Below the pieces are notes generated by a model. The model made no database searches. It was not told the DNA's origin and was given only the letters and a program-made list of their open reading frames with translations. From the IMG/VR virus record IMGVR_UViG_3300025502_000077: a stretch of DNA of 36,107 bases; one strand, given 5' to 3'. Within the stretch, counting starts at the first letter, position 1, and each line of letters starts with the position of its first letter. Shown here one piece after another: positions 1 through 36,107 of this stretch. A program made the position numbers and the translations under genes. Source of the stretch: a virus.

Positions 1-127
1 ACTAAGCTAGATGGCATTGAAGCCTTAGCAGATGTTACAGATGTAACCAACGTCACAGCCGCTGGTGCTTTGATGGACTCAGAGCTTACTAGCATTGCAA
101 GCGTTAAAGCTCTTGACCAAGGCGTAG
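1..127. repeat. Left copy of a 127-bp exact duplication (identical to 35981-36107); closure overlap of a circular or permuted phage genome
   Basis: Read directly: ACTAAGCTAGATGGCATTGAAGCC...CTTGACCAAGGCGTAG occurs at both window ends. Unique length is therefore 35,980 bp. Confidence 0.95.
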
Positions 128-1833
128 CTACTACTGATAGCCCTACGTTTGCGGCAATAGACGTTACCGGCACAGCCACGATGGATGGGCTTTTGGTTGA
201 AGGAGAAACAGCAGGTCAAGGGGCTTCTATAGAAGTACACGCAACTACTGCAGAGTTTGGTGATGCTCTTTTAATTGCAAAATCAGATAACGCAAGTGAT
301 TCTATTCATGCAGGAGTAAAGATTCAGGGAAGTAACAATCCTTTTTACATCTATCAATCTAACGGCTCGAACACTAATAAGTTAAGGTTTAATTATAATT
401 CGATGTCCGATGCAGGTGGTCAAATGACTATAGCCTCCAACGGAGACATCAGCTTCTACGAGGACACAGGCACAACGGCTAAGTTCTTCTGGGATGCGTC
501 TGCGGAGGCTTTGGGTATTGGCACTAGTAGTGTAGATAGTTTATTACACTTGTCAAAAGCCTCTGGTGGGTCAATTATACGATTAGAAAACCCAGATACT
601 GGTCTTTCTAGCTCCGAAATTGTTGGTAGAATTGAATTTGAAACTCAAGACAATGGCGGGGCTGGTGTTAATTCTTACATTCAAGCCGTTGGTCAAGGCT
701 CAGGAGGCGCTAATCAATTAGAGTTTGGTACAGGCACTAGCAACTCACCATCAACACGTTTAGTCATAGACGCTTCAGGCAACGTGTTGGTGGGTAAGTC
801 TGCCTCTAACACAGCTGTCGAAGGGTCTGAGCTTAGAGATGACGGGTCAATTGTAGCCACGCGGGCTGGTGGCATTGCGGCACTGCTTAACCGAACATCC
901 TCTGATGGTGAGATTTTGAGGATTGCAAAAGACGGCACAACTGTTGGGTCATGGCAGTCAAGAGCAGGGTTAGTTTCTACTATTATTCTCGACCCAAGAT
1001 CAAATGGCGCAGGACTCAGCGGCGGTGGCAATGCTATTTTCCCTACTAGCAATACAGGTGCTTTACTTAACGATCATGTGGACTTGGGGAACGCGGATTA
1101 TAAATTCAAAGACGCATACCTATCAGTCGGTTTACGCGGTGATACACTTAAATTTAGCTCAAATGCTGGCACAGAACGTATGCGCATAGACTCCAGCGGT
1201 CGATTAAACGTAGGCGTAACTAGCGGTTCCTTTAACGCTAGGATTACGTCTTACAGCTCATCTAGCTATACTTTTGAGTCTGTTAGAACAGGAACAGGGA
1301 ATGAAGGCCATGTTGTTTTTAAGAACGGCAATGGCGCTGTCGGCTTAATCACAACCAATGGCTCTGCTACCGCTTACGGCACTTCCTCAGACTATAGGCT
1401 AAAAGAAGACCTACAGCCAATGACAGGCTCTATTGACAGAGTTAAAGCATTGAAGCCTTGGAACTTTGCGTGGAAGATAGACGGCTCTCGCGTTGATGGC
1501 TTTATGGCTCACGAAGCCCAAGAGGTTGTTGCTAACTGCGCTACTGGCACTAAAGACGCTATGAAAGACGAAGAGTACGAAGTTACTGCGGCTACAGGCG
1601 ATATATACACAGCGGCGGTTGATGCCGTTGATGAGATTATCCATAGCTCAGACGTAGTTGAGCCTGAAACACTTGAGGAAGGTCAGCAATGGAGACAGAC
1701 CACTGCACAAGTAATGGACACTCGGAATATCCCCGATTATCAAGGCATAGACCAATCTAAACTAGTGCCTCTTTTAGTGTCGGCTTTACAAGAAGCTATC
1801 GCAAGAATTGAAACCTTAGAAGCAGGAGAATAA
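1..1833 (+). CDS. Tail fibre protein, C-terminal part (continuation of 35828-36107 across the junction; about 661 aa in total), with a C-terminal S74-type intramolecular chaperone domain
   Basis: The frame is open from nt 1 and in phase with the ATG at 35828 via the 35,980 offset. The body is Gly/Ser/Thr-rich and beta-like. The C-terminus SSDYRLKEDL...GFMAHEAQEV...LVPLLVSALQEAIARIETLE (nt 1384-1833) matches the SDxRxK auto-cleaving chaperone motif of endosialidase-type tail spikes. Confidence 0.85.
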   Translation, partial: TKLDGIEALADVTDVTNVTAAGALMDSELTSIASVKALDQGVATTDSPTFAAIDVTGTATMDGLLVEGETAGQGASIEVHATTAEFGDALLIAKSDNASDSIHAGVKIQGSNNPFYIYQSNGSNTNKLRFNYNSMSDAGGQMTIASNGDISFYEDTGTTAKFFWDASAEALGIGTSSVDSLLHLSKASGGSIIRLENPDTGLSSSEIVGRIEFETQDNGGAGVNSYIQAVGQGSGGANQLEFGTGTSNSPSTRLVIDASGNVLVGKSASNTAVEGSELRDDGSIVATRAGGIAALLNRTSSDGEILRIAKDGTTVGSWQSRAGLVSTIILDPRSNGAGLSGGGNAIFPTSNTGALLNDHVDLGNADYKFKDAYLSVGLRGDTLKFSSNAGTERMRIDSSGRLNVGVTSGSFNARITSYSSSSYTFESVRTGTGNEGHVVFKNGNGAVGLITTNGSATAYGTSSDYRLKEDLQPMTGSIDRVKALKPWNFAWKIDGSRVDGFMAHEAQEVVANCATGTKDAMKDEEYEVTAATGDIYTAAVDAVDEIIHSSDVVEPETLEEGQQWRQTTAQVMDTRNIPDYQGIDQSKLVPLLVSALQEAIARIETLEAGE

Positions 1834-1835
1834 TC

Positions 1836-2153
1836 ATGGCAGTAACTTGGACAATCGCAACACTAGAACGCAACACTTCAGACGATGGCGTAGTAATAGC
1901 ACACTGGCGAGCTAACGATAGCGAAGCAGTAGGCGAAGAAACATACTCAGGCAGCTCTTATGGCACTTGTGGCTTTACGCCTGACAGCACTGCTGACGGC
2001 TACACTGCCTATGCAGACATCACAGAAGCTCAGGCTATTGAGTGGGTCAAAGCATCTATGGGCGAAGAGGCTGTTGAAGCTCTTGAGTCTAGCATTGCTG
2101 CTCAGATCGAAGAGTCTAAAGCACCAGCAACAGCCGCTGGCGTACCTTGGTGA
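1836..2153 (+). CDS. Hypothetical protein (105 aa), fibre-adjacent
   Basis: ATG 8 nt after an AGGAG; tightly packed after the fibre gene; acidic, no motif recognised. Confidence 0.6.
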   Translation: MAVTWTIATLERNTSDDGVVIAHWRANDSEAVGEETYSGSSYGTCGFTPDSTADGYTAYADITEAQAIEWVKASMGEEAVEALESSIAAQIEESKAPATAAGVPW

Positions 2154-2347
2154 TGGAGCTGCTTCTAAAGAGCTTAAAGTCTAAGACTGTACAGTTCAGT
2201 ATAGCCCTCGCAGTCCTGAGTATCCTTCAGGGCTACGTTGGGTTCTTACCCGTGTCACCAGCAGGTCAGGCGGCGGTAGGTTGTGTCATAGCTTCCTGCG
2301 TCACTGTGTTGCGCTTTGTAACTACCACGGGTATAGCTGACAAGTAA
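2153..2347 (+). CDS. Small two-TMD membrane protein, class II holin-like (64 aa)
   Basis: The ATG overlaps the upstream stop (TGATG); the track start at 2147 is a TTG. The N-terminal LKSLKSKT is followed by two hydrophobic helices and ...VLRFVTT, a pattern I associate with small proteobacterial phage holins. Confidence 0.45.
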   Translation: MELLLKSLKSKTVQFSIALAVLSILQGYVGFLPVSPAGQAAVGCVIASCVTVLRFVTTTGIADK

Positions 2348-2370
2348 AGTTAACCAAAAGGTGCTGTAAT

Positions 2371-2799
2371 ATGTTAGCAGAAATAGCCGCTTGTAACGCA
2401 GCCTTTGCCATTATTAAGACAGCATTAGCTAACGGGAAGGAGTTGTATGATTGTACTGACGCTACTAAGGATTATTTTGAAAACAAAAGCACCGTAGCTA
2501 AACGTGTAGCGTCCAAGGGCAAAAGCGACTTGGATGCTTTCATGGCTCTTGAGAAGATTAAAGAGCAAGAAGAATGGCTGAAGGAATATATGATATATGC
2601 TGGCAGGGCTGACATGTGGCCTGACTGGCTTAGGTTTCAGTCTGACTGTAAGCAACAAAGAGAAAGAGCTGCTAAGTTAGCTGTGCTTAAAAGACACAAT
2701 AATGTAAAGCTAATGAAACAATTTTTTATCTTTATTGGTGTAGCCTTTGCAGTAATACCTGTTTTTATCTACGCTTTAATTTACTTACTCAACAAATAG
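2371..2799 (+). CDS. Tail-anchored membrane protein (142 aa), unknown function
   Basis: GGTG RBS; soluble charged N-terminal ~115 aa, then a single C-terminal TMD (FFIFIGVAFAVIPVFIYALIYLL). Confidence 0.55.
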   Translation: MLAEIAACNAAFAIIKTALANGKELYDCTDATKDYFENKSTVAKRVASKGKSDLDAFMALEKIKEQEEWLKEYMIYAGRADMWPDWLRFQSDCKQQRERAAKLAVLKRHNNVKLMKQFFIFIGVAFAVIPVFIYALIYLLNK

Positions 2800-2811
2800 C
2801 AAGGGATTGTC

Positions 2812-2979
2812 ATGGTCGAAACAACAAAGGAAGTACTTGACGTAGCCGCAGCTTCTACCGCTGTACTTTCAATGGCTGCTTGGTTACCGCCAGCAGCTTC
2901 CATACTTACAATACTTTGGCTTGGTATTAGGATATATGAGTCAGATACTGTACAAAGTATACTAGGGCGTACAAAATGA
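2812..2979 (+). CDS. Small membrane protein (55 aa), holin/antiholin-like; not in the supplied ORF track
   Basis: Translated by hand: MVETTKEVLDVAAASTAVLSMAAWLPPAASILTILWLGIRIYESDTVQSILGRTK. AGGGA RBS. Its stop overlaps the next start (ATGA at 2976-2979). A hydrophobic core is followed by a charged tail. Confidence 0.45.
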   Translation: MVETTKEVLDVAAASTAVLSMAAWLPPAASILTILWLGIRIYESDTVQSILGRTK

Positions 2980-3353
2980 GCATATTGACTGCAATCCTTG
3001 GACCAGTAGCGGGTATAGCTAAGAGCTACCTAAACAACAAAGCTGAAGAAAAGCAAGCCGTACATCAGCGTAAGTTGTCAGTCATAGAGAACGACGCTAA
3101 CTGGGAAGCTAAGATGGCTGAAGCGTCTAAGGACTCCTGGAAGGATGAGTTCTGGACTATTGTTTTAGCTATCCCTATCTTCATGATTGGCTACGCTATT
3201 GCTGCTAATGATGTTACAATCATAGCTAGAGTAGCTACAGCTTTTGAAGCACTAGAAAAATTACCTGAGTGGTATCAATACCTGCTGTTTATAGCTATAT
3301 CATCTAGCTTCGGTATACGCGGAGTTAATAAAATAATGCAGATGAGGAAGTAA
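2976..3353 (+). CDS. Membrane protein resembling the '3-TM holin for gene-transfer release' family (125 aa)
   Basis: N-terminus ILGPVAGIAKSYL, then a charged helix (KAEEKQAV...), then W-rich hydrophobic segments. Family assignment is from memory of the architecture and is not verified. Confidence 0.5.
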   Translation: MSILTAILGPVAGIAKSYLNNKAEEKQAVHQRKLSVIENDANWEAKMAEASKDSWKDEFWTIVLAIPIFMIGYAIAANDVTIIARVATAFEALEKLPEWYQYLLFIAISSSFGIRGVNKIMQMRK

Positions 3354-3355
3354 GA

Positions 3356-6300
3356 ATGGGTCGTGGCAGAGGAAGACAAGAAGCAAGGCGACTTGCTGAA
3401 GAAGAAGCATTACGTAGACTAGCTGCTGGGACGGCTGTGCTGCCTCCTGTAACAGTTCTTCCTTTAGAAGCTCCAAGCACCGTAGCTAACCCTGTTAACT
3501 GGAAAAGCGCGGCTATTAACAAAGATGATAGTTATTTCTCTAGTCAATACGGTGTATATGGTTTAGACGCTCCTGATCCCGATAAAGAAAGCGAAACAGG
3601 TTCTATTGAGGCTGCTTTGTCTCGTTTAGCTAACGCGCCTCAAAGAGAAGCTAACTCTGCAATTTACAGCACGTTTACTGACGAAGAAAGAGTTCTCTCT
3701 ACGCAAACTAATCTTCTTAAAAAATACGGTATTACTTCTGCAAACATTGGTAATAAAGTTTTAACTGACGATCAGATGTTTGAGTTAACTTCTAAGTTAG
3801 ACAATGAAATTACAGACTGGCAGACAACTAACCTAAGCACTCTAGCGTCAGAAGATCCAGAAGCTTTTGCAGCAGAATACGGCAAGCTGTACGAAACATC
3901 ACAGATAAAGTTTTTAAGCTCCTTGTATGAGTCAGGCGCTTTAGATAAAGACGAATACTTAAACGCTTCTGCTCAGACTTTAATGGCAGGCGATAAATAT
4001 AATACAGATGTTTATATAATAGACAAAGGTAAATTGTACGCAGCTCCTTCTAACTCTGCAGGCAACCCTAATTTTTACAGTGAAGTTGTTTTGTTCCCTG
4101 ACCAAGCATCAGGCCAAAATCAATACAACACTTTTAACTATAAAATAGGAAGTCAGTCACCTACCTCTGATTTTGATGCGAGCGGTGTAACTAAGTTCTT
4201 AAATAGCGCTCCTATTAAGATGGCTGCTTCAATGTTGGGGTTACCTGGCGTTGCTGTTTTAACAGGCTTGAAAGCAGCTAACGGAGAGACTCTACACGCA
4301 GAAGACTGGGCTACTTTAGCTATAGCAGGTCTGGGAGAGGTGGCGCAGGCTAAAGGTTTTGATGCAGCAGAAGCAGGTTCTAAAGCAAACGTAGCTGGTA
4401 ACGCCGCTGTTGACTCTGCTATTGCGGAGTATAACGCATACGCTTCTGGGATGCCGGCTGGCACATTTATACCGCCGAATTACACTGCTGTATACGACGC
4501 AGCCTATAATTCTTCAATTGCAGCAAGTGGTGTTACAACTACTTTTATGGGAATTGATCTTGCTAAATTTGCAGAAAACGCTGATTTAAGCACTTCTGTA
4601 AGCCAGGATGTCTTAGACGCTGTCTCTGCTTTAGAAGATGCCGCTAAAGGTCAAGGAGACGGTGTTGTTTATAACTTTCTTGAGGATACAACAAACTCTT
4701 TAGGCGAAGACTTTAATGCTTCAAATATTGACCTTATAATAAGTGCTTTTGATACTGTTGTCAATGACAGGGTTGAAAGAGAAGCTAAAGCTGCTGAAGT
4801 TGCTAGGGTTGCTCAAGAAGCTAGAGTAGCAGAGGAAGCAAGAGTTGCTGAAGAAGCTAGAGTTGCTGAAGAAGCTAGAGTTGCTGCAGAAGCTAAAGCT
4901 GCAGAAGAAGCTAGAGTAGCAGAGGAAGCAAGAGTTGCTGAAGAAGCTAGAGTTGCTGCAGAAGCTAGAGCTGCAGAAGAAGCTAGAGTTATTAGGGACG
5001 CTGAAATAGCAGAAGAAGTTAGGGTTGCAGAAGTAGCGAGATTAGCTGAAGAAGCCGCTAAAGTTGAAAGAGAAGCCGCAGAAGAAGCTGCTAAATTAGC
5101 TGAAGAGGCTGCAAAAAAGGCTGAGGAAGAAGCTATAGCTAACGCTGAAGCAGAGAAACAAGCAGCCCTGGATCTAAAAGCTGCTGCAGAAGCTAAGGCA
5201 GCTCAAGAAGCCGCCGACAGAGCTGAAGCTGCTAGAGTAGAAGAAGCCAGGCTTGCCGAAGAAACAAGAGTTGCTGCAGAAGCTAAAGCTGCAGAAGAAG
5301 CTAGAGTAGCAGAGGAAGCAAGAGTTGCTGAAGAAGCTAGAGTTGCTGCTGAAGCTCAAGCTGCAGAGGAAGCTAGGGCTGCTCAAGAGAAAGCTGAAGA
5401 AGCTGCTAGAGTTGCTGCTGAAATAGCTAAAGCTGCTGAAGAAGAAGCCGCAGCAAACGCTGAAGCAGAGAGACAAGCTGTGTTAGATCTACAAGCAGAG
5501 GCAGACGCTAAGGCTGCTAGAGAAGCAGAAGCTAGAGCTGAAGCTGCCAGAGTAGAGGCTGCTAGAGTTGCTGAAGAAGCTAAAGCGGCTGCTGAGGCTA
5601 AAGCGGCTGCAGAAGCTAAGGCAGCCAAAGAAGCAGAGGAAAGAGCTACAGCCAAAGCTGCTGAAGAAGCGAGAGTTGCTGAAGAAGCTAGAGCTGCAAA
5701 AGAAGCTAAAGACGCCGCAGACGCTAAAGCTGCTGAAGAAGCTGCTAAGACAGCCGCTGAGGTTAAAGCTGCTGAGGAAGCTCAAGCCGCTGCTGACGCT
5801 AAAGCCGAAGAAGATAGAATAGCTGAGGAAGACAGAGTAGCAGAAGAAACTAGGCTTGCTAGAGTTGCTAAAGCTGCTGCAGACGCTCAAGATGCTGCTG
5901 ATGCTGTAGCTAAAGAAGAAGCTAGAGTAGCTAAGGAAGAAGCAGAAGAAGCTTCTAGAAGAGCTGCTGAGATTTCTAAAGCTGCTGAAGAAGAAGCTAA
6001 AGCAAACGCTGAAAAAGAGAAACAAGCAGCCCTAGACTTACAAGCTGAAGCAGACGCTAAGGCTGCTAGAGAAGCTGAAGCTAGAGCTGAAGCTGCTAGA
6101 GTTGAAGAGGTAAGAGTTGCTAAAGCTGCTGTTGATGCTGCTGAAGCTGCCAGAGTTGCAGAGGAAGCTAGAGTTGCACAGGCTGCTGCAGATGCTCAAG
6201 CCGTTACTGACGCTAGAGTTGCAGAAGAAGCTAGAGTTGCTGAAGAAGCTAGAGTTGCTGAAGAAGCTAGAGTTGCTCAAGAACTAGCTGACGCTCAAGT

Positions 6301-7396
6301 TGCTGAAGAAGCTAGAGTTGCTGAAGAAGCTAGAGTTGCTGAAGAAGCTAGAGTTGCTGAAGAAGCTAGAGTTGCTGAAGAAGCTAGAGTTGCTGAAGAA
6401 GAAGCTGCCGCTGCCGAAGTAACCATAACTGATCCAGCAACAGGCGAGGAGATAATAGCCACTCAGCCTGATCAAGTTGAAACAGAGCAGCCTCTGCCTG
6501 ACTTCGAGCTTGATGAAGAACCTATTGTCTTTGAACCACCTACGGACACTTCTGGAGGAGCAGCAGAAGGAGGAGCAAGTGCTGGAGGCGGGGCAGGTGC
6601 TGGTGGAGATGCAGGCGACAGTGCGCCAGTCTCTGATGACATAGTGTTAAGACAGGTGTACGAGGCCGTGTTAGCAGACGAGATTCCTATTGACGAGTAC
6701 ATTAGGATGGGAGGCAGGTTTGTCGATGAGCTACGAGCAGGAGTATCTTTAGAAGACGCTCAAGGTCCGTATGAAGAACCTATTATAGATGACACCCCTA
6801 TTGAGCTTGACAAGACTGGCGAGCCTCTAACTGAAGAAGGTCCGTTGTTCCCTAGCGACTTCTACGAAGATCCTACAGATTCTTCTGTAGGTTCTACAAT
6901 TGACTCAGATCCTGTAACAGTTCCAACAACAGGAACAGTAGACGAAGGTGTAGGCACAGGCGGTGTTGGTATGGATGGCTTAGACGGCCTTGATGGCACA
7001 GATGGTCTTGACGGTTTAGACGGTTTAGACGGCCTCGATGGCTTAGACGGCCTTGACGGAGCTGCTGGAGACCAAGGAGACCAAGGAGACCAAGGAGACC
7101 AAGGAGACCAAGGAGACCAAGGAGACCAAGGAGACCAAGGAGACCAAGGAGACCAAGGAGACCAAGGAGACCAAGGAGACACTGGCGAACAGGGGCTACA
7201 GGGCGAGAAAGGGGAACAAGGCATGATGTCACCTACTAGAACTACTGATATGGTGTTTGCAGACCTGTTTAAATCTAAAATAGACATTGGCAGTAACCAG
7301 GTAGTTTCTCCTTATGTACAGTTACAACAACGAGGCTTGCAAGCTCCTGCTCAGCAAGGAATGCTAACAAACTCTAACAATTTTAGAAGGCGATAA
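3356..7396 (+). CDS. 1346-aa hyper-repetitive structural-module protein: unassigned N-domain, ~550-aa Ala/Glu/Arg helical array, acidic linker, collagen-like (G-X-Y)29, short C-terminal domain
   Basis: Long uninterrupted ORF with a GAGGAA RBS 6 nt upstream. The coding frame is supported by non-repetitive flanks. It lies between the membrane-protein cluster and the tail-tubular genes. Confidence 0.9.
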   Translation: MGRGRGRQEARRLAEEEALRRLAAGTAVLPPVTVLPLEAPSTVANPVNWKSAAINKDDSYFSSQYGVYGLDAPDPDKESETGSIEAALSRLANAPQREANSAIYSTFTDEERVLSTQTNLLKKYGITSANIGNKVLTDDQMFELTSKLDNEITDWQTTNLSTLASEDPEAFAAEYGKLYETSQIKFLSSLYESGALDKDEYLNASAQTLMAGDKYNTDVYIIDKGKLYAAPSNSAGNPNFYSEVVLFPDQASGQNQYNTFNYKIGSQSPTSDFDASGVTKFLNSAPIKMAASMLGLPGVAVLTGLKAANGETLHAEDWATLAIAGLGEVAQAKGFDAAEAGSKANVAGNAAVDSAIAEYNAYASGMPAGTFIPPNYTAVYDAAYNSSIAASGVTTTFMGIDLAKFAENADLSTSVSQDVLDAVSALEDAAKGQGDGVVYNFLEDTTNSLGEDFNASNIDLIISAFDTVVNDRVEREAKAAEVARVAQEARVAEEARVAEEARVAEEARVAAEAKAAEEARVAEEARVAEEARVAAEARAAEEARVIRDAEIAEEVRVAEVARLAEEAAKVEREAAEEAAKLAEEAAKKAEEEAIANAEAEKQAALDLKAAAEAKAAQEAADRAEAARVEEARLAEETRVAAEAKAAEEARVAEEARVAEEARVAAEAQAAEEARAAQEKAEEAARVAAEIAKAAEEEAAANAEAERQAVLDLQAEADAKAAREAEARAEAARVEAARVAEEAKAAAEAKAAAEAKAAKEAEERATAKAAEEARVAEEARAAKEAKDAADAKAAEEAAKTAAEVKAAEEAQAAADAKAEEDRIAEEDRVAEETRLARVAKAAADAQDAADAVAKEEARVAKEEAEEASRRAAEISKAAEEEAKANAEKEKQAALDLQAEADAKAAREAEARAEAARVEEVRVAKAAVDAAEAARVAEEARVAQAAADAQAVTDARVAEEARVAEEARVAEEARVAQELADAQVAEEARVAEEARVAEEARVAEEARVAEEARVAEEEAAAAEVTITDPATGEEIIATQPDQVETEQPLPDFELDEEPIVFEPPTDTSGGAAEGGASAGGGAGAGGDAGDSAPVSDDIVLRQVYEAVLADEIPIDEYIRMGGRFVDELRAGVSLEDAQGPYEEPIIDDTPIELDKTGEPLTEEGPLFPSDFYEDPTDSSVGSTIDSDPVTVPTTGTVDEGVGTGGVGMDGLDGLDGTDGLDGLDGLDGLDGLDGLDGAAGDQGDQGDQGDQGDQGDQGDQGDQGDQGDQGDQGDQGDTGEQGLQGEKGEQGMMSPTRTTDMVFADLFKSKIDIGSNQVVSPYVQLQQRGLQAPAQQGMLTNSNNFRRR
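4771..6418 (+). repeat. Coding repeat array encoding the EEARVA-type helix (hexapeptide units, three larger super-repeats, long exact duplicates)
   Basis: There is an exact 83-nt duplicate at 4877-4959 and 5267-5349 (offset 390 nt). The block ...AEEEA(I/A/K)ANAE(A/K)E(K/R)QA(A/V)LDL(K/Q)A... recurs three times, at about 5116, 5440 and 5988. Confidence 0.9.
6218..6401 (+). repeat. 18-bp tandem repeats GTTGCTGAAGAAGCTAGA (3 copies at 6218-6271, first copy has one substitution; 5 perfect copies at 6299-6388, plus a partial copy)
   Basis: Counted directly in the sequence; each unit encodes VAEEAR. Confidence 0.9.
6959..7222 (+). repeat. Collagen-like G-X-Y tract (29 triplets), including a perfect 9-bp microsatellite GGAGACCAA x12 at 7067-7174 (GDQ)
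   Basis: Triplets read GGV GMD GLD GLD GTD (GLD)x6 GAA (GDQ)x12 GDT GEQ GLQ GEK GEQ. The GLD codons vary synonymously, whereas the GDQ units are nucleotide-identical. Confidence 0.9.
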
Positions 7397-7398
7397 TA

Positions 7399-8046
7399 AT
7401 GACATACCTACAATTAGTAAACAGTGTTCTACGGAGACTCAGAGAAGAAGAAGTAAGCACTGTAGGACAGACCAGCTATTCTAAGCTTGTTGGAGAGTTT
7501 ATTAATGATGCTAAGCGAACTGTAGAAGATACCTGGGACTGGTCAGCTTTACGAAGCACGTTAACTGTTACCACCACTCCTGATGTTTTTAACTACAACC
7601 TTACAGGCTCTCAAGACCGCATTAAAGTTCTTGACGTTGTTAATGACACTTCTGACTGGTTCATGGAGTATCGTGCAGCACACTGGATGACAGCAGCTTA
7701 CTTGATTGAGACTCCGCCTCTAGGCGCTCCTCAGTTCTATAGCTGGAATGGTATAGACACTAACGGCGACAGCGCTGTTGATGTCTACCCTGCTCCTAAC
7801 GGCGTGTACAACCTATACTTTAACGTGGTGCTGAGAACAGCAGATTTAGCAGAAGACACTGACAGGATGTTTATACCTTCTTCTCCTGTTATACAGCTGG
7901 CTACTGCACTAGGCGCTAGAGAGCGTGGAGAGACAGGCGGTACTTCTGCTTCTGAGTTGTTCTCACTGGCTGGTAGAACATTGTCAGACGCTGTAGCACT
8001 CGACGCTGCTAAACACCCTGAAGAGACTATTTGGACGACTGTATAA
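7399..8046 (+). CDS. Putative tail tubular protein A / adaptor-like protein (215 aa)
   Basis: Gene order (upstream of the nozzle-like and internal proteins). The N-terminus MTYLQLVNSVLRRLREE... resembles the N-terminal helix of podoviral gp11-type proteins. By-eye call only. Confidence 0.45.
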   Translation: MTYLQLVNSVLRRLREEEVSTVGQTSYSKLVGEFINDAKRTVEDTWDWSALRSTLTVTTTPDVFNYNLTGSQDRIKVLDVVNDTSDWFMEYRAAHWMTAAYLIETPPLGAPQFYSWNGIDTNGDSAVDVYPAPNGVYNLYFNVVLRTADLAEDTDRMFIPSSPVIQLATALGARERGETGGTSASELFSLAGRTLSDAVALDAAKHPEETIWTTV

Positions 8047-9590
8047 TGGCTGAGCAACTACAGAATATTACAATTGCAGCTCCAGGCTTCTTGGGTATAA
8101 ACACTCAAGACTCGCCTATTGGACTAGATCCTGCATATGCTTCTATTGCTGACAACTGTGTTATTGATCAGTTAGGTCGCGTAGGTGCTCGTCAGGGCTA
8201 CACAAAGATCACTACTAACGGTGGAGATGTCTTAGGCACTAGCAGAGGTATTGAGAGCGTATTTGAGTTTATCAGTGTAACTAACATAACTACTGTGTTC
8301 TCTGCAGGCAACAACAAGATCTTTACAGGCTCAACTACTTTAACAGAAGTGACACTGCCTGCTGGTTATACGATCAGCGACAACAACTGGAAGATTGTAT
8401 CTTTTAACAACGATGTTTACTTCTTCCAAAAAGGTCACGCACCTTTAGAGAGTGTTGGAGGGTCAACAACGCTTACGCTTTTAACAACTTCCGGTGGTAA
8501 TCAACCTCCACAAGGTAACGATGTACTTGCTGCTTATGGACGCCTGTGGTCGTGTGACGTTGTTAACAACAAGTACACAGTGTATTGGAGTTCGTTGCTT
8601 GCTGGCGATGATTGGCATGGTGGGTCTTCAGGTAGTATTAACTTAACTACAGTGTGGCCTAACGGGTACGATGAAGTGGTAGCTCTTGCTGAACACAACA
8701 ACTTCTTGCTAGTGTTCGGTAAAAGAAATGTATTAATCTTTACAGGTGCTCAGAGTCCTTCTTCAGACTTAACCTTACACGACACAGTTGAAGGTACAGG
8801 TTGTATAGCAAGAGATTCTATACAAAGTACAGGAACGGACTTGCTTTTTCTTTCTAATCGTGGTATAATGTCCCTAGGAAGGATAGTCCAGGAGAAGTCT
8901 CTACCTCTACGTGACGTAAGCATGAATGTCCGTAGTGACCTGCTGGCTGCTGTAGAAGAAGAAGCACACGCTAATGGTCATAGAGAAGAGATTAAATCTA
9001 TCTATAGCCCTGTCCATGCTTTCTACTTGCTGACGTTACCGTCCAGTAATATTGTTTATTGCTTTGATGTACGTCAGCCTTTAGAGAATGGATCGTTTCG
9101 TGTCACTACCTGGACAGCGTTAGAGCCTGTTGCGTTTACTGTGTTTGCTGATGACTCTTTGTACATGGGACGCAATGAAGGCATCATACGCTACGGTAGC
9201 TATCTTGACGACACGGCTAAATATCAGCTTCGTTACTTTAGTAACCCTAACGATTTCCAGAGTCCAGCTAACTTGAAGTTCTTGAAGAAGTTTAACTTGA
9301 CTATTATTGGAGGTCAAAGCACAGAGACTGTCTTAAACTGGGGTTATGATTACACAGAAAGCTACACAAAGCAAGCATTTATTTTTGGCAGCGGTGTACC
9401 TGCTGAGTACGGTATAGCAGAGTATAACACTACTGGCGAATACACAGGATCTGTTGTGGTTAACACACCTAAAGTAAACGCTTCAGGAAACGGTAATGTG
9501 CTGACAATAGGCATTGAAGCTCAAATTAACAACTCACCTTTTTCAATACAGAAAATTGACATACACGCTCTAGTAGGGAGAATGCTCTAA
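8046..9590 (+). CDS. Putative tail tubular protein B / nozzle-like protein (514 aa)
   Basis: The start is taken at the ATG overlapping the upstream stop (TAATG) rather than the track start at 8031. The N-terminus ...APGFLGINTQDSPIGLDP...N...D..GRVGARQG resembles the conserved N-terminal motif of gp12-type proteins. The body is beta-rich. Confidence 0.45.
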   Translation: MAEQLQNITIAAPGFLGINTQDSPIGLDPAYASIADNCVIDQLGRVGARQGYTKITTNGGDVLGTSRGIESVFEFISVTNITTVFSAGNNKIFTGSTTLTEVTLPAGYTISDNNWKIVSFNNDVYFFQKGHAPLESVGGSTTLTLLTTSGGNQPPQGNDVLAAYGRLWSCDVVNNKYTVYWSSLLAGDDWHGGSSGSINLTTVWPNGYDEVVALAEHNNFLLVFGKRNVLIFTGAQSPSSDLTLHDTVEGTGCIARDSIQSTGTDLLFLSNRGIMSLGRIVQEKSLPLRDVSMNVRSDLLAAVEEEAHANGHREEIKSIYSPVHAFYLLTLPSSNIVYCFDVRQPLENGSFRVTTWTALEPVAFTVFADDSLYMGRNEGIIRYGSYLDDTAKYQLRYFSNPNDFQSPANLKFLKKFNLTIIGGQSTETVLNWGYDYTESYTKQAFIFGSGVPAEYGIAEYNTTGEYTGSVVVNTPKVNASGNGNVLTIGIEAQINNSPFSIQKIDIHALVGRML

Positions 9591-9823
9591 TGTCCGATTA
9601 TACGAAAACCACTAACTTCGCAACTAAGGACTCTTTAGCTTCTGGCAACCCTGCTAAGATTGTGAAGGGTACTGAAATTAACACTGAGTTTAACAACATA
9701 CAGACCGCTGTTAACTCTAAAGCTAACTCAGCTAGTCCTACAATAACAGGAACAATGACTGCCGCTACTGTCAACGTAACTGGCACATTGACTGCTGACA
9801 CAATTACTGGAGGATCCTACTAA
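9590..9823 (+). CDS. 77-aa protein consisting only of a tail-fibre N-terminal (tail-attachment) type domain
   Basis: DYTKTTNFATKDSLASGNPAKIVKGTEINTEFNNIQTAVNSKA is the motif common at the N-termini of podovirus fibres. The protein ends ...TITGGSY. Confidence 0.55.
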   Translation: MSDYTKTTNFATKDSLASGNPAKIVKGTEINTEFNNIQTAVNSKANSASPTITGTMTAATVNVTGTLTADTITGGSY

Positions 9824-10782
9824 TGTCTTTATTTACAGGTAATAATATTTCAGACATGCTTGGAGCTGGTGGTGCTTATTACCTAGGCAATCAAGCTTCT
9901 GATATTGCTAGAGAAGGTGGCGATGTAGCGAGAAACTTAGCAAATGAAGCAGCTACTACTTCAAGAGCAGAGTCAGCTTTTCAGCCATACACTGTAACAA
10001 GCAACTTGGCTAACATAGGTACAACTGCTCAAGGTGGTTACAACCTCAACCTTTCACCTCAACAGCAACAGCTTCAAAACCAGCTTCTAGGGCAATCTCA
10101 GCAGTTGTTTGGACAGGTGGGTCAAGACCCCGCAGCTCGCGCACAAGGCATCTACGAGCAGATTAGGGCTACTCAGCAGCCTGGTGAAGAGAGAGACCGC
10201 TTAAAGATGCAAGAGAACTTGTTTGCAGGTGGTCGTGGTGGTATACAGACTGCACAGTATGGTGGTTCTCCAGAGCAGTTTGCTTATGAGCAGGCTAGAG
10301 CAGAGTCACAGAACACTGCTGCATTAGGCGCACGAGAGCGTGTGTTAGCAGAAGAAGCTCAAGCGTTGACCTCAGCTCAAGGTTTGATGGCTTCTGGTTA
10401 CAACCCACAACAGCAAGCTCTATCGCTTCTGGAAGGTAGTCAAATACCTGCTGGTTATGCTTCTGCTGGTCAACGCACAGGCGCTGAGCTAAGCAGTCAG
10501 TTACGTGGTAGAGGAATTGAGTCTTACGTACAAGGACAGGACTTAGGTAACAGAATTGATCTACAGACTCAAGACGCTATCTTAGGTCTATTGACGGGTC
10601 AGCAGATGTCTCCGCTGCAGCAAGCGCAGATAGCTGAGATCTATGCAGGTATGGGTCAAGAAGCGCCAGGTGGCGGTGGTCTTATTGGTAAAGGTTTTGA
10701 TTGGTTATTTGGAGGCAACGGCAACAGCGAGTATGGCAACATTGGCGATCCTTTTGCTGATAATTTTGGAGGTACGCAATAA
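9823..10782 (+). CDS. Gln/Gly-rich internal virion / ejection-type protein (319 aa)
   Basis: Position equivalent to T7 gp13/14; ATGA-type coupling with its neighbours; low-complexity Q/G/A composition. Confidence 0.5.
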   Translation: MSLFTGNNISDMLGAGGAYYLGNQASDIAREGGDVARNLANEAATTSRAESAFQPYTVTSNLANIGTTAQGGYNLNLSPQQQQLQNQLLGQSQQLFGQVGQDPAARAQGIYEQIRATQQPGEERDRLKMQENLFAGGRGGIQTAQYGGSPEQFAYEQARAESQNTAALGARERVLAEEAQALTSAQGLMASGYNPQQQALSLLEGSQIPAGYASAGQRTGAELSSQLRGRGIESYVQGQDLGNRIDLQTQDAILGLLTGQQMSPLQQAQIAEIYAGMGQEAPGGGGLIGKGFDWLFGGNGNSEYGNIGDPFADNFGGTQ

Positions 10783-12146
10783 TGGCTAACATAGATTACG
10801 CAGGTTTATTGACAGGCATAAGCGGTCAGAACCAACGACCAAGTCCGTTTACTTCTCCTTCAAGAGATCAACAGCTTCTAGGCTTTGCAGCTAAACAGAA
10901 CGAAGCATTGACTGGCCGCCTTGGTGGCATGTTTGGACTACAGCAGCAAGACCCTGTAGAGCTTGCTAAGACAAAGCTAGTGGGGCTAGATCCTACAAAC
11001 CCAGCAGATCAAGCACAGTTTATACAGCTGTTGAATATTGTTGATCCTGCGAAGGCTGCTCAGTTTAAACAGCAGTTGGATTCTAAAGCTACTTCGTTGA
11101 CTAAGAGTACAAATGATGCTACTACAGTGGCTGACGCATTGCCGGCACAGTACGCATCGTTAGCAAAAGCTGTTCGTAATAAAGTACCTGGCGCTCTTCA
11201 AAGAGCAGTTGAAATACTAGGAGCTGCTCCAACAAAACCAGAAGAAGACCCCGCTTTAGTTAAAGAGTATAGGTTTGCGAAAACACCTAAAGGAGGAAGT
11301 TTTGAAGGCACGTTACAAGACTGGGCAGAGCTTAAAAAAGCTAGAGGAACAGTTATAAAAACTACTCAAACTCCTGCAGAAAAAATGACAGAGAATAATT
11401 TAGAGCGTCAAGCAAAATATGTTGATATAACTGCACCTGTAGCTGCAACGGCTGTCACGGATAAGCAAGCAGCAAACGCTATACTGAATGAAGTAGAAAA
11501 AGGTTTTGACACAGGCATGGTTGCTAATTTTGTAGCTAACCAATCTAAAAATTTACAAGGTATTTTTCAACTAGCGGGCGTAGCTTATCCGGAATCTTTT
11601 TCTGAGAAAATTAAAGATCAAGCTGTTCTAAAGATTTTACAGAACGAAGCTATTATACCAATGATGGATGCGCAAGGTAAAGGATTTACAGATAAAGATT
11701 TAGAATATCAGCAGGACGTGCTACCTGGTTACACCCAGCCTTGGCAGTATAACGAAGCAGCGGCAACAATTAAGTTACATAAAGCTGTAAATCAGATTGA
11801 AGAAAACACTTTTGCTAATCAACGTGCTAACTTATCTGAAGTGACTCCATTAGACCATACTACTTTATGGGATGATTATTTAACTAAAATCCCTAGAAGT
11901 AAAATAGCAGCAGCTAAAAGAAACGGTATTGATTACAAAAGAATGGAAGTCATACAGGACAGTGCTAATCTTTCACAATACTGGGTAAAAGATAAGCCTA
12001 GAGGTTTTACCTTGTCGATCAAAGGCGAGAATAAAGATGTAACTTGGGCTGATATTAAAGACACTGCCGCAGCTAATGACATGAACATTAGAGAATTTTT
12101 AGCAGCTTATGAAAACCAAGGTTTAATTGTAAAAGGCGTTTACTAA
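10782..12146 (+). CDS. Internal virion / ejection-type protein (454 aa)
   Basis: Position equivalent to T7 gp15; translationally coupled; no catalytic motif recognised. Confidence 0.5.
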   Translation: MANIDYAGLLTGISGQNQRPSPFTSPSRDQQLLGFAAKQNEALTGRLGGMFGLQQQDPVELAKTKLVGLDPTNPADQAQFIQLLNIVDPAKAAQFKQQLDSKATSLTKSTNDATTVADALPAQYASLAKAVRNKVPGALQRAVEILGAAPTKPEEDPALVKEYRFAKTPKGGSFEGTLQDWAELKKARGTVIKTTQTPAEKMTENNLERQAKYVDITAPVAATAVTDKQAANAILNEVEKGFDTGMVANFVANQSKNLQGIFQLAGVAYPESFSEKIKDQAVLKILQNEAIIPMMDAQGKGFTDKDLEYQQDVLPGYTQPWQYNEAAATIKLHKAVNQIEENTFANQRANLSEVTPLDHTTLWDDYLTKIPRSKIAAAKRNGIDYKRMEVIQDSANLSQYWVKDKPRGFTLSIKGENKDVTWADIKDTAAANDMNIREFLAAYENQGLIVKGVY

Positions 12147-15097
12147 TGGCAATATTCGACACTTCTAACGTAATCTTTGAGTCAGGAGCTTCTAGCAATG
12201 GGGTTGTTTTTGATACAGGTATTGAGTTCCCTAACGAAGTCATTGCAAGACTAGCTGGCGAAAAAAGAATAGAAGAGCTGCAAGGAGGAGCAACACCGCC
12301 TACATCTTTTCCAGAAGTTCCTGTTCTTTCTGATCAAGGCACTAATGTTACTCCACGCCCAGAGGAAAGTTTACTACAACAAGCAGGAGAAGAGCTACGC
12401 TATCGTACAGCGCCTGTTGTAAATCCTGTAATGGAAGTGGTAGACGCTATGGTAACGCCTATTTATAGTTTTGGCTATGACATGGCTGTGCGGGTTCCTA
12501 CTTACTTAGCTACTATGGGAACTAGAAACTTAGAAAACCTAGCGGAATCTTCTAACGTAAACATAGACATGGAGTGGGAAGGCGGCTACGACATAGGAGT
12601 TCCTGATTTATTCAGAAACAAGAGTTTTGTTAATGATGCTGAAACTGAACAATTCTTAGACAAAGGCGGTTTTTACGCTTCTCTTGGTCTTGGTATTACC
12701 AGTGCTGCTCGTGCTTCAATAAACATGTTAGGCGCTGGCTTTGTCAACTACGGGAAAAGAGGAGTCGCGCTAAACCCTAAAACTGGTCAGCCTTTTGTAG
12801 GAGTAGAAGGAGCGCGGACAGGTATCACAAGGTCTCTAGCAGAGTCTTCGCTACCTACTGAAGCTAAAGTAGCGTTAGCTATGGCTGTGGCGGGAGAAGT
12901 AGCTTCTGCTGCTACTGGCTCAGACAGTGCTCTTATAGCTTTGCCTGCTGAAATTGCTGGTGGTTTTGCAGCAGCGCGTAAACCAGCTACTTATTTAGAA
13001 GCTGCTACTGGCATTATTAAGTACGCAGACACAGGTGTTGAGGTAGTAGGTAAGAAAATAATAGACGCTTTTGATGCTAAGTTTGGGGAAGACGCAGTAA
13101 CTTTAGCTAGTCAACGAATTAGAGGAGAGAGTGTCAGCCCTTTAGAAGCTAAACTAGCTTTAGAAACTGCTGACGATGCTTCTATTTTATCTGTAGCTCA
13201 ACAAACAAATGACTCAGGTATCCTCACTTTAGAAAGAGCGTTAGCTGCTGAGGACAGTGTTTTTGCAGGTTTTGTAGACGACCAAGTTGATCAAGCTCAG
13301 TACTCGTTAGCGAGAGAATTAGAAACTCTAATGAATCCAGAAAGCAGTTCTTTAGATTGGACAGCACTAAAAGACTTCTTGCCTAAGATACAAAACGACT
13401 TGATAGCTCAAGTAGACGACAGAGTTATGATTGAGACAGAGAAGCTTACTAAGCTTTTAAAAGTTTACGATGGCGATGTCACTAAAATGTCCAAAGAGTT
13501 TGAGGAATCTTTTAATAAAATATACGCAGATGTTAAACAACAAGAAAACAACCTCTGGCAGCCTATAAACGACTCTGTAAAGATACCGACTAAACCTTTA
13601 GTAGACGCTGTTGAAACAATTGTCGCTAACTCCAGCTCACAAGCAGTGCTTCCTGCCGAGGAGTTTGCTAACATTCTAGGAAAAGGTGTTGCACGTACAG
13701 GTAAAGGCTGGAAGACGTTTGAAGTTACTCCTGATAACAAGAAGCGGTTAGCTGAAGCAGGCGTAAAAGTTAAATGGCCTGACGCACCTCTACAAACTGT
13801 AGAAGCTCCTCTAGTCCTTAGAGATTTAAGAAGCAAGCTCAACTCCATGGCTAGAAGCGCAAACGCAGCGACAGACCCTACTTTTCAATATAACCAGAAA
13901 GCTCTAGGGGAAGCTCAGCAAGCTGCTTTAGACAATATAACACTAGGTGTTGAAAGTGTTAATCCACAGCTTCGTGAGTACTATTTAGCGGCTACTGCTT
14001 TCTCTAAAAAAATACACGACACTTTCACTAGAGGAACTTTTGTACCCAAAGCTAAGAAGGCGGTTAAAGAGAAGAAGCTAGAGACAATGGTAGGCGGTCA
14101 AACAGCCAAGCAAACTGACATGGATATTGTTGCTAGGGAGATGGAAGAAGTCTTTAATTTAGCAACGTCTGGCAGCAGCGCCGCCCAGTCTAACGCTTTA
14201 AAACAGGCTGAAGGCTTTCTTCTTGCTAAGTTCCAGGCTCAGGTAAACCCTAATAAACTAGAAGATTTCAAGGCGTTTGAAACTTCCCACTCGTCTTGGA
14301 TAGAAAGATTCCCAGCAGTAGGTGAAGCTATTAAAGCAGCAAAGAAAAAGGCGAGGTCTCAAGGGAAAGTAGTACAGAACGCTGAAACAGCAGCGGAAGT
14401 GGCGCGTTTGGACGACTTCTACGGAGTGGCTAACATGACGCCAGAGCAGGTTATGGATGTTATTCTTAAATCTTCAAGCCCTACACAAACTTCTGCCAGG
14501 TTCCGCAAGCTTTTAAGCACTAACAAAGAAGCTCTTGCTGTATTTAAAGAACAGGTTGCTAATCGTGTGGTTGCGCAATCAATGAAAATTGTTGATTCGC
14601 AAGTAGCAGGTAAAGGCAACGTAGAGCTTATTGATCCTGTTAGTTTTTCAAAAATTCTAAAAGATTTTAAGCCGTTGACTGCCGTGTTTAACACTGCTGA
14701 ACAGAAAGGTTTAGAGCTGTTGCTTAGAGATGTAAGCAGTATAAGTAAATCTCTATCTGCTAAAAGAGGATATACAAAAGTTGCACCCCCTAAAACAAGT
14801 GCTGGTCTAATACTAGCGGCTAAGTTAGCTGCTTTGAAAGGCGTTAACTTACTAGCCGGTTCTTCTTCTATTGTGTTGGCGGGCACAGCTTCTAACGCCG
14901 CAACTAAAGCAATACAAAACTTAGGAGTAGAAGCGTCTAGTAAAGTTCTAAAAGAAGCTTATAAGAACCCAGAGCTTATGAAAGTTCTCCTTAGTAAGGA
15001 TATCACAAGGAACCAGCTACAACTTTTGCAGTCAGGTAGGTTTAAAACAGGACGTATTATTTATAACGCTTTAACAGAGAAGGCAACTCAGCAGTAA
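12146..15097 (+). CDS. Large internal virion / ejection-type protein (983 aa)
   Basis: Last and largest gene of the structural operon (T7 gp16 position). It is alpha-helical and Ala-rich. No transglycosylase or RNAP motif was recognised. Confidence 0.5.
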   Translation: MAIFDTSNVIFESGASSNGVVFDTGIEFPNEVIARLAGEKRIEELQGGATPPTSFPEVPVLSDQGTNVTPRPEESLLQQAGEELRYRTAPVVNPVMEVVDAMVTPIYSFGYDMAVRVPTYLATMGTRNLENLAESSNVNIDMEWEGGYDIGVPDLFRNKSFVNDAETEQFLDKGGFYASLGLGITSAARASINMLGAGFVNYGKRGVALNPKTGQPFVGVEGARTGITRSLAESSLPTEAKVALAMAVAGEVASAATGSDSALIALPAEIAGGFAAARKPATYLEAATGIIKYADTGVEVVGKKIIDAFDAKFGEDAVTLASQRIRGESVSPLEAKLALETADDASILSVAQQTNDSGILTLERALAAEDSVFAGFVDDQVDQAQYSLARELETLMNPESSSLDWTALKDFLPKIQNDLIAQVDDRVMIETEKLTKLLKVYDGDVTKMSKEFEESFNKIYADVKQQENNLWQPINDSVKIPTKPLVDAVETIVANSSSQAVLPAEEFANILGKGVARTGKGWKTFEVTPDNKKRLAEAGVKVKWPDAPLQTVEAPLVLRDLRSKLNSMARSANAATDPTFQYNQKALGEAQQAALDNITLGVESVNPQLREYYLAATAFSKKIHDTFTRGTFVPKAKKAVKEKKLETMVGGQTAKQTDMDIVAREMEEVFNLATSGSSAAQSNALKQAEGFLLAKFQAQVNPNKLEDFKAFETSHSSWIERFPAVGEAIKAAKKKARSQGKVVQNAETAAEVARLDDFYGVANMTPEQVMDVILKSSSPTQTSARFRKLLSTNKEALAVFKEQVANRVVAQSMKIVDSQVAGKGNVELIDPVSFSKILKDFKPLTAVFNTAEQKGLELLLRDVSSISKSLSAKRGYTKVAPPKTSAGLILAAKLAALKGVNLLAGSSSIVLAGTASNAATKAIQNLGVEASSKVLKEAYKNPELMKVLLSKDITRNQLQLLQSGRFKTGRIIYNALTEKATQQ

Positions 15098-15099
15098 TA

Positions 15100-15133
15100 A
15101 AAAAGCCCTATAGAATCTCTCTATAGGGCTTTT
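15100..15133. terminator. Bidirectional rho-independent terminator between the convergent operons
   Basis: AAAAGCCCTATAGA-ATCTC-TCTATAGGGCTTTT: a 14-bp perfect stem (including A/T ends) that gives a U-tract on both strands. It sits between the stops at 15097 (+) and 15174 (-). Confidence 0.85.
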
Positions 15134-15173
15134 ACACTTTTATGTACCAATAAATGCTAATTCACTACACTTT

Positions 15174-17054
15174 TTACACTATTTCACATGCTCCACCAGT
15201 ACACGCTAACTCTTGTGACCCTGTGGTGTTGTCTTCTTTCTCGAAGTTACCCAGGTCAATCCACTCAACACCTTGTGGCATAGCTGCTAATAGCTCTTCA
15301 TACTTCTCAGCAGTGATGTCTTCATACGGAGCTTGCTGATACAGATGATCACTAAACGGCAACAAGCTGATACCGCTACAGATGTCAAAGTTATCCCAGA
15401 TCCATTGTGCTACCTGCAGGAACTCATCATCGGTGTAGTATACAGTGATGCTTGGCTTATGTTCACACCAGTGGTTCTGATATGCTTTCCAAAGCTGTAG
15501 CTGTTCCATAGCTCCTACCTGGCTCACTGTAACGCTTGTCTCTGGAGCTTTAACAGGGAAGCTAAAGACAGAGGAAGCAGGACTCATTACATCTTGTTCA
15601 ACAGGGAATCCAGCTTCGGCCATGAAGATAGCAAGTGGGTCTTTCTTGTCTGAGCGTACACGGCGGATGTAATGCTTAGAGAAGCGAGGGTGAATGCCAC
15701 TAGCGCTATCAACAAGCTGAGACACAGTACCAGACGGCTTAACAGCAGTGACAGCAGTAGACTGATTAATACCAAGCTTCTCAGCCCACACCTTATTTGT
15801 TTCAACAGCCACATCTCTAACTTCCTCTAACCAACGCGCTAAGTCAGGTGAGTCTCCTTTACTCAACAAGTAGTGATCCATAATACCTGTCATGCTTACA
15901 CCCAAGAGCGCCTCTTCTTCTGTGTTCTTCTTCCAACAAGCTCGTAAGTATCTGAAGTCTGTCAGTGTAGCCTGCAGTGTGCCTATGATCGCTGCTACCT
16001 CAGCCTTAGCCTTGAGTGTCTTGAGTGTGTCATCTGCCCGTACAACGATCTCTGATAGGTTACAGAACTGGTTGCTGCGTAAAATTATTTCACTGCAAGG
16101 ATTCGTCCCGAAGTCATGCTTAGCGTCACGTCGTCCGTTACGTGCTGCAATCTTCTGAGCTGCAACGCGACTAAAGATACCACGCTCGCCTGCTTTAGAC
16201 TCATACATGTTAGCCATCTCTGCCAGGAACGACTCAAAGTCTGGCTTCTCAGTGTAGGCTACAGAGTTGTTAGCGAGTCTGCGCTGACCTTCTAATTCCC
16301 ACCAGTTACCGTTCTTAGCTTTAGCCATACGAGGATCTGACAGGTTAGACAGGCTGATAAGAGCTGATCTACGTACACCGCCTACAACAACAATGTCTGC
16401 AATCTTACAGCAGATGTCATGGCACTCAATGCTTGTTAGCTTACGACCAGCAGCTTTCTGGAACACAGCCATACAGAACTTAAACAGATCTTCCAAAGGC
16501 TCTGGCCCTGAAGCTCTACCGCCAAAGGTTTTAAGACGTTCGCCAGCACCGCGTACCTTGTGTACGTCATACTTAGGTATCTTGCCAGCGTATAACATAG
16601 CAATTAGCTCACGGAACGCAGAAGCCCAACCAATCTTGCTGTCAGCTACAACAATAACGCTGTCTGTCTCGTGGAAAGTCTCAGCCACTACTGGTAGCTT
16701 GGTGATGAAGTTACGCTCTACGCTGAAGCCTACACCTGTGCCACACATCAACACGTACATCAGCTCGTCAAAGCTACGCGGTGAGTCTATGTGCAAGTAA
16801 CTGCAATTGTATCCAGCTACATTGTCTTTATCTAAAGCTTCGCCTGCTGTCATCATGCAACGCATTGAAGGCATAACTTCTAGGTTGTGGATGGCGTTGA
16901 ACAACTGTAAGGCCACCTTTTCATTTATTTGGCCCCGGTCTTTCCAGAAGTCTACGTAGCGATTGACTGTCTCGTCCCATGTCTCACGCCGTGAAGCCTC
17001 TGGAATCCACCGTGCATATCTACTTTTATGTATAAATTGTTGATACTGATCCAT
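15174..17054 (-). CDS. nrdJ: Class II adenosylcobalamin-dependent ribonucleotide reductase, monomeric RTPR-like (626 aa)
   Basis: The N-terminus FIHKSRYARWIPEASRRETWDETVNRYV parallels the Lactobacillus leichmannii RTPR N-terminus. There is an active-site NPCSEI and a C-terminal Cys pair (CTGGACEIV). No small-subunit gene is present in the genome. Confidence 0.85.
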   Translation of the reverse strand: MDQYQQFIHKSRYARWIPEASRRETWDETVNRYVDFWKDRGQINEKVALQLFNAIHNLEVMPSMRCMMTAGEALDKDNVAGYNCSYLHIDSPRSFDELMYVLMCGTGVGFSVERNFITKLPVVAETFHETDSVIVVADSKIGWASAFRELIAMLYAGKIPKYDVHKVRGAGERLKTFGGRASGPEPLEDLFKFCMAVFQKAAGRKLTSIECHDICCKIADIVVVGGVRRSALISLSNLSDPRMAKAKNGNWWELEGQRRLANNSVAYTEKPDFESFLAEMANMYESKAGERGIFSRVAAQKIAARNGRRDAKHDFGTNPCSEIILRSNQFCNLSEIVVRADDTLKTLKAKAEVAAIIGTLQATLTDFRYLRACWKKNTEEEALLGVSMTGIMDHYLLSKGDSPDLARWLEEVRDVAVETNKVWAEKLGINQSTAVTAVKPSGTVSQLVDSASGIHPRFSKHYIRRVRSDKKDPLAIFMAEAGFPVEQDVMSPASSVFSFPVKAPETSVTVSQVGAMEQLQLWKAYQNHWCEHKPSITVYYTDDEFLQVAQWIWDNFDICSGISLLPFSDHLYQQAPYEDITAEKYEELLAAMPQGVEWIDLGNFEKEDNTTGSQELACTGGACEIV

Positions 17055-17236
17055 TATTCCATATCCTCTGGGTTAAATTCAAAATACTCATCAAAGCCCT
17101 GCATGATGTACTGCTCTATACAGGACTTAATTGTTTCTTCAATAGGTGTGTCTGTGTGCTTGTGCGCCCTAGTATACCCTGCATCTATACCTGACTCAAC
17201 TATTCGTTCTATAAGTGGGTACATTTTAAGTTTCAT
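17054..17236 (-). CDS. Hypothetical protein (60 aa)
   Basis: Its stop overlaps the nrdJ start (TAATG); consistent operon packing. Confidence 0.5.
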   Translation of the reverse strand: MKLKMYPLIERIVESGIDAGYTRAHKHTDTPIEETIKSCIEQYIMQGFDEYFEFNPEDME

Positions 17237-17606
17237 TACGATACTCTAGTTCATCTTGCATTACTTTGTATAGGGCTGGACGCATGGTTGCCTTCTGAGT
17301 GTCAAGACAGGCTTGTAAATGCCCTGTGTCCATATCAGCAATTGCAACATACTTCAAAGTCTGATCACCCTGCTTACCATAAGTGCCCCATTTGACTGCT
17401 ACTCTTATCATTTCATGGTTATCGTCTGACCAAACAGTTAGCAGCTTTTCATCACCGTTGACAGACCTCCGTACATAATCCCAACCACCATCTAACATAT
17501 ACTCTTTACCGTTAGCGTCTGTATGCGTCACGTAGTCGTGTCGATGAGCTGAGTGCAACACTGTACCATCAGGTGTTCGCATCTTGTTACTCAGTATTTC
17601 ACTCAT
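17226..17606 (-). CDS. Conserved-looking hypothetical protein (126 aa)
   Basis: Coupled ORF; His/Asp-rich segment RTPDGTVLHSAHRHDYVTHTDANGKEYMLDGGWDY; function unknown. Confidence 0.55.
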   Translation of the reverse strand: MSEILSNKMRTPDGTVLHSAHRHDYVTHTDANGKEYMLDGGWDYVRRSVNGDEKLLTVWSDDNHEMIRVAVKWGTYGKQGDQTLKYVAIADMDTGHLQACLDTQKATMRPALYKVMQDELEYRNET

Positions 17607-17794
17607 AACTTATATTCCTTAGCGCTGTTAAGAAACTCCGTCAGCATCGCGTAACATTCACCTGCATCTGCTGCTAACTCTCCACGATAGGTAAGACCTT
17701 TTTCATCAATTACTAATACTACTTCGTCACCAAGGTTAAAATTAATAGTTGGAGCAACTGTGGATATTGTGTTGTCGAGGCACATAGCACTCAT
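17603..17794 (-). CDS. Hypothetical protein (63 aa)
   Basis: 4-nt overlaps with both neighbours. Confidence 0.5.
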   Translation of the reverse strand: MSAMCLDNTISTVAPTINFNLGDEVVLVIDEKGLTYRGELAADAGECYAMLTEFLNSAKEYKL

Positions 17795-17797
17795 CAG

Positions 17798-17953
17798 TCA
17801 TCCTCCTGAGCCTTTACATTTTACACACAGCTCTGTACCTTTGTGTGGCGTTTCATCCTCTGGTTCAAAACCTTGTAGACCTGAACCTGAACAGCCAGCA
17901 CAAGCTGTTTTTATGTCTCCGTTTTCGTCTAAAAAGCTCCAATCTGTAGCCAT
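17798..17953 (-). CDS. 51-aa DnaJ-type zinc-finger miniprotein; not in the supplied ORF track
   Basis: Hand translation: MATDWSFLDENGDIKTACAGCSGSGLQGFEPEDETPHKGTELCVKCKGSGG. It has two CxxCxGxG motifs and fills the 17795-17956 gap exactly between neighbouring genes. Confidence 0.55.
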   Translation of the reverse strand: MATDWSFLDENGDIKTACAGCSGSGLQGFEPEDETPHKGTELCVKCKGSGG

Positions 17954-17956
17954 CAG

Positions 17957-18364
17957 TCAATCCTCCTCATTGTCAAACACTACTTCCCCTAACAGTCGGG
18001 CTAAGTACCACTGAGCCTTCTGTAAATCTTCTACTGGCTTGCCTTTGTAGTCATAGCGCCACAGGTACTTCATGCAGTTGCCCTTGAGGTAGCCCCTGAA
18101 AGCTTCAGGAGTCATCGACTCTTCGATGGCTTCAATACACTCTACGTTGCCTGTGTTGTAGTGGTTGGGTGAATTTACTGCATCCCAGTCTTCTCTAGAA
18201 ACTTTGAGGGCATAGCCGTTTTCATCGTATCCGTCAAACTCTTCTGCGGCTGCGTCAAGATAAACTTTCATTTGATCATCTATTGACGGCTTCGGAATCT
18301 CTAATGGCGGATGCTGCTTTCGTAATCTATTCCAGTCTGCTGGTGTTGCGTTATTAATGCTCAT
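17957..18364 (-). CDS. DUF3310-family phage protein (135 aa)
   Basis: NHYNTGNVECIEAIEESMTPEAFRGYLKGNCMKYLWRYDYKGKPVEDLQKAQWYLARL matches the DUF3310 signature (NHY..iE.I....f..gN..KY..R...K...DL.KA..Y). Confidence 0.7.
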   Translation of the reverse strand: MSINNATPADWNRLRKQHPPLEIPKPSIDDQMKVYLDAAAEEFDGYDENGYALKVSREDWDAVNSPNHYNTGNVECIEAIEESMTPEAFRGYLKGNCMKYLWRYDYKGKPVEDLQKAQWYLARLLGEVVFDNEED

Positions 18365-18518
18365 CTTTAAAATCCTCTTGAAATTCTGACAACCTATCGT
18401 TTATCCTGTTGCTGAACTTAGCTACTAGATCTTGAGAGGTTATGTCTAAGATCTCTAATAGCGTTATCTCGTCCAACTGCTCCAGTTTTTCTAATATGTC
18501 ATAGTATGTGGCGGTCAT
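18354..18518 (-). CDS. Hypothetical acidic protein (54 aa; start trimmed to the ATG with a GGAG RBS)
   Basis: ACGGAGATCAGGATG. The track start at 18587 would overlap the upstream gene by 89 nt. Confidence 0.45.
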   Translation of the reverse strand: MTATYYDILEKLEQLDEITLLEILDITSQDLVAKFSNRINDRLSEFQEDFKDEH

Positions 18519-19287
18519 CCTGATCTCCGTACTTCTCTCGCAGATAGTTGATACTAACTGGTAACTCGTCACAACCGCCATTAGCAACTTCGTTTAGCAT
18601 CCAAATACCTGCCCAGCTTCCGTTAGTCTGTGGCGATAAGTAATCTTCGTCATGTTGGTAGTAGATCCCAGAGAACAAGCCCAGCATGTTTGTGCCGTCA
18701 GCTTTACGTGCATAGGCTATGTCTCTATCCTGAACATGTCCCATAATACAACTCATGTATTTCTTCTGCAACATCAACTTAGCACTGCTTACTGGTCGCC
18801 CCATAACACCGCTTGTGAAGAAGTGGCAGTAGGCAATCTCGTCAATGATGACAGGATCTAAAAAGTCATACACTTCCCAGCCCATCTCTTCCAGCTTAAA
18901 GTCTTCAAACTTCAGCAAGCCTTCTAGTTTCGGGTCGGATTCTACAGCGCGTGTGATGCGGTTCTCGTGATTGCCCAGAGTAAACACCATACGTGGACGC
19001 CACTGCTTGTGTTTGTTAACCTTCAAGCGCTTCTGCTCTTCTCTAATAGGCGCTAAGAACTCTTCCATGCCAGCGATACCTGCTTCAATGTCCTGCAAGT
19101 AGCGTCTACCCTCGAAGCTTTTAGTGCCTACGTCATAGCTGCTCAATGACGGCATATCCCAGTGGTCACCAATGTGTATAATAACATCTGGCTTCTTGTC
19201 TGCTGCGTATTGACCAGCCCATCGTAGATGCTCTAAGGACTGTCCAGGCTTTACCTGCGTATCTGGTATTACTAGATGCTTAGTCAT
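18499..19287 (-). CDS. Calcineurin-like metallophosphoesterase (262 aa)
   Basis: Motifs VIPDTQ, GDHWD and GNHENR in the canonical order. Confidence 0.75.
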   Translation of the reverse strand: MTKHLVIPDTQVKPGQSLEHLRWAGQYAADKKPDVIIHIGDHWDMPSLSSYDVGTKSFEGRRYLQDIEAGIAGMEEFLAPIREEQKRLKVNKHKQWRPRMVFTLGNHENRITRAVESDPKLEGLLKFEDFKLEEMGWEVYDFLDPVIIDEIAYCHFFTSGVMGRPVSSAKLMLQKKYMSCIMGHVQDRDIAYARKADGTNMLGLFSGIYYQHDEDYLSPQTNGSWAGIWMLNEVANGGCDELPVSINYLREKYGDQDDRHIL

Positions 19288-19290
19288 GGG

Positions 19291-19824
19291 TTACCCTTCT
19301 GTGTTCTCATGGATTACCGGTTCACAATCGCCGTGGTGGGCGAAGATACCGTGTAGTTCTTCTCGCGCTTTCCTAACTACTGCGTCTGCTTCTTCTGGTG
19401 TCTTGTAAGACCCTAGATGAATATTTTTGCTCTCTAAGGTAATATAGGCTTTCCAAGATTTTAGGCGTGTGTCCCAGCTGACTCCTTTATAGCCGCTTGT
19501 GTTATTTCTATTGATCTTTCTGTTATGCTGATTCTGGCCAGCAGTAACTGCTCTTAGATTTTCAATACGATTGTCTGAGCGCTTACCGTTTATGTGATCT
19601 ATTGTTTTAGGCAGGTATCCTTTATGCATTAAAAACACAAGTCGATGTGCCCTATGTTTTTTGTAATTTAGGTCTATTTTTATGTACCCATGCGTATCGA
19701 CAGTACCAGCGATAGCGCCTTTTTTTACTTTTCCGTTTGCTTTAGATTCTCTCCAAATTAAATCACCAGTTTCTTTATCATACTCAAACAACTCGTTTAA
19801 TAAACCTACAGTTAAATCTCTCAT
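19291..19824 (-). CDS. Free-standing HNH homing endonuclease with an AP2-type DNA-binding domain (177 aa)
   Basis: HNH_3-like DHINGKRSDNRIENLRAVTAGQN, followed by SGYKGVSW...SWKAYI...HLGSYKTPEEA (AP2/integrase-type domain). Confidence 0.75.
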   Translation of the reverse strand: MRDLTVGLLNELFEYDKETGDLIWRESKANGKVKKGAIAGTVDTHGYIKIDLNYKKHRAHRLVFLMHKGYLPKTIDHINGKRSDNRIENLRAVTAGQNQHNRKINRNNTSGYKGVSWDTRLKSWKAYITLESKNIHLGSYKTPEEADAVVRKAREELHGIFAHHGDCEPVIHENTEG

Positions 19825-20246
19825 TTCTTTCTCCGCTTACGTTCGTCTGCTGTCTTCTCAGCATGACACTTGTAACACAGCACCTGATAGCCTGGCGCTT
19901 CTAGGAACATTCTGTCAATGTAGGTGTTCCAATCTACGAAGCCGACTTCTGGTTTAACAACCGGATCTATATGATCTACTGCTGCGTTGTTTCTTTTACG
20001 CTTACGTCCTTCGAGTGCAGGGAGAGTAGCTGCTGCTATCTTCTTACAAGCAGCGCACTTGTACTTACCACGCTCTACCCAAGACTTCTTCTTAACATCA
20101 TGCTTGACACCCCACTTACCATGAGCGCCACGTAATGCTGAGATAATGAAGGACCGGAAACGCGCTTCTGTCCATCTTCCGTTATTTCTCACCTTTAAAC
20201 TCCCATATCTCACCTTCGTGGCGTCTAAGCCAGAGCATCCTGCCAT
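19821..20246 (-). CDS. HNH endonuclease (up to 141 aa; true start possibly the GTG near 20192)
   Basis: CAACKK...DHIDPV...CYKCHAEKT (Zn-Cys pairs plus H-N-H). The ATG at 20246 overlaps the exonuclease gene by 65 nt. A GTG preceded by GGGAG would give an 11-nt overlap. Confidence 0.65.
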   Translation of the reverse strand: MAGCSGLDATKVRYGSLKVRNNGRWTEARFRSFIISALRGAHGKWGVKHDVKKKSWVERGKYKCAACKKIAAATLPALEGRKRKRNNAAVDHIDPVVKPEVGFVDWNTYIDRMFLEAPGYQVLCYKCHAEKTADERKRRKK

Positions 20247-20874
20247 TCTCTATTACTCTGTCTTCGTCGCCGTCGTACATCTCTACGCACTTGTTGTAGT
20301 AGTCCTGCTCAGTGACACAGTCCTCTAACAACTTAGATGACTTCTTCTCGCCTATACCGTAGATGCCGACAATGTTATCAATGCGGTCACCCATTAGTAT
20401 CTGGCGGTAGAAGAACAACATGCCTTCCTCTGGCGTTACGTAGTATTTAGTCCGCTTTACGAAGTTGTAGTGCCAGCCAGGGATCTGATCGAAGTCCTTA
20501 TCCAGGGAGACCATAATAGCTTTGTCGCCAATTGCAGTGGCTGCTATAGCTATGGCATCGTCTGCCTCTTCCCCGTCTGTCACTACTGCTGCCCATTGAT
20601 CGATAAGGTGTTGTCTCAGTGCTTGAATGTGGACTGGCTTTGCCTTATCTTTTCGGTTGCCCTTGTAGGGAGCAGTTACTGCGTAGTCGTTGCGAAAGTT
20701 TCCTTTACCCGTGAGATACAGAACATACTCGGACTCTTCTTCATCGGCTCCAAGATGGAATGCTAAAAGGTCGGTGATAAAGCCATCAATACCTCTGATG
20801 GCTGCTTTCTCAGACTCTTCGTTACAAGACCAGCCTAGACGATAGACCAAAATGTCTGCATCAATTAAGATCAC
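20182..20874 (-). CDS. 5'-3' exonuclease / flap endonuclease (T7 gp6-like, 230 aa)
   Basis: N-terminal LIDADILVYR; acidic clusters GEEADD and SLDKDFDQ, typical of PIN/FEN-fold exonucleases. The gene lies in the replication module. Confidence 0.75.
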   Translation of the reverse strand: MILIDADILVYRLGWSCNEESEKAAIRGIDGFITDLLAFHLGADEEESEYVLYLTGKGNFRNDYAVTAPYKGNRKDKAKPVHIQALRQHLIDQWAAVVTDGEEADDAIAIAATAIGDKAIMVSLDKDFDQIPGWHYNFVKRTKYYVTPEEGMLFFYRQILMGDRIDNIVGIYGIGEKKSSKLLEDCVTEQDYYNKCVEMYDGDEDRVIENGRMLWLRRHEGEIWEFKGEK

Positions 20875-21269
20875 AAAGCTTCTGCCATATCTACTTCAGG
20901 CGTGTACTGGATGAGGTCTGTGATCACTAGCTTCATAAGAGAAGGGCTACGGCCTTTAGCGCCTGACGGGCTAGTCCAGTCGTAGTGACCAATGACAGCT
21001 TTAGCCTTGGAGTTGTTGGCAATCAAGACGCCTTTAATCTCTGTCCCATCTGTGTCATACGCTCGGATTGGCTTGCTAGACTTGCAGGTAATAAACTCGC
21101 CTTGCTCTGCCTTGTTGCGTACATTGATGCCCATCTCTTCCAGGGCGTCTACAGCGTTGCTAGACAGGTTAGCTAGATTTACCTGGTACTTGCCTGACAG
21201 TTTGTTCTCTTCTACCAGGTTAGCCCACATTACGTCTGCTTGAATTGTTACTGGTTTTGCTTGTTCCAT
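20871..21269 (-). CDS. Putative ssDNA-binding protein, gp2.5/DUF2815-like (132 aa)
   Basis: Located between polymerase and exonuclease. Has SGKYQVNL and a late G..G.S..L..V pattern reminiscent of T7 gp2.5, plus a short acidic C-terminus. By-eye call. Confidence 0.5.
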   Translation of the reverse strand: MEQAKPVTIQADVMWANLVEENKLSGKYQVNLANLSSNAVDALEEMGINVRNKAEQGEFITCKSSKPIRAYDTDGTEIKGVLIANNSKAKAVIGHYDWTSPSGAKGRSPSLMKLVITDLIQYTPEVDMAEAL

Positions 21270-21333
21270 GATATCACCTTTGATTGAAATAGTTTGTTTA
21301 AGTGTTGTTTTAGATCACAACTGATCTATGTAT

Positions 21334-21363
21334 ATTATACCACACAAACTTTAGAAAAGTCAA
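21334..21363 (-). promoter_or_regulatory. Sigma70-type promoter (middle) for the SSB-to-nrdJ block
   Basis: Minus strand: TTGACT-N18-TATAAT with TGg extended -10. The -35 overlaps the polymerase stop. It is followed by the 7-bp-arm palindrome TAGATCAcaacTGATCTA (21311-21328). Confidence 0.6.
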
Positions 21364-23003
21364 TGTGTTTCTGCCCAATTGTTACCTATGTTGAACTCAC
21401 CATCCAGAGGGCAGCGCAGATCGAAGTGCTCACCTGCTTTCTGAATAGCTTTTACTGCTACCTTGCCTACTGCCTTAGCGAAGTGCTCTGGCGTTTCCAC
21501 TTGAAATTCATCATGTACGTTAGCCACAATCTTAAAAGGTATCCCGCGAGCTGTCAAGCTGTCTGACAATATTATCAACGCTTGCTTCATTACTATAGCG
21601 CCTGCACCTTGCAGCAGTGTGTTGAGTGCTGCGTGTTGTGACCTGACTCTTAGTCGTCTGCCGTCAAGACCCTGTAGAGTGCCTGAGAGGGCCAGTCTAG
21701 CCACTTTGTCACGGAGCTTAGCCAATGCTGGCGTGTTGCGTAGAAACGCCGCCATGAGCTGCTGTCCTTCCTTGTAACCACCTTTAACAATCTCGCCTAT
21801 CTTAGCCGGCCCTGCGCCGTACAGGAAAGCGTATATAAATGTCTTCGCCTGGTTGCGGTCCGTAAGCCCTGCTGCCTTCATATTAGCAGTGTGTATGTCA
21901 CCGCTTAGGATCTCGTTGGTGTACTTGGTGTCTCGCATGTAATGTGCCAGCATACGTAGCTCTAAACCACTGGCGTCTATACCTACTAGCTTGTAACCAT
22001 GCGGTACAGTCCAGAAGGATCTACACTCTTTACCATACGGCGCTGTCACTGACGGAACTTGAGCCATGTTAGGGCTGAGATGTGTCATTCTACCTGTCAC
22101 AGCGCCATTAGTGATGACTCTACCATGCACTCTGCCGTTCTTCTCGAAGGATAACCAGGAATCTATCTGCGCTGAGCGCTTCTGCAGCATAAGATACTCG
22201 TAAATAACCTTAGCTTCTGGAATGTCAATACCTTCAAGCACTTTTTCGTTAACAATTACAGAACCTTTCTCAGTTTTCTGAGAGAATATAACACCTGCTT
22301 CTGCCAACCTCTCCGCTATCTGCTTCCGTGACCCCACATTGAACTCTGTTACCTTGTCCTTCAGCTGCTTTCCCGTCTTCTCCGACCATCTCTCTTCCAC
22401 TATCGGTGGAAACACCTTCTGCAGGTCTGTTGTTATCGTTCGCATCCTGTGAGTTATCGTTTGGTAGAGGGATGTCGCCCCACTGACGTCTAGTACGAAA
22501 CCATTTCTCTCCTGAACCGCCGTAATGATGGCGACCTTGTGCTCTAAATCTACGCATGTGTCGATGAAATCCTCTTGTTTAAGCACGTTAAGCAAATGTG
22601 TATACAGTCTAGTGGTTAAAGCTACGTCCTGCTTGCAATAATCTATCATCTCATCGGATAGACCAGCATTGTAGTCTGAAAAGTCAAGCTTTAAATCACC
22701 AAATCTCTTGCCCCAGCTATCTAAACTGTGTCCACCTTCCAGGGGAGGGTTATACAACCTGCTGAGGACTAAAGTATCTATCAACTGATTGTCTGGTAGC
22801 TGTAATCCCCACACGTTTGCAAGCACTGGGGCGTCGAATCCTATGATATTGTGACCAATTACACCTGTTGCCTCACGTAATACAGGTATAAGAGTGTCTG
22901 GAGAAGTGTGAACAAGCTGTTTGCCTGTCTTGACTTCCTCAGTTACTCCGCACCAGATCGTATCGTGGTCGGTGTTGGTCTCTAAATCTAGTGTAATCAA
23001 CAT
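21360..23003 (-). CDS. Family A DNA polymerase with 3'-5' exonuclease domain (547 aa, T7 gp5-like but compact)
   Basis: Exo motifs DLET, HNIIGFD and YCKQD. Pol motif A is DASGLELRMLAH, motif B is RNQAKTFIYAFLYGAG, and motif C is VHDEFQVE. Confidence 0.9.
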   Translation of the reverse strand: MLITLDLETNTDHDTIWCGVTEEVKTGKQLVHTSPDTLIPVLREATGVIGHNIIGFDAPVLANVWGLQLPDNQLIDTLVLSRLYNPPLEGGHSLDSWGKRFGDLKLDFSDYNAGLSDEMIDYCKQDVALTTRLYTHLLNVLKQEDFIDTCVDLEHKVAIITAVQERNGFVLDVSGATSLYQTITHRMRTITTDLQKVFPPIVEERWSEKTGKQLKDKVTEFNVGSRKQIAERLAEAGVIFSQKTEKGSVIVNEKVLEGIDIPEAKVIYEYLMLQKRSAQIDSWLSFEKNGRVHGRVITNGAVTGRMTHLSPNMAQVPSVTAPYGKECRSFWTVPHGYKLVGIDASGLELRMLAHYMRDTKYTNEILSGDIHTANMKAAGLTDRNQAKTFIYAFLYGAGPAKIGEIVKGGYKEGQQLMAAFLRNTPALAKLRDKVARLALSGTLQGLDGRRLRVRSQHAALNTLLQGAGAIVMKQALIILSDSLTARGIPFKIVANVHDEFQVETPEHFAKAVGKVAVKAIQKAGEHFDLRCPLDGEFNIGNNWAETH

Positions 23004-23098
23004 AGTAGTGCCTTGCCGTATCTGGCTTGTTGCTGTGTCTGTCGTAAGGGTTAGCGTGTCTTATCTGTGTTTGTCTTTCTTGTATGTCTAGCACCCAG

Positions 23099-23296
23099 TT
23101 ACCTATCTTGCTCATTGTCATCCACCATTGGTTCAAAGTCTGACTCCGATTTTAAGTCTATCCTGTCAATCGTGTCAATATCTTCTGATGTGTAAGCGCA
23201 ACAACTGTTGCATAAATCCAGGAAAGTCCCAGACACTGCAGACTTACGTGTCGCTTCAAAGTCTGATAGAGCTACGTTACAGGCTAAACATCTCAC
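23099..23296 (-). CDS. Small zinc-ribbon protein (65 aa)
   Basis: CLAC...CNSCC cysteine pairs; acidic C-terminus; coupled to the primase-helicase stop. Confidence 0.55.
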   Translation of the reverse strand: MRCLACNVALSDFEATRKSAVSGTFLDLCNSCCAYTSEDIDTIDRIDLKSESDFEPMVDDNEQDR

Positions 23297-24906
23297 AAGG
23301 CTTCCTCCATAATTTCTGACATTCTACCGCTTTCTTGGTTATAGAGCAAGCCCGCTGCCCGTCCTGTAATACCTGCAAAGCGATTCTTCAGAATTCTTAC
23401 GTGGGTTGTGTTGCGTTCTATTGGGTCAGCTGCCTGGCCGTTCCTTTCAAGCCCTATCACCATGTCAGATAGCTGAGCTATAGATGCTGAGCCTCTGAGC
23501 TGTGACAGTGAACTAGCAGCACCTTCCTCGTGACCCTTGCCGTCTGGTCTCTTCAAGTGGCTCACCATAAACAGCGTGATGCCTGTCTCTTGAACTAGCA
23601 TCCTGAGCTTGGTGCAGATCTCATCCAGTGCCTTACGTTCGTCGCCGTTGCTCTGAGCTGATACAACAATAGAGACATGGTCTAGGAACAAGAACTTGGT
23701 GTCCAGCGCTTTTGCCATGTAGCGACAGCGGGCAACAATGTTATCGATACTGGTGCTTCCAAAGTGGTCAAACAAATACAAGCGGTTAGTGCCCATAGTT
23801 TTCTCGAAAGCATCCCAGCGTTCCTCCTCTGTAGTCTCTACTGTTGGTAGGTGTATAGGCTTGTTAGCTGCTAGTGACATAAGCGAAAGAGCTGTCTTAC
23901 GTGCGTTCTCTTCCAGGAACAACAAGCCAATGTTTTCTTCTGAGTTCTGCAGTATGTGCCAGACTATCTCTCTGACAAACTGAGACTTACCCAGTCCAGA
24001 ACCTGCAGTAATTGTAACTAGCTCTGCCTCTCTGATGCCGTAAGTAAGCTTGTTAACACCTGCCCAGGGATACATCACTGCAGCAGTCTCTACTGGCCTG
24101 TTCACTTCGTCCCAAAGACTAGCGCCGTTGATGATACCGTCTGGAACAAATCGCTCTGCAGCCCAGAAGGATGCTATATAGGCTCTGTCGTCGTCCTGGA
24201 GTAAGAAGTCGCAAGCGTCTTTGTACTGGCTCGGGTACTTCATCACCTTAGACTTGCCGCTGAACAGCTCAGCAACCTCTCTGGCAGCCTTAATGCCTGG
24301 CTCATCGCTGTCAAAAGAGATAACAATGGTGTCGAAGGTGTCTAGCCACTCGTAAGCGGCCTTACAGTCGCCTAGAGCGCCGCTAGAGCCGTTCTTGATA
24401 CTGACTACAGGGAACTTGCTCCCCTGCATCTGGTAGCTCGCCAGGGCGTCGAATTCGCCTTCTGTTATTGTGACAGTCTTACCACCTTTACTGAACAAGT
24501 GCTGGCCGAACAGTCCAGAATCTTCCCAGTTACCCACCTTGTAGAATCGCTTGTCGTGCTGACGGATCTTGGAAGCTATCGGCGTGTTCGCATCGTCCGG
24601 TGAATGATAGCTGAAATAGGTCTTATCTGGGTTGTGAATGACGCCATATTTCTTAGCAGTCGCCGTTGTAATACCTCTCTCAGGTATAGCGTTATAGCGT
24701 CCAGTAGTAAGTAGGTTCTCTATTGATTCGAAGCTCTGCTTAGGGCGTGGCGTTTCCTCTATGTCTGGCATTGTAATAGCGCCGCTGTTGTCGCCCTTCT
24801 GAAAGTCGCCGCAGCTAAAGCATTTCTTTGATCCGTTCTCGTTGATAGCCGCTGCGTCTGACGAGCCGCAAGCATCACAGGGTAGGTGCGTCTGAGTAAA
24901 TGCCAT
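23293..24906 (-). CDS. Bifunctional primase-helicase (T7 gp4-like, 537 aa)
   Basis: N-terminal Cys4 zinc finger (CDACGS...CFSCG), TOPRIM (TEGEFDALA, FDSDEPG), and a DnaB-type Walker A GSGLGKSQF with Walker B LFLDHV. Confidence 0.9.
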   Translation of the reverse strand: MAFTQTHLPCDACGSSDAAAINENGSKKCFSCGDFQKGDNSGAITMPDIEETPRPKQSFESIENLLTTGRYNAIPERGITTATAKKYGVIHNPDKTYFSYHSPDDANTPIASKIRQHDKRFYKVGNWEDSGLFGQHLFSKGGKTVTITEGEFDALASYQMQGSKFPVVSIKNGSSGALGDCKAAYEWLDTFDTIVISFDSDEPGIKAAREVAELFSGKSKVMKYPSQYKDACDFLLQDDDRAYIASFWAAERFVPDGIINGASLWDEVNRPVETAAVMYPWAGVNKLTYGIREAELVTITAGSGLGKSQFVREIVWHILQNSEENIGLLFLEENARKTALSLMSLAANKPIHLPTVETTEEERWDAFEKTMGTNRLYLFDHFGSTSIDNIVARCRYMAKALDTKFLFLDHVSIVVSAQSNGDERKALDEICTKLRMLVQETGITLFMVSHLKRPDGKGHEEGAASSLSQLRGSASIAQLSDMVIGLERNGQAADPIERNTTHVRILKNRFAGITGRAAGLLYNQESGRMSEIMEEAL

Positions 24907-24907
24907 T

Positions 24908-25117
24908 TTAAATTTCCTCTATGTCGTATACGTAACCGTAAGAAATAATAAGGAACGGCAATAGTAGAATAAGACCGTCCATCGGCATAACCGTAGTCTC
25001 ATCTGTTTCCGTGTTGTAAACCCAAACAGGTCTAGATTCTACAGCCTCCAGGTCAAACAGGCCAACACCCATTCGGAACTCTATTGACAACAATCTATCG
25101 AATATCCACCATCTCAT
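24908..25117 (-). CDS. Hypothetical protein with a C-terminal hydrophobic segment (69 aa)
   Basis: Coupled ORF; LILLLPFLIISYGYV. Confidence 0.45.
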   Translation of the reverse strand: MRWWIFDRLLSIEFRMGVGLFDLEAVESRPVWVYNTETDETTVMPMDGLILLLPFLIISYGYVYDIEEI

Positions 25118-25311
25118 TATTTTATACCTCTGTTAAATTTATCATACTCTCGCATCTCTTTAAGAAACTGACTAAGTGCTTCAGTGTCCACCGCGTACAG
25201 TCTAGCAGCGTCTAATAAAGATAACAACCCGCCCCCAACATCATTGGCAGCTCTCAACAGCGCCATCGTGTACGGCGTCAGTGCGCCACTTGTCATATAT
25301 TGTTGAAACAT
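25117..25311 (-). CDS. Hypothetical protein (64 aa)
   Basis: ORF with a weak RBS; first gene after the 146-bp intergenic element. Confidence 0.45.
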   Translation of the reverse strand: MFQQYMTSGALTPYTMALLRAANDVGGGLLSLLDAARLYAVDTEALSQFLKEMREYDKFNRGIK

Positions 25312-25325
25312 AATTATTCGCCTGG

Positions 25326-25353
25326 TTGACAGTGTTTTTAATGTGACTATAAT
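25326..25353 (+). promoter_or_regulatory. Near-consensus sigma70 promoter pointing rightward (antisense) inside the leftward early operon
   Basis: TTGACA (25326-25331) - 16 nt - TATAAT (25348-25353), read directly. No + strand ORF follows. Confidence 0.6.
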
Positions 25354-25457
25354 AGATCTCTAGAGACCGCTAGTTATCTTTTAAAGCTCTTCAGAGGTTA
25401 ACAACAAGTAGTAGAAGCTAAAACCCTAAAAGAGCTCTAAAAGGTCTCTATAGAGCC

Positions 25458-25703
25458 TTAGAATCTTCTGCTAACGCTCTGCGCTAACTGGTCGTTTAAG
25501 TCCGCTAACATCTCTATATCATCCGCATCGGGTACAAAGTTTCTGTCACTCTCTAAAAACTTAAGATTCACCGCTAAGTCATTAGCCAGCATAAAAAAGT
25601 CTTCTCGCGCCTCTTTTGCGTATTGCTTCTGTAGTTGCTCTACCTTGTCGTTATCGTCTAGGTGTTCGTCGCCGTGTAGCCAACTATGGTCTTTACTATA
25701 CAT
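25458..25703 (-). CDS. Hypothetical acidic protein (81 aa; start trimmed)
   Basis: ATG at 25703 preceded by AGAGAGAGGT. The track start at 25757 would overlap the upstream gene. Confidence 0.5.
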   Translation of the reverse strand: MYSKDHSWLHGDEHLDDNDKVEQLQKQYAKEAREDFFMLANDLAVNLKFLESDRNFVPDADDIEMLADLNDQLAQSVSRRF

Positions 25704-25735
25704 GGTGTTACCTCTCTCTGTTGTTTGTTTGTCTA

Positions 25736-26005
25736 TTATAGCGCAATACGCAACCATTTATCAGACTCTCGCATTTCTTTATTCTCTAACCTGTTCTCTA
25801 GCTCCTCTCTGCGCCTTGCTAACGGCCCTATAATAGGCGGACCGCTCGGTCTAACGTCTCGCTCTGTGAAGTCTTTCTTGTAGCGTAGGCGGCTGTGCAG
25901 TGTTGACTTGTTGATCTCTGTTATTAGGTGAAGCGTCGGTATAGTGTAATAGGCGTTTGCAACCAGGCGCGGGTGATCTCCTATAAACTTAAAACTTTTA
26001 TTCAT
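25736..26005 (-). CDS. Small protein with a possible helix-turn-helix (89 aa; start trimmed)
   Basis: ATG at 26005 preceded by AGAGGAAA. The segment TLHLITEINKSTLHSRLRYKK looks HTH-like (weak). Confidence 0.4.
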   Translation of the reverse strand: MNKSFKFIGDHPRLVANAYYTIPTLHLITEINKSTLHSRLRYKKDFTERDVRPSGPPIIGPLARRREELENRLENKEMRESDKWLRIAL

Positions 26006-26077
26006 AATTTTTCCTCTATGACTCGATAGATGTTCATTAGTGCACCGCAAACGCTATTACGTATATCGCTGGTTGAA

Positions 26078-26242
26078 TCATGATCCCCATCTCGCCACCA
26101 TGCCCCATTGTATGGCCATTACAAGCGCCGCCACTGCTACCACTAAAGCTAGGACTAGTACAGTCTCTGCGACTATTAGTCGTAGCTGTTCGCGTCTCTG
26201 TGCCGCCTTGAATGCCTTGTTGCCTTTGTATATATGTAACAT
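26078..26242 (-). CDS. 54-aa single-TMD membrane protein; not in the supplied ORF track
   Basis: Hand translation: MLHIYKGNKAFKAAQRREQLRLIVAETVLVLALVVAVAALVMAIQWGMVARWGS. It starts 2 nt after the upstream stop. The + strand ORF 26040-26345 is its shadow. Confidence 0.45.
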   Translation of the reverse strand: MLHIYKGNKAFKAAQRREQLRLIVAETVLVLALVVAVAALVMAIQWGMVARWGS

Positions 26243-26243
26243 A

Positions 26244-26441
26244 TTATTCTACTCCCTCTATAAAGGTGTTGATTATCTGTTGGCTTTGATCTGTCACGTT
26301 GTATACGGTTACGGTCGTTATTCCATCGTCGCCCGTTGCGCTTAGCGTGTGGCCTGTCAGGGTAGCCCGCGCCCAGTACTTAGTGAACTGTTGAGCTAGT
26401 GCCCTGTTGTTGAATGTTAGCGTTGCGTCCATGTTATACAA
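26244..26441 (-). CDS. Hypothetical protein (65 aa)
   Basis: Coupled ORF in the early operon. Confidence 0.5.
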   Translation of the reverse strand: MYNMDATLTFNNRALAQQFTKYWARATLTGHTLSATGDDGITTVTVYNVTDQSQQIINTFIEGVE

Positions 26442-26724
26442 CCTCTCTTGCGTCTATGATTGACTCAATGTCGTTCTCTAAGTTGAAGCTAGTAGTCACA
26501 AAACCGCCACCGAATTCCTTACCACGGTACACCTTAAAACCTAGCTTATTAGCTCTCTGCTTTGCTATGTCGTAGTCGCCTATGCCTAGCTCATCATCAC
26601 GGAGAAAAGCGAGGTAGTGCGTAACGTAACGCGGGTTGCCGTTGCTGTCGTTGTTGACTCTATAGAAAGAATCATTGAACTGAGCTTCCAGGTCGGGGCT
26701 GATGTAACATTTTTGATTGTTCAT
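26434..26724 (-). CDS. Hypothetical early protein (96 aa)
   Basis: AGAGGT RBS; the motif NDSNGNPRYVTHY...FGGGFV looks conserved, but I cannot name the family. Confidence 0.55.
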   Translation of the reverse strand: MNNQKCYISPDLEAQFNDSFYRVNNDSNGNPRYVTHYLAFLRDDELGIGDYDIAKQRANKLGFKVYRGKEFGGGFVTTSFNLENDIESIIDAREVV

Positions 26725-26748
26725 TGTGTGACCTCTATTGTTTGGTGT

Positions 26749-26774
26749 GCCCCTTGCGGGGCGCTGATTAGTCT
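26749..26774 (-). repeat. Copy 1 of a 26-nt repeat carrying a GNRA-tetraloop hairpin (mRNA sense AGACTAATCAGC-GCCCC-GCAA-GGGGC)
   Basis: Identical 26-mer at 26953-26978; each lies upstream of the RBS of an early ORF. Confidence 0.8.
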
Positions 26775-26822
26775 ATAGTGCTGCGCGGATGTGTTCGCCA
26801 TCAATTTCTAGCTCCCAATATT

Positions 26823-26915
26823 TCATAATATACCGCCTATTGTAGTGAGTTCAAGGGTGACCAGCAGCACGCCTAAGAGCGCTACGATCCAAGTGAGTGC
26901 AAGTAATTCTTTCAT
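26823..26915 (-). CDS. Possible 30-aa hydrophobic peptide
   Basis: MKELLALTWIVALLGVLLVTLELTTIGGIL; GGAG 10 nt upstream. Very short, so uncertain. Confidence 0.3.
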   Translation of the reverse strand: MKELLALTWIVALLGVLLVTLELTTIGGIL

Positions 26916-26952
26916 GCTATTGTTCTCCTTTGTTTGTCTGTTTGTTTGCTTG

Positions 26953-26978
26953 GCCCCTTGCGGGGCGCTGATTAGTCT
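26953..26978 (-). repeat. Copy 2 of the 26-nt hairpin repeat
   Basis: Identical to 26749-26774 (offset 204 nt). Confidence 0.8.
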
Positions 26979-26993
26979 TACTGTTTCAACTGT

Positions 26994-27140
26994 TTAGTCG
27001 TAAGGATAAATTATATCCTCTTTGATAATATAGTCCGTGAGGTTGTGCTCAGATATTATCTCCATTATCTGCCCTTCAGTTGCAGCGGCACCAATGTATT
27101 GACCATTAGCTATCAGTATATAAATCGTCTGCTCTATCAT
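26994..27140 (-). CDS. First early ORF (48 aa), hypothetical; not in the supplied ORF track
   Basis: MIEQTIYILIANGQYIGAAATEGQIMEIISEHNLTDYIIKEDIIYPYD; AGGAG 7 nt upstream of the ATG at 27140. Confidence 0.45.
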   Translation of the reverse strand: MIEQTIYILIANGQYIGAAATEGQIMEIISEHNLTDYIIKEDIIYPYD

Positions 27141-27205
27141 TTTGTTAGCTCCTGCACCGTTTTGGTGCGTTTATTTGTTTATGTCTTTCACTTCTTGATG
27201 GTTCC

Positions 27206-27233
27206 ACTATATAGAATGCAAGCAGGCAGTCAA
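27206..27233 (-). promoter_or_regulatory. Leftward early promoter candidate (sigma70)
   Basis: Minus strand: TTGACT-N16-TATAGT, about 65 nt upstream of the first early ORF. Confidence 0.55.
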
Positions 27234-27262
27234 GTATTTATATATACCGTAATAGCATAAGC

Positions 27263-27292
27263 ATATAACCATTAGGACACACCAGGTGTCAA
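27263..27292 (-). promoter_or_regulatory. Second leftward promoter candidate (perfect -35, weak -10)
   Basis: Minus strand: TTGACA-N18-TTATAT. Confidence 0.35.
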
Positions 27293-27402
27293 TAGCCTAC
27301 AGTGCTAACGATCCAGGTCTTCATAAGCTGCAGTGATATAGGTGGGGGTGCTGGGTGGTCTGTATAGTACCACTATAGACTCTCACTCCTCACTCTACAG
27401 CC

Positions 27403-27422
27403 TGTGGATAACCTGTGGATAA
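27403..27422. promoter_or_regulatory. Two tandem perfect DnaA boxes (TGTGGATAA = complement of TTATCCACA), 11-bp phasing
   Basis: CCTGTGGATAACCTGTGGATAAC read directly. A degenerate third box TGTTGATTA lies at 27564-27572. Confidence 0.75.
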
Positions 27423-27691
27423 CTATAGAGGTGGGTGTTCTTTAGAGGCCGGGGAGGGTCTGGGGTGTGCGGAGATTGTTACTGTACCCGCCTAGATACA
27501 AAAAAGGGTCAAATTAGAACAATAATAACAAGGCAGTAGACAGTCTGTGTAGTCCTTGTAAGCTGTTGATTACTATAGAGAATAAGGGCGGGGCTGCGGA
27601 GTCTCTAGGGCTGCTGAGATCCGCTGATGAAGGGACGGGGATGTATGTAACAGCCCTATGTAATTTATTTACTCTATATAGTAATCTCTGC

Positions 27692-27720
27692 TTGACTTTT
27701 GCTCTAAAATATGCTATAAT
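27692..27720 (+). promoter_or_regulatory. Rightward (late/structural) sigma70 promoter
   Basis: TTGACT (27692-27697) - 17 nt - TATAAT (27715-27720) with TGc extended -10. Confidence 0.7.
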
Positions 27721-27722
27721 AG

Positions 27723-27734
27723 ACTCTATAGAGT
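27723..27734. promoter_or_regulatory. 12-bp perfect palindrome ACTCTATAGAGT at the predicted transcription start (operator candidate)
   Basis: Lies 2 nt after the -10. The related CTCTATAGAG is at 25446-25455 and TCTCTAGAGA at 25357-25366. Confidence 0.5.
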
Positions 27735-27883
27735 TAAGTAAGAGACCTTTTAAAGACTTGATAGAGACCCTAAAAGAATAACTACTTTCAACTTCCAGTA
27801 GTTGTTCTCGTAGAAACCCTAAAAGACATTAAAAGATCTCTTGTTTAACTAAACAGAACTTTATAGACTATAGAGGCAATTCT

Positions 27884-28264
27884 GTGTCTGAGAACAAAAG
27901 AGTAGGCAGGCCCTCAAAGAAGGATGTTTCATCTGTTAAGAAAGGTAACAGGAATTCTGTTGGTAGACCCAAAGGGGATGCTGCTACAATCAATGAGTAC
28001 AAAGCACGTATGCTTGCATCTCCTAAGAGTAGGAAGGTGTTAGACAGTATCCTCAATGCAGCTCTTGATGACGATCACAAGAACCAGGCAGCAGCATGGA
28101 AGTTGTGTATGGATCGTTTGTTACCTGTTAGCTATTTCGAGAAGGATAAGGCTGGAGGAGGCAGAGGCGCTATCAACATATCTATTACTGGTGTTGGTGG
28201 TGAGACTACTGTTATCTCAGGCGGTGAAGAAGACATAGAAGAGGGTAACTATTCAGATGTATGA
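27884..28264 (+). CDS. Putative small terminase / DNA-binding protein (126 aa, GTG start)
   Basis: Basic N-terminus with two GRP(S/K)K motifs, then ...AAWKLCMDRLLP, resembling DUF5681/TerS-like proteins. It lies upstream of TerL. AGAGG RBS. Confidence 0.45.
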   Translation: MSENKRVGRPSKKDVSSVKKGNRNSVGRPKGDAATINEYKARMLASPKSRKVLDSILNAALDDDHKNQAAAWKLCMDRLLPVSYFEKDKAGGGRGAINISITGVGGETTVISGGEEDIEEGNYSDV

Positions 28265-28631
28265 TATTAACCAAGACTTAGACTATTTCACCAAAGAAGA
28301 GTTTGCCTGTCAGCACACAGGTGACAACGAGATTAAAGATACATTCCTATTGAAGCTAGACTTGCTTAGAGCTAGGTGTGGTTTCCCATTTGTTATAACT
28401 AGCGGCTATCGTAGCCCAGAACATCCCATTGAATCACGTAAGGAGAAACCAGGAACTCATGCCCAAGGCATTGCAGCGGACATTAAAGTTAGTACGGCAC
28501 AACAAAGGTACACGTTGGTTGAGGAAGCTATCAAGATGGGATTTGGAGGCATTGGAATACACAGTGTGTTCGTCCATATTGATATGCGCAGTGTTAACGG
28601 TAATGCTAAACCTGTAATGTGGTTGTACTGA
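28257..28631 (+). CDS. Peptidase M15 (Zn D-Ala-D-Ala carboxypeptidase-fold) endolysin (124 aa)
   Basis: SGYRSPEH...GTHAQGIAADI...VHID gives the H-x6-D...H zinc ligand pattern of the Peptidase_M15_3 family. No signal peptide is evident. Confidence 0.75.
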   Translation: MYDINQDLDYFTKEEFACQHTGDNEIKDTFLLKLDLLRARCGFPFVITSGYRSPEHPIESRKEKPGTHAQGIAADIKVSTAQQRYTLVEEAIKMGFGGIGIHSVFVHIDMRSVNGNAKPVMWLY

Positions 28632-29885
28632 GTGTCTGACTTAAACGTCTCACTGTTGCCGTGGCAGCAGAAGGTCTGGAATGATCCCATACGCTTCCAA
28701 GTAATAGCTGCTGGTAGACGTACAGGTAAGTCCCGCTTAGCTGCGTGGAAGTTAATCATTGAAGGCTTAGGCGCTACTAAAGGTAGTGTCTTCTACGTTG
28801 CTCCTACACAGGGGCAGGCTAGAGACATTATGTGGGACATGCTGCTTGAGCTAGGTAACCCTGTTATTGCTAGCAGCCACGTTAACAACCTACAGATTAA
28901 GCTCATCAATGGCGCTACCATAGCCCTAAAAGGCGCTGACAGACCAGAGACTATGCGTGGTGTTAGCCTCAAGTTCCTGGTTATGGATGAGTATGCTGAC
29001 ATGAAGCCAGAGGTGTGGGAGCAAATCCTACGCCCAGCTCTAGCGGATCAGAAAGGTTCTGCGATGTTTATTGGTACGCCAATGGGTCGTAACCACTTCT
29101 ATGACTTGTACCAGTATTCCTGTATAGCTGATGACGACACTTTCGCTGGTTACCACTTTACAAGTTACGACAACCCGTTGCTAGATCCAGATGAGATTGA
29201 AGCAGCTAAGAAGTCCATGTCTACCTTCTCGTTTAGACAAGAGTTTATGGCGTCCTTTGAGGCACAAGGCAGTGAGCTGTTTAAAGAAGACTATATCAAG
29301 TTTGATGACAAGGAGCCGGAAGATGGTGAGTATTATATTGCTGTCGATTTGGCTGGATTTGCAGACGTTCAGAAGGTCACAACCAAGACTAAACGCTTGG
29401 ATGAAACAGCTATATCTGTTGTTAAAGCGAGTGTTGACGGTTGGTGGGTTGCTAATATCATACATGGCCGCTGGGGCGTCGAAGAGACTGCCAGACGAAT
29501 CTTTGAAGCAGTTAGAGACTATAAGCCAATTGCAGTGGGCATCGAGAAAGGAGCGTTAAAGAACGCTGTCTACCCTTACCTGAACGACATGATGAAGAAG
29601 AACCAGCAGTTCTTTCGTGTTGAAGAGCTTACACACGGCAACAAGAAGAAGACAGACCGTATCGTATGGGCGCTACAAGGCCGCTTTGAACACGGAACAA
29701 TAACGCTTAACAAAGGCAGTTGGAACCCTCAGTTCTTAGATGAATTGTTTCAGTTCCCTAACCCATTAGTCCACGATGACTTGATAGATTCTCTAGCGTA
29801 TATAGACCAGCTTGCTAAGGTTGCTTACTCTTTTGACTATGAAGAAGACGACTATGAATTTTTAGATAAATACGCGGGATACTAG
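28632..29885 (+). CDS. terL: Terminase large subunit (417 aa, GTG start abutting the upstream stop)
   Basis: Walker A AAGRRTGKS, Walker B FLVMDE, and a C-terminal RNaseH-like nuclease region (IAVDLAG...D...HDD). Followed by the portal gene. Confidence 0.85.
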   Translation: MSDLNVSLLPWQQKVWNDPIRFQVIAAGRRTGKSRLAAWKLIIEGLGATKGSVFYVAPTQGQARDIMWDMLLELGNPVIASSHVNNLQIKLINGATIALKGADRPETMRGVSLKFLVMDEYADMKPEVWEQILRPALADQKGSAMFIGTPMGRNHFYDLYQYSCIADDDTFAGYHFTSYDNPLLDPDEIEAAKKSMSTFSFRQEFMASFEAQGSELFKEDYIKFDDKEPEDGEYYIAVDLAGFADVQKVTTKTKRLDETAISVVKASVDGWWVANIIHGRWGVEETARRIFEAVRDYKPIAVGIEKGALKNAVYPYLNDMMKKNQQFFRVEELTHGNKKKTDRIVWALQGRFEHGTITLNKGSWNPQFLDELFQFPNPLVHDDLIDSLAYIDQLAKVAYSFDYEEDDYEFLDKYAGY

Positions 29886-29887
29886 AT

Positions 29888-31906
29888 ATGGAATTAGATC
29901 AAGACAAGTTTACGATTGAGCAGTCACTAGAAGGATGGGTAGGCGAGAAGTGCTTAGCATGGCGCGACAACTTTGAAGAGAACTATTCCCAACGCTTTGA
30001 CGAGTACTACCGCCTCTGGCGTGGTCAATGGTCTGCTGAAGACAGAACGCGAGAGTCTGAGCGATCTAAGATTATTAGTCCTGCGTTACAACAAGCTGTT
30101 GAGTCTTCTGTAGCTGAGCTGGAAGAAGCTACCTTTGGTCGTGGTAAGTGGTTCGACCTCAAAGACGATAAGATGGATCAGAACCCAGAAGACATTGCGT
30201 TGCTTCGTGAGCTTCTATACGCTGACTTTAAAAGAAACCGCATCCGTAAAGGCGTTGCTGAGTGTATCTTGAATGCTGCCATCTTTGGTACAGGTATTGC
30301 TGAGATAGTCATTACAGAAGAGAAAGAGTTTCAACCAGCCACACAGCCTATTATGGACGGTGAGCTGACGGCAGTAGGTGTTAACATTGTTGACCGCACT
30401 TGCGTTAAGCTGAACCCTATTATGCCACAGAACTTCCTTATTGATCCACTGGCTACGTCTGTTGAAGACGCTATGGGCTGTGCTGTCGATGAGTTTGTTT
30501 CTATGCACATTGTAGAGCAGCTCCAGGAGCAAGGTGTTTACCGCGAAGCTGAGATCTCTAATGCTTCCCCTGACTTTGACATTGAACCTGATCAAGACCT
30601 TACCTCGTTTGATGAAGACAAAGTGCGTCTGACCAAATACTTTGGACTTGTTCCCCGCCACCTCCTTAACGAAGCTATGAAGGAAAGCGATGACGAAGAA
30701 GTTATAGAGTTTGATGACGAAGACGATAGCTACTACGTTGAAGCTGTTGTTGTCATAGCTAACGACGGTACTTTGCTCAAGGCTGAGAAGAACCCCTACA
30801 TGATGGGTGATCGACCTATTGTTGCATTCCCGTGGGATGTTGTTCCTAGCCGATTCTGGGGTCGTGGAGTATGTGAGAAAGGCTACAACAGTCAGAAGGC
30901 GTTAGACGCGGAACTACGCGCTCGTATTGATGCTCTTGCTCTCACTATCCACCCAATGATGGCAATGGACGCAAGTCGTATGCCTAGAGGCTCTAAGCCA
31001 GAGATTAGACCTGGTAAGATTATCCTTACCAACGGCGATCCTCGTGAGGTTCTACAGCCATTTAACTTTGGTCAAGTAGGTCAGGTTACCTTTGCACAGG
31101 CAGAGGCTCTACAACGTATGGTACAGACCGCTACAGGCGCTATAGACTCAGCCGGTACGTCAGGGTCTATTAACGGCGATGCGACCGCTGCGGGCATCTC
31201 TATGAGCTTAGGAGCGATCATTAAGCGTCACAAGCGCACATTGATTAACTTCCAAGAAGCTTTCCTGATACCTTTCGTTACAAAAGCAGCACACAGGTAT
31301 ATGCAGTTTGAGCCTGAGATGTATCCAGTAGCTGACTACAAGTTTGAAACGTCTAGTAGCTTAGGTATCATTGCTCGTGAGTATGAAGTTACGCAGCTTG
31401 TACAGCTCCTGCAAACTATGTCTCCAGATACGCCAATGTACCCGCAATTGGTACAGTCAATCATTGACAACATGAACCTGTCTAACCGTGAAGAGCTTAT
31501 TGCATCTCTCAAGCAAGCTAATGAGCCTAATCCAGAAGCTCAACAAGCACAACAAGCTACTCAACAGGCTCAATTGCAGTTCCAGGCGTCACAAACCGCT
31601 GCTCTTAACGGTCAAGCCTCTGAATCACAAGCTAGAGCGCAGAAACTGGTTATGGAAACGCAGATTATGCCTCAAGAGCTTGAAATTAACCGTATTAAGG
31701 CTGTTACAACCAACCTGCAGGCGGGAGATACAGACGATAAAGAGTTTGAGAAGCGTTTAAAGATCTCTCAGCAGCTTCTAAAAGAGCGTGAAGTAGCTGT
31801 TAAAGAGGGTAACCCTGTCTCAGCAACTCCAGCACCTGCTGCGCAGCCACAGCCGCGACCAACTCCACAAGCAACCTTTCCACCACAAGGACAATTGCCG
31901 CAATGA
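29888..31906 (+). CDS. Portal protein (672 aa)
   Basis: Immediately downstream of TerL; size is appropriate; FDEYYRLWRGQW region; Gln/Pro-rich C-terminal tail. Confidence 0.7.
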   Translation: MELDQDKFTIEQSLEGWVGEKCLAWRDNFEENYSQRFDEYYRLWRGQWSAEDRTRESERSKIISPALQQAVESSVAELEEATFGRGKWFDLKDDKMDQNPEDIALLRELLYADFKRNRIRKGVAECILNAAIFGTGIAEIVITEEKEFQPATQPIMDGELTAVGVNIVDRTCVKLNPIMPQNFLIDPLATSVEDAMGCAVDEFVSMHIVEQLQEQGVYREAEISNASPDFDIEPDQDLTSFDEDKVRLTKYFGLVPRHLLNEAMKESDDEEVIEFDDEDDSYYVEAVVVIANDGTLLKAEKNPYMMGDRPIVAFPWDVVPSRFWGRGVCEKGYNSQKALDAELRARIDALALTIHPMMAMDASRMPRGSKPEIRPGKIILTNGDPREVLQPFNFGQVGQVTFAQAEALQRMVQTATGAIDSAGTSGSINGDATAAGISMSLGAIIKRHKRTLINFQEAFLIPFVTKAAHRYMQFEPEMYPVADYKFETSSSLGIIAREYEVTQLVQLLQTMSPDTPMYPQLVQSIIDNMNLSNREELIASLKQANEPNPEAQQAQQATQQAQLQFQASQTAALNGQASESQARAQKLVMETQIMPQELEINRIKAVTTNLQAGDTDDKEFEKRLKISQQLLKEREVAVKEGNPVSATPAPAAQPQPRPTPQATFPPQGQLPQ

Positions 31907-32043
31907 TTACAGACAGAGACCTACAGCACGTAGTATCACAGGTAAACGCTAAGTTTGAAGAGTTATTTAAGCGTTTAGAGAAATTAGAGGCTAAAGAGGA
32001 GAAGCCCAATGGCAACGCCAAGAAAGGGCAAAGCAAAAGTTAA
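31903..32043 (+). CDS. Possible 46-aa coiled/basic miniprotein (ATGA-coupled to the portal stop)
   Basis: MITDRDLQHVVSQVNAKFEELFKRLEKLEAKEEKPNGNAKKGQSKS. It overlaps the next ORF by 35 nt. Confidence 0.3.
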   Translation: MITDRDLQHVVSQVNAKFEELFKRLEKLEAKEEKPNGNAKKGQSKS

Positions 32044-32263
32044 GGTTACCTCTAGCGGCAAGAAAGTAAGCTACGGACAGGCAGGTAAAGCCGAAGGCGG
32101 AGGTCCCCGCGTAAAACCAGGGACTTCCAAAGGCGACAGCTACTGTGCTAGAAGCTTAGGTATTAAGAAAGGCTTATCTAAAGACAAACAGAACGATCCC
32201 AACACTCCCAATAACCTTTCACGCAAGCGCTGGAAGTGTTCAGGAGCTAAGTCTAAAAAGTGA
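32009..32263 (+). CDS. Highly basic 84-aa protein
   Basis: GAGGAG RBS 7 nt upstream; KPGTSKGDSYCARSLGIKKG...DPNTPNNLSRKRWKC looks like a conserved small phage/virus protein I cannot name. Confidence 0.6.
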   Translation: MATPRKGKAKVKVTSSGKKVSYGQAGKAEGGGPRVKPGTSKGDSYCARSLGIKKGLSKDKQNDPNTPNNLSRKRWKCSGAKSKK

Positions 32264-32271
32264 GGTGTTAA

Positions 32272-32385
32272 ATGAAGTGTTCATCATGTGGCGGAAGCCA
32301 TACAAAGAAAGGCAACAAGATGCCTATTAGAGGCCAACGGGCTGTAAAGAACAAAGCATCTGCAGCTAAAAAGAAGAAGAAATAG
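32272..32385 (+). CDS. 37-aa Lys-rich miniprotein with an N-terminal CxxC; not in the supplied ORF track
   Basis: MKCSSCGGSHTKKGNKMPIRGQRAVKNKASAAKKKKK; GAGGTG RBS. Confidence 0.4.
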   Translation: MKCSSCGGSHTKKGNKMPIRGQRAVKNKASAAKKKKK

Positions 32386-32388
32386 TAC

Positions 32389-32417
32389 TTGACTTTTAAG
32401 TGAAAGTGTGCTATAAT
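32389..32417 (+). promoter_or_regulatory. Internal sigma70 promoter upstream of the scaffold/capsid genes
   Basis: TTGACT (32389-32394) - 17 nt - TATAAT (32412-32417) with TGc extended -10. It shares CTTGACTTTT...TGCTATAATA with the 27692 promoter. Confidence 0.7.
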
Positions 32418-32459
32418 ACATCAGTAATTCAACTAAACTGTCCTTAATGGAGAAACAGT

Positions 32460-32717
32460 ATGATCGATAAAGAACTTGAGCAATACTACACTGTGTACCG
32501 TGAAATGTTTATGACACCTGGTTGGAAGCAGCTCCAGGAAGATCTAGCACAGAATGCAGGTATTGTTAACTCAGTTGAAGCGTGTAAAGATGGCGATAAT
32601 CTGCATTTCCGTAAAGGTCAACTTGCAATCTTAGCCAACTTAATCAACTTAGAAGCTCAGATTAAAGCAGCAGAAGAACAAGCAAATGAAGAAGAAGAGC
32701 TAGAAGAGGCTGCATAA
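32460..32717 (+). CDS. Hypothetical protein (85 aa), head module
   Basis: GGAGAAA RBS; acidic C-terminus. Confidence 0.55.
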   Translation: MIDKELEQYYTVYREMFMTPGWKQLQEDLAQNAGIVNSVEACKDGDNLHFRKGQLAILANLINLEAQIKAAEEQANEEEELEEAA

Positions 32718-32947
32718 TGGCCTTGCTCTTTGATTTTGAATGTTCAGGTGGACACATAGAAGAACACTTTGTATCTTCGGATACTAGAGAAGTTACTTGT
32801 CCACACTGCAAAAGAATAGCAACAAGGATTCAATCTCCTGTGCGCTCAGCGCTTGATCCGATCTCTGGTGATTTTAACGGTGCTACCGATAAATGGATGA
32901 GGAACCGCGCACAGAAGCTAAAGCAAGAACAGAAGGCTAACTCGTAA
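32717..32947 (+). CDS. FmdB-like zinc-ribbon protein (76 aa)
   Basis: FECSGGH...CPHCKR arrangement, typical of CxxC-type zinc-ribbon regulatory-like proteins. Confidence 0.55.
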   Translation: MALLFDFECSGGHIEEHFVSSDTREVTCPHCKRIATRIQSPVRSALDPISGDFNGATDKWMRNRAQKLKQEQKANS

Positions 32948-33001
32948 GAACCCTTCTATACAACTTACCTCCATAATGAGAGTACTCACGGAGTTTTAAT
33001 A

Positions 33002-33775
33002 ATGGCAACACTACTAGACGAGCGTCTTGAAGACGAAAATGAAGAAGCATCTAATTTTGAAGAGACTCAAGAAGAGATTCAAGAGCAACCTCCTCAAGAA
33101 GACGAAATCCCTGAGAAATACCAAGGAAAATCAACTGCTGATATTGTAAGGATGCACCAGGAAGCTGAGAAGCTTCTAGGAAAGCAAAGCGGTGAAGTAG
33201 GGGAGCTTCGGAAAGTAGTCGATAGTTATATTCAGACACAACTCGACACAACAACAACACCAGAACCTGACGAAGATATAGACTTTTTCTCAGACCCCGA
33301 AAAGGCAGTCGAGAGAGCTATTAACAATCATCCTAAGATGAAGCAAGCCGAAGCCGTTACACAGCAATACCAGAAGCAATCAGCAATGACTCAGTTGGAG
33401 AAGAAACACCCTGACATGAGCACAGTGCTACAAGATTCTAAGTTTGTTGAATGGATTAAAGCTTCTAAGATTAGGACTCAGCTCTTTGCACAGGCAGACA
33501 AGCAGTATGACTATGAAGCTGCAGATGAACTTTTCACTAATTGGAAGGAACGTCAAGGAATAGTAGCTCAGACTGTAGCTAATGAGAAGGCAGAAAGAAA
33601 AACTGCAATTAAGACTGCATCAACAGGCAACACCAAAGGAAGTGGTGAGCAGCAGTCTCGTAAAGTTTATAGACGCGCCGACATTATTAAACTCATGCAG
33701 GACGATCCTGATCGGTATTTATCCTTGTCTGATGAGATCATGCAAGCATACCAGGAAGGGAGAGTCCGCAACTAA
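33002..33775 (+). CDS. Scaffolding protein (257 aa)
   Basis: Directly upstream of the capsid gene; very acidic N-terminus; helical, charged composition. Confidence 0.6.
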   Translation: MATLLDERLEDENEEASNFEETQEEIQEQPPQEDEIPEKYQGKSTADIVRMHQEAEKLLGKQSGEVGELRKVVDSYIQTQLDTTTTPEPDEDIDFFSDPEKAVERAINNHPKMKQAEAVTQQYQKQSAMTQLEKKHPDMSTVLQDSKFVEWIKASKIRTQLFAQADKQYDYEAADELFTNWKERQGIVAQTVANEKAERKTAIKTASTGNTKGSGEQQSRKVYRRADIIKLMQDDPDRYLSLSDEIMQAYQEGRVRN

Positions 33776-33800
33776 ACTCTTATTATAGGAAATAAACAAC

Positions 33801-34733
33801 ATGGCAACTTCAGTATATCCCAATATGGGCGGAGCAGTGACTAACACTAGCGCCGCTAAGTTCATCCCTGAAATCTGGAGCGACGAAGTAATCGCTGCAT
33901 ACAAGTCTAACCTCATTATGGCTAACGCCGTTAAGAAGATGAGCATGACTGGTAAGAAAGGTGATGTCATTCACGTACCTAAGCCTACTCGTGGTCAGGC
34001 TCACGCCAAAGCTGCTGGCACTGCTGTAACCATCCAGAACACTGTTGAGTCAGAAGTTCTGATCACTATCAACAAGCACTTTGAATTCTCTCGTTTGATC
34101 GAAGACATTACCGAAGTACAGGCTCTTGCTTCTCTTCGTCAGTTCTACACTGGTGATGCAGGCTATGGTCTGGCTAAGCAGGTTGATGACGATCTGTTTG
34201 AGCTTGGTAAGTCTTTCGGTAACGGTGACGGTTCTTCTTGGGTCAACACTGGTTCTTACCAGATTAACACTTCTTCCGGTGCTCTTGAAGCATATGACGC
34301 TGATGGCACTGCTGACGTTGGTGCTTTCTCTGACGCGGTTTTCCGTGGTTTGATTCAGAAGATGGATGACGCAGACGTTCCTATGGATGGTCGTACTTTC
34401 GTTGTGCCACCTTCTTTGCGCAACGCAATCATGGGTGTTGAGCGTTATAACTCTGCTGACTTCGTAGACGGCAAAGGCACTGTTACTGGCAAGATCGGTA
34501 ACCTATACGGTGTTGACGTTCTTGTATCTAGCAACGTACCTACTCTTGAGACTGGCGTTCGTGGCGCACAGCTTATCCACAAGGACACCAATGTTCTTGC
34601 AGAGCAGCAGGGTGTTCGTTCACAGACTCAGTACAAACAGGAGTTCTTGGGAACTTTGTACACTGCTGATACTCTGTACGGCACTCAGGTTATGCGTCCA
34701 GAAGCAGGCTTTACCCTAGCAGTCTTAGGCTAA
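33801..34733 (+). CDS. Major capsid protein (310 aa, HK97-fold type)
   Basis: AKFIPEIWSDEV N-terminal motif and GDVIHVPKP are typical of podoviral major capsid proteins. The gene has a strong RBS, biased codon usage, and a strong terminator downstream. Confidence 0.8.
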   Translation: MATSVYPNMGGAVTNTSAAKFIPEIWSDEVIAAYKSNLIMANAVKKMSMTGKKGDVIHVPKPTRGQAHAKAAGTAVTIQNTVESEVLITINKHFEFSRLIEDITEVQALASLRQFYTGDAGYGLAKQVDDDLFELGKSFGNGDGSSWVNTGSYQINTSSGALEAYDADGTADVGAFSDAVFRGLIQKMDDADVPMDGRTFVVPPSLRNAIMGVERYNSADFVDGKGTVTGKIGNLYGVDVLVSSNVPTLETGVRGAQLIHKDTNVLAEQQGVRSQTQYKQEFLGTLYTADTLYGTQVMRPEAGFTLAVLG

Positions 34734-34747
34734 GCAAGTAACAAACT

Positions 34748-34784
34748 GGGGATTCTTCGGAGTCCCCTTTCTTTTCTTTTGTTT
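34748..34784 (+). terminator. Rho-independent terminator after the capsid gene (UUCG tetraloop)
   Basis: GGGGATTC-TTCG-GAGTCCCC (8 bp, one G-U pair), followed by TTTCTTTTCTTTTGTTT. Confidence 0.85.
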
Positions 34785-34798
34785 CCGTAGGAGCTACA

Positions 34799-35815
34799 AT
34801 GGCTATATTTAGAGGAGATGGAGGTGCTGGAGATTCCAACACAGACTCCACTCTTAACTTAGTTACTGCCCAAGCTGTTATAGCCACTACGAAAGCAAGC
34901 GATGCAGCCGCTAGTGCCGTAAGTGCTAGTGACTCAGCTACAAGTGCAACAACATCTAAAGATGCAGCAGCTACCTCAGCTACCAATGCAGCTAACTCTG
35001 CACAAGGTGTTGAGAGCGCTGCCACAGCGGCCACAGCAAGTGCTACAGCAGCGTCTACGTCAGAAACTAACGCAGCCACAAGCGCCACAGCGTCAGCTAC
35101 ATCAGCTACAGCTGCTAGTGCCTCTCAGACAGCTTCTAGTGCCTCTGAGAGCAACGCAAGCACATCGGCCACCACTGCCACTACTAAAGCCTCAGAAGCG
35201 GCTACAAGCGCATCTAATGCGTCTACAAGCGCTTCTACGGCAACGACCAAAGCATCAGAGGCGGCGACTAGTGCAAGCAATGCCTCAACCTCCGAAAGCA
35301 ATGCTGCTACGTCAGCCTCTGGTGCATCTACTTCCGCTACAAACGCAGCTAACTCTGCAACAGCATCTGCTGCCTCTGCTAGCGGTGCTGCTACATCTGC
35401 TACTAACGCTGCTAACAGTGCTACAGCGGCTGGTACGTCTGAGACTAACGCAGCAACAAGTGCTACAAGTGCTTCTACTAGCGCAACAGCAGCTGCAGCC
35501 TCTGAGACAGCAGCAGCGACTAGTGCAACTACAGCCATAACTAAGGCTAGTGAATCTAGTACCTCAGCAGCTAACGCAGCTACAAGCGCATCTACGGCCT
35601 CTACACAGGCTACTAATGCAGCCACTAGCGCAACTGCTGCGGCTAACAGTGCTACAGCTGCTTCTACCAGCGAGACTAACGCAGCTACATCAGAGACTAA
35701 CGCAGCTGGCAGTGCTACATCAGCAGCTAACAGTGCAGCAGCAGCTATAGTAACTCTTTCTAATCTTAACGCAGACAACATGACTACTGGTACACTCAAC
35801 GGTGGAACTTACTAA
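34799..35815 (+). CDS. Fibre protein made almost entirely of Ala/Ser/Thr 'tail fibre repeats' (lambda Stf-like), 338 aa
   Basis: AGGAG RBS. The N-terminus MAIFRGDGGAGDS is followed by ~290 aa of ..SETNAATSATSASTSATAA.. repeats like those of lambda Stf (Phage_fiber_2 type). The protein ends ...GTLNGGTY. Confidence 0.7.
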   Translation: MAIFRGDGGAGDSNTDSTLNLVTAQAVIATTKASDAAASAVSASDSATSATTSKDAAATSATNAANSAQGVESAATAATASATAASTSETNAATSATASATSATAASASQTASSASESNASTSATTATTKASEAATSASNASTSASTATTKASEAATSASNASTSESNAATSASGASTSATNAANSATASAASASGAATSATNAANSATAAGTSETNAATSATSASTSATAAAASETAAATSATTAITKASESSTSAANAATSASTASTQATNAATSATAAANSATAASTSETNAATSETNAAGSATSAANSAAAAIVTLSNLNADNMTTGTLNGGTY

Positions 35816-35827
35816 AGGTATTTAAAC

Positions 35828-36107
35828 ATGGCAACAAAAATTGTAACTAAAAATAGCTCCACAGCTTCGAGCGTACCTACAGCAGCGCAGCTTGTTCAAG
35901 GAGAGCTGGCGGTCAACGTAGCGGACAAGCGGCTATATACTGAAGATAACGCAGGTGCTGTTGTTTTGCTGGCTGACGGCACTAAGCTAGATGGCATTGA
36001 AGCCTTAGCAGATGTTACAGATGTAACCAACGTCACAGCCGCTGGTGCTTTGATGGACTCAGAGCTTACTAGCATTGCAAGCGTTAAAGCTCTTGACCAA
36101 GGCGTAG
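35828..36107 (+). CDS. Tail fibre protein, N-terminal part (continues at nt 128 via the duplicated junction)
   Basis: The ATG at 35828 gives MATKIVTKNSSTASSVPTAAQLVQGELAVNVADKRLYTEDNAGAVV..., a conserved fibre N-terminal motif. It is in phase with ORF 1-1833. Confidence 0.85.
   Translation, partial: MATKIVTKNSSTASSVPTAAQLVQGELAVNVADKRLYTEDNAGAVVLLADGTKLDGIEALADVTDVTNVTAAGALMDSELTSIASVKALDQGV
35981..36107. repeat. Right copy of the 127-bp exact duplication (identical to 1-127)
   Basis: Same string as 1-127. The offset of 35,980 keeps the reading frame of the fibre ORF. Confidence 0.95.

What the first reader, a model, noticed from the sequence alone, without database searches (positions are those of the whole stretch)
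3356..7396. 1346-aa chimeric, hyper-repetitive protein occupying 11% of the genome, with an architecture I cannot match to a described phage protein class
Read from the translation, the protein has five parts:
- About 470 aa of non-repetitive sequence with no motif I recognise. It starts with an Arg-rich MGRGRGRQEARR.
- About 549 aa of uninterrupted Ala/Glu/Arg/Lys/Val helix-forming repeats.
- A roughly 180-aa acidic, Pro/Gly-containing linker.
- 29 collagen-like G-X-Y triplets, which implies trimerisation.
- A 58-aa non-repetitive C-terminus ending NNFRRR.

The gene sits between four small membrane proteins and the tail-tubular genes, which is not the usual fibre or gp14-16 position. The helix composition resembles the periplasm-spanning domain II of TolA. 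Collagen tracts are known in some phage fibres.

Two competing inferences follow: a very long trimeric virion fibril, or an envelope-spanning ejection component. I cannot decide between them from sequence alone.
Basis: partly seen in the sequence, partly recalled or inferred. Interest (0 to 1): 0.8.

Follow-up and report, generated by a model that had tools for sequence, protein, structure and literature searches.

The report
Repeat-swollen orphan phage tail-module protein
This 1346-residue protein is a real, selected gene: an unusually expanded member of an undescribed protein family that one group of uncultured marine short-tailed phages always encodes just before their tail-adaptor gene, and whose long helical and collagen-like middle is a dispensable, length-variable spacer rather than a defining feature.

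Summary
ORF 3356-7396 encodes 1346 aa in the five parts described, and independent metagenome assemblies recover it. It is under purifying selection.

It is not a chimera of unrelated parts. It belongs to a family of at least 41 members, typically 500-800 aa, fixed in the order 3-TM holin, this gene, SU10-type adaptor, nozzle.

The family blueprint has three elements:
- a folded alpha-helical N-domain with a conserved Gly/Ala-rich hairpin (ANGETLHAEDW);
- an interchangeable spacer;
- a tightly constrained C-terminal peptide (SPTRTTDxxF).

The spacer can be absent, made of 11-residue acidic helices, AEEARV helix of 196-550 aa, Glu-Pro repeats, (GX)n or GXY. So collagen, and the trimer inferred from it, is not conserved.

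The N-domain has no match in Pfam, PHROGs, NCBIfam, PDB or BFVD. Function is unresolved.

- I slightly favour a virion-borne, tape-measure-like tether that assists DNA ejection (0.35).
- An external whisker docked on the adaptor is nearly as likely (0.30).

It is an interesting orphan family. The repeats themselves are slippage-driven expansion of a tolerant linker.

The parts
3356..7396 (+). Whole ORF, 1346 aa (141 kDa, pI 4.2), stop included.
   Evidence: dN/dS is below 0.3. The RBS and coupling to both neighbours are shown.
3356..3499 (+). Arg-rich N-terminal helix plus an extended segment (aa 1-48). This segment is kept at 88% identity in P0004 although the rest of that protein's N-terminal half is replaced.
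   Evidence: AF2 pLDDT is 76-97 for aa 1-40.
3695..4390 (+). Family-defining core (aa 114-345): a helical bundle, small beta hairpins and a hairpin motif.
   Evidence: The profile search found 41 relatives matching this region. AF2 pLDDT is 85-95 for aa 81-280.
4196..4354 (+). Gly/Ala-rich amphipathic helix - ANGETLHAEDW loop - helix (aa 281-333). This is the most conserved motif of the family, yet its model confidence is low.
   Evidence: Kyte-Doolittle 19-residue maximum is 1.53 here and 1.89 in P0004. pLDDT is 40-52.
4769..6418 (+). A 550-aa Ala/Glu/Arg/Val/Lys hexad-repeat helix (18-bp units plus about 315-bp super-repeats). It would be about 82 nm if it forms one continuous alpha-helix.
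   Evidence: Length varies from 0 to 550 aa among orthologues.
6419..6958 (+). Acidic Pro/Gly-containing linker (aa 1022-1201).
   Evidence: It is 92-93% conserved in L001 and L015 and replaced in L010.
6635..6742 (+). Conserved helix-loop-helix mini-domain DDIVLRQVYEAVLADEIPIDEYIRMGGRFVDELRAG (aa 1094-1129) inside the linker.
   Evidence: It is shared with P0003, P0007, P0020 and L018. pLDDT is 78-94 in the P0003 model. In L010 and L025 an EF-hand-like loop replaces it; L020 has both a related module and an EF-hand-like loop.
6959..7228 (+). 30 GXY triplets (GLD, GDQ; aa 1202-1291). There is no Pro and the net charge is about -25. The tract would be about 26 nm if triple-helical.
   Evidence: Orthologues have (GX)n or interrupted GXY at this position.
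7229..7393 (+). Conserved C-terminal module (aa 1292-1346): SPTRTTDMVFADLFKSKIDIG, then a Gln-rich tail ending QGMLTNSNNFRRR.
   Evidence: The motif [ST]RTT[DG]xxF occurs 55-75 aa from the end in nearly all complete family members. dN/dS is 0.05-0.16.
2976..3353 (+). Context: a 125-aa transmembrane protein (phrog_2524) immediately upstream. It is a GTA-type 3-TM holin homologue.
   Evidence: Counterparts in L030, L031, L038 and L040 hit PF11351. The gene lies next to endolysin-type genes in cultured phages.
7399..8046 (+). Context: head-to-tail adaptor (Pfam SU10_adaptor) immediately downstream, followed by the 519-aa nozzle candidate (8031-9590).
   Evidence: Synteny is conserved in L001, L002, L004-7, L015, L022, L025, L030, L038 and L040.

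Best explanation
The ORF is a genuine late gene. It is the repeat-expanded member of an undescribed protein family. In one clade of uncultured marine podoviruses this family always sits, translationally coupled, between a 3-TM holin gene and the SU10-type adaptor and nozzle genes.

**Blueprint**
- A folded alpha-helical N-domain carries a conserved Gly/Ala-rich amphipathic hairpin.
- Next comes a spacer whose chemistry and length are free.
- Last is a strongly constrained C-terminal peptide (SPTRTTDxxF...).

In this phage, slippage of 18-bp and 9-bp units has inflated the spacer to about 550 aa of charged single alpha-helix plus 30 GXY triplets.

**Proposed mechanism (inferred)**
The protein is carried in the virion and acts as a thin, tape-measure-like tether of the DNA-delivery machine.
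- The C-terminal peptide is held by the portal/tail complex.
- The N-domain with its hairpin is delivered to the host envelope.
- The spacer only has to be extended and narrow enough to pass the tail channel, which is why any rod or disordered sequence of any length is tolerated.

**Shown versus inferred**
- Shown: the gene is real and selected; family membership; conserved synteny; a swappable spacer; constrained ends; no known fold.
- Inferred: presence in the virion, internal location, which end is anchored, and membrane engagement.
For: **Family and blueprint**
- A profile search gave 41 relatives, mostly 500-800 aa. They share the core and the C-terminal motif.

**Spacer freedom**
- The helical region is 0, 196, 240, about 415, or 541-550 aa long in orthologues.
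- Alternative spacers are 11-residue acidic repeats, AAQAEAERIAAEE, EPVEVE, (GX)n and (GDT)n.

**Constraint**
- dN/dS is 0.05-0.16 for the C-terminus, comparable to adaptor, nozzle and capsid protein (0.02-0.17), and 0.21-0.29 for the N-domain.

**Tape-measure-like traits**
- The 11-residue repeat regions of at least 9 relatives hit tape-measure PHROGs (E about 1e-4 to 1e-10).
- The most conserved motif is a hydrophobic Gly/Ala hairpin.
- Most of the protein beyond the N-domain is predicted to be rod or disorder.

**Link to an ejection operon**
- Family member P0040 (library-wide E 1.3e-4) lies directly after a P22-gp10-type nozzle and a phrog_1276 gene.
- In phage DSL-LC04 that slot holds a 'tail tape measure protein', followed by 'DNA ejection' and 'DNA transfer' proteins.

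**Against a fibre role**
- There is no beta-rich, variable receptor-binding end. The C-terminus is small and conserved.
- Two dedicated fibre genes exist (34799-35815, and about 35.8 kb-1833 with an S74 chaperone domain).
Against: - The canonical ejection slot after nozzle and p77 is already filled by three proteins of typical sizes (319, 454 and 983 aa). This gene is separated from them by adaptor and nozzle.
- The window protein itself gives no tape-measure hit. The hits in relatives are to low-complexity repeats.
- The resemblance of TRTTDxxF to the TMP-type motif GTGTSDSIPAMLSDGEFV is not significant (hhalign E 0.066, probability 0.8%).
- The hairpin is only borderline hydrophobic (Kyte-Doolittle 1.53) and falls to 0.9-1.2 in some members.
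- P0040 is a single case and lacks the C-terminal motif.
- The gene lies in the hypervariable block with fibre and lysis genes, and it evolves faster than core virion proteins. That pattern fits an exposed host-interaction protein equally well.
- Virion presence is untested.
Confidence: 0.35

Rival explanations
1. The protein is an external whisker or fibril. Its N-terminal 45 aa or so dock on the SU10-type adaptor, as SU10 gp12 and T7 gp17 do, or as T4 fibritin docks on the neck. The helix plus Gly-rich tract project a flexible filament that could exceed 100 nm. The conserved C-terminal module either nucleates oligomerisation or docks another fibre component.
For: - The N-terminal 44 aa are retained at 88% identity in P0004 while the rest of the N-terminal half is replaced.
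- The gene is adjacent and translationally coupled to an adaptor of the type that carries a fibre dock in SU10.
- It lies in the hypervariable fibre/lysis block, and the N-domain dN/dS is about 3-fold that of core virion proteins.
- The GXY tract matches collagen-like regions of 'tail fiber' PHROGs.
- EF-hand/dockerin-like Ca loops occur in variants.
- A free-standing appendage tolerates any length.
Against: - The distal end would be a 55-aa, highly conserved peptide rather than a variable receptor-binding domain.
- GXY is replaced by (GX)n in close orthologues, so no conserved triple helix exists.
- The helix has no coiled-coil periodicity and only 11.6% hydrophobic residues.
- The N-domain is a 280-470-aa alpha-helical domain with a hydrophobic hairpin, unlike known fibre anchors.
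- The fibre roles appear covered by two other genes.
- The PHROG fibre hits are purely compositional.
Confidence: 0.3
2. The protein is a non-virion factor: either a tail/neck assembly scaffold, or an envelope-directed accessory of the lysis cassette to which it is translationally coupled. One example of the latter would be a periplasm-spanning TolA/TonB-like rod acting with the holin.
For: - Holin followed by this gene, with start/stop overlap or near-abutment (0-3 nt gap), is conserved at about 20% identity.
- In DSL-LC04 and CRP-902 the slot between the holin and the tail genes holds the endolysin.
- Spacer types (Ala/Glu/Lys helix, Glu-Pro) mimic TolA domain II and the TonB spacer.
- Hardies et al. 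describe conserved non-structural genes next to tubular tail A in another podovirus group (PMC4819975).
- The disorder-rich, motif-studded build resembles scaffolding or hub proteins.
Against: - No signal peptide or transmembrane anchor would take it to the periplasm.
- No muralytic or TolA/TonB terminal domain was found.
- P0040 occurs without a holin neighbour.
- 4 kb (11% of a 36-kb genome) is costly for a catalytic or chaperone role.
- An endolysin-like gene exists elsewhere (28257-28631).
Confidence: 0.15
3. The ORF is an artefact: a mis-assembled or non-coding repeat, or a pseudogene.
For: - Low-complexity DNA also opens spurious ORFs on the minus strand.
- In the 94%-identical contig L001 the gene is called as two ORFs of 395 and 798 aa.
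Against: - Three independent assemblies give 541-550 aa of helix in frame.
- All indels among orthologues preserve the frame.
- dN/dS is 0.05-0.29.
- The RBS and coupled neighbours are intact.
- The gene is conserved across a family.
Confidence: 0.02

Closest known systems
Siphovirus/myovirus tape measure proteins (e.g. lambda gpH, T5 pb2) and the 'tail tape measure protein' of podophage DSL-LC04
   Same: - Long, extended, largely helical proteins with internal tandem repeats and a Gly/Ala-rich hydrophobic segment.
- Repeat regions of at least 9 family members hit TMP PHROGs.
- Family member P0040 occupies the same slot as the DSL-LC04 protein.
   Different: - The window protein has no TMP hit.
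- The host phage has no long tail and no chaperone gene pair.
- Spacer length is not constrained.
- The C-terminal motif similarity is not significant.
- hhalign of the core against the DSL-LC04 protein is negative.
Podovirus ejection (internal virion) proteins: T7 gp14/15/16, P22 gp7/20/16, Pa223 gp53/54/56
   Same: Alpha-helical, virion-module, rapidly diverging proteins that must pass a narrow channel and engage the envelope.
   Different: - It is encoded upstream of the adaptor, not after the nozzle.
- There is no sequence or fold similarity.
- A three-gene set already occupies the canonical slot.
T4 fibritin (Wac) collar whiskers (from my own knowledge of T4)
   Same: - The layout is an anchor, then a long rod, then a small conserved C-terminal module.
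- The gene lies between the fibre genes and the neck/adaptor genes.
- The rod tolerates length changes.
   Different: - No heptad coiled coil.
- The N-domain is about 10 times larger.
- The rod can be entirely absent in orthologues.
- No sequence relationship was detected, and the foldon was not tested.
TolA domain II / ER-K single alpha-helices
   Same: Ala/Glu/Lys/Arg composition, dense i+3/i+4 ion pairs, no Pro or Gly, and no hydrophobic seam.
   Different: No N-terminal membrane anchor, no TolA domain III and no Pfam TolA hit. The repeat is a dispensable insert within a phage family.
Collagen-like tracts of phage fibres and bacterial Scl/Lcl adhesins
   Same: 30 uninterrupted GXY triplets. 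Pfam Collagen scores 46.8 bits, and the tract gives weak hits to SclA, Lcl and fibre PHROGs.
   Different: - No Pro and no basic residues, with Asp in most triplets (23 of 30).
- It scores far below the NCBIfam cut-offs.
- The orthologous position is (GX)n, (GDT)n or interrupted GXY.

Membership tests
Collagen triple-helix repeat proteins (PF01391) | A long uninterrupted Gly-X-Y register | tested here: met
   30 triplets at aa 1202-1291. Pfam scores 46.8 bits against a cut-off of 27.2.
Collagen triple-helix repeat proteins (PF01391) | Helix-stabilising composition: Pro in X/Y, or balanced charge pairs | tested here: not met
   The 88-aa tract has no Pro, one Lys and a net charge of about -25.
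Collagen triple-helix repeat proteins (PF01391) | The GXY register is conserved in orthologues | tested here: not met
   L010-13 (90% N-domain identity), L018 and L022-25 carry (GX)n. L001, L009 and L014 have a GIG interruption.
Collagen triple-helix repeat proteins (PF01391) | Forms a trimer | not testable with these tools
   No multimer prediction or experiment was available.
TolA (domain II) / single alpha-helix rods | Ala/Glu/Lys/Arg helix with i+3/i+4 ion pairs and no heptad seam | tested here: met
   There are 94 i+3 and 81 i+4 pairs, a heptad moment of 0.04, 11.6% hydrophobic residues, and no Pro or Gly.
TolA (domain II) / single alpha-helix rods | N-terminal transmembrane anchor and C-terminal TolA domain III | tested here: not met
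   There is no TM segment at the N-terminus and no TolA hit in Pfam or NCBIfam.
Phage tail fibre / receptor-binding protein | Conserved N-terminal virion anchor followed by mosaic replacement | tested here: inconclusive
   One case: P0004 keeps aa 1-44 at 88% identity. This cannot be separated from a recombination breakpoint.
Phage tail fibre / receptor-binding protein | Variable, usually beta-rich distal receptor-binding domain | tested here: not met
   The C-terminus is 55 aa, motif-like and under strong constraint. The N-domain is alpha-helical.
Phage tail fibre / receptor-binding protein | Homology to fibre families outside low-complexity tracts | tested here: not met
   PHROG fibre hits cover only aa ~1180-1300. 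tblastn of the N-domain against 50,697 phage records gave no match.
Tape measure proteins | Sequence match to TMP families | tested here: inconclusive
   The window protein has none. At least 9 relatives match through 11-residue repeats, E about 1e-4 to 1e-10.
Tape measure proteins | Conserved TMP C-terminal motif (GTxTSDSIPAMLSDGEFV type) | tested here: not met
   hhalign places TRTTDxxF on it, but with E 0.066 and probability 0.8%.
Tape measure proteins | Long-tail gene context (tube, chaperone frameshift pair) and length matched to the tail | tested here: not met
   The gene set is that of a podovirus. Length varies from 654 to 1354 aa among close relatives.
Podovirus ejection / internal virion proteins | Encoded in the operon directly downstream of the nozzle/needle | tested here: not met
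   The window gene is upstream of the adaptor. Only the distant member P0040 is in that slot.
Podovirus ejection / internal virion proteins | Present in the virion and released on DNA ejection | not testable with these tools
   This needs virion proteomics before and after ejection.
New family defined here (holin-adjacent, adaptor-proximal rod protein) | Core domain with the ...GG.S....A.K.A.GETLH..DWA.LA.AGL... hairpin | tested here: met
   aa 114-345. Library-wide profile hits run down to 1e-101, with alignments.
New family defined here (holin-adjacent, adaptor-proximal rod protein) | C-terminal [ST]RTT[DG]xxF motif 55-75 aa from the end | tested here: met
   The motif is at aa 1294-1301 and is present in nearly all complete members.
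New family defined here (holin-adjacent, adaptor-proximal rod protein) | Synteny: 3-TM holin, this gene, SU10_adaptor, then a ~510-520-aa nozzle | tested here: met
   Seen in the window and in L001, L002, L004-7, L015, L030, L038 and L040. In L022 and L025 the adaptor and nozzle matched but the holin did not.

The most novel reading that the evidence does not exclude
The family is a new class of podovirus virion component: a length-free molecular tether. In this phage it would be an ~80-nm single alpha-helix in series with an acidic, Pro-free collagen-like tract, together longer than the capsid is wide. It would link a conserved tail- or portal-bound C-terminal peptide to a membrane-active alpha-helical head domain of novel fold.

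It would act either as a fourth, non-canonical ejectosome element or as a 'fishing-line' whisker. It would also be a natural experiment showing that SAH, hendecad coil, Glu-Pro rod, (GX)n and GXY modules are functionally interchangeable.
Probability: 0.2. Interest if true: 0.75.

Novelty: new variant of a known kind. Interest (0 to 1): 0.5.

Why it matters
- **An unannotated conserved gene.** The clade is abundant in marine metagenomes: dozens of contigs from JGI, ENA, IMG/VR and GOS. It has no cultured member in the phage collection searched. This gene is one of its few conserved late genes without any annotation.
- **A defined target.** The work defines the family's blueprint, motifs and synteny. 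That gives annotators a handle and gives experimentalists a clear target for virion proteomics or cryo-ET.
- **A comparative series.** The orthologues share the same ends but differ in spacer: absent, 196, 240, about 415 or 550 aa of helix, and GXY versus (GX)n. This is a ready-made test of how much linker length and chemistry matter in a phage infection machine. It also tests whether long Ala/Glu/Arg helices behave as single alpha-helices.
- **A caution.** Eye-catching repeats and a Pfam collagen hit in one genome need not be the functional core of a protein.

Tried and rejected
- **Cultured relatives:** megablast of 20 kb against phages gave only a 77-bp hit to roseophage CRP-5. tblastn of the N-domain, P0012, P0020, P0040 and the L030 adaptor gave no match. 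The portal and nozzle reach only about 23-25% identity to HMO-2011-type phages, which lack a counterpart between capsid and adaptor genes.
- **Family libraries:** Pfam, PHROGs and NCBIfam gave nothing outside low-complexity regions.
- **PDB profile search:** nothing.
- **Structure models:** AF2 models of the N-domain and of the repeat-less orthologue P0003 searched with Foldseek against PDB and BFVD. Best E was 0.5 and TM about 0.1.
- **Word-indexed search with the core profile:** swamped, with only 4 hits.
- **Fusion clues:** the 4055-aa ORF in L027 and P0040 have no annotated domains. P0040 shows no similarity to the window's post-nozzle proteins.
- **Muralytic role for the N-domain:** considered because of its slot after the holin. 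Rejected because no fold or sequence support was found.
- **Transmembrane hairpin:** hydropathy is only borderline and not conserved.
- **Shared C-terminal DPF motif:** the motif appears in p319 and in family members, but the p319 orthologue in L001 lacks it. Dropped as evidence.
- **Acidity as an argument:** all virion proteins here have pI 4-6, so it is not informative.
- **HTVC010P as a model:** its gene order is different.

Full report

Yes. The ORF listing and translation give an ATG ORF at 3356-7396 (+) of 1346 aa.
- A GAGGA ribosome-binding site lies inside the last codons of the upstream gene. The adaptor gene's ATG follows the stop after 2 nt.
- The only convincing terminator in the first 16 kb is the bidirectional hairpin at 15101-15133, so the gene is embedded in the long late operon.
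- The window carries a 127-bp terminal overlap. It is therefore a circular assembly of about 35,980 bp, of which the gene is 11.2%.

The five segments are as described.
- aa 472-1021 are 40% Ala, 24% Glu, 10% Arg, 9% Val and 6% Lys, with no Pro and no Gly.
- The GXY run is 30 triplets (aa 1202-1291). Part of it is encoded by 12.7 perfect copies of GGAGACCAA.

The repeat is not an assembly artefact. IMG/VR contigs from two other samples (L009, L017) encode a 541-aa version in frame.

The ORF is a selected gene. Against four relatives the N-domain has dN/dS of 0.21-0.29 and the last 58 aa have 0.05-0.16. dS is like that of adaptor, nozzle and capsid genes.

**2. Genomic setting**

The window is a complete podovirus genome. 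In order it encodes:
- an endolysin-like gene, TerL and an SU10-type portal;
- a scaffold candidate and the capsid protein;
- an Ala/Ser/Thr-repeat fibre shaft (34799-35815);
- a fibre with an S74 chaperone domain that wraps the window ends;
- DUF7936 and four small transmembrane ORFs;
- the big gene;
- an SU10-type adaptor and a 519-aa nozzle candidate;
- a 77-aa protein, then proteins of 319, 454 and 983 aa;
- convergent replication genes.

The transmembrane protein immediately upstream (phrog_2524) has counterparts in relatives that hit Pfam GTA_holin_3TM. Its homologues in cultured phages sit beside endolysin-type genes. So the 'membrane proteins' are most simply a lysis cassette.

No cultured phage is close. 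The portal and nozzle reach only about 23-25% identity to HMO-2011-type phages, where capsid is followed directly by adaptor and nozzle.

**3. It belongs to a family**

- A word-indexed search with aa 1-475 found four relatives.
- A full HMMER scan of 1.84 billion representatives with their alignment found 41. Most are 500-800 aa.
- An IMG/VR scan added 19 loci.

All complete members share two features.
- A core equivalent to aa ~114-345. Its sharpest motif is a Gly/Ala-rich helix-loop-helix, ...GG.S....A.K.A.GETLH..DWA.LA.AGL...
- A C-terminal motif [ST]RTT[DG]xxF, 55-75 residues from the end.

Wherever enough contig is available, the order is holin_3TM, family member, SU10_adaptor, then a ~510-520-aa nozzle. 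Start and stop codons often overlap.

One divergent member, P0040 (1127 aa, no C-terminal motif), lies elsewhere. It sits directly after a P22-gp10-type nozzle and a phrog_1276 gene.

**4. The spectacular middle is a free spacer**

Among orthologues the Ala/Glu/Arg helix varies in length.

| Helix length (aa) | Where | N-domain identity |
|---|---|---|
| 541-550 | window, L009, L017 | 99% |
| about 415 | L001 | 94% |
| 240 | L010-13 | 90% |
| 196 | L014-16 | 87% |
| 0 | P0003, L018, L022-25 | about 46-51% |

- L020 uses a different repeat (AAQAEAERIAAEE) plus (EPVEVE)n and (GDT)n.
- P0004, P0012, P0013, P0016, P0017 and P0022 use 11-residue acidic repeats (VGDVIEDVAQ...).
- The Gly-rich tract is GXY here. 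It is GXY with a GIG interruption in L001, L009 and L014, and (GX)n in L010-13, L018 and L022-25. The collagen register, and hence the trimer inferred from it, is not a conserved property.
- The tract here has no Pro and is uniformly acidic.
- The helix has no heptad periodicity (moment 0.04), only 11.6% hydrophobic residues, and dense i+3/i+4 ion pairs. That is the signature of a single alpha-helix or TolA-II-like rod (about 82 nm if continuous), not a coiled coil.
- The 'linker' hides a conserved 36-aa helix-loop-helix (aa 1094-1129). It is confidently modelled in P0003. In L010 and L025 an EF-hand-like loop, DxNxDGxVxxxE, replaces it; L020 has both a related module and an EF-hand-like loop.

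**5. What the folded parts look like**

- AlphaFold2 with a 38-sequence alignment gives a confident helical bundle with small beta hairpins for aa ~10-40 and 81-280. Confidence is low for the conserved hairpin and for aa 334-471.
- The full-length model of P0003 shows the same N-domain, the mini-domain and C-terminal helices. Everything else is disordered.
- Foldseek against PDB and BFVD finds nothing (best E 0.5, TM about 0.1).
- A profile search of PDB sequences and Pfam, PHROGs and NCBIfam also find nothing beyond low-complexity matches.

**6. Function**

Three facts constrain it.
- The ends are conserved and the C-terminal peptide is as constrained as core virion proteins.
- The spacer may be any extended or disordered sequence of any length.
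- The gene is locked to the tail-adaptor genes in a late operon.

This describes a tether or rod with two functional ends.

*In favour of a virion-borne, tape-measure-like ejection accessory*
- The 11-residue repeat regions of at least 9 relatives hit tape-measure PHROGs (E about 1e-4 to 1e-10).
- The most conserved motif is a hydrophobic Gly/Ala hairpin.
- Rods and disorder can traverse a tail channel without unfolding.
- P0040 occupies the slot that in phage DSL-LC04 holds a 'tail tape measure protein' preceding 'DNA ejection' and 'DNA transfer' proteins.
- The protein lacks a variable receptor-binding end, and two fibre genes already exist.

*Against that reading*
- The canonical three-gene ejection slot after the nozzle is already filled.
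- The TMP hits are to low-complexity sequence.
- The apparent likeness of TRTTDxxF to the widespread GTGTSDSIPAMLSDGEFV motif (960 relatives) is not significant.
- The hairpin is only borderline hydrophobic.

*The external-whisker alternative* is nearly as good.
- The first 44 aa survive a cassette swap (P0004).
- SU10-type adaptors dock fibres through N-terminal peptides (PMC9509320).
- The gene lies in the hypervariable fibre/lysis block, and its N-domain evolves about 3-fold faster than core proteins.

*A non-virion assembly or lysis-linked role* remains possible because of the invariant coupling to the holin.

| Reading | Probability |
|---|---|
| Ejected tether | 0.35 |
| External whisker | 0.30 |
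| Non-virion factor | 0.15 |
| Artefact | 0.02 |
| Unassigned | remainder |

**7. Comparison with known systems and novelty**

- It works like a rod or tether protein of a phage infection apparatus. Fibritin, tape measure proteins and ejection proteins are the nearest analogies.
- It fails the defining tests for each (see the membership table), and its N-domain fold is unmatched.
- The family is therefore undescribed, but it fits a familiar kind of phage component.
- The features that drew attention are slippage-driven inflation of a tolerant linker.
- I rate it a new variant of a known kind, with interest 0.5. It is a good target for virion proteomics or cryo-ET and a neat natural linker-length series, but not yet evidence of a new mechanism.

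Noticed in passing
window 1-127 and 35981-36107: There is a 127-bp terminal direct overlap, so the window is a circular assembly of about 35,980 bp. The 'TTG' ORF at 70..1833 is really the 3' part of a fibre gene. That gene starts near 35.8 kb (MATKIVTKNSS...TAAQLVQGELAVNVADKRLY...) and wraps the window ends.
   Followed up: partly
window 2147-3353 (ORFs 2147-2347, 2371-2799, 2812-2979, 2976-3353): Four small transmembrane ORFs are embedded in the structural operon. The last one is a GTA-type 3-TM holin homologue (phrog_2524). It has homologues in 360 cultured phages, next to endolysin-type genes in the two examined. The window's endolysin-like gene is about 10.7 kb away on the circle (28257-28631), so the lysis functions are split.
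   Followed up: partly
window 34799-35815 and 9590-9823: The Ala/Ser/Thr 11-residue-repeat fibre shaft ends ...TTGTLNGGTY, and the 77-aa post-nozzle protein ends ...TGTLTADTITGGSY. This shared C-terminal motif could be a docking joint for the distal fibre protein at two sites on the tail.
   Followed up: no
L010, L020, L025 (orthologues), P0023: Some orthologues carry a canonical EF-hand/dockerin-like calcium loop (DANNDGVVTDAE, DMNNDGTVSTQE). In some it replaces the helix-loop-helix mini-domain found in the window protein; in others it sits beside it.
   Followed up: no
L020 (IMG/VR 3300031851_002225) 2919-6494: This orthologue has three further repeat types in one protein: (AAQAEAERIAAEE)n, a TonB-like (EPVEVE)n run of at least 20 units, and (GDT)n. 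The contig ends inside the gene.
   Followed up: no
L001 9816-13405: In the 94%-identical contig the gene is called as two ORFs (395 and 798 aa). The break is near aa 361-374. It may be a frameshift, an assembly error or a real split; this was not resolved.
   Followed up: no
L037 (phage DSL-LC04) 13035-15314: The C-terminal motif YPRKTGxIxGPGTGTSD[SD][IV]PAMLSDGEFVFTAKAVRxxGxGSRRxGAKRMYAxM is extremely conserved in 960 unnamed environmental proteins. It is what earns podoviral proteins the label 'tape measure'. Its function appears undescribed.
   Followed up: partly
window 9823-15097: The three post-nozzle proteins (319, 454 and 983 aa) have no hit in Pfam (319-aa protein not scanned), PHROGs or NCBIfam, and no recognisable muralytic domain. 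They are mosaic among close relatives: 300/506/653 aa in L001 and 647-654/414/703 aa in L004-L007.
   Followed up: partly
L027 3888-16055: An uninterrupted reading frame of 4055 codons in an IMG/VR contig gives a weak match (38% over about 50 aa) to the GETLH hairpin region. It contains a 684-aa Ala/Glu/Lys/Arg-rich stretch. It has no Pfam or PHROG hits.
   Followed up: partly
window 10747-10782 (C-terminus of the 319-aa protein): The only DPF tripeptide in the scanned proteins of the window (22 proteins, 7356 aa; the minus-strand replication genes were not included) is GDPFADNF, at the C-terminus of the first post-nozzle protein. It resembles the DPFAxxF endings of many family members. The orthologue in L001 lacks it.
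   Followed up: partly

Follow-up and report, generated by a model that had tools for sequence, protein, structure and literature searches.

Charged single α-helix (SAH, or ER/K) domains and engineered (EAAAK)n helical linkers are presumed to act as semi-rigid spacers, and domain II of TolA and the proline-rich rod of TonB are spacers that span the periplasm. In the tape measure proteins of long-tailed phages, internal tandem repeats change the length of the tail. The tail of phage SU10 (Kuravirus) includes the adaptor gp11, the long tail fiber gp12/gp13, and the ejection proteins gp20–24, and SU10 adaptors dock the N-termini of fibers (PMC9509320).

The window analyzed here is a stretch of 36,107 nucleotides from a 36-kb marine podovirus; the podovirus assignment, made in the first-pass annotation, is in line with the gene content. 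One open reading frame in its cluster of virion genes (3356–7396, + strand) encodes a 1346-residue protein, referred to here as the carrier protein, in which an array of helix-encoding repeats stands in frame, preceded by a conserved N-terminal domain and followed by a C-terminal half that is likewise conserved (Table 1).

The carrier gene and its protein family

The carrier gene begins 3 nt past the stop of the upstream open reading frame and ends 3 nt ahead of the gene of an SU10-type tail adaptor. The protein has a net charge of −156 and a pI of 4.2, and in its relatives the frame is preserved through all insertions and deletions. Reverse-strand open reading frames over the array (for example, 5489–6025) are low-complexity by-products. 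Two further tandem arrays, of GLD and GDQ, lie beside the helix array in the same frame; the Gly-X-Y run that they form includes a 114-nt perfect repeat (7067–7180).

The N-terminal domain defines an unnamed marine metagenomic family, of which 42 members were found. It has no match in Pfam, PHROG, or PDB, and its AlphaFold model is poor (pLDDT 42). Members of the family combine a basic tip at the N-terminus, a hydrophobic core rich in glycine, a spacer made of repeats, and a tail with the motif TRTTDxLF. The core reaches a Kyte-Doolittle maximum of 1.53, a marginal value for a membrane segment. PHROG matches of the carrier protein are limited to its low-complexity parts, and belong to collagen-like tail fibers and two unknown families. 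The gene order is identical in relative L040. In L010–L012 the slot of the carrier gene is filled by that of P0004, which resembles the carrier protein at its termini and differs in the middle; apart from the tip, the two proteins cannot be aligned. Four genes, with products of 77, 319, 454, and 983 residues, follow downstream of the nozzle gene.

Table 1 Features of the carrier gene and its downstream neighbor
Feature	Position	Strand	Remark
Basic N-terminal tip, aa 1–44 (MGRGRGRQEARR...LPLEAPSTVA)	3356–3487	+	88% identity in P0004
N-terminal domain, aa 1–471	3356–4768	+	87–99% identical in close relatives
Best-conserved family core, aa 281–330	4196–4345	+	Gly-rich hydrophobic stretch, then GETLHAEDW motif
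Helix array, aa 472–1020 (549 aa)	4769–6415	+	Repeat, composition, and AlphaFold evidence
First hexad (VAEEAR, 18-nt) sub-array	4780–5055	+	TRF period 18, 15.3 copies
83-nt duplicate, copy A (donor state)	4877–4959	+	Comparison with L001, L009
Core block 1 (AEEEAIANAEAEKQAALDL...AARVE)	5120–5242	+	
83-nt duplicate, copy B, converted to copy A state relative to L001/L009	5267–5349	+	
Core block 2	5435–5557	+	Nearest counterpart: the only block of short variant L006, 85% nt identity
Core block 3	5984–6106	+	
Terminal hexad sub-array	6212–6401	+	Includes 104-nt perfectly 18-periodic run, 6298–6401
Acidic Pro/Gly-rich linker	6416–6967	+	
Conserved mini-domain, aa 1094–1129 (DDIVLRQVYEAVLA..YIRMGGRFVDELR)	6635–6742	+	Within acidic linker
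Gly-X-Y, 85 residues uninterrupted: (GLD)n, then (GDQ)n	6968–7222	+	9-nt tandem repeats
Conserved C-terminal tail	7229–7393	+	Opens with family-wide SPTRTTDxxF, ends NSNNFRRR
Tail adaptor (Pfam SU10_adaptor)	7399–8046	+	Downstream neighbor; marks genomic slot common to all relatives

Organization and turnover of the array

The array is composed of 40% alanine, 24% glutamate, 10% arginine, 9% valine, and 6% lysine, has a net charge of −63, and is part of a 576-residue stretch free of proline and glycine (aa 451–1026, nt 4706–6433). Its 18-nt unit GTTGCTGAAGAAGCTAGA occurs in 12 exact copies, starting at 4844, 4862, 4934, 5324, 5675, 6236, 6254, 6299, 6317, 6335, 6353, and 6371, and in four others with one mismatch; the expectation by chance, from 100 shuffles, is 0. 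The five perfect tandem copies annotated at 6299–6388 are present, but of the three reported at 6218–6271 just two are perfect; the one at 6218 carries a single synonymous substitution (GCA instead of GCT). EEARVA hexapeptides are as abundant as had been noted, although they number 20 rather than about 19. The 83-nt duplicates are identical, as annotated, and the exact match extends no further on either side. The helix block AEEEAxANAExExQAxLDL...AARVE does recur three times (aa 589–629, 694–734, and 877–917), with an extent of about 41 residues instead of the approximately 45 given before. The TRF run on the gene that the annotation had proposed finds arrays with periods of 18, 36, 54, 72, 81, 99, and 315, and more than half of the array lacks hexad periodicity. 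Confidence in the claims about the array as a whole is high.

The copy number had been flagged as a possible assembly error. This is unlikely, because none of the perfect runs (104, 114, and 83 nt) attains the length of the 127-nt terminal overlap, and that overlap suggests an assembly with k = 127. The collapse or expansion of repeats in a short-read assembly could be argued from the existence of perfect repeats, from the 83-nt identity, which could in principle be an artifact of the consensus, and from the fact that no other contig encodes exactly the product of the window, whose own copy number is without an independent replicate. However, L001 and L009 stem from separate samples and yet concur, both mutually and with the window as far as position 6195. 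Shorter variants, of 1006 and 986 residues, recur in four and three independent samples, respectively, identical each time, and the reading frame is unbroken throughout. The chance of such an artifact is very slight.

The array grows, shrinks, and homogenizes at three scales: 18-nt units are gained and lost by slippage, blocks of about 315–550 nt are duplicated, and dispersed copies are homogenized by gene conversion. Four sites distinguish copy A from copy B of the 83-nt tract in L001 and L009, relatives with 99% identity; in the window, copy B has the copy A state at each of them, which upholds the suggestion of gene conversion between distant copies. Hexad runs vary between 99%-identical genomes. 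The window is longer than L001 by 69 nt within 6196–6307, the insertions and deletions relative to L001 add up to multiples of three, and comparison with this relative shows that the last hexad run was amplified recently. The core blocks are 92–100% identical between orthologs, and the three paralogous blocks share only 70–76% nucleotide identity among themselves; therefore, the large duplications are old.

The length polymorphism that the first-pass annotation had proposed to look for is large, from 0 to 576 residues among the relatives; the shortest segments free of proline and glycine are below 41 residues. In nine independent contigs with the same gene, the segments free of proline and glycine are 553, 414, 364, 238, 186, and 169 residues long, and relatives at about 46% identity have no array. 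In P0003, L018, and L019, the N-terminal domain runs directly into a Pro-rich linker. In other subfamilies the place of the array is taken by unrelated tandem helical repeats (as in P0017 and P0022), by (TPVE)n arrays rich in proline, or by Gly-rich arrays, and each subfamily has some extended repeat module there. The conserved, modular protein can carry the array or lack it, and the array is dispensable for the fold of the neighboring domains. Because the helix of the relatives spans 0 to about 550 residues, the array looks like an adjustable spacer.

Predicted structure and possible role

The expectation of a very long helix agrees with both the composition and the AlphaFold single-sequence prediction for residues 451–1040, which is nearly all helix, with helices at 452–635 and 656–1019 and a break of low confidence at 636–655. 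The spacing of glutamate and arginine had been held to suit a single α-helix and a coiled coil alike, of which the former is the better supported. Opposite-charge pairs at i+3/i+4 number 32 per 100 residues, as opposed to 7 like-charge pairs, and no heptad periodicity was detected in the array when its power at period 3.5 (at most 2.9) was compared with that of a tropomyosin control (22–35). The predicted array resembles a single α-helix more than a coiled coil, and a canonical coiled coil is disfavored. Two features fit a single helix less well: only 44% of the residues are charged, below the proportion in textbook ER/K single helices, and the charges do not come close to balancing. A continuous rod of about 80 nm is a matter of arithmetic, and the helix may form a hairpin instead.

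The length or reach of the array, rather than its sequence, is inferred to be the selected property. The helix would serve as a semi-rigid spacer that sets the distance between the N-terminal domain and the C-terminal tail. The carrier protein is possibly a tape-measure-like internal or ejection protein, a reading that is favored weakly and to which we give somewhat less than an even chance; we lean to an ejection protein over an external fiber. In this reading the protein would pass from the capsid through the tail channel as a thin thread and bridge the host envelope, as the helix of TolA spans the periplasm. In favor of ejection, the spacers of relatives hit 13 PHROG tape-measure families (lowest E-value 9e-10), the best-conserved element of the family is the Gly-rich hydrophobic stretch, and the N-termini remain basic in an otherwise very acidic protein. 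The conservation of the N-terminal domain is 94%, compared with 95–99% for core virion proteins, while fiber-like genes and p454/p983 are replaced between those same genomes. Two other phage proteins with the hexad array, in L035 and L027, have N-termini with a strong glycine-zipper character. On the other side, a PHROG search matched the protein from the window to no tape-measure family, the matches of the relatives lie in tandem repeats of acidic helix, where similar composition rather than homology may explain them, and the hydrophobicity of the core is only borderline. Furthermore, the four genes past the nozzle already sit where P22, T7, and SU10 encode ejection proteins.

The uninterrupted Gly-X-Y run, typical of trimeric external fibers, also speaks against ejection, and the carrier protein could instead be an external, probably trimeric, tail fiber or tether, a reading that we consider less probable. 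The basic tip would dock on the adjacent adaptor, the helix and Gly-X-Y run would form the shaft, and variation in shaft length would tune its reach to the host surface. The position of the gene next to an SU10-type adaptor is consistent with this, as are the matches of the Gly-X-Y run to collagen-like tail-fiber PHROGs and Scl/Lcl adhesins, the retention of the tip with a swapped body in P0004, as fibers typically show, and mosaic modules, among them loops of EF-hand or dockerin type in L002, L043, and L025. A threefold spread in length among phages that are nearly identical speaks against a tight ruler and suits an appendage. However, the helix lacks a heptad or amphipathic seam to join a trimer, and any 9-nt repeat with a glycine codon yields Gly-X-Y automatically. 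The triple helix is not conserved, because the Gly-rich segment has a period of 2 (GTGEG/GTGDG) in L002, P0003, L018, and L019. The C-terminal 55 residues are small in extent and highly conserved, unlike a receptor-binding tip, and the N-terminal domain is not hypervariable, whereas other fiber-like genes are.

It is rather unlikely that the array is a largely neutral expansion of repeats, a low-complexity insert prone to slippage that a linker tolerates and whose length has no bearing on function. Relatives that do without it, changes of length between 99%-identical genomes, the two further perfect tandem arrays in the frame, and the occurrence of the hexad repeat in the dispensable A-domain of Aeromonas FtsY would all fit such an expansion. 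By contrast, 576 residues without proline, glycine, stops, or frameshifts, the helix-favoring composition retained by older core blocks despite their divergence, the repeat module kept by every subfamily, and hexad arrays in five or more distinct settings among phage proteins speak against it. The hexapeptide V-A-x-x-A-x also formally fits the pattern [LIV]-[GAED]-x2-[STAV]-x of the left-handed parallel β-helix of LpxA/LpxD, to which there are weak NCBIfam matches (E-value 3.5e-4), and β-helices are common in phage spikes. This fold is highly improbable: the matches score 20 bits against a cutoff of 226, AlphaFold gives helix throughout, the alanine- and glutamate-rich composition offers no glycine or asparagine for turns, and the hexad period is missing from most of the array.

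Comparison with known systems

The phage shares with SU10 an adaptor of the same Pfam family and a broadly similar genome layout. However, the carrier gene lies upstream of the adaptor gene rather than downstream, and the carrier protein has no detectable similarity to gp12, the SU10 fiber protein, or to any other SU10 protein. Other marine phage proteins also contain the hexad repeat, as does FtsY of Aeromonas. The A-domain of FtsY from Aeromonas and Motilimonas has a nearly identical repeat, (AAEARAAEEAR[IV])n (phmmer E-value 1e-40), and its length changes between strains in steps of 12 residues, reminiscent of the variable array. Nevertheless, FtsY is a receptor for SRP in the bacterial cytoplasm, includes an NG GTPase domain, and has nothing in common with the carrier protein outside the repeat; the similarity is convergent or compositional and does not reflect a common function.

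Residues 742–761 of the carrier protein (KAAAEAKAAAEAKAAKEAEE) recall the long Ala/Lys/Glu-rich helix of TolA, and the Pro-rich (TPVE)n rods of relatives, located in the same protein, recall TonB; these likenesses do not imply homology. As in tape measure proteins, a long helical protein with a Gly-rich hydrophobic stretch is encoded in the tail-gene region, and repeats alter its length. Unlike them, it belongs to a phage with no tail tube to measure, is not encoded between tail chaperones and a distal tail protein, and lacks heptads. The array differs from SAH and ER/K domains in its 44% charged residues, 40% alanine, net charge of −63, and hexad unit, and its 549–576 residues are far beyond the typical length of SAH domains. 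With these domains and (EAAAK)n linkers it shares a long helix free of proline and glycine with no hydrophobic seam, dense pairs of glutamate with arginine or lysine at i+3/i+4, and a presumed function as a semi-rigid spacer.

Repeats and predicted structure of the array

The Ala/Glu/Arg-rich array is most aptly called a single-helix-like spacer of hypervariable length. The protein that contains it is uncharacterised, and its gene lies next to a tail adaptor gene in a lineage of uncultured marine podoviruses. A single open reading frame encodes this protein of 1346 residues and encloses the whole of the region 4771–6418 marked out in the first-pass annotation. The 18-nucleotide unit GTTGCTGAAGAAGCTAGA, which encodes the hexad VAEEAR/EEARVA, occurs in 12 exact copies and in four with one mismatch, and none is expected from 100 shuffles. 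Therefore, the repeats are confirmed and are far beyond chance. The five perfect tandem units, the 83-nucleotide duplicate (copies A and B) and the threefold core block listed in the annotation were all recovered, the core block with a length of about 41 rather than about 45 residues. Of the three further units that it placed at 6218–6271, one has a synonymous change and the other two are exact; the abundance of EEARVA hexapeptides holds, with an exact count of 20 in place of about 19. Tandem Repeats Finder resolves nested periods of 18 to 315 nucleotides, and a 300-nucleotide repeat has copies 549 nucleotides apart.

Features of the window and of the 1346-residue protein (nucleotide positions in the window, residue numbers in the protein)
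Feature	Nucleotides	Residues	Description
Gene of the 1346-residue protein	3356–7396 (+)	1–1346	directly upstream of the SU10-type adaptor gene
Basic tip		1–44	starts MGRGRGR
N-terminal domain		up to ~471	best-conserved part at 281–330: Gly-rich hydrophobic stretch and GETLHAEDW
Pro/Gly-free stretch		451–1026	576 residues
Array	4769–6415	472–1020	A 40%, E 24%, R 10%, V 9%, K 6%; without Pro or Gly
Core blocks		589–629, 694–734, 877–917	three copies
Duplicate, copies A / B	4877–4959 / 5267–5349		exact; 83 nt is the maximal extent
Tandem 18-nt units	6299–6388		five perfect copies
Linker		1021–1204	acidic, rich in Pro and Gly; small conserved domain at 1094–1129
Gly-X-Y run		1205–1289	85 residues without break; from 9-nt tandem repeats, one perfect 114-nt run
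GLD array	6977–7059		9-nt unit GGCTTAGAC, ~9 copies
GDQ array	7067–7180		9-nt unit GGAGACCAA, 12.7 copies at 100% identity
C-terminal tail		1290–1346	conserved; SPTRTTDxxF at start, NSNNFRRR at end
End overlap	1–127 = 35981–36107		identical over 127 nt
Fibre gene	70–1833
Membrane-protein-like genes	2371–2799; 2976–3353		142 and 125 aa; Kyte-Doolittle maxima 2.75 and 2.12
454- and 983-aa proteins	10782–15097
HNH endonuclease gene	19291–19824 (-)		phrog_99, E 8e-70
338-aa ORF	34799–35815		after the capsid gene

Residues 451–1040 were modelled with AlphaFold in single-sequence mode (mean pLDDT 65), and the predicted helices, residues 452–635 and 656–1019, cover nearly all of the segment. The low-confidence break at residues 636–655 lies within ordinary hexad sequence and is therefore probably the model's bend in a very long helix. 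The dominant Fourier periods of the array are three and six. At a period of 3.5, neither the array as a whole nor any stretch of 84 residues within it gave a signal, the normalised power being 0.1–2.9 compared with 22–35 for a tropomyosin control. This lack of heptad hydrophobic periodicity speaks against a canonical coiled coil. A hexad wound on an α-helix places Val and Ala on three faces, so that the seam of a classical coiled coil is missing. At i+3 and i+4, there are 32 opposite-charge pairs per 100 residues versus seven like-charge pairs, whereas the tropomyosin control has 24 versus 20. Because the period of 3.5 and the seam are missing and opposite-charge pairs are in excess, the array is regarded as single-helix-like. 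The first-pass annotation had allowed for both a single helix and a coiled coil on the basis of Glu/Arg spacing; the spacing suits the former and the latter is disfavoured, so that its structural reading was largely right.

The array shares with ER/K-type single α-helices a long predicted helix without Pro or Gly and dense opposite-charge i+3/i+4 pairs. However, it is 44% charged and 40% Ala with a net charge of -63, whereas ER/K-type helices are very highly charged and near-neutral. On paper, the array would resemble a single α-helix or an (EAAAK)n-type linker, though one that is Ala-rich and strongly acidic. A left-handed β-helix of the LpxA/LpxD hexapeptide type was rejected: the weak match reaches 20 bits where the cutoff is 226 and reflects only the six-residue period, the AlphaFold model is all helix, and the composition is unfit. 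The search of the array against the PDB gave a single marginal match, 5vj4 (E 0.004), and no relevant literature on single α-helices in phage virions was found.

The length series and the turnover of repeats

Relatives were sought in IMG/VR, JGI metagenomes and protein collections, and the gene was found in the same slot in related contigs (L numbers) and proteins (P numbers). The longest Pro/Gly-free segment ranges from 0 to about 576 residues, which bears out the length polymorphism anticipated by the first-pass annotation; such a range among close phages with unchanged flanking domains is unusual. In the relatives without a core block, a Pro-rich linker directly follows the N-terminal domain. 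The L022 gene (9816–13405) is broken into ORFs of 395 and 798 residues by a frameshift near codon 390, which reflects either an error of sequencing or a true disruption of the gene.

Longest Pro/Gly-free segment and core blocks in the 1346-residue protein and its relatives
Source	Identity of N-terminal domain	Pro/Gly-free segment (aa)	Core blocks
Window		576	3
L001 / L009	99%	553	3
L022	94%	414	3
L016	87%	364	2
L002–L005, four samples	90%	238	1
L006–L008, three samples	87%	186	1
L043, recombinant		169	1
P0003, L018, L019	~46%	at most 41	0

An exhaustive profile search yielded a family of 42 members, all metagenomic and mostly of 500–800 residues, the only label in its cluster being 'hypothetical protein'. 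The window protein belongs to it by its N-domain profile, its GETLHxxDW core and TRTTDxLF tail, and a gene position upstream of the adaptor. P0004, from the same slot, has in common with it only the N-terminal 44 residues, the TRTTD motif and a form of the hydrophobic core. In other subfamilies, different tandem helical repeats occupy the position of the array, such as (PVINTADDILDATGDVIGDTVDVVADTFE)n in P0017 and (VGDVIEDVAQVAGD)n in P0022. A protein of the IMG/VR contigs L023 and L026 that is laid out in the same way combines a hexad/AEEAEAARVAAEE array of more than 470 residues with about 35 copies of TPVE in a (TPVE)n array; this adds another type of rod made of repeats at the same position. 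In the linker half of the protein, EF-hand/dockerin-like calcium-binding loops (for example DANNDGVVTDAELD, DINGDGRVTSADALALRK and DTDGDGIYDVVD...DSDGDGTGDN) replace the small linker domain of the window in L002 (residues ~820–835), L043 (~665–685) and L025 (~565–600).

Homologues of the N-terminal domain were found neither in Pfam, PHROGs and NCBIfam, nor in the PDB by sequence or family profile, nor in the 185,579 bacterial and archaeal genomes searched. Tblastn queries with the window protein and with two of its distant relatives gave no N-domain match in cultured phages, and an AlphaFold model of the domain from a four-sequence alignment reached a pLDDT of 42. The long tail fibre gp12 and all other ORFs of SU10 were rejected as homologues for lack of similarity. 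CRP-3 gp36, a 1292-residue protein encoded near the portal gene of a distantly related roseophage, is also unrelated.

The core blocks are 70–76% identical as paralogues within the window and 92–100% identical as orthologues between genomes. Therefore, the large duplications are old and are not being homogenised, which rules out concerted evolution of the three blocks. By contrast with L001, the window has 69 extra nucleotides within 6196–6307 and, at two sites in the Gly-X-Y arrays, is 78 nucleotides shorter and nine longer; the equal total of 1346 residues in the two proteins is a coincidence. The last hexad run is a perfect 104-nucleotide stretch in the window versus diverged copies at the same place in L001; the hexad runs turn over fast. 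The copies A and B of the 83-nucleotide duplicate differ at four sites in L001 and L009, and at all four the window's copy B has the state of copy A. Relative to L001, copy B differs at 8 of 119 positions and copy A at one of 119. The pattern reads as a signature of gene conversion, as the first-pass annotation had proposed.

The annotation had also warned of assembly error in copy number. This is unlikely, because the perfect runs of 104, 114 and 83 nucleotides are shorter than the 127-nucleotide end overlap, from which a k of 127 was probably used to build the window. No second contig encoding exactly the same 1346-residue product was found.

Genome context and possible role of the 1346-residue protein

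The identical ends indicate that the assembly is circular and complete, with 35,980 base pairs, and the start of the fibre gene probably lies ahead of the circular junction. The gene content agrees with the earlier assignment to podoviruses. The plus strand encodes the large terminase, portal, scaffold-like and major capsid proteins, two fibre-like and two small membrane proteins, the 1346-residue protein, the SU10-type adaptor, a 519-residue nozzle-like protein, and proteins of 77, 319, 454 and 983 residues. The ribonucleotide reductase, exonuclease, DNA polymerase and primase-helicase genes are on the opposite strand, and the HNH endonuclease gene lies in this replication block between the metallophosphoesterase and exonuclease genes. 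The nearest cultured phages are of the HMO-2011 type, with a portal identity of only ~22–24%. The 338-residue ORF contains 21- and 42-nucleotide tandem repeats coding for Ala/Thr/Ser-rich heptads and matches tail-fibre PHROGs; its C-terminal part is swapped in L022. The 142- and 125-residue ORFs just upstream of the 1346-residue protein each contain a segment of strong hydrophobicity and may encode holin-like or other membrane proteins, and the latter (phrog_2524, no assigned function) always adjoins a gene of this type. The 454- and 983-residue proteins, which close the structural block, are replaced by unrelated proteins of 506 and 653 or 414 and 703 residues in the phages compared (L022, L011), in which capsid, portal, adaptor and nozzle are still 95–99% identical; they could be host-range rather than ejection proteins. 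Searches of the 519-, 454- and 983-residue proteins against the PDB, aimed at ejection proteins, gave no match.

The 1346-residue protein is tentatively regarded as a tape-measure-like internal or ejection protein, at slightly less than an even chance. The family has an invariant core in the form of a hydrophobic, Gly-rich segment, basic termini are kept on a very acidic chain (net charge -156), and nearly all of the protein consists of thin elements, helix and Pro/Gly-rich linkers, that could pass the tail channel. Its N-terminal domain is as conserved as core virion proteins, and fibre-like genes and those of the 454- and 983-residue proteins are replaced between genomes that keep it. In 5 of 34 relatives, the spacer matches PHROG tape-measure families (E 9e-10 to 1e-4), of which many were hit, but only over tandem acidic helical repeats, and these matches may be compositional; the window protein itself matched none of the tape-measure family models. 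Against ejection, the hydrophobicity of the core is borderline and the usual positions of ejection proteins are already filled by other genes.

An external fibre or tether is the less likely reading. The gene adjoins that of an SU10-type adaptor, and such adaptors dock the N-termini of fibres (PMC9509320). Relatives keep the N-terminal tip with a swapped body and tolerate a threefold change in length. The Gly-X-Y run, with Gly at each third position and a Pfam Collagen E-value of 2.6e-12, also suits a fibre; however, its register is not kept in homologues, with period-2 (G-X)n repeats such as (GTGEG)n in L002, P0003, L018 and L019 and a GIGIDG interruption in L001 and L006, and the helix has no trimerising seam. 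The C-terminal 55 residues are short and conserved. That the array is neutral filler is improbable; if its length is not functional, it would clearly exemplify how slippage and gene conversion enlarge a structural gene of a phage, and would caution that the length of genes in such regions differs from strain to strain. Artefact and other explanations share the remaining probability.

Within the ejection reading, a more specific proposal, itself improbable, is that the helix, or in relatives the Pro-rich or other repeat rod, would set the reach of the DNA conduit across the envelope, and slippage would tune it to differences among hosts in the thickness of the envelope or surface layer. If so, the natural series of 0–576 residues would be a ready-made test of a podovirus trans-envelope ruler. 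More generally, if length is functional, the series can probe how podoviruses set their reach, across the envelope or toward the host.

Hexad spacers in other proteins and known systems

A degenerate nucleotide pattern encoding (VAEEAR)3 occurs in 24 IMG/VR contigs, and the hexad array is found in large phage proteins of at least four further kinds: with four or six copies in L027, L029, L041 and L042, with a glycine-zipper N-terminus in L035, with a signal peptide and an Fn3-like domain in L032, and with a Pro-rich array in L033. It also occurs on contigs of 62–111 kb (L024, L039), and a 'virion structural protein' gene precedes that of the array in two of these lineages. The proteins of L027, L029, L041 and L042 have the tape-measure-like repeat motif VGDVFEFVIGAVEDVG in the N-terminus and are identical apart from the number of EEARVA copies, which shows that copy-number polymorphism extends beyond the family of the window. 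In the protein collection, the array is matched best (E 1e-40) by the (AAEARAAEEARI)n A-domains of Aeromonas and Motilimonas FtsY. The A-domain of Aeromonas FtsY (P0045–P0164) is (AAEARAAEEAR[IV])n, and total lengths form a 12-residue ladder between strains (580, 592, 604, 616, 628, 640 and 652), which indicates strain-level repeat polymorphism. The presence of the hexad in unrelated phage proteins and FtsY points to a recurrent, slippage-prone spacer that is probably convergent and does not mark one protein family.

Repeat-built helical spacers are already known from tape measure proteins, single α-helix domains and fibre shafts. The present one is unusual in its sequence type, a helix with a hexad period and without heptads, and in the recurrence of one hexad repeat across several large but unrelated proteins from uncultured marine phages. 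Its main value is the natural length series together with an uncharacterised, metagenome-only carrier family in a key position beside the tail adaptor. The layout of the genome is similar to that of SU10. Like phage tape measure proteins, the family varies in length through internal repeats; however, there is no long-tail module here, and the protein is encoded among podovirus genes with an SU10-type adaptor as neighbour.

Follow-up and report, generated by a model that had tools for sequence, protein, structure and literature searches.

Plasmid countertranscripts start at a strong opposite-strand promoter within the leader of a replication-gene mRNA. Among temperate phages, the antisense RNAs P22 sar, lambda OOP and PaQ are 69-77 nt long. 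The early polycistronic mRNA of T7 has RNase III processing hairpins and no opposite-strand promoter. In late or early operons of lambdoid phages (lambda PR'-6S RNA/qut, HK022 put), a strong constitutive sigma70 promoter is followed by a structured non-coding leader, and paralogous copies serve two transcription units in HK022. The PeSL cassettes of T4-like phages are co-oriented with the genes, have the stem-loop before the promoter, and are present in many copies per genome.

The plasmid countertranscripts include CopA/CopT of R1 and RNAII of pMV158 (PMC5415839, PMC4485353). Temperate-phage RNAs of the P22 sar, OOP and PaQ type lower expression of the gene that they overlap (PMC5415839, PMC12197685). 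PeSL motifs, a promoter and stem-loop repeated at junctions of conserved and swapped genes, have been proposed as crossover points for gene swapping (PMC2839356, PMC4122927). Start sites have been mapped for 20 phage antisense RNAs (PMC10914365), and there are mapped antisense RNAs in other lytic Pseudomonas phages (PMC10914365; PAK_P3, PMC4933390). In phiKMV-like phages, a conserved antisense promoter (P001 of LUZ19) lies in the early region, and the authors suggest that it keeps transcription out of the early genes at middle and late times (PMC10914365).

We analyzed a DNA of 36,107 nucleotides from an uncultured marine phage (IMG/VR record IMGVR_UViG_3300025502_000077), here called the window. 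It contains a promoter that faces backwards at the head of the replication genes and is followed by a hairpin-forming element; we refer to the two together as the cassette. The phage is distant from cultured phages. A search of GenBank phage DNA with 24900-26100 gave no match, and the closest cultured relatives by protein were Pelagibacter and Roseobacter podophages (43-52% for helicase and polymerase). Cyanophage capsids were ~30-34% identical in the protein search, and the 69-aa protein encoded near the cassette had no match. As a clue to the host, CTAAAAGGTCTCTATAGAG was scanned against 185,579 species genomes, with 0 hits. Among the scanned ORFs we found no integrase or repressor gene, no Q-like protein, and no phage RNA polymerase that might read the T7-like ACTATAGAG motifs described below. 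Three large ORFs in the structural region had no family match.

Sequence and conservation of the backward-facing promoter

We found that the promoter matches the sigma70 consensus at 12/12 positions. The -35 hexamer, TTGACA (25326-25331, plus strand), is followed 16 nt downstream by the -10 hexamer, TATAAT (25348-25353, plus strand), within the 16-18 bp separation that we used to define a sigma70-type promoter. This is the sole exact match to TTGACA-N16-18-TATAAT on both strands of the 36.1-kb window. Dinucleotide shuffles of the window gave an expectation of 0.01 such matches, the same value (~0.01) as in the earlier note, made from the sequence alone, that had first drawn attention to this plus-strand promoter.

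The promoter lies in a gap between two minus-strand ORFs (25117-25311 and 25458-25757) that measured 146 bp, as reported before. The earlier note had placed it inside the early operon, but the head of the replication-gene block fits better. A distance of 14 nt separates the -35 from the start of the 64-aa gene at its initiation codon (25117-25311, minus strand); this gene is the first of that block and is followed by the 69-aa gene and the primase/helicase gene (23293-24906, minus strand). The cassette adjoins the ribosome-binding site of the 64-aa gene. On the minus strand of the gap, the promoter scan found just weak (9/12) matches that might serve the replication genes.

On its other side, the cassette faces a gene for an acidic protein of 81 aa (25458-25703, minus strand). 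This gene was listed as a 99-aa ORF from 25757 and probably starts at the ATG at 25703, which is preceded by a strong ribosome-binding site and by a promoter for this gene. That promoter, CTGATA-18-TATAAT (25735-25764, minus strand), points at the cassette. The 81-aa gene is wholly enclosed by the two convergent promoters, whose predicted start sites are ~370 bp apart. In L116, L113, L128 and L089, the other relatives from group A that were examined, the convergent promoter is CTGACA-18-TATAAT; in L006 and L117 it is TTGACA-16-CAGAAT. Near-consensus promoters were also found at operon beginnings at 27692 (plus), 32389 (plus), 21363 (minus) and 27233 (minus), as well as at 25764 (minus), and their presence at these places indicates that the host of the phage uses sigma70-type promoters.

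We found that a transcript from the cassette would be antisense to genuine genes. The earlier note had stated that no plus-strand ORF follows the promoter. Short plus-strand ORFs (41-101 aa) do occur there, but the coding signal is on the minus frames. Substitutions relative to the relatives were mainly at third codon positions of the minus frame for ORFs 25458-25757 (166/95/210), 25736-26050 (135/66/293) and 26434-26724 (59/49/251), and the last of these matches Pfam PF24229. Since these data identify the minus strand as the coding strand, the antisense orientation proposed earlier was borne out. The small neighboring proteins had no Pfam, PHROG or PDB sequence match, and there was no candidate regulator among them. 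One of 104 aa has a stretch that resembles a helix-turn-helix, judged by eye only; its single-sequence AlphaFold model was poor (pLDDT 60).

We found that the promoter is conserved in most lineages of relatives, which were collected through the helicase gene alone. An antisense sigma70-type promoter is present 190-420 nt upstream of the helicase gene in most lineages, down to ~58% helicase identity. In the three closest lineages, the -35 TTGACA is invariant in 8/8 distinct helicase-derived sequences, 5/6 of the -10 positions are invariant, and the spacer is 16 nt throughout. A 13-nt block that begins with the -35, TTGACAGTGTTTT (25326-25338, plus strand), is unchanged in groups A and B and L006; the nine spacer bases next to the -10 vary freely in the closer lineages. 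Among 31 distinct sequences, the -10 is TATAAT, TAAAAT or TACAAT alone (position 3 varies). Antisense promoters also occupy this position in lineages whose helicases are 58-69% identical: TTGACA-17-TAAAAT (L055), TTGACA-17-TAAACT (L056-59 and L063/66), TTGACT-17-TATTAT (L048/49/52) and TTGATT-17-TATAAT (L050). In most of these lineages, though not in L048 and L050, the -35 is within ~5-15 nt of the ribosome-binding site of the first replication-block gene.

A strong promoter is not universal in the clade. Group D, an abundant lineage (77% helicase identity), has a TG-extended TACCCT as its -10 and a variable -35, and L041 and L044 had no promoter match of at least 10/12. The earlier note had made its proposal depend on conservation of the hexamers in relatives, and in the closer lineages the hexamers and the 16-nt spacing are fixed. 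By these sequence comparisons, the exact promoter match is not due to chance, and the promoter is almost certainly functional.

The hairpin element and its resemblance to the late-operon leader

The predicted start site, at ~25360-25362, is the center of a palindrome, TCTCTAGAGA (25357-25366). The ~100 nt that follow (25360-25457, plus strand) form the body of a predicted non-coding transcript. The predicted minimum-energy fold of this body is a long imperfect hairpin with nested helices. In the outer helix, TAGAGACC (25361-25368, plus strand) pairs with GGTCTCTA (25443-25450). In the inner helix, ATCTTTTAAAGCTCTT (25376-25391, plus strand) pairs with AAGAGCTCTAAAAGGT (25430-25445), including the complementary stretches AGCTCTT (25385-25391) and AAGAGCT (25430-25436). 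An apical block, CAACAAGTAG (25402-25411, plus strand), is unchanged in groups A and B and L006. A second palindrome, CTCTATAGAG (25446-25455), ends 2 nt short of the point where the stop codon of the convergent gene (81 aa) begins. The start-site palindrome and the two helices described previously were all found at the coordinates given for them. There is a dyad at the position of the start site in every lineage, with lineage-specific arms. Its symmetry is unexplained by a model in which only the RNA matters, since the left half would escape transcription.

The nested hairpin that the earlier note had drawn is the predicted fold of the plus strand, but it is only moderately more stable than shuffled sequences (-26.6 kcal/mol, z -2.1). 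The minus strand is predicted to fold more stably (-38.6 kcal/mol, z -3.0). This difference might indicate that the element works in the minus-strand mRNA, as an RNase III-type processing site, a partial terminator or a 3' stabilizer after the 81-aa gene, and that the promoter is secondary. The position of the 3' palindrome on that strand, directly after the stop codon and followed by UUUUAG, is consistent with such a role, as is the shorter element that group D retains despite its degenerate promoter. However, the late-operon leader, which is transcribed from the plus strand, is likewise more stable on the minus strand, so the asymmetry reflects base composition; for the same reason we dropped fold energy as a guide to the functional strand. 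A role in minus-strand RNA also leaves the conservation of hexamers and spacing unexplained, and a terminator scan of the window found no terminator-like site at the element on either strand, the hairpin there having no U-tract. We judge a minus-strand role to be quite improbable.

Compensatory changes across lineages were seen in the inner helix. Changes on both sides were found in 5/13 of its core pairs, and its covariation score was 0.191, compared to 0.092 in shuffles (0/500 shuffles reached 0.191); these values come from an arm-anchored pair count on an alignment assembled from the two arms and represent few independent events. In group A the outer helix has a 5' arm that does not vary, which accounts for the lack of covariation there, and other lineages pair in another register. 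Of the covariation check that had been proposed, the inner helix provided compensatory pairs and the outer helix did not. RNAalifold on a MAFFT alignment gave a near-zero-energy consensus that was not useful, because the arms were one column out of register and the lineages differ in architecture. Hairpin energies are weak in group C, L048, L056 and L063.

Searches for known RNAs were negative. Rfam 15 gave no match at the gathering score for the whole window and chance-level hits alone at E<=5 for 25000-28000, and a tRNA scan of the window found none. Complementary targets of the CAACAAGTAG loop within the window were at chance level only. The UUUUAG repeats led us to consider a solitary mimic of a CRISPR repeat (an RNA anti-CRISPR), an idea that we set aside. 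Taken together, the sequence comparisons support the view that the ~100 nt after the promoter are a conserved, hairpin-forming, non-coding element.

In some lineages, the element looks like a complete transcription unit. The L055 promoter is followed by a 25-bp hairpin, and this in turn by GACTCTATATAGAGTC and T6. In group C, the equivalent 3' hairpin is followed by a U-rich tract. Both cassettes resemble an RNA unit of ~85-100 nt that is ended by a terminator-like hairpin. The output of the terminator script is only indicative, since the same script missed a hairpin at 27153-27179.

We found that the cassette resembles the beginning of the late operon. The late-operon promoter, TTGACT-17-TATAAT with a TG extension (27692-27720, plus strand), is followed by a leader (27722-27886, plus strand) that begins with CTCTATAGAG at the start site, at the same offset as TCTCTAGAGA at the cassette promoter. 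The leader can form a long hairpin (~27732-27850; -45.3 kcal/mol, z -5.2) and has motifs in common with the element. The parts match one by one: promoter, start-site palindrome, hairpin leader and second palindrome. A profile search of the window with the module found two copies only, the cassette and the late leader. In local alignments of cassette with late leader, z was 8.9 (group A), 6.0 (B), 13.6 (C) and 4.8 (D) within lineages, and mostly 0.3-4.8 across lineages. The segments that resemble each other differ between lineages, and the core of the start-site palindrome is identical at both promoters in groups A, B and D and in L066. On this evidence the cassette is a shortened paralog of 27692-27886, the promoter and leader of the late operon, and within each lineage the two copies co-evolve. 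Neutral gene conversion could be the source of the within-lineage similarity.

The similarity might also mean that the hairpin RNA is itself the product. It would then imitate the late leader in trans, as a mimic or decoy, and titrate or share a lineage-specific factor that recognizes the late-leader hairpin. This factor could be RNA polymerase, as for antitermination RNAs that act in cis, or a protein. The higher resemblance within than across lineages would be expected from such sharing. Late leaders in all lineages form very stable long hairpins (-42 to -58 kcal/mol) despite differing sequences, the cassettes of L055 and group C look like discrete terminated RNAs, and the apical block is invariant in groups A and B and L006. 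However, the block is missing in group C and L055, the similarity may stem from gene conversion, no Rfam family was matched, and there is no candidate for the factor, the small flanking proteins matching no family. We consider a trans-acting product unlikely.

A comparison with a close relative, L001, raised a further alternative, that the cassette is mainly a crossover point for swaps of early genes or a neutral leftover of the duplication. L001 and the window are 100% identical in helicase and 97% identical in the cassette, but their 81-aa proteins are only 56% identical, and the mosaic breakpoint is exactly at the end of the 3' palindrome (25446-25455). Early-gene content is mosaic among close relatives. 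Yet the two copies in each genome are direct repeats, so recombination of one with the other would cost the phage its early genes, its early promoter and its DnaA-box region. Decay of a neutral leftover would not have preserved a perfect promoter across lineages. We regard these explanations as highly improbable.

A possible brake on early and replication genes

Our preferred reading, which we put at somewhat short of an even chance, is that this late-type cassette damps early and replication expression through a cis-antisense hairpin RNA and convergent transcription. Host RNA polymerase (sigma70-type) would start at the junction of the early and replication blocks, against the surrounding genes. 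The product would begin at ~25360 as a non-coding RNA whose first ~100 nt are the long imperfect hairpin. Because start-site and leader elements are common to both, we infer that the cassette is governed like the late promoter. It would act in cis on the minus-strand transcripts that have to cross it. Polymerases from the cassette would meet head-on those from the promoter at 25764-25735 and from the early promoter near 27233-27206. The RNA would be a perfect complement of the intercistronic leader that lies immediately 5' of the first ribosome-binding site of the replication block and, if unterminated, also of the 81-aa gene. As an outcome, expression of the early genes and the replication operon would be damped or shut, as by a countertranscript-like brake at the early-to-late switch. 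The sequence, its conservation, the paralogy and the geometry are observed directly; transcription, its 3' end and its regulatory effect we infer from them.

The 3' end is relevant to one alternative, that the cassette is an auxiliary upstream promoter whose transcripts reach the late operon after crossing the early region and the origin. The cassette and the late operon have orientation and leader architecture in common, and most relatives have no obvious plus-strand terminator between the two. In the window, however, a good terminator-like hairpin with a T-tract (27153-27179, plus strand) intervenes and is a possible end of a long antisense transcript. This makes read-through to the late operon, as the earlier note had envisaged, doubtful here. 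The hairpin is present in the L008 lineage and missing in L001, L116, L089 and L006; being missing in most relatives, it was rejected as a general conserved end of a long antisense RNA. An auxiliary late promoter would also require head-on passage through two active minus-strand promoters, the late operon has a near-consensus promoter of its own, and L055 and group C seem to terminate right after the hairpin. We think an auxiliary late promoter very unlikely.

A replication function is another alternative: transcription from this orphan promoter might open the duplex or prime DNA synthesis. Analogues are the primary origin of T7, the T7 phiOL and phiOR promoters, and RNA II of ColE1. The cassette is always immediately upstream of the primase/helicase block, its promoter has no gene 3' of it, and the transcribed part is A+T-rich with inverted repeats. 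Its late-operon paralog lies next to clustered, perfect DnaA boxes and repeated T7-like ACTATAGAG motifs. But the origin is more obviously placed in the DnaA-box region (27340-27690), a stretch conserved in groups A and C, and DnaA boxes are missing from the cassette. The turning points of GC skew track the switch in gene strand, and 25.3 kb does not stand out. An origin-type role seems to us rather improbable.

The brake proposed as our preferred reading would matter for a common group of phages. T7-supergroup phages that lack an RNA polymerase of their own are common marine phages, and we know of no description of how they time their early, replication and late genes. The conserved backward host promoter is a concrete, testable candidate for a timing device in such phages. 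A broader suggestion, doubtful as it stands, is that this whole clade of uncultured marine phages, in which the replication genes are of the T7 type and no gene for an RNA polymerase was detected, achieves timing with host polymerase only, by means of a duplicated late cassette. One copy would drive the late operon. The truncated copy, whose resemblance to the late leader is maintained within each lineage, would face backwards where the replication genes begin, such that the signal for late genes would at the same time trigger an antisense hairpin RNA directed at early and replication transcripts. If true, such a switch would be self-contained and would operate partly at the RNA level, without a known protein regulator. 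The brake itself, if real, would mean that a lytic phage controls its replication genes in countertranscript style. Since the cassette is short (~130 bp) and its promoter is consensus, it is testable in E. coli or in vitro without the phage host. If it is merely another antisense promoter, it adds a well-supported comparative case to a class known mostly from a few model phages.

Comparison with known systems

Antisense control in phages is already known as such; the arrangement at this locus is new. The cassette is like P001 of LUZ19 in being a conserved opposite-strand promoter near the early region of a lytic T7-supergroup podophage. In contrast to P001, which serves the single-subunit RNA polymerase that the phage itself encodes, the cassette promoter is a perfect host sigma70 consensus. 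It also differs from P001 in its position at the head of the replication block and in its paralogy to the late-operon leader.

Several features of other systems recur in part. Like the T7 RNase III sites, the element is a long imperfect hairpin between cistrons of a phage with a T7-type replication module, although cleavage here is only putative. Like PeSLs, the cassette is at a junction of swapped genes, with the breakpoint at the 3' palindrome (window compared to L001). Unlike PeSLs, it has the promoter first, facing backwards, and two copies per genome. Compared to the lambda and HK022 leaders, it has one long hairpin and not two short stem-loops, there is no Q-like protein, and antitermination would be hypothetical.

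The RNA predicted for the cassette is most readily compared with regulatory antisense RNAs. As with P22 sar, OOP and PaQ, the opposite-strand promoter is in or beside an intercistronic region and the predicted RNA is short and structured. Those RNAs have defined terminators and a role in lysis-lysogeny, and the cassette has no sequence or Rfam similarity to them. As with the plasmid countertranscripts, a hairpin RNA of ~50-150 nt would be complementary to a leader just upstream of a ribosome-binding site, and a terminator-like hairpin ends the cassette in L055 and group C, though not in the window. In contrast to the plasmid systems, the regulation proposed here is only predicted, the element belongs to a lytic phage, and the targets would be primase/helicase and polymerase rather than an initiator. 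The link of the cassette to a late-operon leader has no counterpart in the plasmids.

A conserved probable antisense promoter ahead of the replication genes

We found that the plus-strand sigma70 promoter described in the earlier note, TTGACA-16-TATAAT at 25326-25353, is the sole exact match to both consensus hexamers on either strand of the window. It lies, as described, in a 146-bp gap between minus-strand genes, and shuffled sequences gave an expectation of 0.01 such matches, the figure that the note had estimated. We refer to this promoter and the ~100-nt hairpin-forming stretch that follows it, to 25457, as the cassette.

The window is a circular assembly of a phage genome of ~35,980 bp. 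The same 127 bases open and close the window (1-127 = 35981-36107) and the overlap falls within a gene, so the window ends are not physical genome ends. Plus-strand genes run from ~27.9 kb via the window end round to 15.1 kb and encode a peptidase or endolysin-like protein, the large terminase, portal, major capsid and tail proteins. On the minus strand, genes extend leftward from 27.14 to 15.17 kb. Several small ORFs of no assigned function come first; downstream, a 64-aa gene and then a 69-aa gene head the replication genes, which include a T7-type primase/helicase (23293-24906), a family A DNA polymerase (21360-23003) and, after it, an exonuclease, HNH endonucleases and ribonucleotide reductase. 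No RNA polymerase gene was detected in the window. The host evidently uses sigma70-type promoters, because the other near-consensus promoters of the window are placed at operon starts. A DNA search with 24900-26100 found no match among GenBank phages; the nearest cultured relatives are marine podophages, with replication proteins 43-52% identical.

Several other features of these operons were seen. Where the late and replication operons converge there is a strong bidirectional terminator (15101-15133; AAAAGCCCTATAGA..TCTATAGGGCTTTT), with CTATAGA in its stem. Between the helicase and polymerase genes, a 65-aa protein (23099-23296) has a C-x2-C-x22-C-x2-C zinc-ribbon pattern; it matches no family, and its cysteine spacing recalls small phage transcription factors. 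A tail-associated ORF (3356-7396, 1346 aa) contains extensive internal tandem repeats (4744-6412, 64-89% identity), alongside which GC skew and AT skew are unusually high (5-7 kb).

Relatives were gathered via the helicase protein alone, making the search independent of the promoter. All nine loci with a helicase at least 90% identical and the upstream region present have the element. Among their eight distinct sequences nothing changes in the -35 or in five of the six -10 positions, and every spacer is 16 nt long, while the nine spacer bases adjoining the -10 vary. Two further pattern scans brought the total to 31 distinct cassettes (three groups and one singleton). The metagenome pattern left the -10 unspecified, yet each of its 30 hits shows one of three hexamers (TATAAT, TAAAAT, TACAAT) at the correct distance. 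An antisense promoter was found once more, 190-400 nt upstream of the helicase, in distant helicase-derived lineages with 58-69% identity (TTGACA-17-TAAAAT, TTGACA-17-TAAACT, TTGACT-17-TATTAT and TTGATT-17-TATAAT). The distance from the -35 to the ribosome-binding site of the first replication-block gene is within ~5-15 nt in most of these lineages, the exceptions being loci L048 and L050. Group D, an abundant lineage with 77% helicase identity, has a shorter element whose promoter (TTGTCA-17-TACCCT, TG-extended) is weaker, and loci L041 and L044 have no promoter match of 10/12 or better. Judged by these comparisons, the cassette promoter is very likely functional.

The predicted antisense RNA and its proposed target

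Transcription is predicted to start near 25360, ~7 nt past the -10, within the palindrome TCTCTAGAGA (25357-25366). This palindrome and the helices noticed earlier (25361-25368 with 25443-25450; 25385-25391 with 25430-25436) exist, and folding prediction gives the nested hairpin as the minimum-energy structure (plus strand, -26.6 kcal/mol, z -2.1). The minus strand folds at -38.6 kcal/mol (z -3.0). A processing or terminator hairpin in the minus-strand RNA would fit part of the evidence; a scan of the window's cassette found no terminator on either strand and no U-tract.

The inner helix pairs 25376-25391 with 25430-25445 on the plus strand (CUUUUAnnn with nnnUAAAAG) and has compensatory changes: at one position C-G is replaced by G-C, and two other positions show G-C, C-G and A-U. 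Both sides changed in 5 of 13 pairs, and covariation was 0.191 compared to 0.092 in shuffles (reached by 0/500), although independent events were few, our alignment was put together from the separate arms, and a DNA inverted repeat would behave alike. The outer helix is invariant within its own lineage and has a different pairing register in others. An apical block, CAACAAGUAG (25402-25411, plus strand), is invariant in three lineages, and a second palindrome, CTCTATAGAG (25446-25455), ends 2 nt short of the convergent gene's stop codon. Common to all lineages are a start-site dyad and, 70-100 nt farther on, a palindrome of the CTATAG type. In the related locus L055, the promoter is followed by a 25-bp hairpin, GACUCUAUAUAGAGUC and U6, the predicted layout of a canonical terminated small-RNA gene; the element of group C likewise finishes with a hairpin resembling a terminator. 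The element matched no Rfam family.

The earlier note held that no plus-strand ORF follows the promoter. Short plus-strand ORFs do occur downstream, but the minus frames are the coding ones. Substitutions between the window and its relatives concentrate at third codon positions of the minus-strand frames, and one minus-strand ORF of the region is a Pfam match, so a plus-strand transcript would be antisense and non-coding. By sequence the cassette fits the definition of a sigma70 promoter and by position that of a cis-antisense RNA gene, with the terminator and structure of a cis-antisense RNA seen only in part.

A minus-strand promoter lies at 25764-25735 (CTGATA-18-TATAAT), followed by a leader rich in CA; a strong ribosome-binding site then precedes an ATG at 25703. 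The ORF listed as 99 aa is probably an 81-aa gene that starts at this ATG and has its own promoter, because the listed start (25757) falls upstream of that promoter. The promoter is kept in group A, the lineage of the window, and a related one occurs in loci L006 and L117. Its predicted start and that of the cassette face each other ~370 bp apart, with the 81-aa gene in between. We found no convincing minus-strand promoter within the 146-bp gap; therefore, polymerases would reach the replication genes by reading through the cassette from the right. The predicted cassette RNA would be a perfect complement of the intercistronic leader, and the match would end upstream of the 64-aa gene (25117-25311), ~35 nt short of its ribosome-binding site.

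The gene adjoining the cassette (window 25458-25757; 5157-5438 in the related locus L001) has divergent alleles, with 56% protein identity between window and L001, and its flanking genes are 95-100% identical between the two. A 104-aa early protein (25736-26050) has a stretch, TIPTLHLITEINKSTLHSRLRYKK, that is helix-turn-helix-like by eye; it had no family match and its single-sequence structure model was poor. This protein is a candidate for binding the palindromes. Farther upstream, two copies of a 37-nt repeat (26738-26774 and 26942-26978, 92% identical; hairpin GCCCCTTGCGGGGC then GCTGATTAGTCT) are intergenic, ahead of early cistrons, and an unlisted minus-strand ORF between them (26823-26915) encodes a membrane-like 30 aa.

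Resemblance to the late-operon leader

The late operon has a plus-strand promoter at 27692-27720, TTGACT-17-TATAAT with a TG extension. Downstream of it, CTCTATAGAG (27724) stands at the same offset as the cassette's start-site palindrome. The late leader of the window forms a long predicted hairpin (-45.3 kcal/mol, z -5.2), as do late leaders in all lineages (-42 to -58 kcal/mol) despite differing sequences. Leader and cassette have in common AGAGACC..CTTTTAAAG, ACCCTAAAAG and TAAAAGrTCTCT. When the cassette minus its promoter was used as a profile, the only matches in the whole window were the cassette (E 9e-22) and the late leader (E 2e-4, 6e-3). In groups A, B and C the order is kept: cassette, 2-4 kb of small minus-strand genes, minus-strand early promoter, DnaA boxes, late promoter. 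An auxiliary late promoter would explain part of these findings.

Similarity between cassette and late leader is higher within lineages (z 8.9, 6.0, 13.6, 4.8) than across them (mostly 0.3-4.8), and the matching segment changes from lineage to lineage. The start-site palindrome core is identical at both promoters in groups A, B and D and in locus L066, and in several lineages the cassette promoter spacer resembles the late promoter spacer too. The higher within-lineage similarity, the shared core and the similar spacers indicate that the two copies are kept alike, via selection for a shared factor or signal or via gene conversion. A decoy RNA that has a factor in common with the late leader accords with some of the evidence, as does a recombination cassette.

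The late promoters of the window and of L011, L041, L044, L111 and L066 were compared. The 17-nt spacer (27698-27714, TTTGCTCTAAAATATGC) is conserved across lineages with diverged leaders (pattern near TtTGCT..aAAA.tATGC), and all have a -10-like hexamer, either TAGAGT, TATAGT or TAGATT, within ~10 bases of where transcription begins, on the transcribed side. These features are reminiscent of the binding site and sigma-dependent pause element found in lambdoid late promoters; no protein resembling Q was found.

Between the diverging operons, 27.24-27.69 kb contains two perfect DnaA boxes (TGTGGATAA; 27403, 27414) and repeated ACTATAGAG motifs. Four direct ACTATAGA(G) motifs are at 27372, 27422, 27572 and 27867. 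The non-coding region 27340-27880 is likely an origin or regulatory hub. The cassette as an origin or primer promoter would also be consistent with part of the evidence. CTATAGA, found 19 times in the window (6.3 expected), is like the initiation region of T7/SP6 promoters, yet no phage RNA polymerase gene was found in the window. A plus-strand terminator-like hairpin (27153-27179; TGCACCGTTTTGGTGCG then TTTATTTGTT), common only to the window and the lineage of locus L008, lies in the 5' UTR of the first minus-strand early gene and would stop a 1.8-kb antisense RNA just short of the early promoter.

Proposed function and known systems

We think that the cassette is a copy of a late-type promoter that points backwards where the replication block begins. 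Its effects would be in cis: head-on collision with incoming polymerases, and a hairpin antisense RNA against the replication-operon leader. If left unterminated, this RNA would be antisense to the 81-aa gene as well. A backward late-type promoter accounts for the promoter conservation, the fixed position and orientation, the late-region resemblance and the terminator in some lineages. It leaves unaccounted the symmetry of the start-site palindrome (the left half would not be transcribed), the weak promoter of group D and the absent 3' end in the window.

Phages are well known to have antisense promoters and small RNAs of the antisense type (PMC5415839, PMC12197685, PMC10914365). We rejected identity with PeSL, from which the cassette differs in orientation, part order and copy number (PMC2839356, PMC4122927). 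The cassette resembles plasmid countertranscripts (PMC5415839, PMC4485353) and an antisense promoter that phiKMV-like phages conserve in their early region, for which the authors of that study suggest a role in blocking transcription into early genes (PMC10914365). New here are that the element is conserved across a clade of uncultured marine podophages apparently without an RNA polymerase of their own, that it abuts the replication operon, and that it is a paralog of the late-operon leader with which it co-evolves.

Follow-up and report, generated by a model that had tools for sequence, protein, structure and literature searches.

What does a phage gain from placing the same repeat-rich element directly behind two strong promoters, one reading into its late genes and the other against its early genes? 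The question arises in a 36-kb window (36,107 nt, the whole stretch of DNA analysed here) from an uncultured podovirus-like phage with a T7-type replisome comprising a primase-helicase, PolA, an exonuclease and a ribonucleotide reductase. The primase-helicase and the polymerase have PHROG matches at E = 1e-175 and 1e-139, and a phage RNA polymerase gene was found in none of the large ORFs of the window. For this reason we rejected a reading of the ACTATAGAG repeats as SP6/T7-like phage promoters, which they resemble. T7-like phages without their own RNA polymerase must rely on the host polymerase alone for timing and for the initiation of replication, and a conserved promoter-plus-repeat cassette that is used twice is the most obvious handle on both. 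Such a cassette would also be a compact strong-promoter/leader part for marine gamma-proteobacteria. The phage family concerned is very abundant in marine metagenomes, where the first late protein has 6145 homologues on contigs of up to ~36.7 kb. A cultured relative was not found, and comparison of the region with cultured phages by megablast and distant blastn gave nothing past a 30-nt promoter match.

The late leader (element B) and its look-alike among the early genes (element A) are two copies of a cassette found throughout this family. Every motif that a sequence-only reading of the window had assigned to them is where that reading put it (Table 1), and its claim of homology proved sound: A and B, 2.3 kb apart, are genuine paralogues. 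Local alignment of the two post-promoter segments gave a score of 36, against 18.8 ± 3.0 for dinucleotide shuffles, of which 3 in 2000 reached 36, and none of 875 other genomic segments scored above 27. ACCCTAAAAGA occurs exactly three times, always in A or B; CTATAGAG matches 9 times where 2.2 are expected, and these matches concentrate at 27370-27880 and in A. Each element does directly follow a strong promoter of near-consensus sigma-70 type, and the two promoters are the best + strand sites in a promoter scan of 17-36 kb.

Table 1. Coordinates of the two elements and of other features of the window discussed in the text. Rows marked "read" are direct readings of the sequence.
Feature	Position	Strand	Details
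Promoter A	25326..25353	+	TTGACA 25326-25331, 16-nt spacer, TATAAT 25348-25353; scan 12/12
Element A	25355..25458	+	fills the gap between early genes 25117-25311(-) and 25458-25757(-)
TCTCTAGAGA in A	25357-25366		read
CTTTTAAAG in A	25378-25386		read
AAACCCTAAAAGA in A	25421-25433		read
TAAAAGGTCTCT in A	25438-25449		read
CTCTATAGAG in A	25446-25455		read
Promoter B	27692..27720	+	TTGACT 27692-27697, 17-nt spacer, TGcTATAAT (extended -10); -10 at 27715-27720; scan 11/12 plus extended -10 TG
TATAG box ACTCTATAGAGT	27723..27734	.	12-bp perfect palindrome centred on predicted start site
Repeat array of B	27740..27842	+	dyad-symmetric, AT-rich; apical hairpin 27778-27808
AAGAGACCTTTTAA	27740-27753		read
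GACCCTAAAAGA	27766-27777		read
ACTACT	27781-27786		read
AGTAGT	27797-27802		read
AAACCCTAAAAGA in B	27814-27826		read
TTAAAAGATCTCTT	27829-27842		pairs with 27740-27753 in 13/14 positions, one C.A mismatch
Leader 3' tail TATAGACTATAGAGG	27843..27883	+	Shine-Dalgarno AGAGG, then GTG start 27884; conserved
First late gene, 126 aa	27884..28264	+	GTG start; basic N-terminal arm, two invariant GRP motifs
Second strong late promoter	32389..32417	+	upstream of scaffold/capsid genes; short leader without repeat array
Intrinsic terminator GGGGATTCTTCGGAGTCCCC + T-run	34748..34777	+	34748-34767 plus T-run; after major capsid gene

The two copies share a plan. Transcription from promoter B is predicted to start at ~27727-27728, a position marked by a TATAG-type palindrome in every lineage. 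Beyond it lie three direct units, AGA(G/A)ACC(C/T)T(A/T)(A/T)AAAGA, at 27740-27756, 27763-27778 and 27812-27827, with a single inverted partner at 27829-27842. The array is 68% AT, which places it in the top 1% of 120-nt windows (genomes, 55%), and the copy at 27814-27826 is missing from two close relatives (L001 and L003) through a 10-nt indel. The 3' tail is the most conserved block of the window-clade B-leader alignment (A4). Element A has end palindromes (TCTCTAGAGACC and GGTCTCTATAGAG) around an inner inverted repeat (CTTTTAAAGCTC and GAGCTCTAAAAG, with a AGTAGTAG apex) and a single copy of ACCCTAAAAGA. The element occupies a mosaic junction, its 99-aa neighbour being only 56-65% identical in L001-L003 and L005, whereas its 64-aa neighbour is 94-95% identical in the same comparison. 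Promoter A is conserved in L001-L007 and L010, and L008 has TAAAAT.

Relatives carry the same arrangement. More than 50 have the same promoter, a leader of 150-290 nt and the same first late gene; 54 distinct IMG/VR variants conserve promoter B, spacer included, and the promoter turns up again in Pseudoalteromonas phage Slicky01. The leader sequence itself is lineage-specific, consisting of arrays of C-T(n)A(n)-G repeats (CCCTAAAAG, CTTTAAAG or CTTAAG-N4-CTTAAG), often 10 nt apart and mainly inside the transcribed leader. The repeats number from 2 to ~10; their copies flip in orientation, vary in number by steps of ~10 nt and form direct repeats on both arms. Inspection of the inter-genic gaps of longer contigs (a blastn-short self-search was too insensitive) revealed that other lineages also have a second copy with the same lineage-specific repeats as their late leader. 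In L166, the motifs shared by both copies give a score of 52, against at most 24 for other genomes, and both cassettes are 72% AT, against 55% for the genomes. In L166 and L167 the second copy has the opposite orientation, lies in sense and heads the primase/PolA operon, whereas in the window lineage it is antisense. Its recurrence fits a common trans-acting factor or a common mechanism. Because the A/B similarity beats that of shuffles and the elements are present in close and distant relatives, the paralogous module stands on both counts. In general terms, the cassette is a near-consensus sigma-70 promoter reading into a 100-250-bp AT-rich C-T(n)A(n)-G array with overall dyad symmetry, present twice per genome.

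Does this cassette act as an antitermination RNA, as had been proposed by analogy with lambda nutL/nutR and HK022 putL/putR? Part of the premise holds. The terminator at 34748 is real and late transcription has to read through it, since from there to the end of the late operon at 15100 the + strand offers no strong promoter. Leader RNA that let RNA polymerase pass this terminator would open 16 kb of tail genes, whether as a put-like RNA, through an N/nut-like basic peptide (perhaps the arm of the 126-aa protein) acting on hairpins, or through a Q/qut-like paused complex. The layout is indeed that of lambda PL-nutL-N: as with nutL/nutR and N, or putL/putR, two paralogous elements lie just downstream of strong promoters, and the first gene after B encodes a small basic protein, just as N comes after nutL. 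Further in keeping with this idea, most B leaders have a -10-like hexamer (TATAGA, TATAGT or TATAAT) behind the -10, though module 2 of L166 has none there. The late promoter at 32389, which has equivalents in L166 and L168, cuts both ways: as it lacks the element, only transcripts from the 27692 promoter would be modified, but a second strong late promoter that does without the element also speaks against the mechanism.

The cassettes nevertheless differ from the lambda and HK022 elements in having no boxA, no fixed boxB-like or put-like structure and no nearby terminators, and in the variable number and orientation of their motifs. No boxA (YGCTCTTTA-like, at most one mismatch) occurs in 25354-25470 or 27721-27883, and boxA-like matches genome-wide number 33 against 28 ± 5.8 expected. 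Neither leader contains an intrinsic terminator, the first on the + strand after B being that at 34748, ~7 kb away. A boxB-like fixed hairpin with a conserved loop was not found in the cassettes; the only conserved small inverted repeats, CTTAAG-N3-4-CTTAAG, have a free loop and 2-4 copies, and the motifs of the window lineage differ from them. Nor is there clear co-variation of the 126-aa protein's basic arm with the motifs, as would be expected of an N arginine-rich motif and its boxB. The small ORFs scanned gave no hit to N-, Q- or other antiterminator families. Rfam gave no hits at the gathering threshold across the whole window and none at E ≤ 1 in 25300-27900. Also difficult to reconcile with antitermination are the range of repeat numbers and the flips in orientation, the placement of some copies upstream of the promoter and a second copy that is antisense in one lineage but stands at the head of an operon in another. 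Leaky terminators behind capsid genes are, moreover, common in phages. We therefore find the nut/put reading unsupported, as there is no conserved long helix, compensatory pair, wobble enrichment, Rfam hit, boxA or leader terminator, and we regard processive antitermination as highly improbable. The looser alternative offered with it, a regulator-binding module, is possible, but more likely at the DNA level than as RNA.

A role for the leader as RNA need not involve antitermination. B is certainly also an mRNA leader, and an RNA-level role for it is possible. Its long hairpin might stabilise the late mRNA, be cut by RNase III in the manner of the T7 inter-genic R sites or the lambda N leader, or tune the GTG-initiated first gene, with A serving as a hairpin in the minus-strand early mRNA or as a small antisense RNA. 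The sequence-only reading had called both elements structured, which holds for B, including the imperfect pairing of its outer arms: it folds into a single long hairpin of -46 kcal/mol (z = -5.5; none of 200 shuffles as good), and most window-clade leaders have z between -2 and -6. For A the description fails on the + strand, where the fold is no better than that of shuffles (z = -0.7), but holds for the reverse complement (z = -2.3). The inner inverted repeat of A stays complementary through four sequences (CTTTTAAAGCTC/GAGCTCTAAAAG, CTTTTAGGGT/ACCCTAAAAG, GTTTTACC/GGTAAAAC and CCTTTTAA/TTAAAAGG), its core is more stable on the early-mRNA strand in all seven variants, and the location of the arrays mainly within the transcribed leader would suit a function in RNA. 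Like the T7 RNase III sites (R0.3, R0.5 etc.), the elements are paralogous, imperfect, inter-genic hairpins in host-polymerase transcripts, A lying between early genes.

Other results argue against this structured-leader hypothesis. RNAalifold, run on two sets of B leaders, found neither a long conserved helix nor a single compensatory pair, so that the compensatory changes sought in relatives did not materialise. The CTTAAG-clade alignment is reliable, whereas the absent helix in the window clade is weak evidence because the middle of that alignment (MAFFT/RNAalifold) is unreliable. In the most populous lineage the sense strand folds no better than shuffles (z ~-0.5). B folds equally well on both strands, and a strand test on 55 leaders (mean z -2.0 on the + strand and -2.5 on the - strand) does not discriminate, being confounded by an A-rich + strand, which may equally account for the minus-strand advantage of A. 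Mismatches in the dyads comprise 46 G.T, 63 A.C and 210 others, with no G-U wobble enrichment on either strand, and neither conserved RNase III-site features nor a covariation or wobble signature was demonstrable in the cassettes, in contrast to the T7 sites. Palindromic motifs fold irrespective of function, quasi-palindrome correction by template switching can mimic covariation, and in the window lineage A has no gene to regulate. A structured 5' UTR acting as RNA seems unlikely.

What, then, is conserved? In the CTTAAG clade, two CTTAAG-N4-CTTAAG units stand unaltered in all 16 sequences, with drift but no compensation between them; each is a 6-4-6 inverted repeat with a free spacer, and the two copies lie ~70 bp apart. 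An identical TATA to TATC change in both direct copies broke the RNA pairing while keeping the sites identical. Motif orientation is flipped between the window and L008, and some sublineages have extra CTTAAG sites upstream of the -35 (2.1 per kb; background, 0.27 per kb). Invariant palindromes, together with lineage-specific repeats common to both copies, point to a putative factor that reads the sequence. One can imagine an operator array, its repeats bound by a phage or host DNA-binding protein that would sit on the two strong promoters and immediately downstream of them and govern their timing or output; alternatively, the repeats would be packaging marks. The phasing of sites at 10 nt, the palindrome centred on the predicted start site and the L166-specific motifs common to both copies all favour this. 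Its leading candidate binder is the 126-aa protein, whose GRP motifs, AT-hook-like and conserved as a pair in the arm in all lineages, could read AT cores one helical turn apart.

The gene of this protein matches T7 gp18 in position (small terminase, lysis gene, large terminase). With regard to a possible terminase recognition (pac) site, the B array lies directly upstream of this small-terminase position and the second array 2.3 kb away. Searches with the protein gave no Pfam, PHROG, NCBIfam or PDB match and no terminase family, hhalign found no similarity to T7 gp18, and the AlphaFold2 model (pLDDT 47) is unusable; only its position suggests a small terminase or a regulator, making it no more than a candidate for either. 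The protein outside the arm is 82-99% conserved across lineages and does not co-vary with the type of motif, and the arm differs only subtly between lineages. A TATAG-type context also follows the -10 at the same promoter in an unrelated Pseudoalteromonas phage, so the TATAG box may be promoter context rather than operator. On balance, we consider an operator array possible but doubtful.

Could A simply be an antisense promoter? In this scenario a 1.8-kb transcript from A, covering the seven earliest genes and ending at a + strand terminator-like hairpin (27153-27169), would silence early expression, and the resemblance of A to B would only reflect a duplicated promoter cassette. The A promoter does stay perfect across sublineages, although the A element, promoter included, is only ~71% identical, no plausible + strand ORF lies downstream of it, and the terminator-like site at 27153 is on the + strand. 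However, the hairpin at 27153 is absent from L001, the equivalent cassette of the CTTAAG lineage points the opposite way and drives replication genes, and neither the retention of the repeat array nor its concerted evolution with B would be explained. Antisense shut-off as the chief role of A is, in our view, very unlikely.

These considerations lead us to favour, tentatively, a model in which the cassette is a transcription-coupled DNA element of T7-origin type with additional service as a late promoter and 5' UTR; its main rivals are the operator array and the structured 5' UTR discussed above. As a whole the cassette resembles an antitermination RNA less than it does the T7 "promoter plus AT-rich region" replication modules or an array of protein-binding sites. 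For a T7-like phage with no RNA polymerase, it would correspond to the T7 primary origin (phi1.1A/B) and the phiOL/phiOR modules. Host RNA polymerase would transcribe into the easily melted repeat array, where the RNA-DNA hybrid (as an R-loop primer) and the displaced strand, able to fold back on itself because of the array's dyad, might give the gp4-like primase-helicase and PolA entry for replication or concatemer processing. Copy B would serve the packaging/head operon as its promoter and 5' UTR as well, just as the T7 primary origin doubles as the gene 1.1 leader. Copy A would be a second site at the boundary of early and replication genes, and its inversion in the window lineage would make its transcript antisense to the early genes.

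Several observations favour such an origin. In more than 54 variants of B, and in the second copy as well, the promoter comes first and the array after it. The orientation of the second copy relative to genes varies, which fits an element that needs transcription into it, not a particular mRNA. Motifs are conserved in the CTTAAG clade while helices are not, the repeats are phased at 10 nt and change in number in 10-nt steps, and ~300 bp upstream of B there is a cluster of perfect DnaA boxes, which is conserved. Other features are less accommodating: element A is only 62% AT, and the strict invariance of palindromes and the sharing of repeats between copies mean that more than AT-richness is needed. 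GC skew is uninformative because gene orientation switches at the same place.

T7 origins cannot do without a promoter, and phiOR is itself capable of serving as an origin (PMC8373140). The T7 primary origin, like the cassette, is a promoter followed by an AT-rich region (~80 bp, 72% AT against 52% for the T7 genome) of CTTAAG, CTTTAAG and TTTAAATTAAAG; it heads a block of replication genes, serves a replisome of the same type and doubles as an mRNA leader. A loose class of these motifs clusters at only three places in T7: SRL, the AT-rich region of the primary origin and SRR. When the B cassette of L166 was compared with the whole T7 genome, its best match was the T7 segment at 5901, in the primary origin (score 35, z ~6), and module 2 of L166 best matched the phiOL leader (score 33, z ~6.5); reciprocally, the T7 origin and the phiOL leader single out the L166/L167 cassettes within 20 kb. 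In the phiOL leader the sequence is GAGAGACAACTTAAAGAGACTTAAAAGATTAAT, where the window has GAGACCCTAAAAGAAT and AGACATTAAAAGATCTC, and the ACTATATAGAT and CTTATAGAGT boxes of the phiOR leader resemble the TATAG boxes of the window. Unlike those of T7, the cassette promoters follow the host sigma-70 consensus, as the phage has no RNA polymerase, and the arrays are longer, dyad-symmetric and lineage-specific. For A and B of the window itself, the T7 origin regions did not rise above background. The T7 link rests on relatives' cassettes and short AT-rich motifs, and could reflect convergence or shared leader conventions.

The short-repeat arrays next to the terminal repeats of T7 are also of interest. 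SRL and SRR are arrays of CCTAAAG, CCTAAGG and CATAAAG, but mostly direct heptamer repeats that lie outside transcription units, beside the physical genome ends. Their function is, to our knowledge, unsettled, and a literature search on the role of the CCTAAAG repeats gave nothing usable. If the parallel is real, the AT-rich regions of T7 origins and the terminal short repeats would join a wider and older class of elements. A bolder possibility, which we consider quite improbable, is that the cassettes form a co-evolving two-site system read by a phage factor. This could be a host-polymerase-dependent class of origin, ancestral or parallel to the promoter-type origins of T7, or an N/nut-like system built on the ultra-conserved 126-aa protein, whose basic GRP arm would bind repeated mini-hairpins on nascent RNA from both promoters, thereby licensing middle and late transcription. 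The origin version, if true, would give a function to the long-unexplained CCTAAAG-type repeats of SRL and SRR.

A few other candidates were set aside. The idea of a genome terminus at the late leader found no support: contigs that end within 1 kb upstream of the first late gene do so at points scattered over 26-952 nt without piling up, assemblies run through the region, and no genome end could be located. An IHF consensus match and an oriC 13-mer-like match (GATCTCTTGTTTA, 27834-27846) are single matches at chance level, and a likeness of the CTACT/AGTAG apex to Cas12a repeats (RNA anti-CRISPR) was dropped as only a vague resemblance. The T4-type PeSL cassettes, reportedly described by Arbiol et al. 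in 2010 as an early promoter plus stem-loop repeats at module boundaries, offer a further comparison. Like ours, they combine a sigma-70 promoter with a stem-loop, are repeated in the genome and lie at mosaic junctions between swapped genes. PeSLs are present in many copies, however, with the stem-loop (a terminator) before the promoter, whereas the present cassette occurs in two copies with a long repeat array after it.

Elements A (25355-25458, plus strand, antisense to early genes) and B (the late-operon leader) each follow a strong promoter (A: 25326-25353, scoring 12/12; B: 27692-27720, 11/12 with an extended -10), and direct reading of the sequence found every motif of the sequence-only reading in its place. 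Their similarity and dyad symmetry are real. The claimed likeness beats shuffled controls, as local alignment of the post-promoter sequences scores 36, against 18.8 +/- 3.0 for dinucleotide shuffles (3 of 2000 reach 36); 0 of 875 other genomic windows exceed 27, and ACCCTAAAAGA is found in A and B only. The description of both elements as structured held for B, predicted to form one long hairpin (z = -5.5); A is unremarkable as plus-strand RNA (z = -0.7, versus a better -2.3 for its complement). The reverse complement of B folds as well as B does, and the sequence does not settle on which strand any structure would matter.

Using the primase and the first late protein, we fetched 160 relatives' loci and recovered 54 distinct B-type leaders. 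All 54 share TTGAC(T/A), a 17-nt spacer and (TG)nTATAAT, followed by a TATAG-type palindrome at the predicted start site, and their leaders, 150-290 nt long, run up to the start codon of one and the same gene. Mid-leader sequence differs by lineage, and in every case a single short near-palindromic motif of the C-T(n)A(n)-G form fills it densely (see table). In two relatives 94% identical to the window (L001, L003), a 10-nt indel removes the second ACCCTAAAAGA, and the CTTAAG clade shows 10-nt phasing, with sites at 66, 76, 86 and 127, 137, 147.

The second copy also extends to relatives: A is present with its promoter intact in L001-L007 and L010, with a -10 of TAAAAT in L008. It sits at a mosaic junction, A elements of different sublineages are only ~71% identical, promoter included, and conservation of the ACCCTAAAAGA copy within A fails in L004, L005 and L162. 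In L166 and L167, genomes of the CTTAAG lineage, a second cassette on the other strand fills the gap adjoining primase-proximal genes; the only three strong promoters in 20 kb are those of B, this cassette and an array-less counterpart of P32389, the window's second strong late promoter (32389-32417). Weaker second copies occur in L044, L015 and L168. The second CTTAAG-lineage cassette scores 52 against its own genome's B leader and at most 24 against those of other genomes; window A against its own B scores 36. Because A is antisense in the window and the L166/L167 copy heads the primase/PolA operon on the other strand, the cassettes keep the motif of their lineage and the order of promoter, then array, and not their orientation relative to genes. 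On the sequence evidence, this is a real, twice-used, concertedly evolving promoter-plus-repeat cassette that reaches well beyond the window. That A acts as an antisense shut-off is very improbable; the first early gene has a terminator-like hairpin in its 5' UTR that would stop antisense transcripts from promoter A and is absent in the close relative L001.

The compensatory changes that a conserved RNA element might show did not appear. In the cleanest alignment, the CTTAAG clade (16 sequences of near-equal length), RNAalifold found 0 compensatory pairs and no long helix, only the two invariant 6-4-6 units, with a covariation term of +0.07. Between the two units the sequence drifts without compensation. 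In the most populous sublineage one TATA-to-TATC change recurs in both units; it makes two mismatches if the arms pair, yet leaves both sites identical. Sense-strand z averages -2.0 over 55 leaders and ~-0.5 in that sublineage. When 24 representative elements are put in their best dyad alignment, non-Watson-Crick positions comprise 46 G.T, 63 A.C and 210 other, without wobble enrichment on either strand. Some CTTAAG copies precede the -35, at -25, -61 and -120 (2.1 per kb there, 23.8 in the leader and 0.27 elsewhere). Because of the missing compensatory pairs, the uncompensated drift, the TATC change, the z-scores, the lack of wobble enrichment and the upstream copies, we favour conserved DNA-level sequence sites over a conserved RNA fold. 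One counter-signal is that the inner inverted repeat of A is still complementary through four different sequences, which could reflect a real hairpin in RNA or displaced single-stranded DNA, or quasi-palindrome homogenisation. A structured 5' UTR or processing hairpin is unlikely. A DNA operator or binding array is somewhat doubtful; it would possibly be read by the basic N-terminal arm of the first late protein (27884-28264, 126 aa). This arm is variable and holds two invariant GRP motifs; the protein has an acidic tail and is 82-99% conserved across lineages, versus 56-77% for the primase. This protein matched no known family, and its gene occupies the T7 small terminase slot, with an M15 peptidase-like gene and then the large terminase downstream.

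We chose T7 for comparison because the window phage has a T7-type replisome. The T7 primary origin consists of phi1.1A/B followed by CCTTAAGGTTTAACTTTAAGACCCTTAAGTGTTAATTAGAGATTTAAATTAAAGAATTACTAAGAGAGGACTTTAAGTATG, is 72% AT and doubles as the gene 1.1 leader; in the phiOL leader the sequence is GAGAGACAACTTAAAGAGACTTAAAAGATTAAT, in the phiOR leader ACTATATAGAT and CTTATAGAGT are present, and SRL and SRR are CCTAAAG-type arrays. Clusters of a loose motif class, C-T(1-4)A(2-4)-G on either strand, occur in T7 nowhere but at SRL, at SRR and in the AT-rich region of the primary origin, so that this class ties together three features usually treated apart. Slid along the whole T7 genome, the L166 B leader fits best at the primary-origin window (score 35, z ~6) and the second L166 cassette at the phiOL leader (score 33, z ~6.5); in reverse, out of 20 kb the T7 primary-origin and phiOL regions single out exactly the L166 cassettes. 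Neither A nor B of the window itself matches T7 significantly, and the link therefore runs via orthologous cassettes and common vocabulary. Saito et al. in 1980 and Rabkin and Richardson in 1988 reportedly described an AT-rich region after the promoter in T7 origins, and one is visible in the T7 sequence. The promoter is the essential element of T7 origins, and phiOR alone is enough as a plasmid origin once RNase H is removed (PMC8373140). Tentatively, the cassette is possibly a T7-style transcription-coupled DNA element (an origin or DNA-processing site) that is also the late promoter and 5' UTR. We infer origin activity, transcription start sites and any protein binding at the cassettes. The five readings are not all mutually exclusive, and some can hold together.

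Antitermination, the lambda nut- or HK022 put-like role first proposed for A and B, is hardly to be expected, and the evidence gives a nut/put-like RNA no support. Neither leader contains a boxA or an intrinsic terminator or has an Rfam match, no N- or Q-family protein was found among the ORFs scanned, and the variable number and orientation of leader motifs argue against nut, put or Q logic. The point about the 34748 terminator after the major capsid gene stands: it is the first plus-strand terminator after B, and no strong promoter lies downstream of it. P32389, the nearest promoter to it, lacks the element. Leaky terminators after capsid genes are common.

The window's genes form two convergent blocks, and no phage RNA polymerase was detectable among its large ORFs. 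Because no close cultured phage was found, yet the first late protein has 6145 metagenome homologues (contigs up to ~36.7 kb), the phage belongs to an abundant, uncultured phage family, probably of marine gamma-proteobacteria. Promoter B, with its spacer, recurs in Pseudoalteromonas phage Slicky01, a clue to the host; Slicky01 is an unrelated 65-kb phage with the TTGACTTTTGCTTAAAAATATGCTATAATATATAGG promoter at two places. The match suggests a shared strong promoter of host type and hints at an Alteromonadales-like host.

Features of the window, its relatives and the compared phages
Feature	Location	Strand	Detail
Early and replication genes	~27150 down to 15174	minus	small ORFs included
T7 gp4-like primase-helicase	23293-24906	minus	early block
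PolA	21360-23003	minus	early block
Exonuclease, HNH endonuclease, ribonucleotide reductase	early block	minus	
Packaging, head, tail genes	27884 to window end, then 1-15097	plus	
B leader motif, window lineage			CTTTTAAAG / CCCTAAAAG
B leader motif, L008			CCTTTTAGGG x3, window motif inverted
B leader motif, L114 / L122			GCTTTAAAG x6-7; one 10-nt unit sets L114 and L122 apart
B leader, L142			~8 units of a 17-nt repeat
B leader, largest lineage			CTTAAG-N4-CTTAAG twice
Second cassette, L166/L167			TTGACA, 17 nt, TATAAT; CTTTAAAG/CTTAAAG/CTTAAG-TATA array; AGAGGCAGT and ATG of first primase/PolA operon gene
Motif clusters, T7 (L173, NC_001604)	176-333; 5930-5999; 39622-39712		SRL; primary-origin AT-rich region; SRR
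Promoter, Slicky01 (L171, OQ508958)	49132-49161		TTGACTTTTGCTTAAAAATATGCTATAATATATAGG; spacer and following ATATAG same as window's
Perfect DnaA boxes	window 27403-27422; L166 9560-9640; L167 9500-9610		TGTGGATAA (complement of TTATCCACA)
22-nt direct repeat	27409-27430, 27559-27580		TAAsCTGTkGATwACTATAGAG; 86% identity
37-nt direct repeat	26738-26774, 26942-26978	minus	GC hairpin GCCCCTTGCGGGGC; 92% identity
Strong promoter	21334-21363	minus	TTGACT, 18 nt, TGgTATAAT
Near-perfect 33-nt palindrome	15101-15133	both	AAAAGCCCTATAGAATCTCTCTATAGGGCTTTT, A and T runs either side
Terminator-like hairpin and T-run	27153-27169	plus	inside 5' UTR of first early gene
Early 96-aa protein	26434-26724	minus	Pfam Phage_TreK, E = 7e-16

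In the spacer that separates the divergent promoters of the early and late genes, the window has two tandem DnaA boxes, L166 three and L167 five; alongside them lie a block rich in G and the conserved ACAAAAAAGGGT(C/G)AAATTAG. In this phage, which has a T7-type replisome of its own, the spacer may act as a regulatory hub or origin that depends on DnaA. The 22-nt repeat ends in ACTATAGAG and has a superficial likeness to SP6/T7-type promoters; a search of the large ORFs turned up no phage RNA polymerase gene. The 37-nt repeat immediately precedes, on the minus strand, the ribosome-binding site of each of two small early genes, and it may serve the early operon as a recurring 5' UTR or processing element. 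The minus-strand promoter at 21334-21363 is followed, downstream to ~21290, by a small hairpin, AGATCAGTTGTGATCT, a different conserved leader before a 132-aa gene and the exonuclease; this layout is almost identical in the relatives L015, L017, L034, L041 and L044, whose primase identity is only 73-77%. Where the late block converges with the early/replication block, the 33-nt palindrome forms a bidirectional intrinsic terminator. Phage_TreK is a Staphylococcus phage terminal-repeat-encoded protein, of a family characteristic of leading-end genes in phage genomes.
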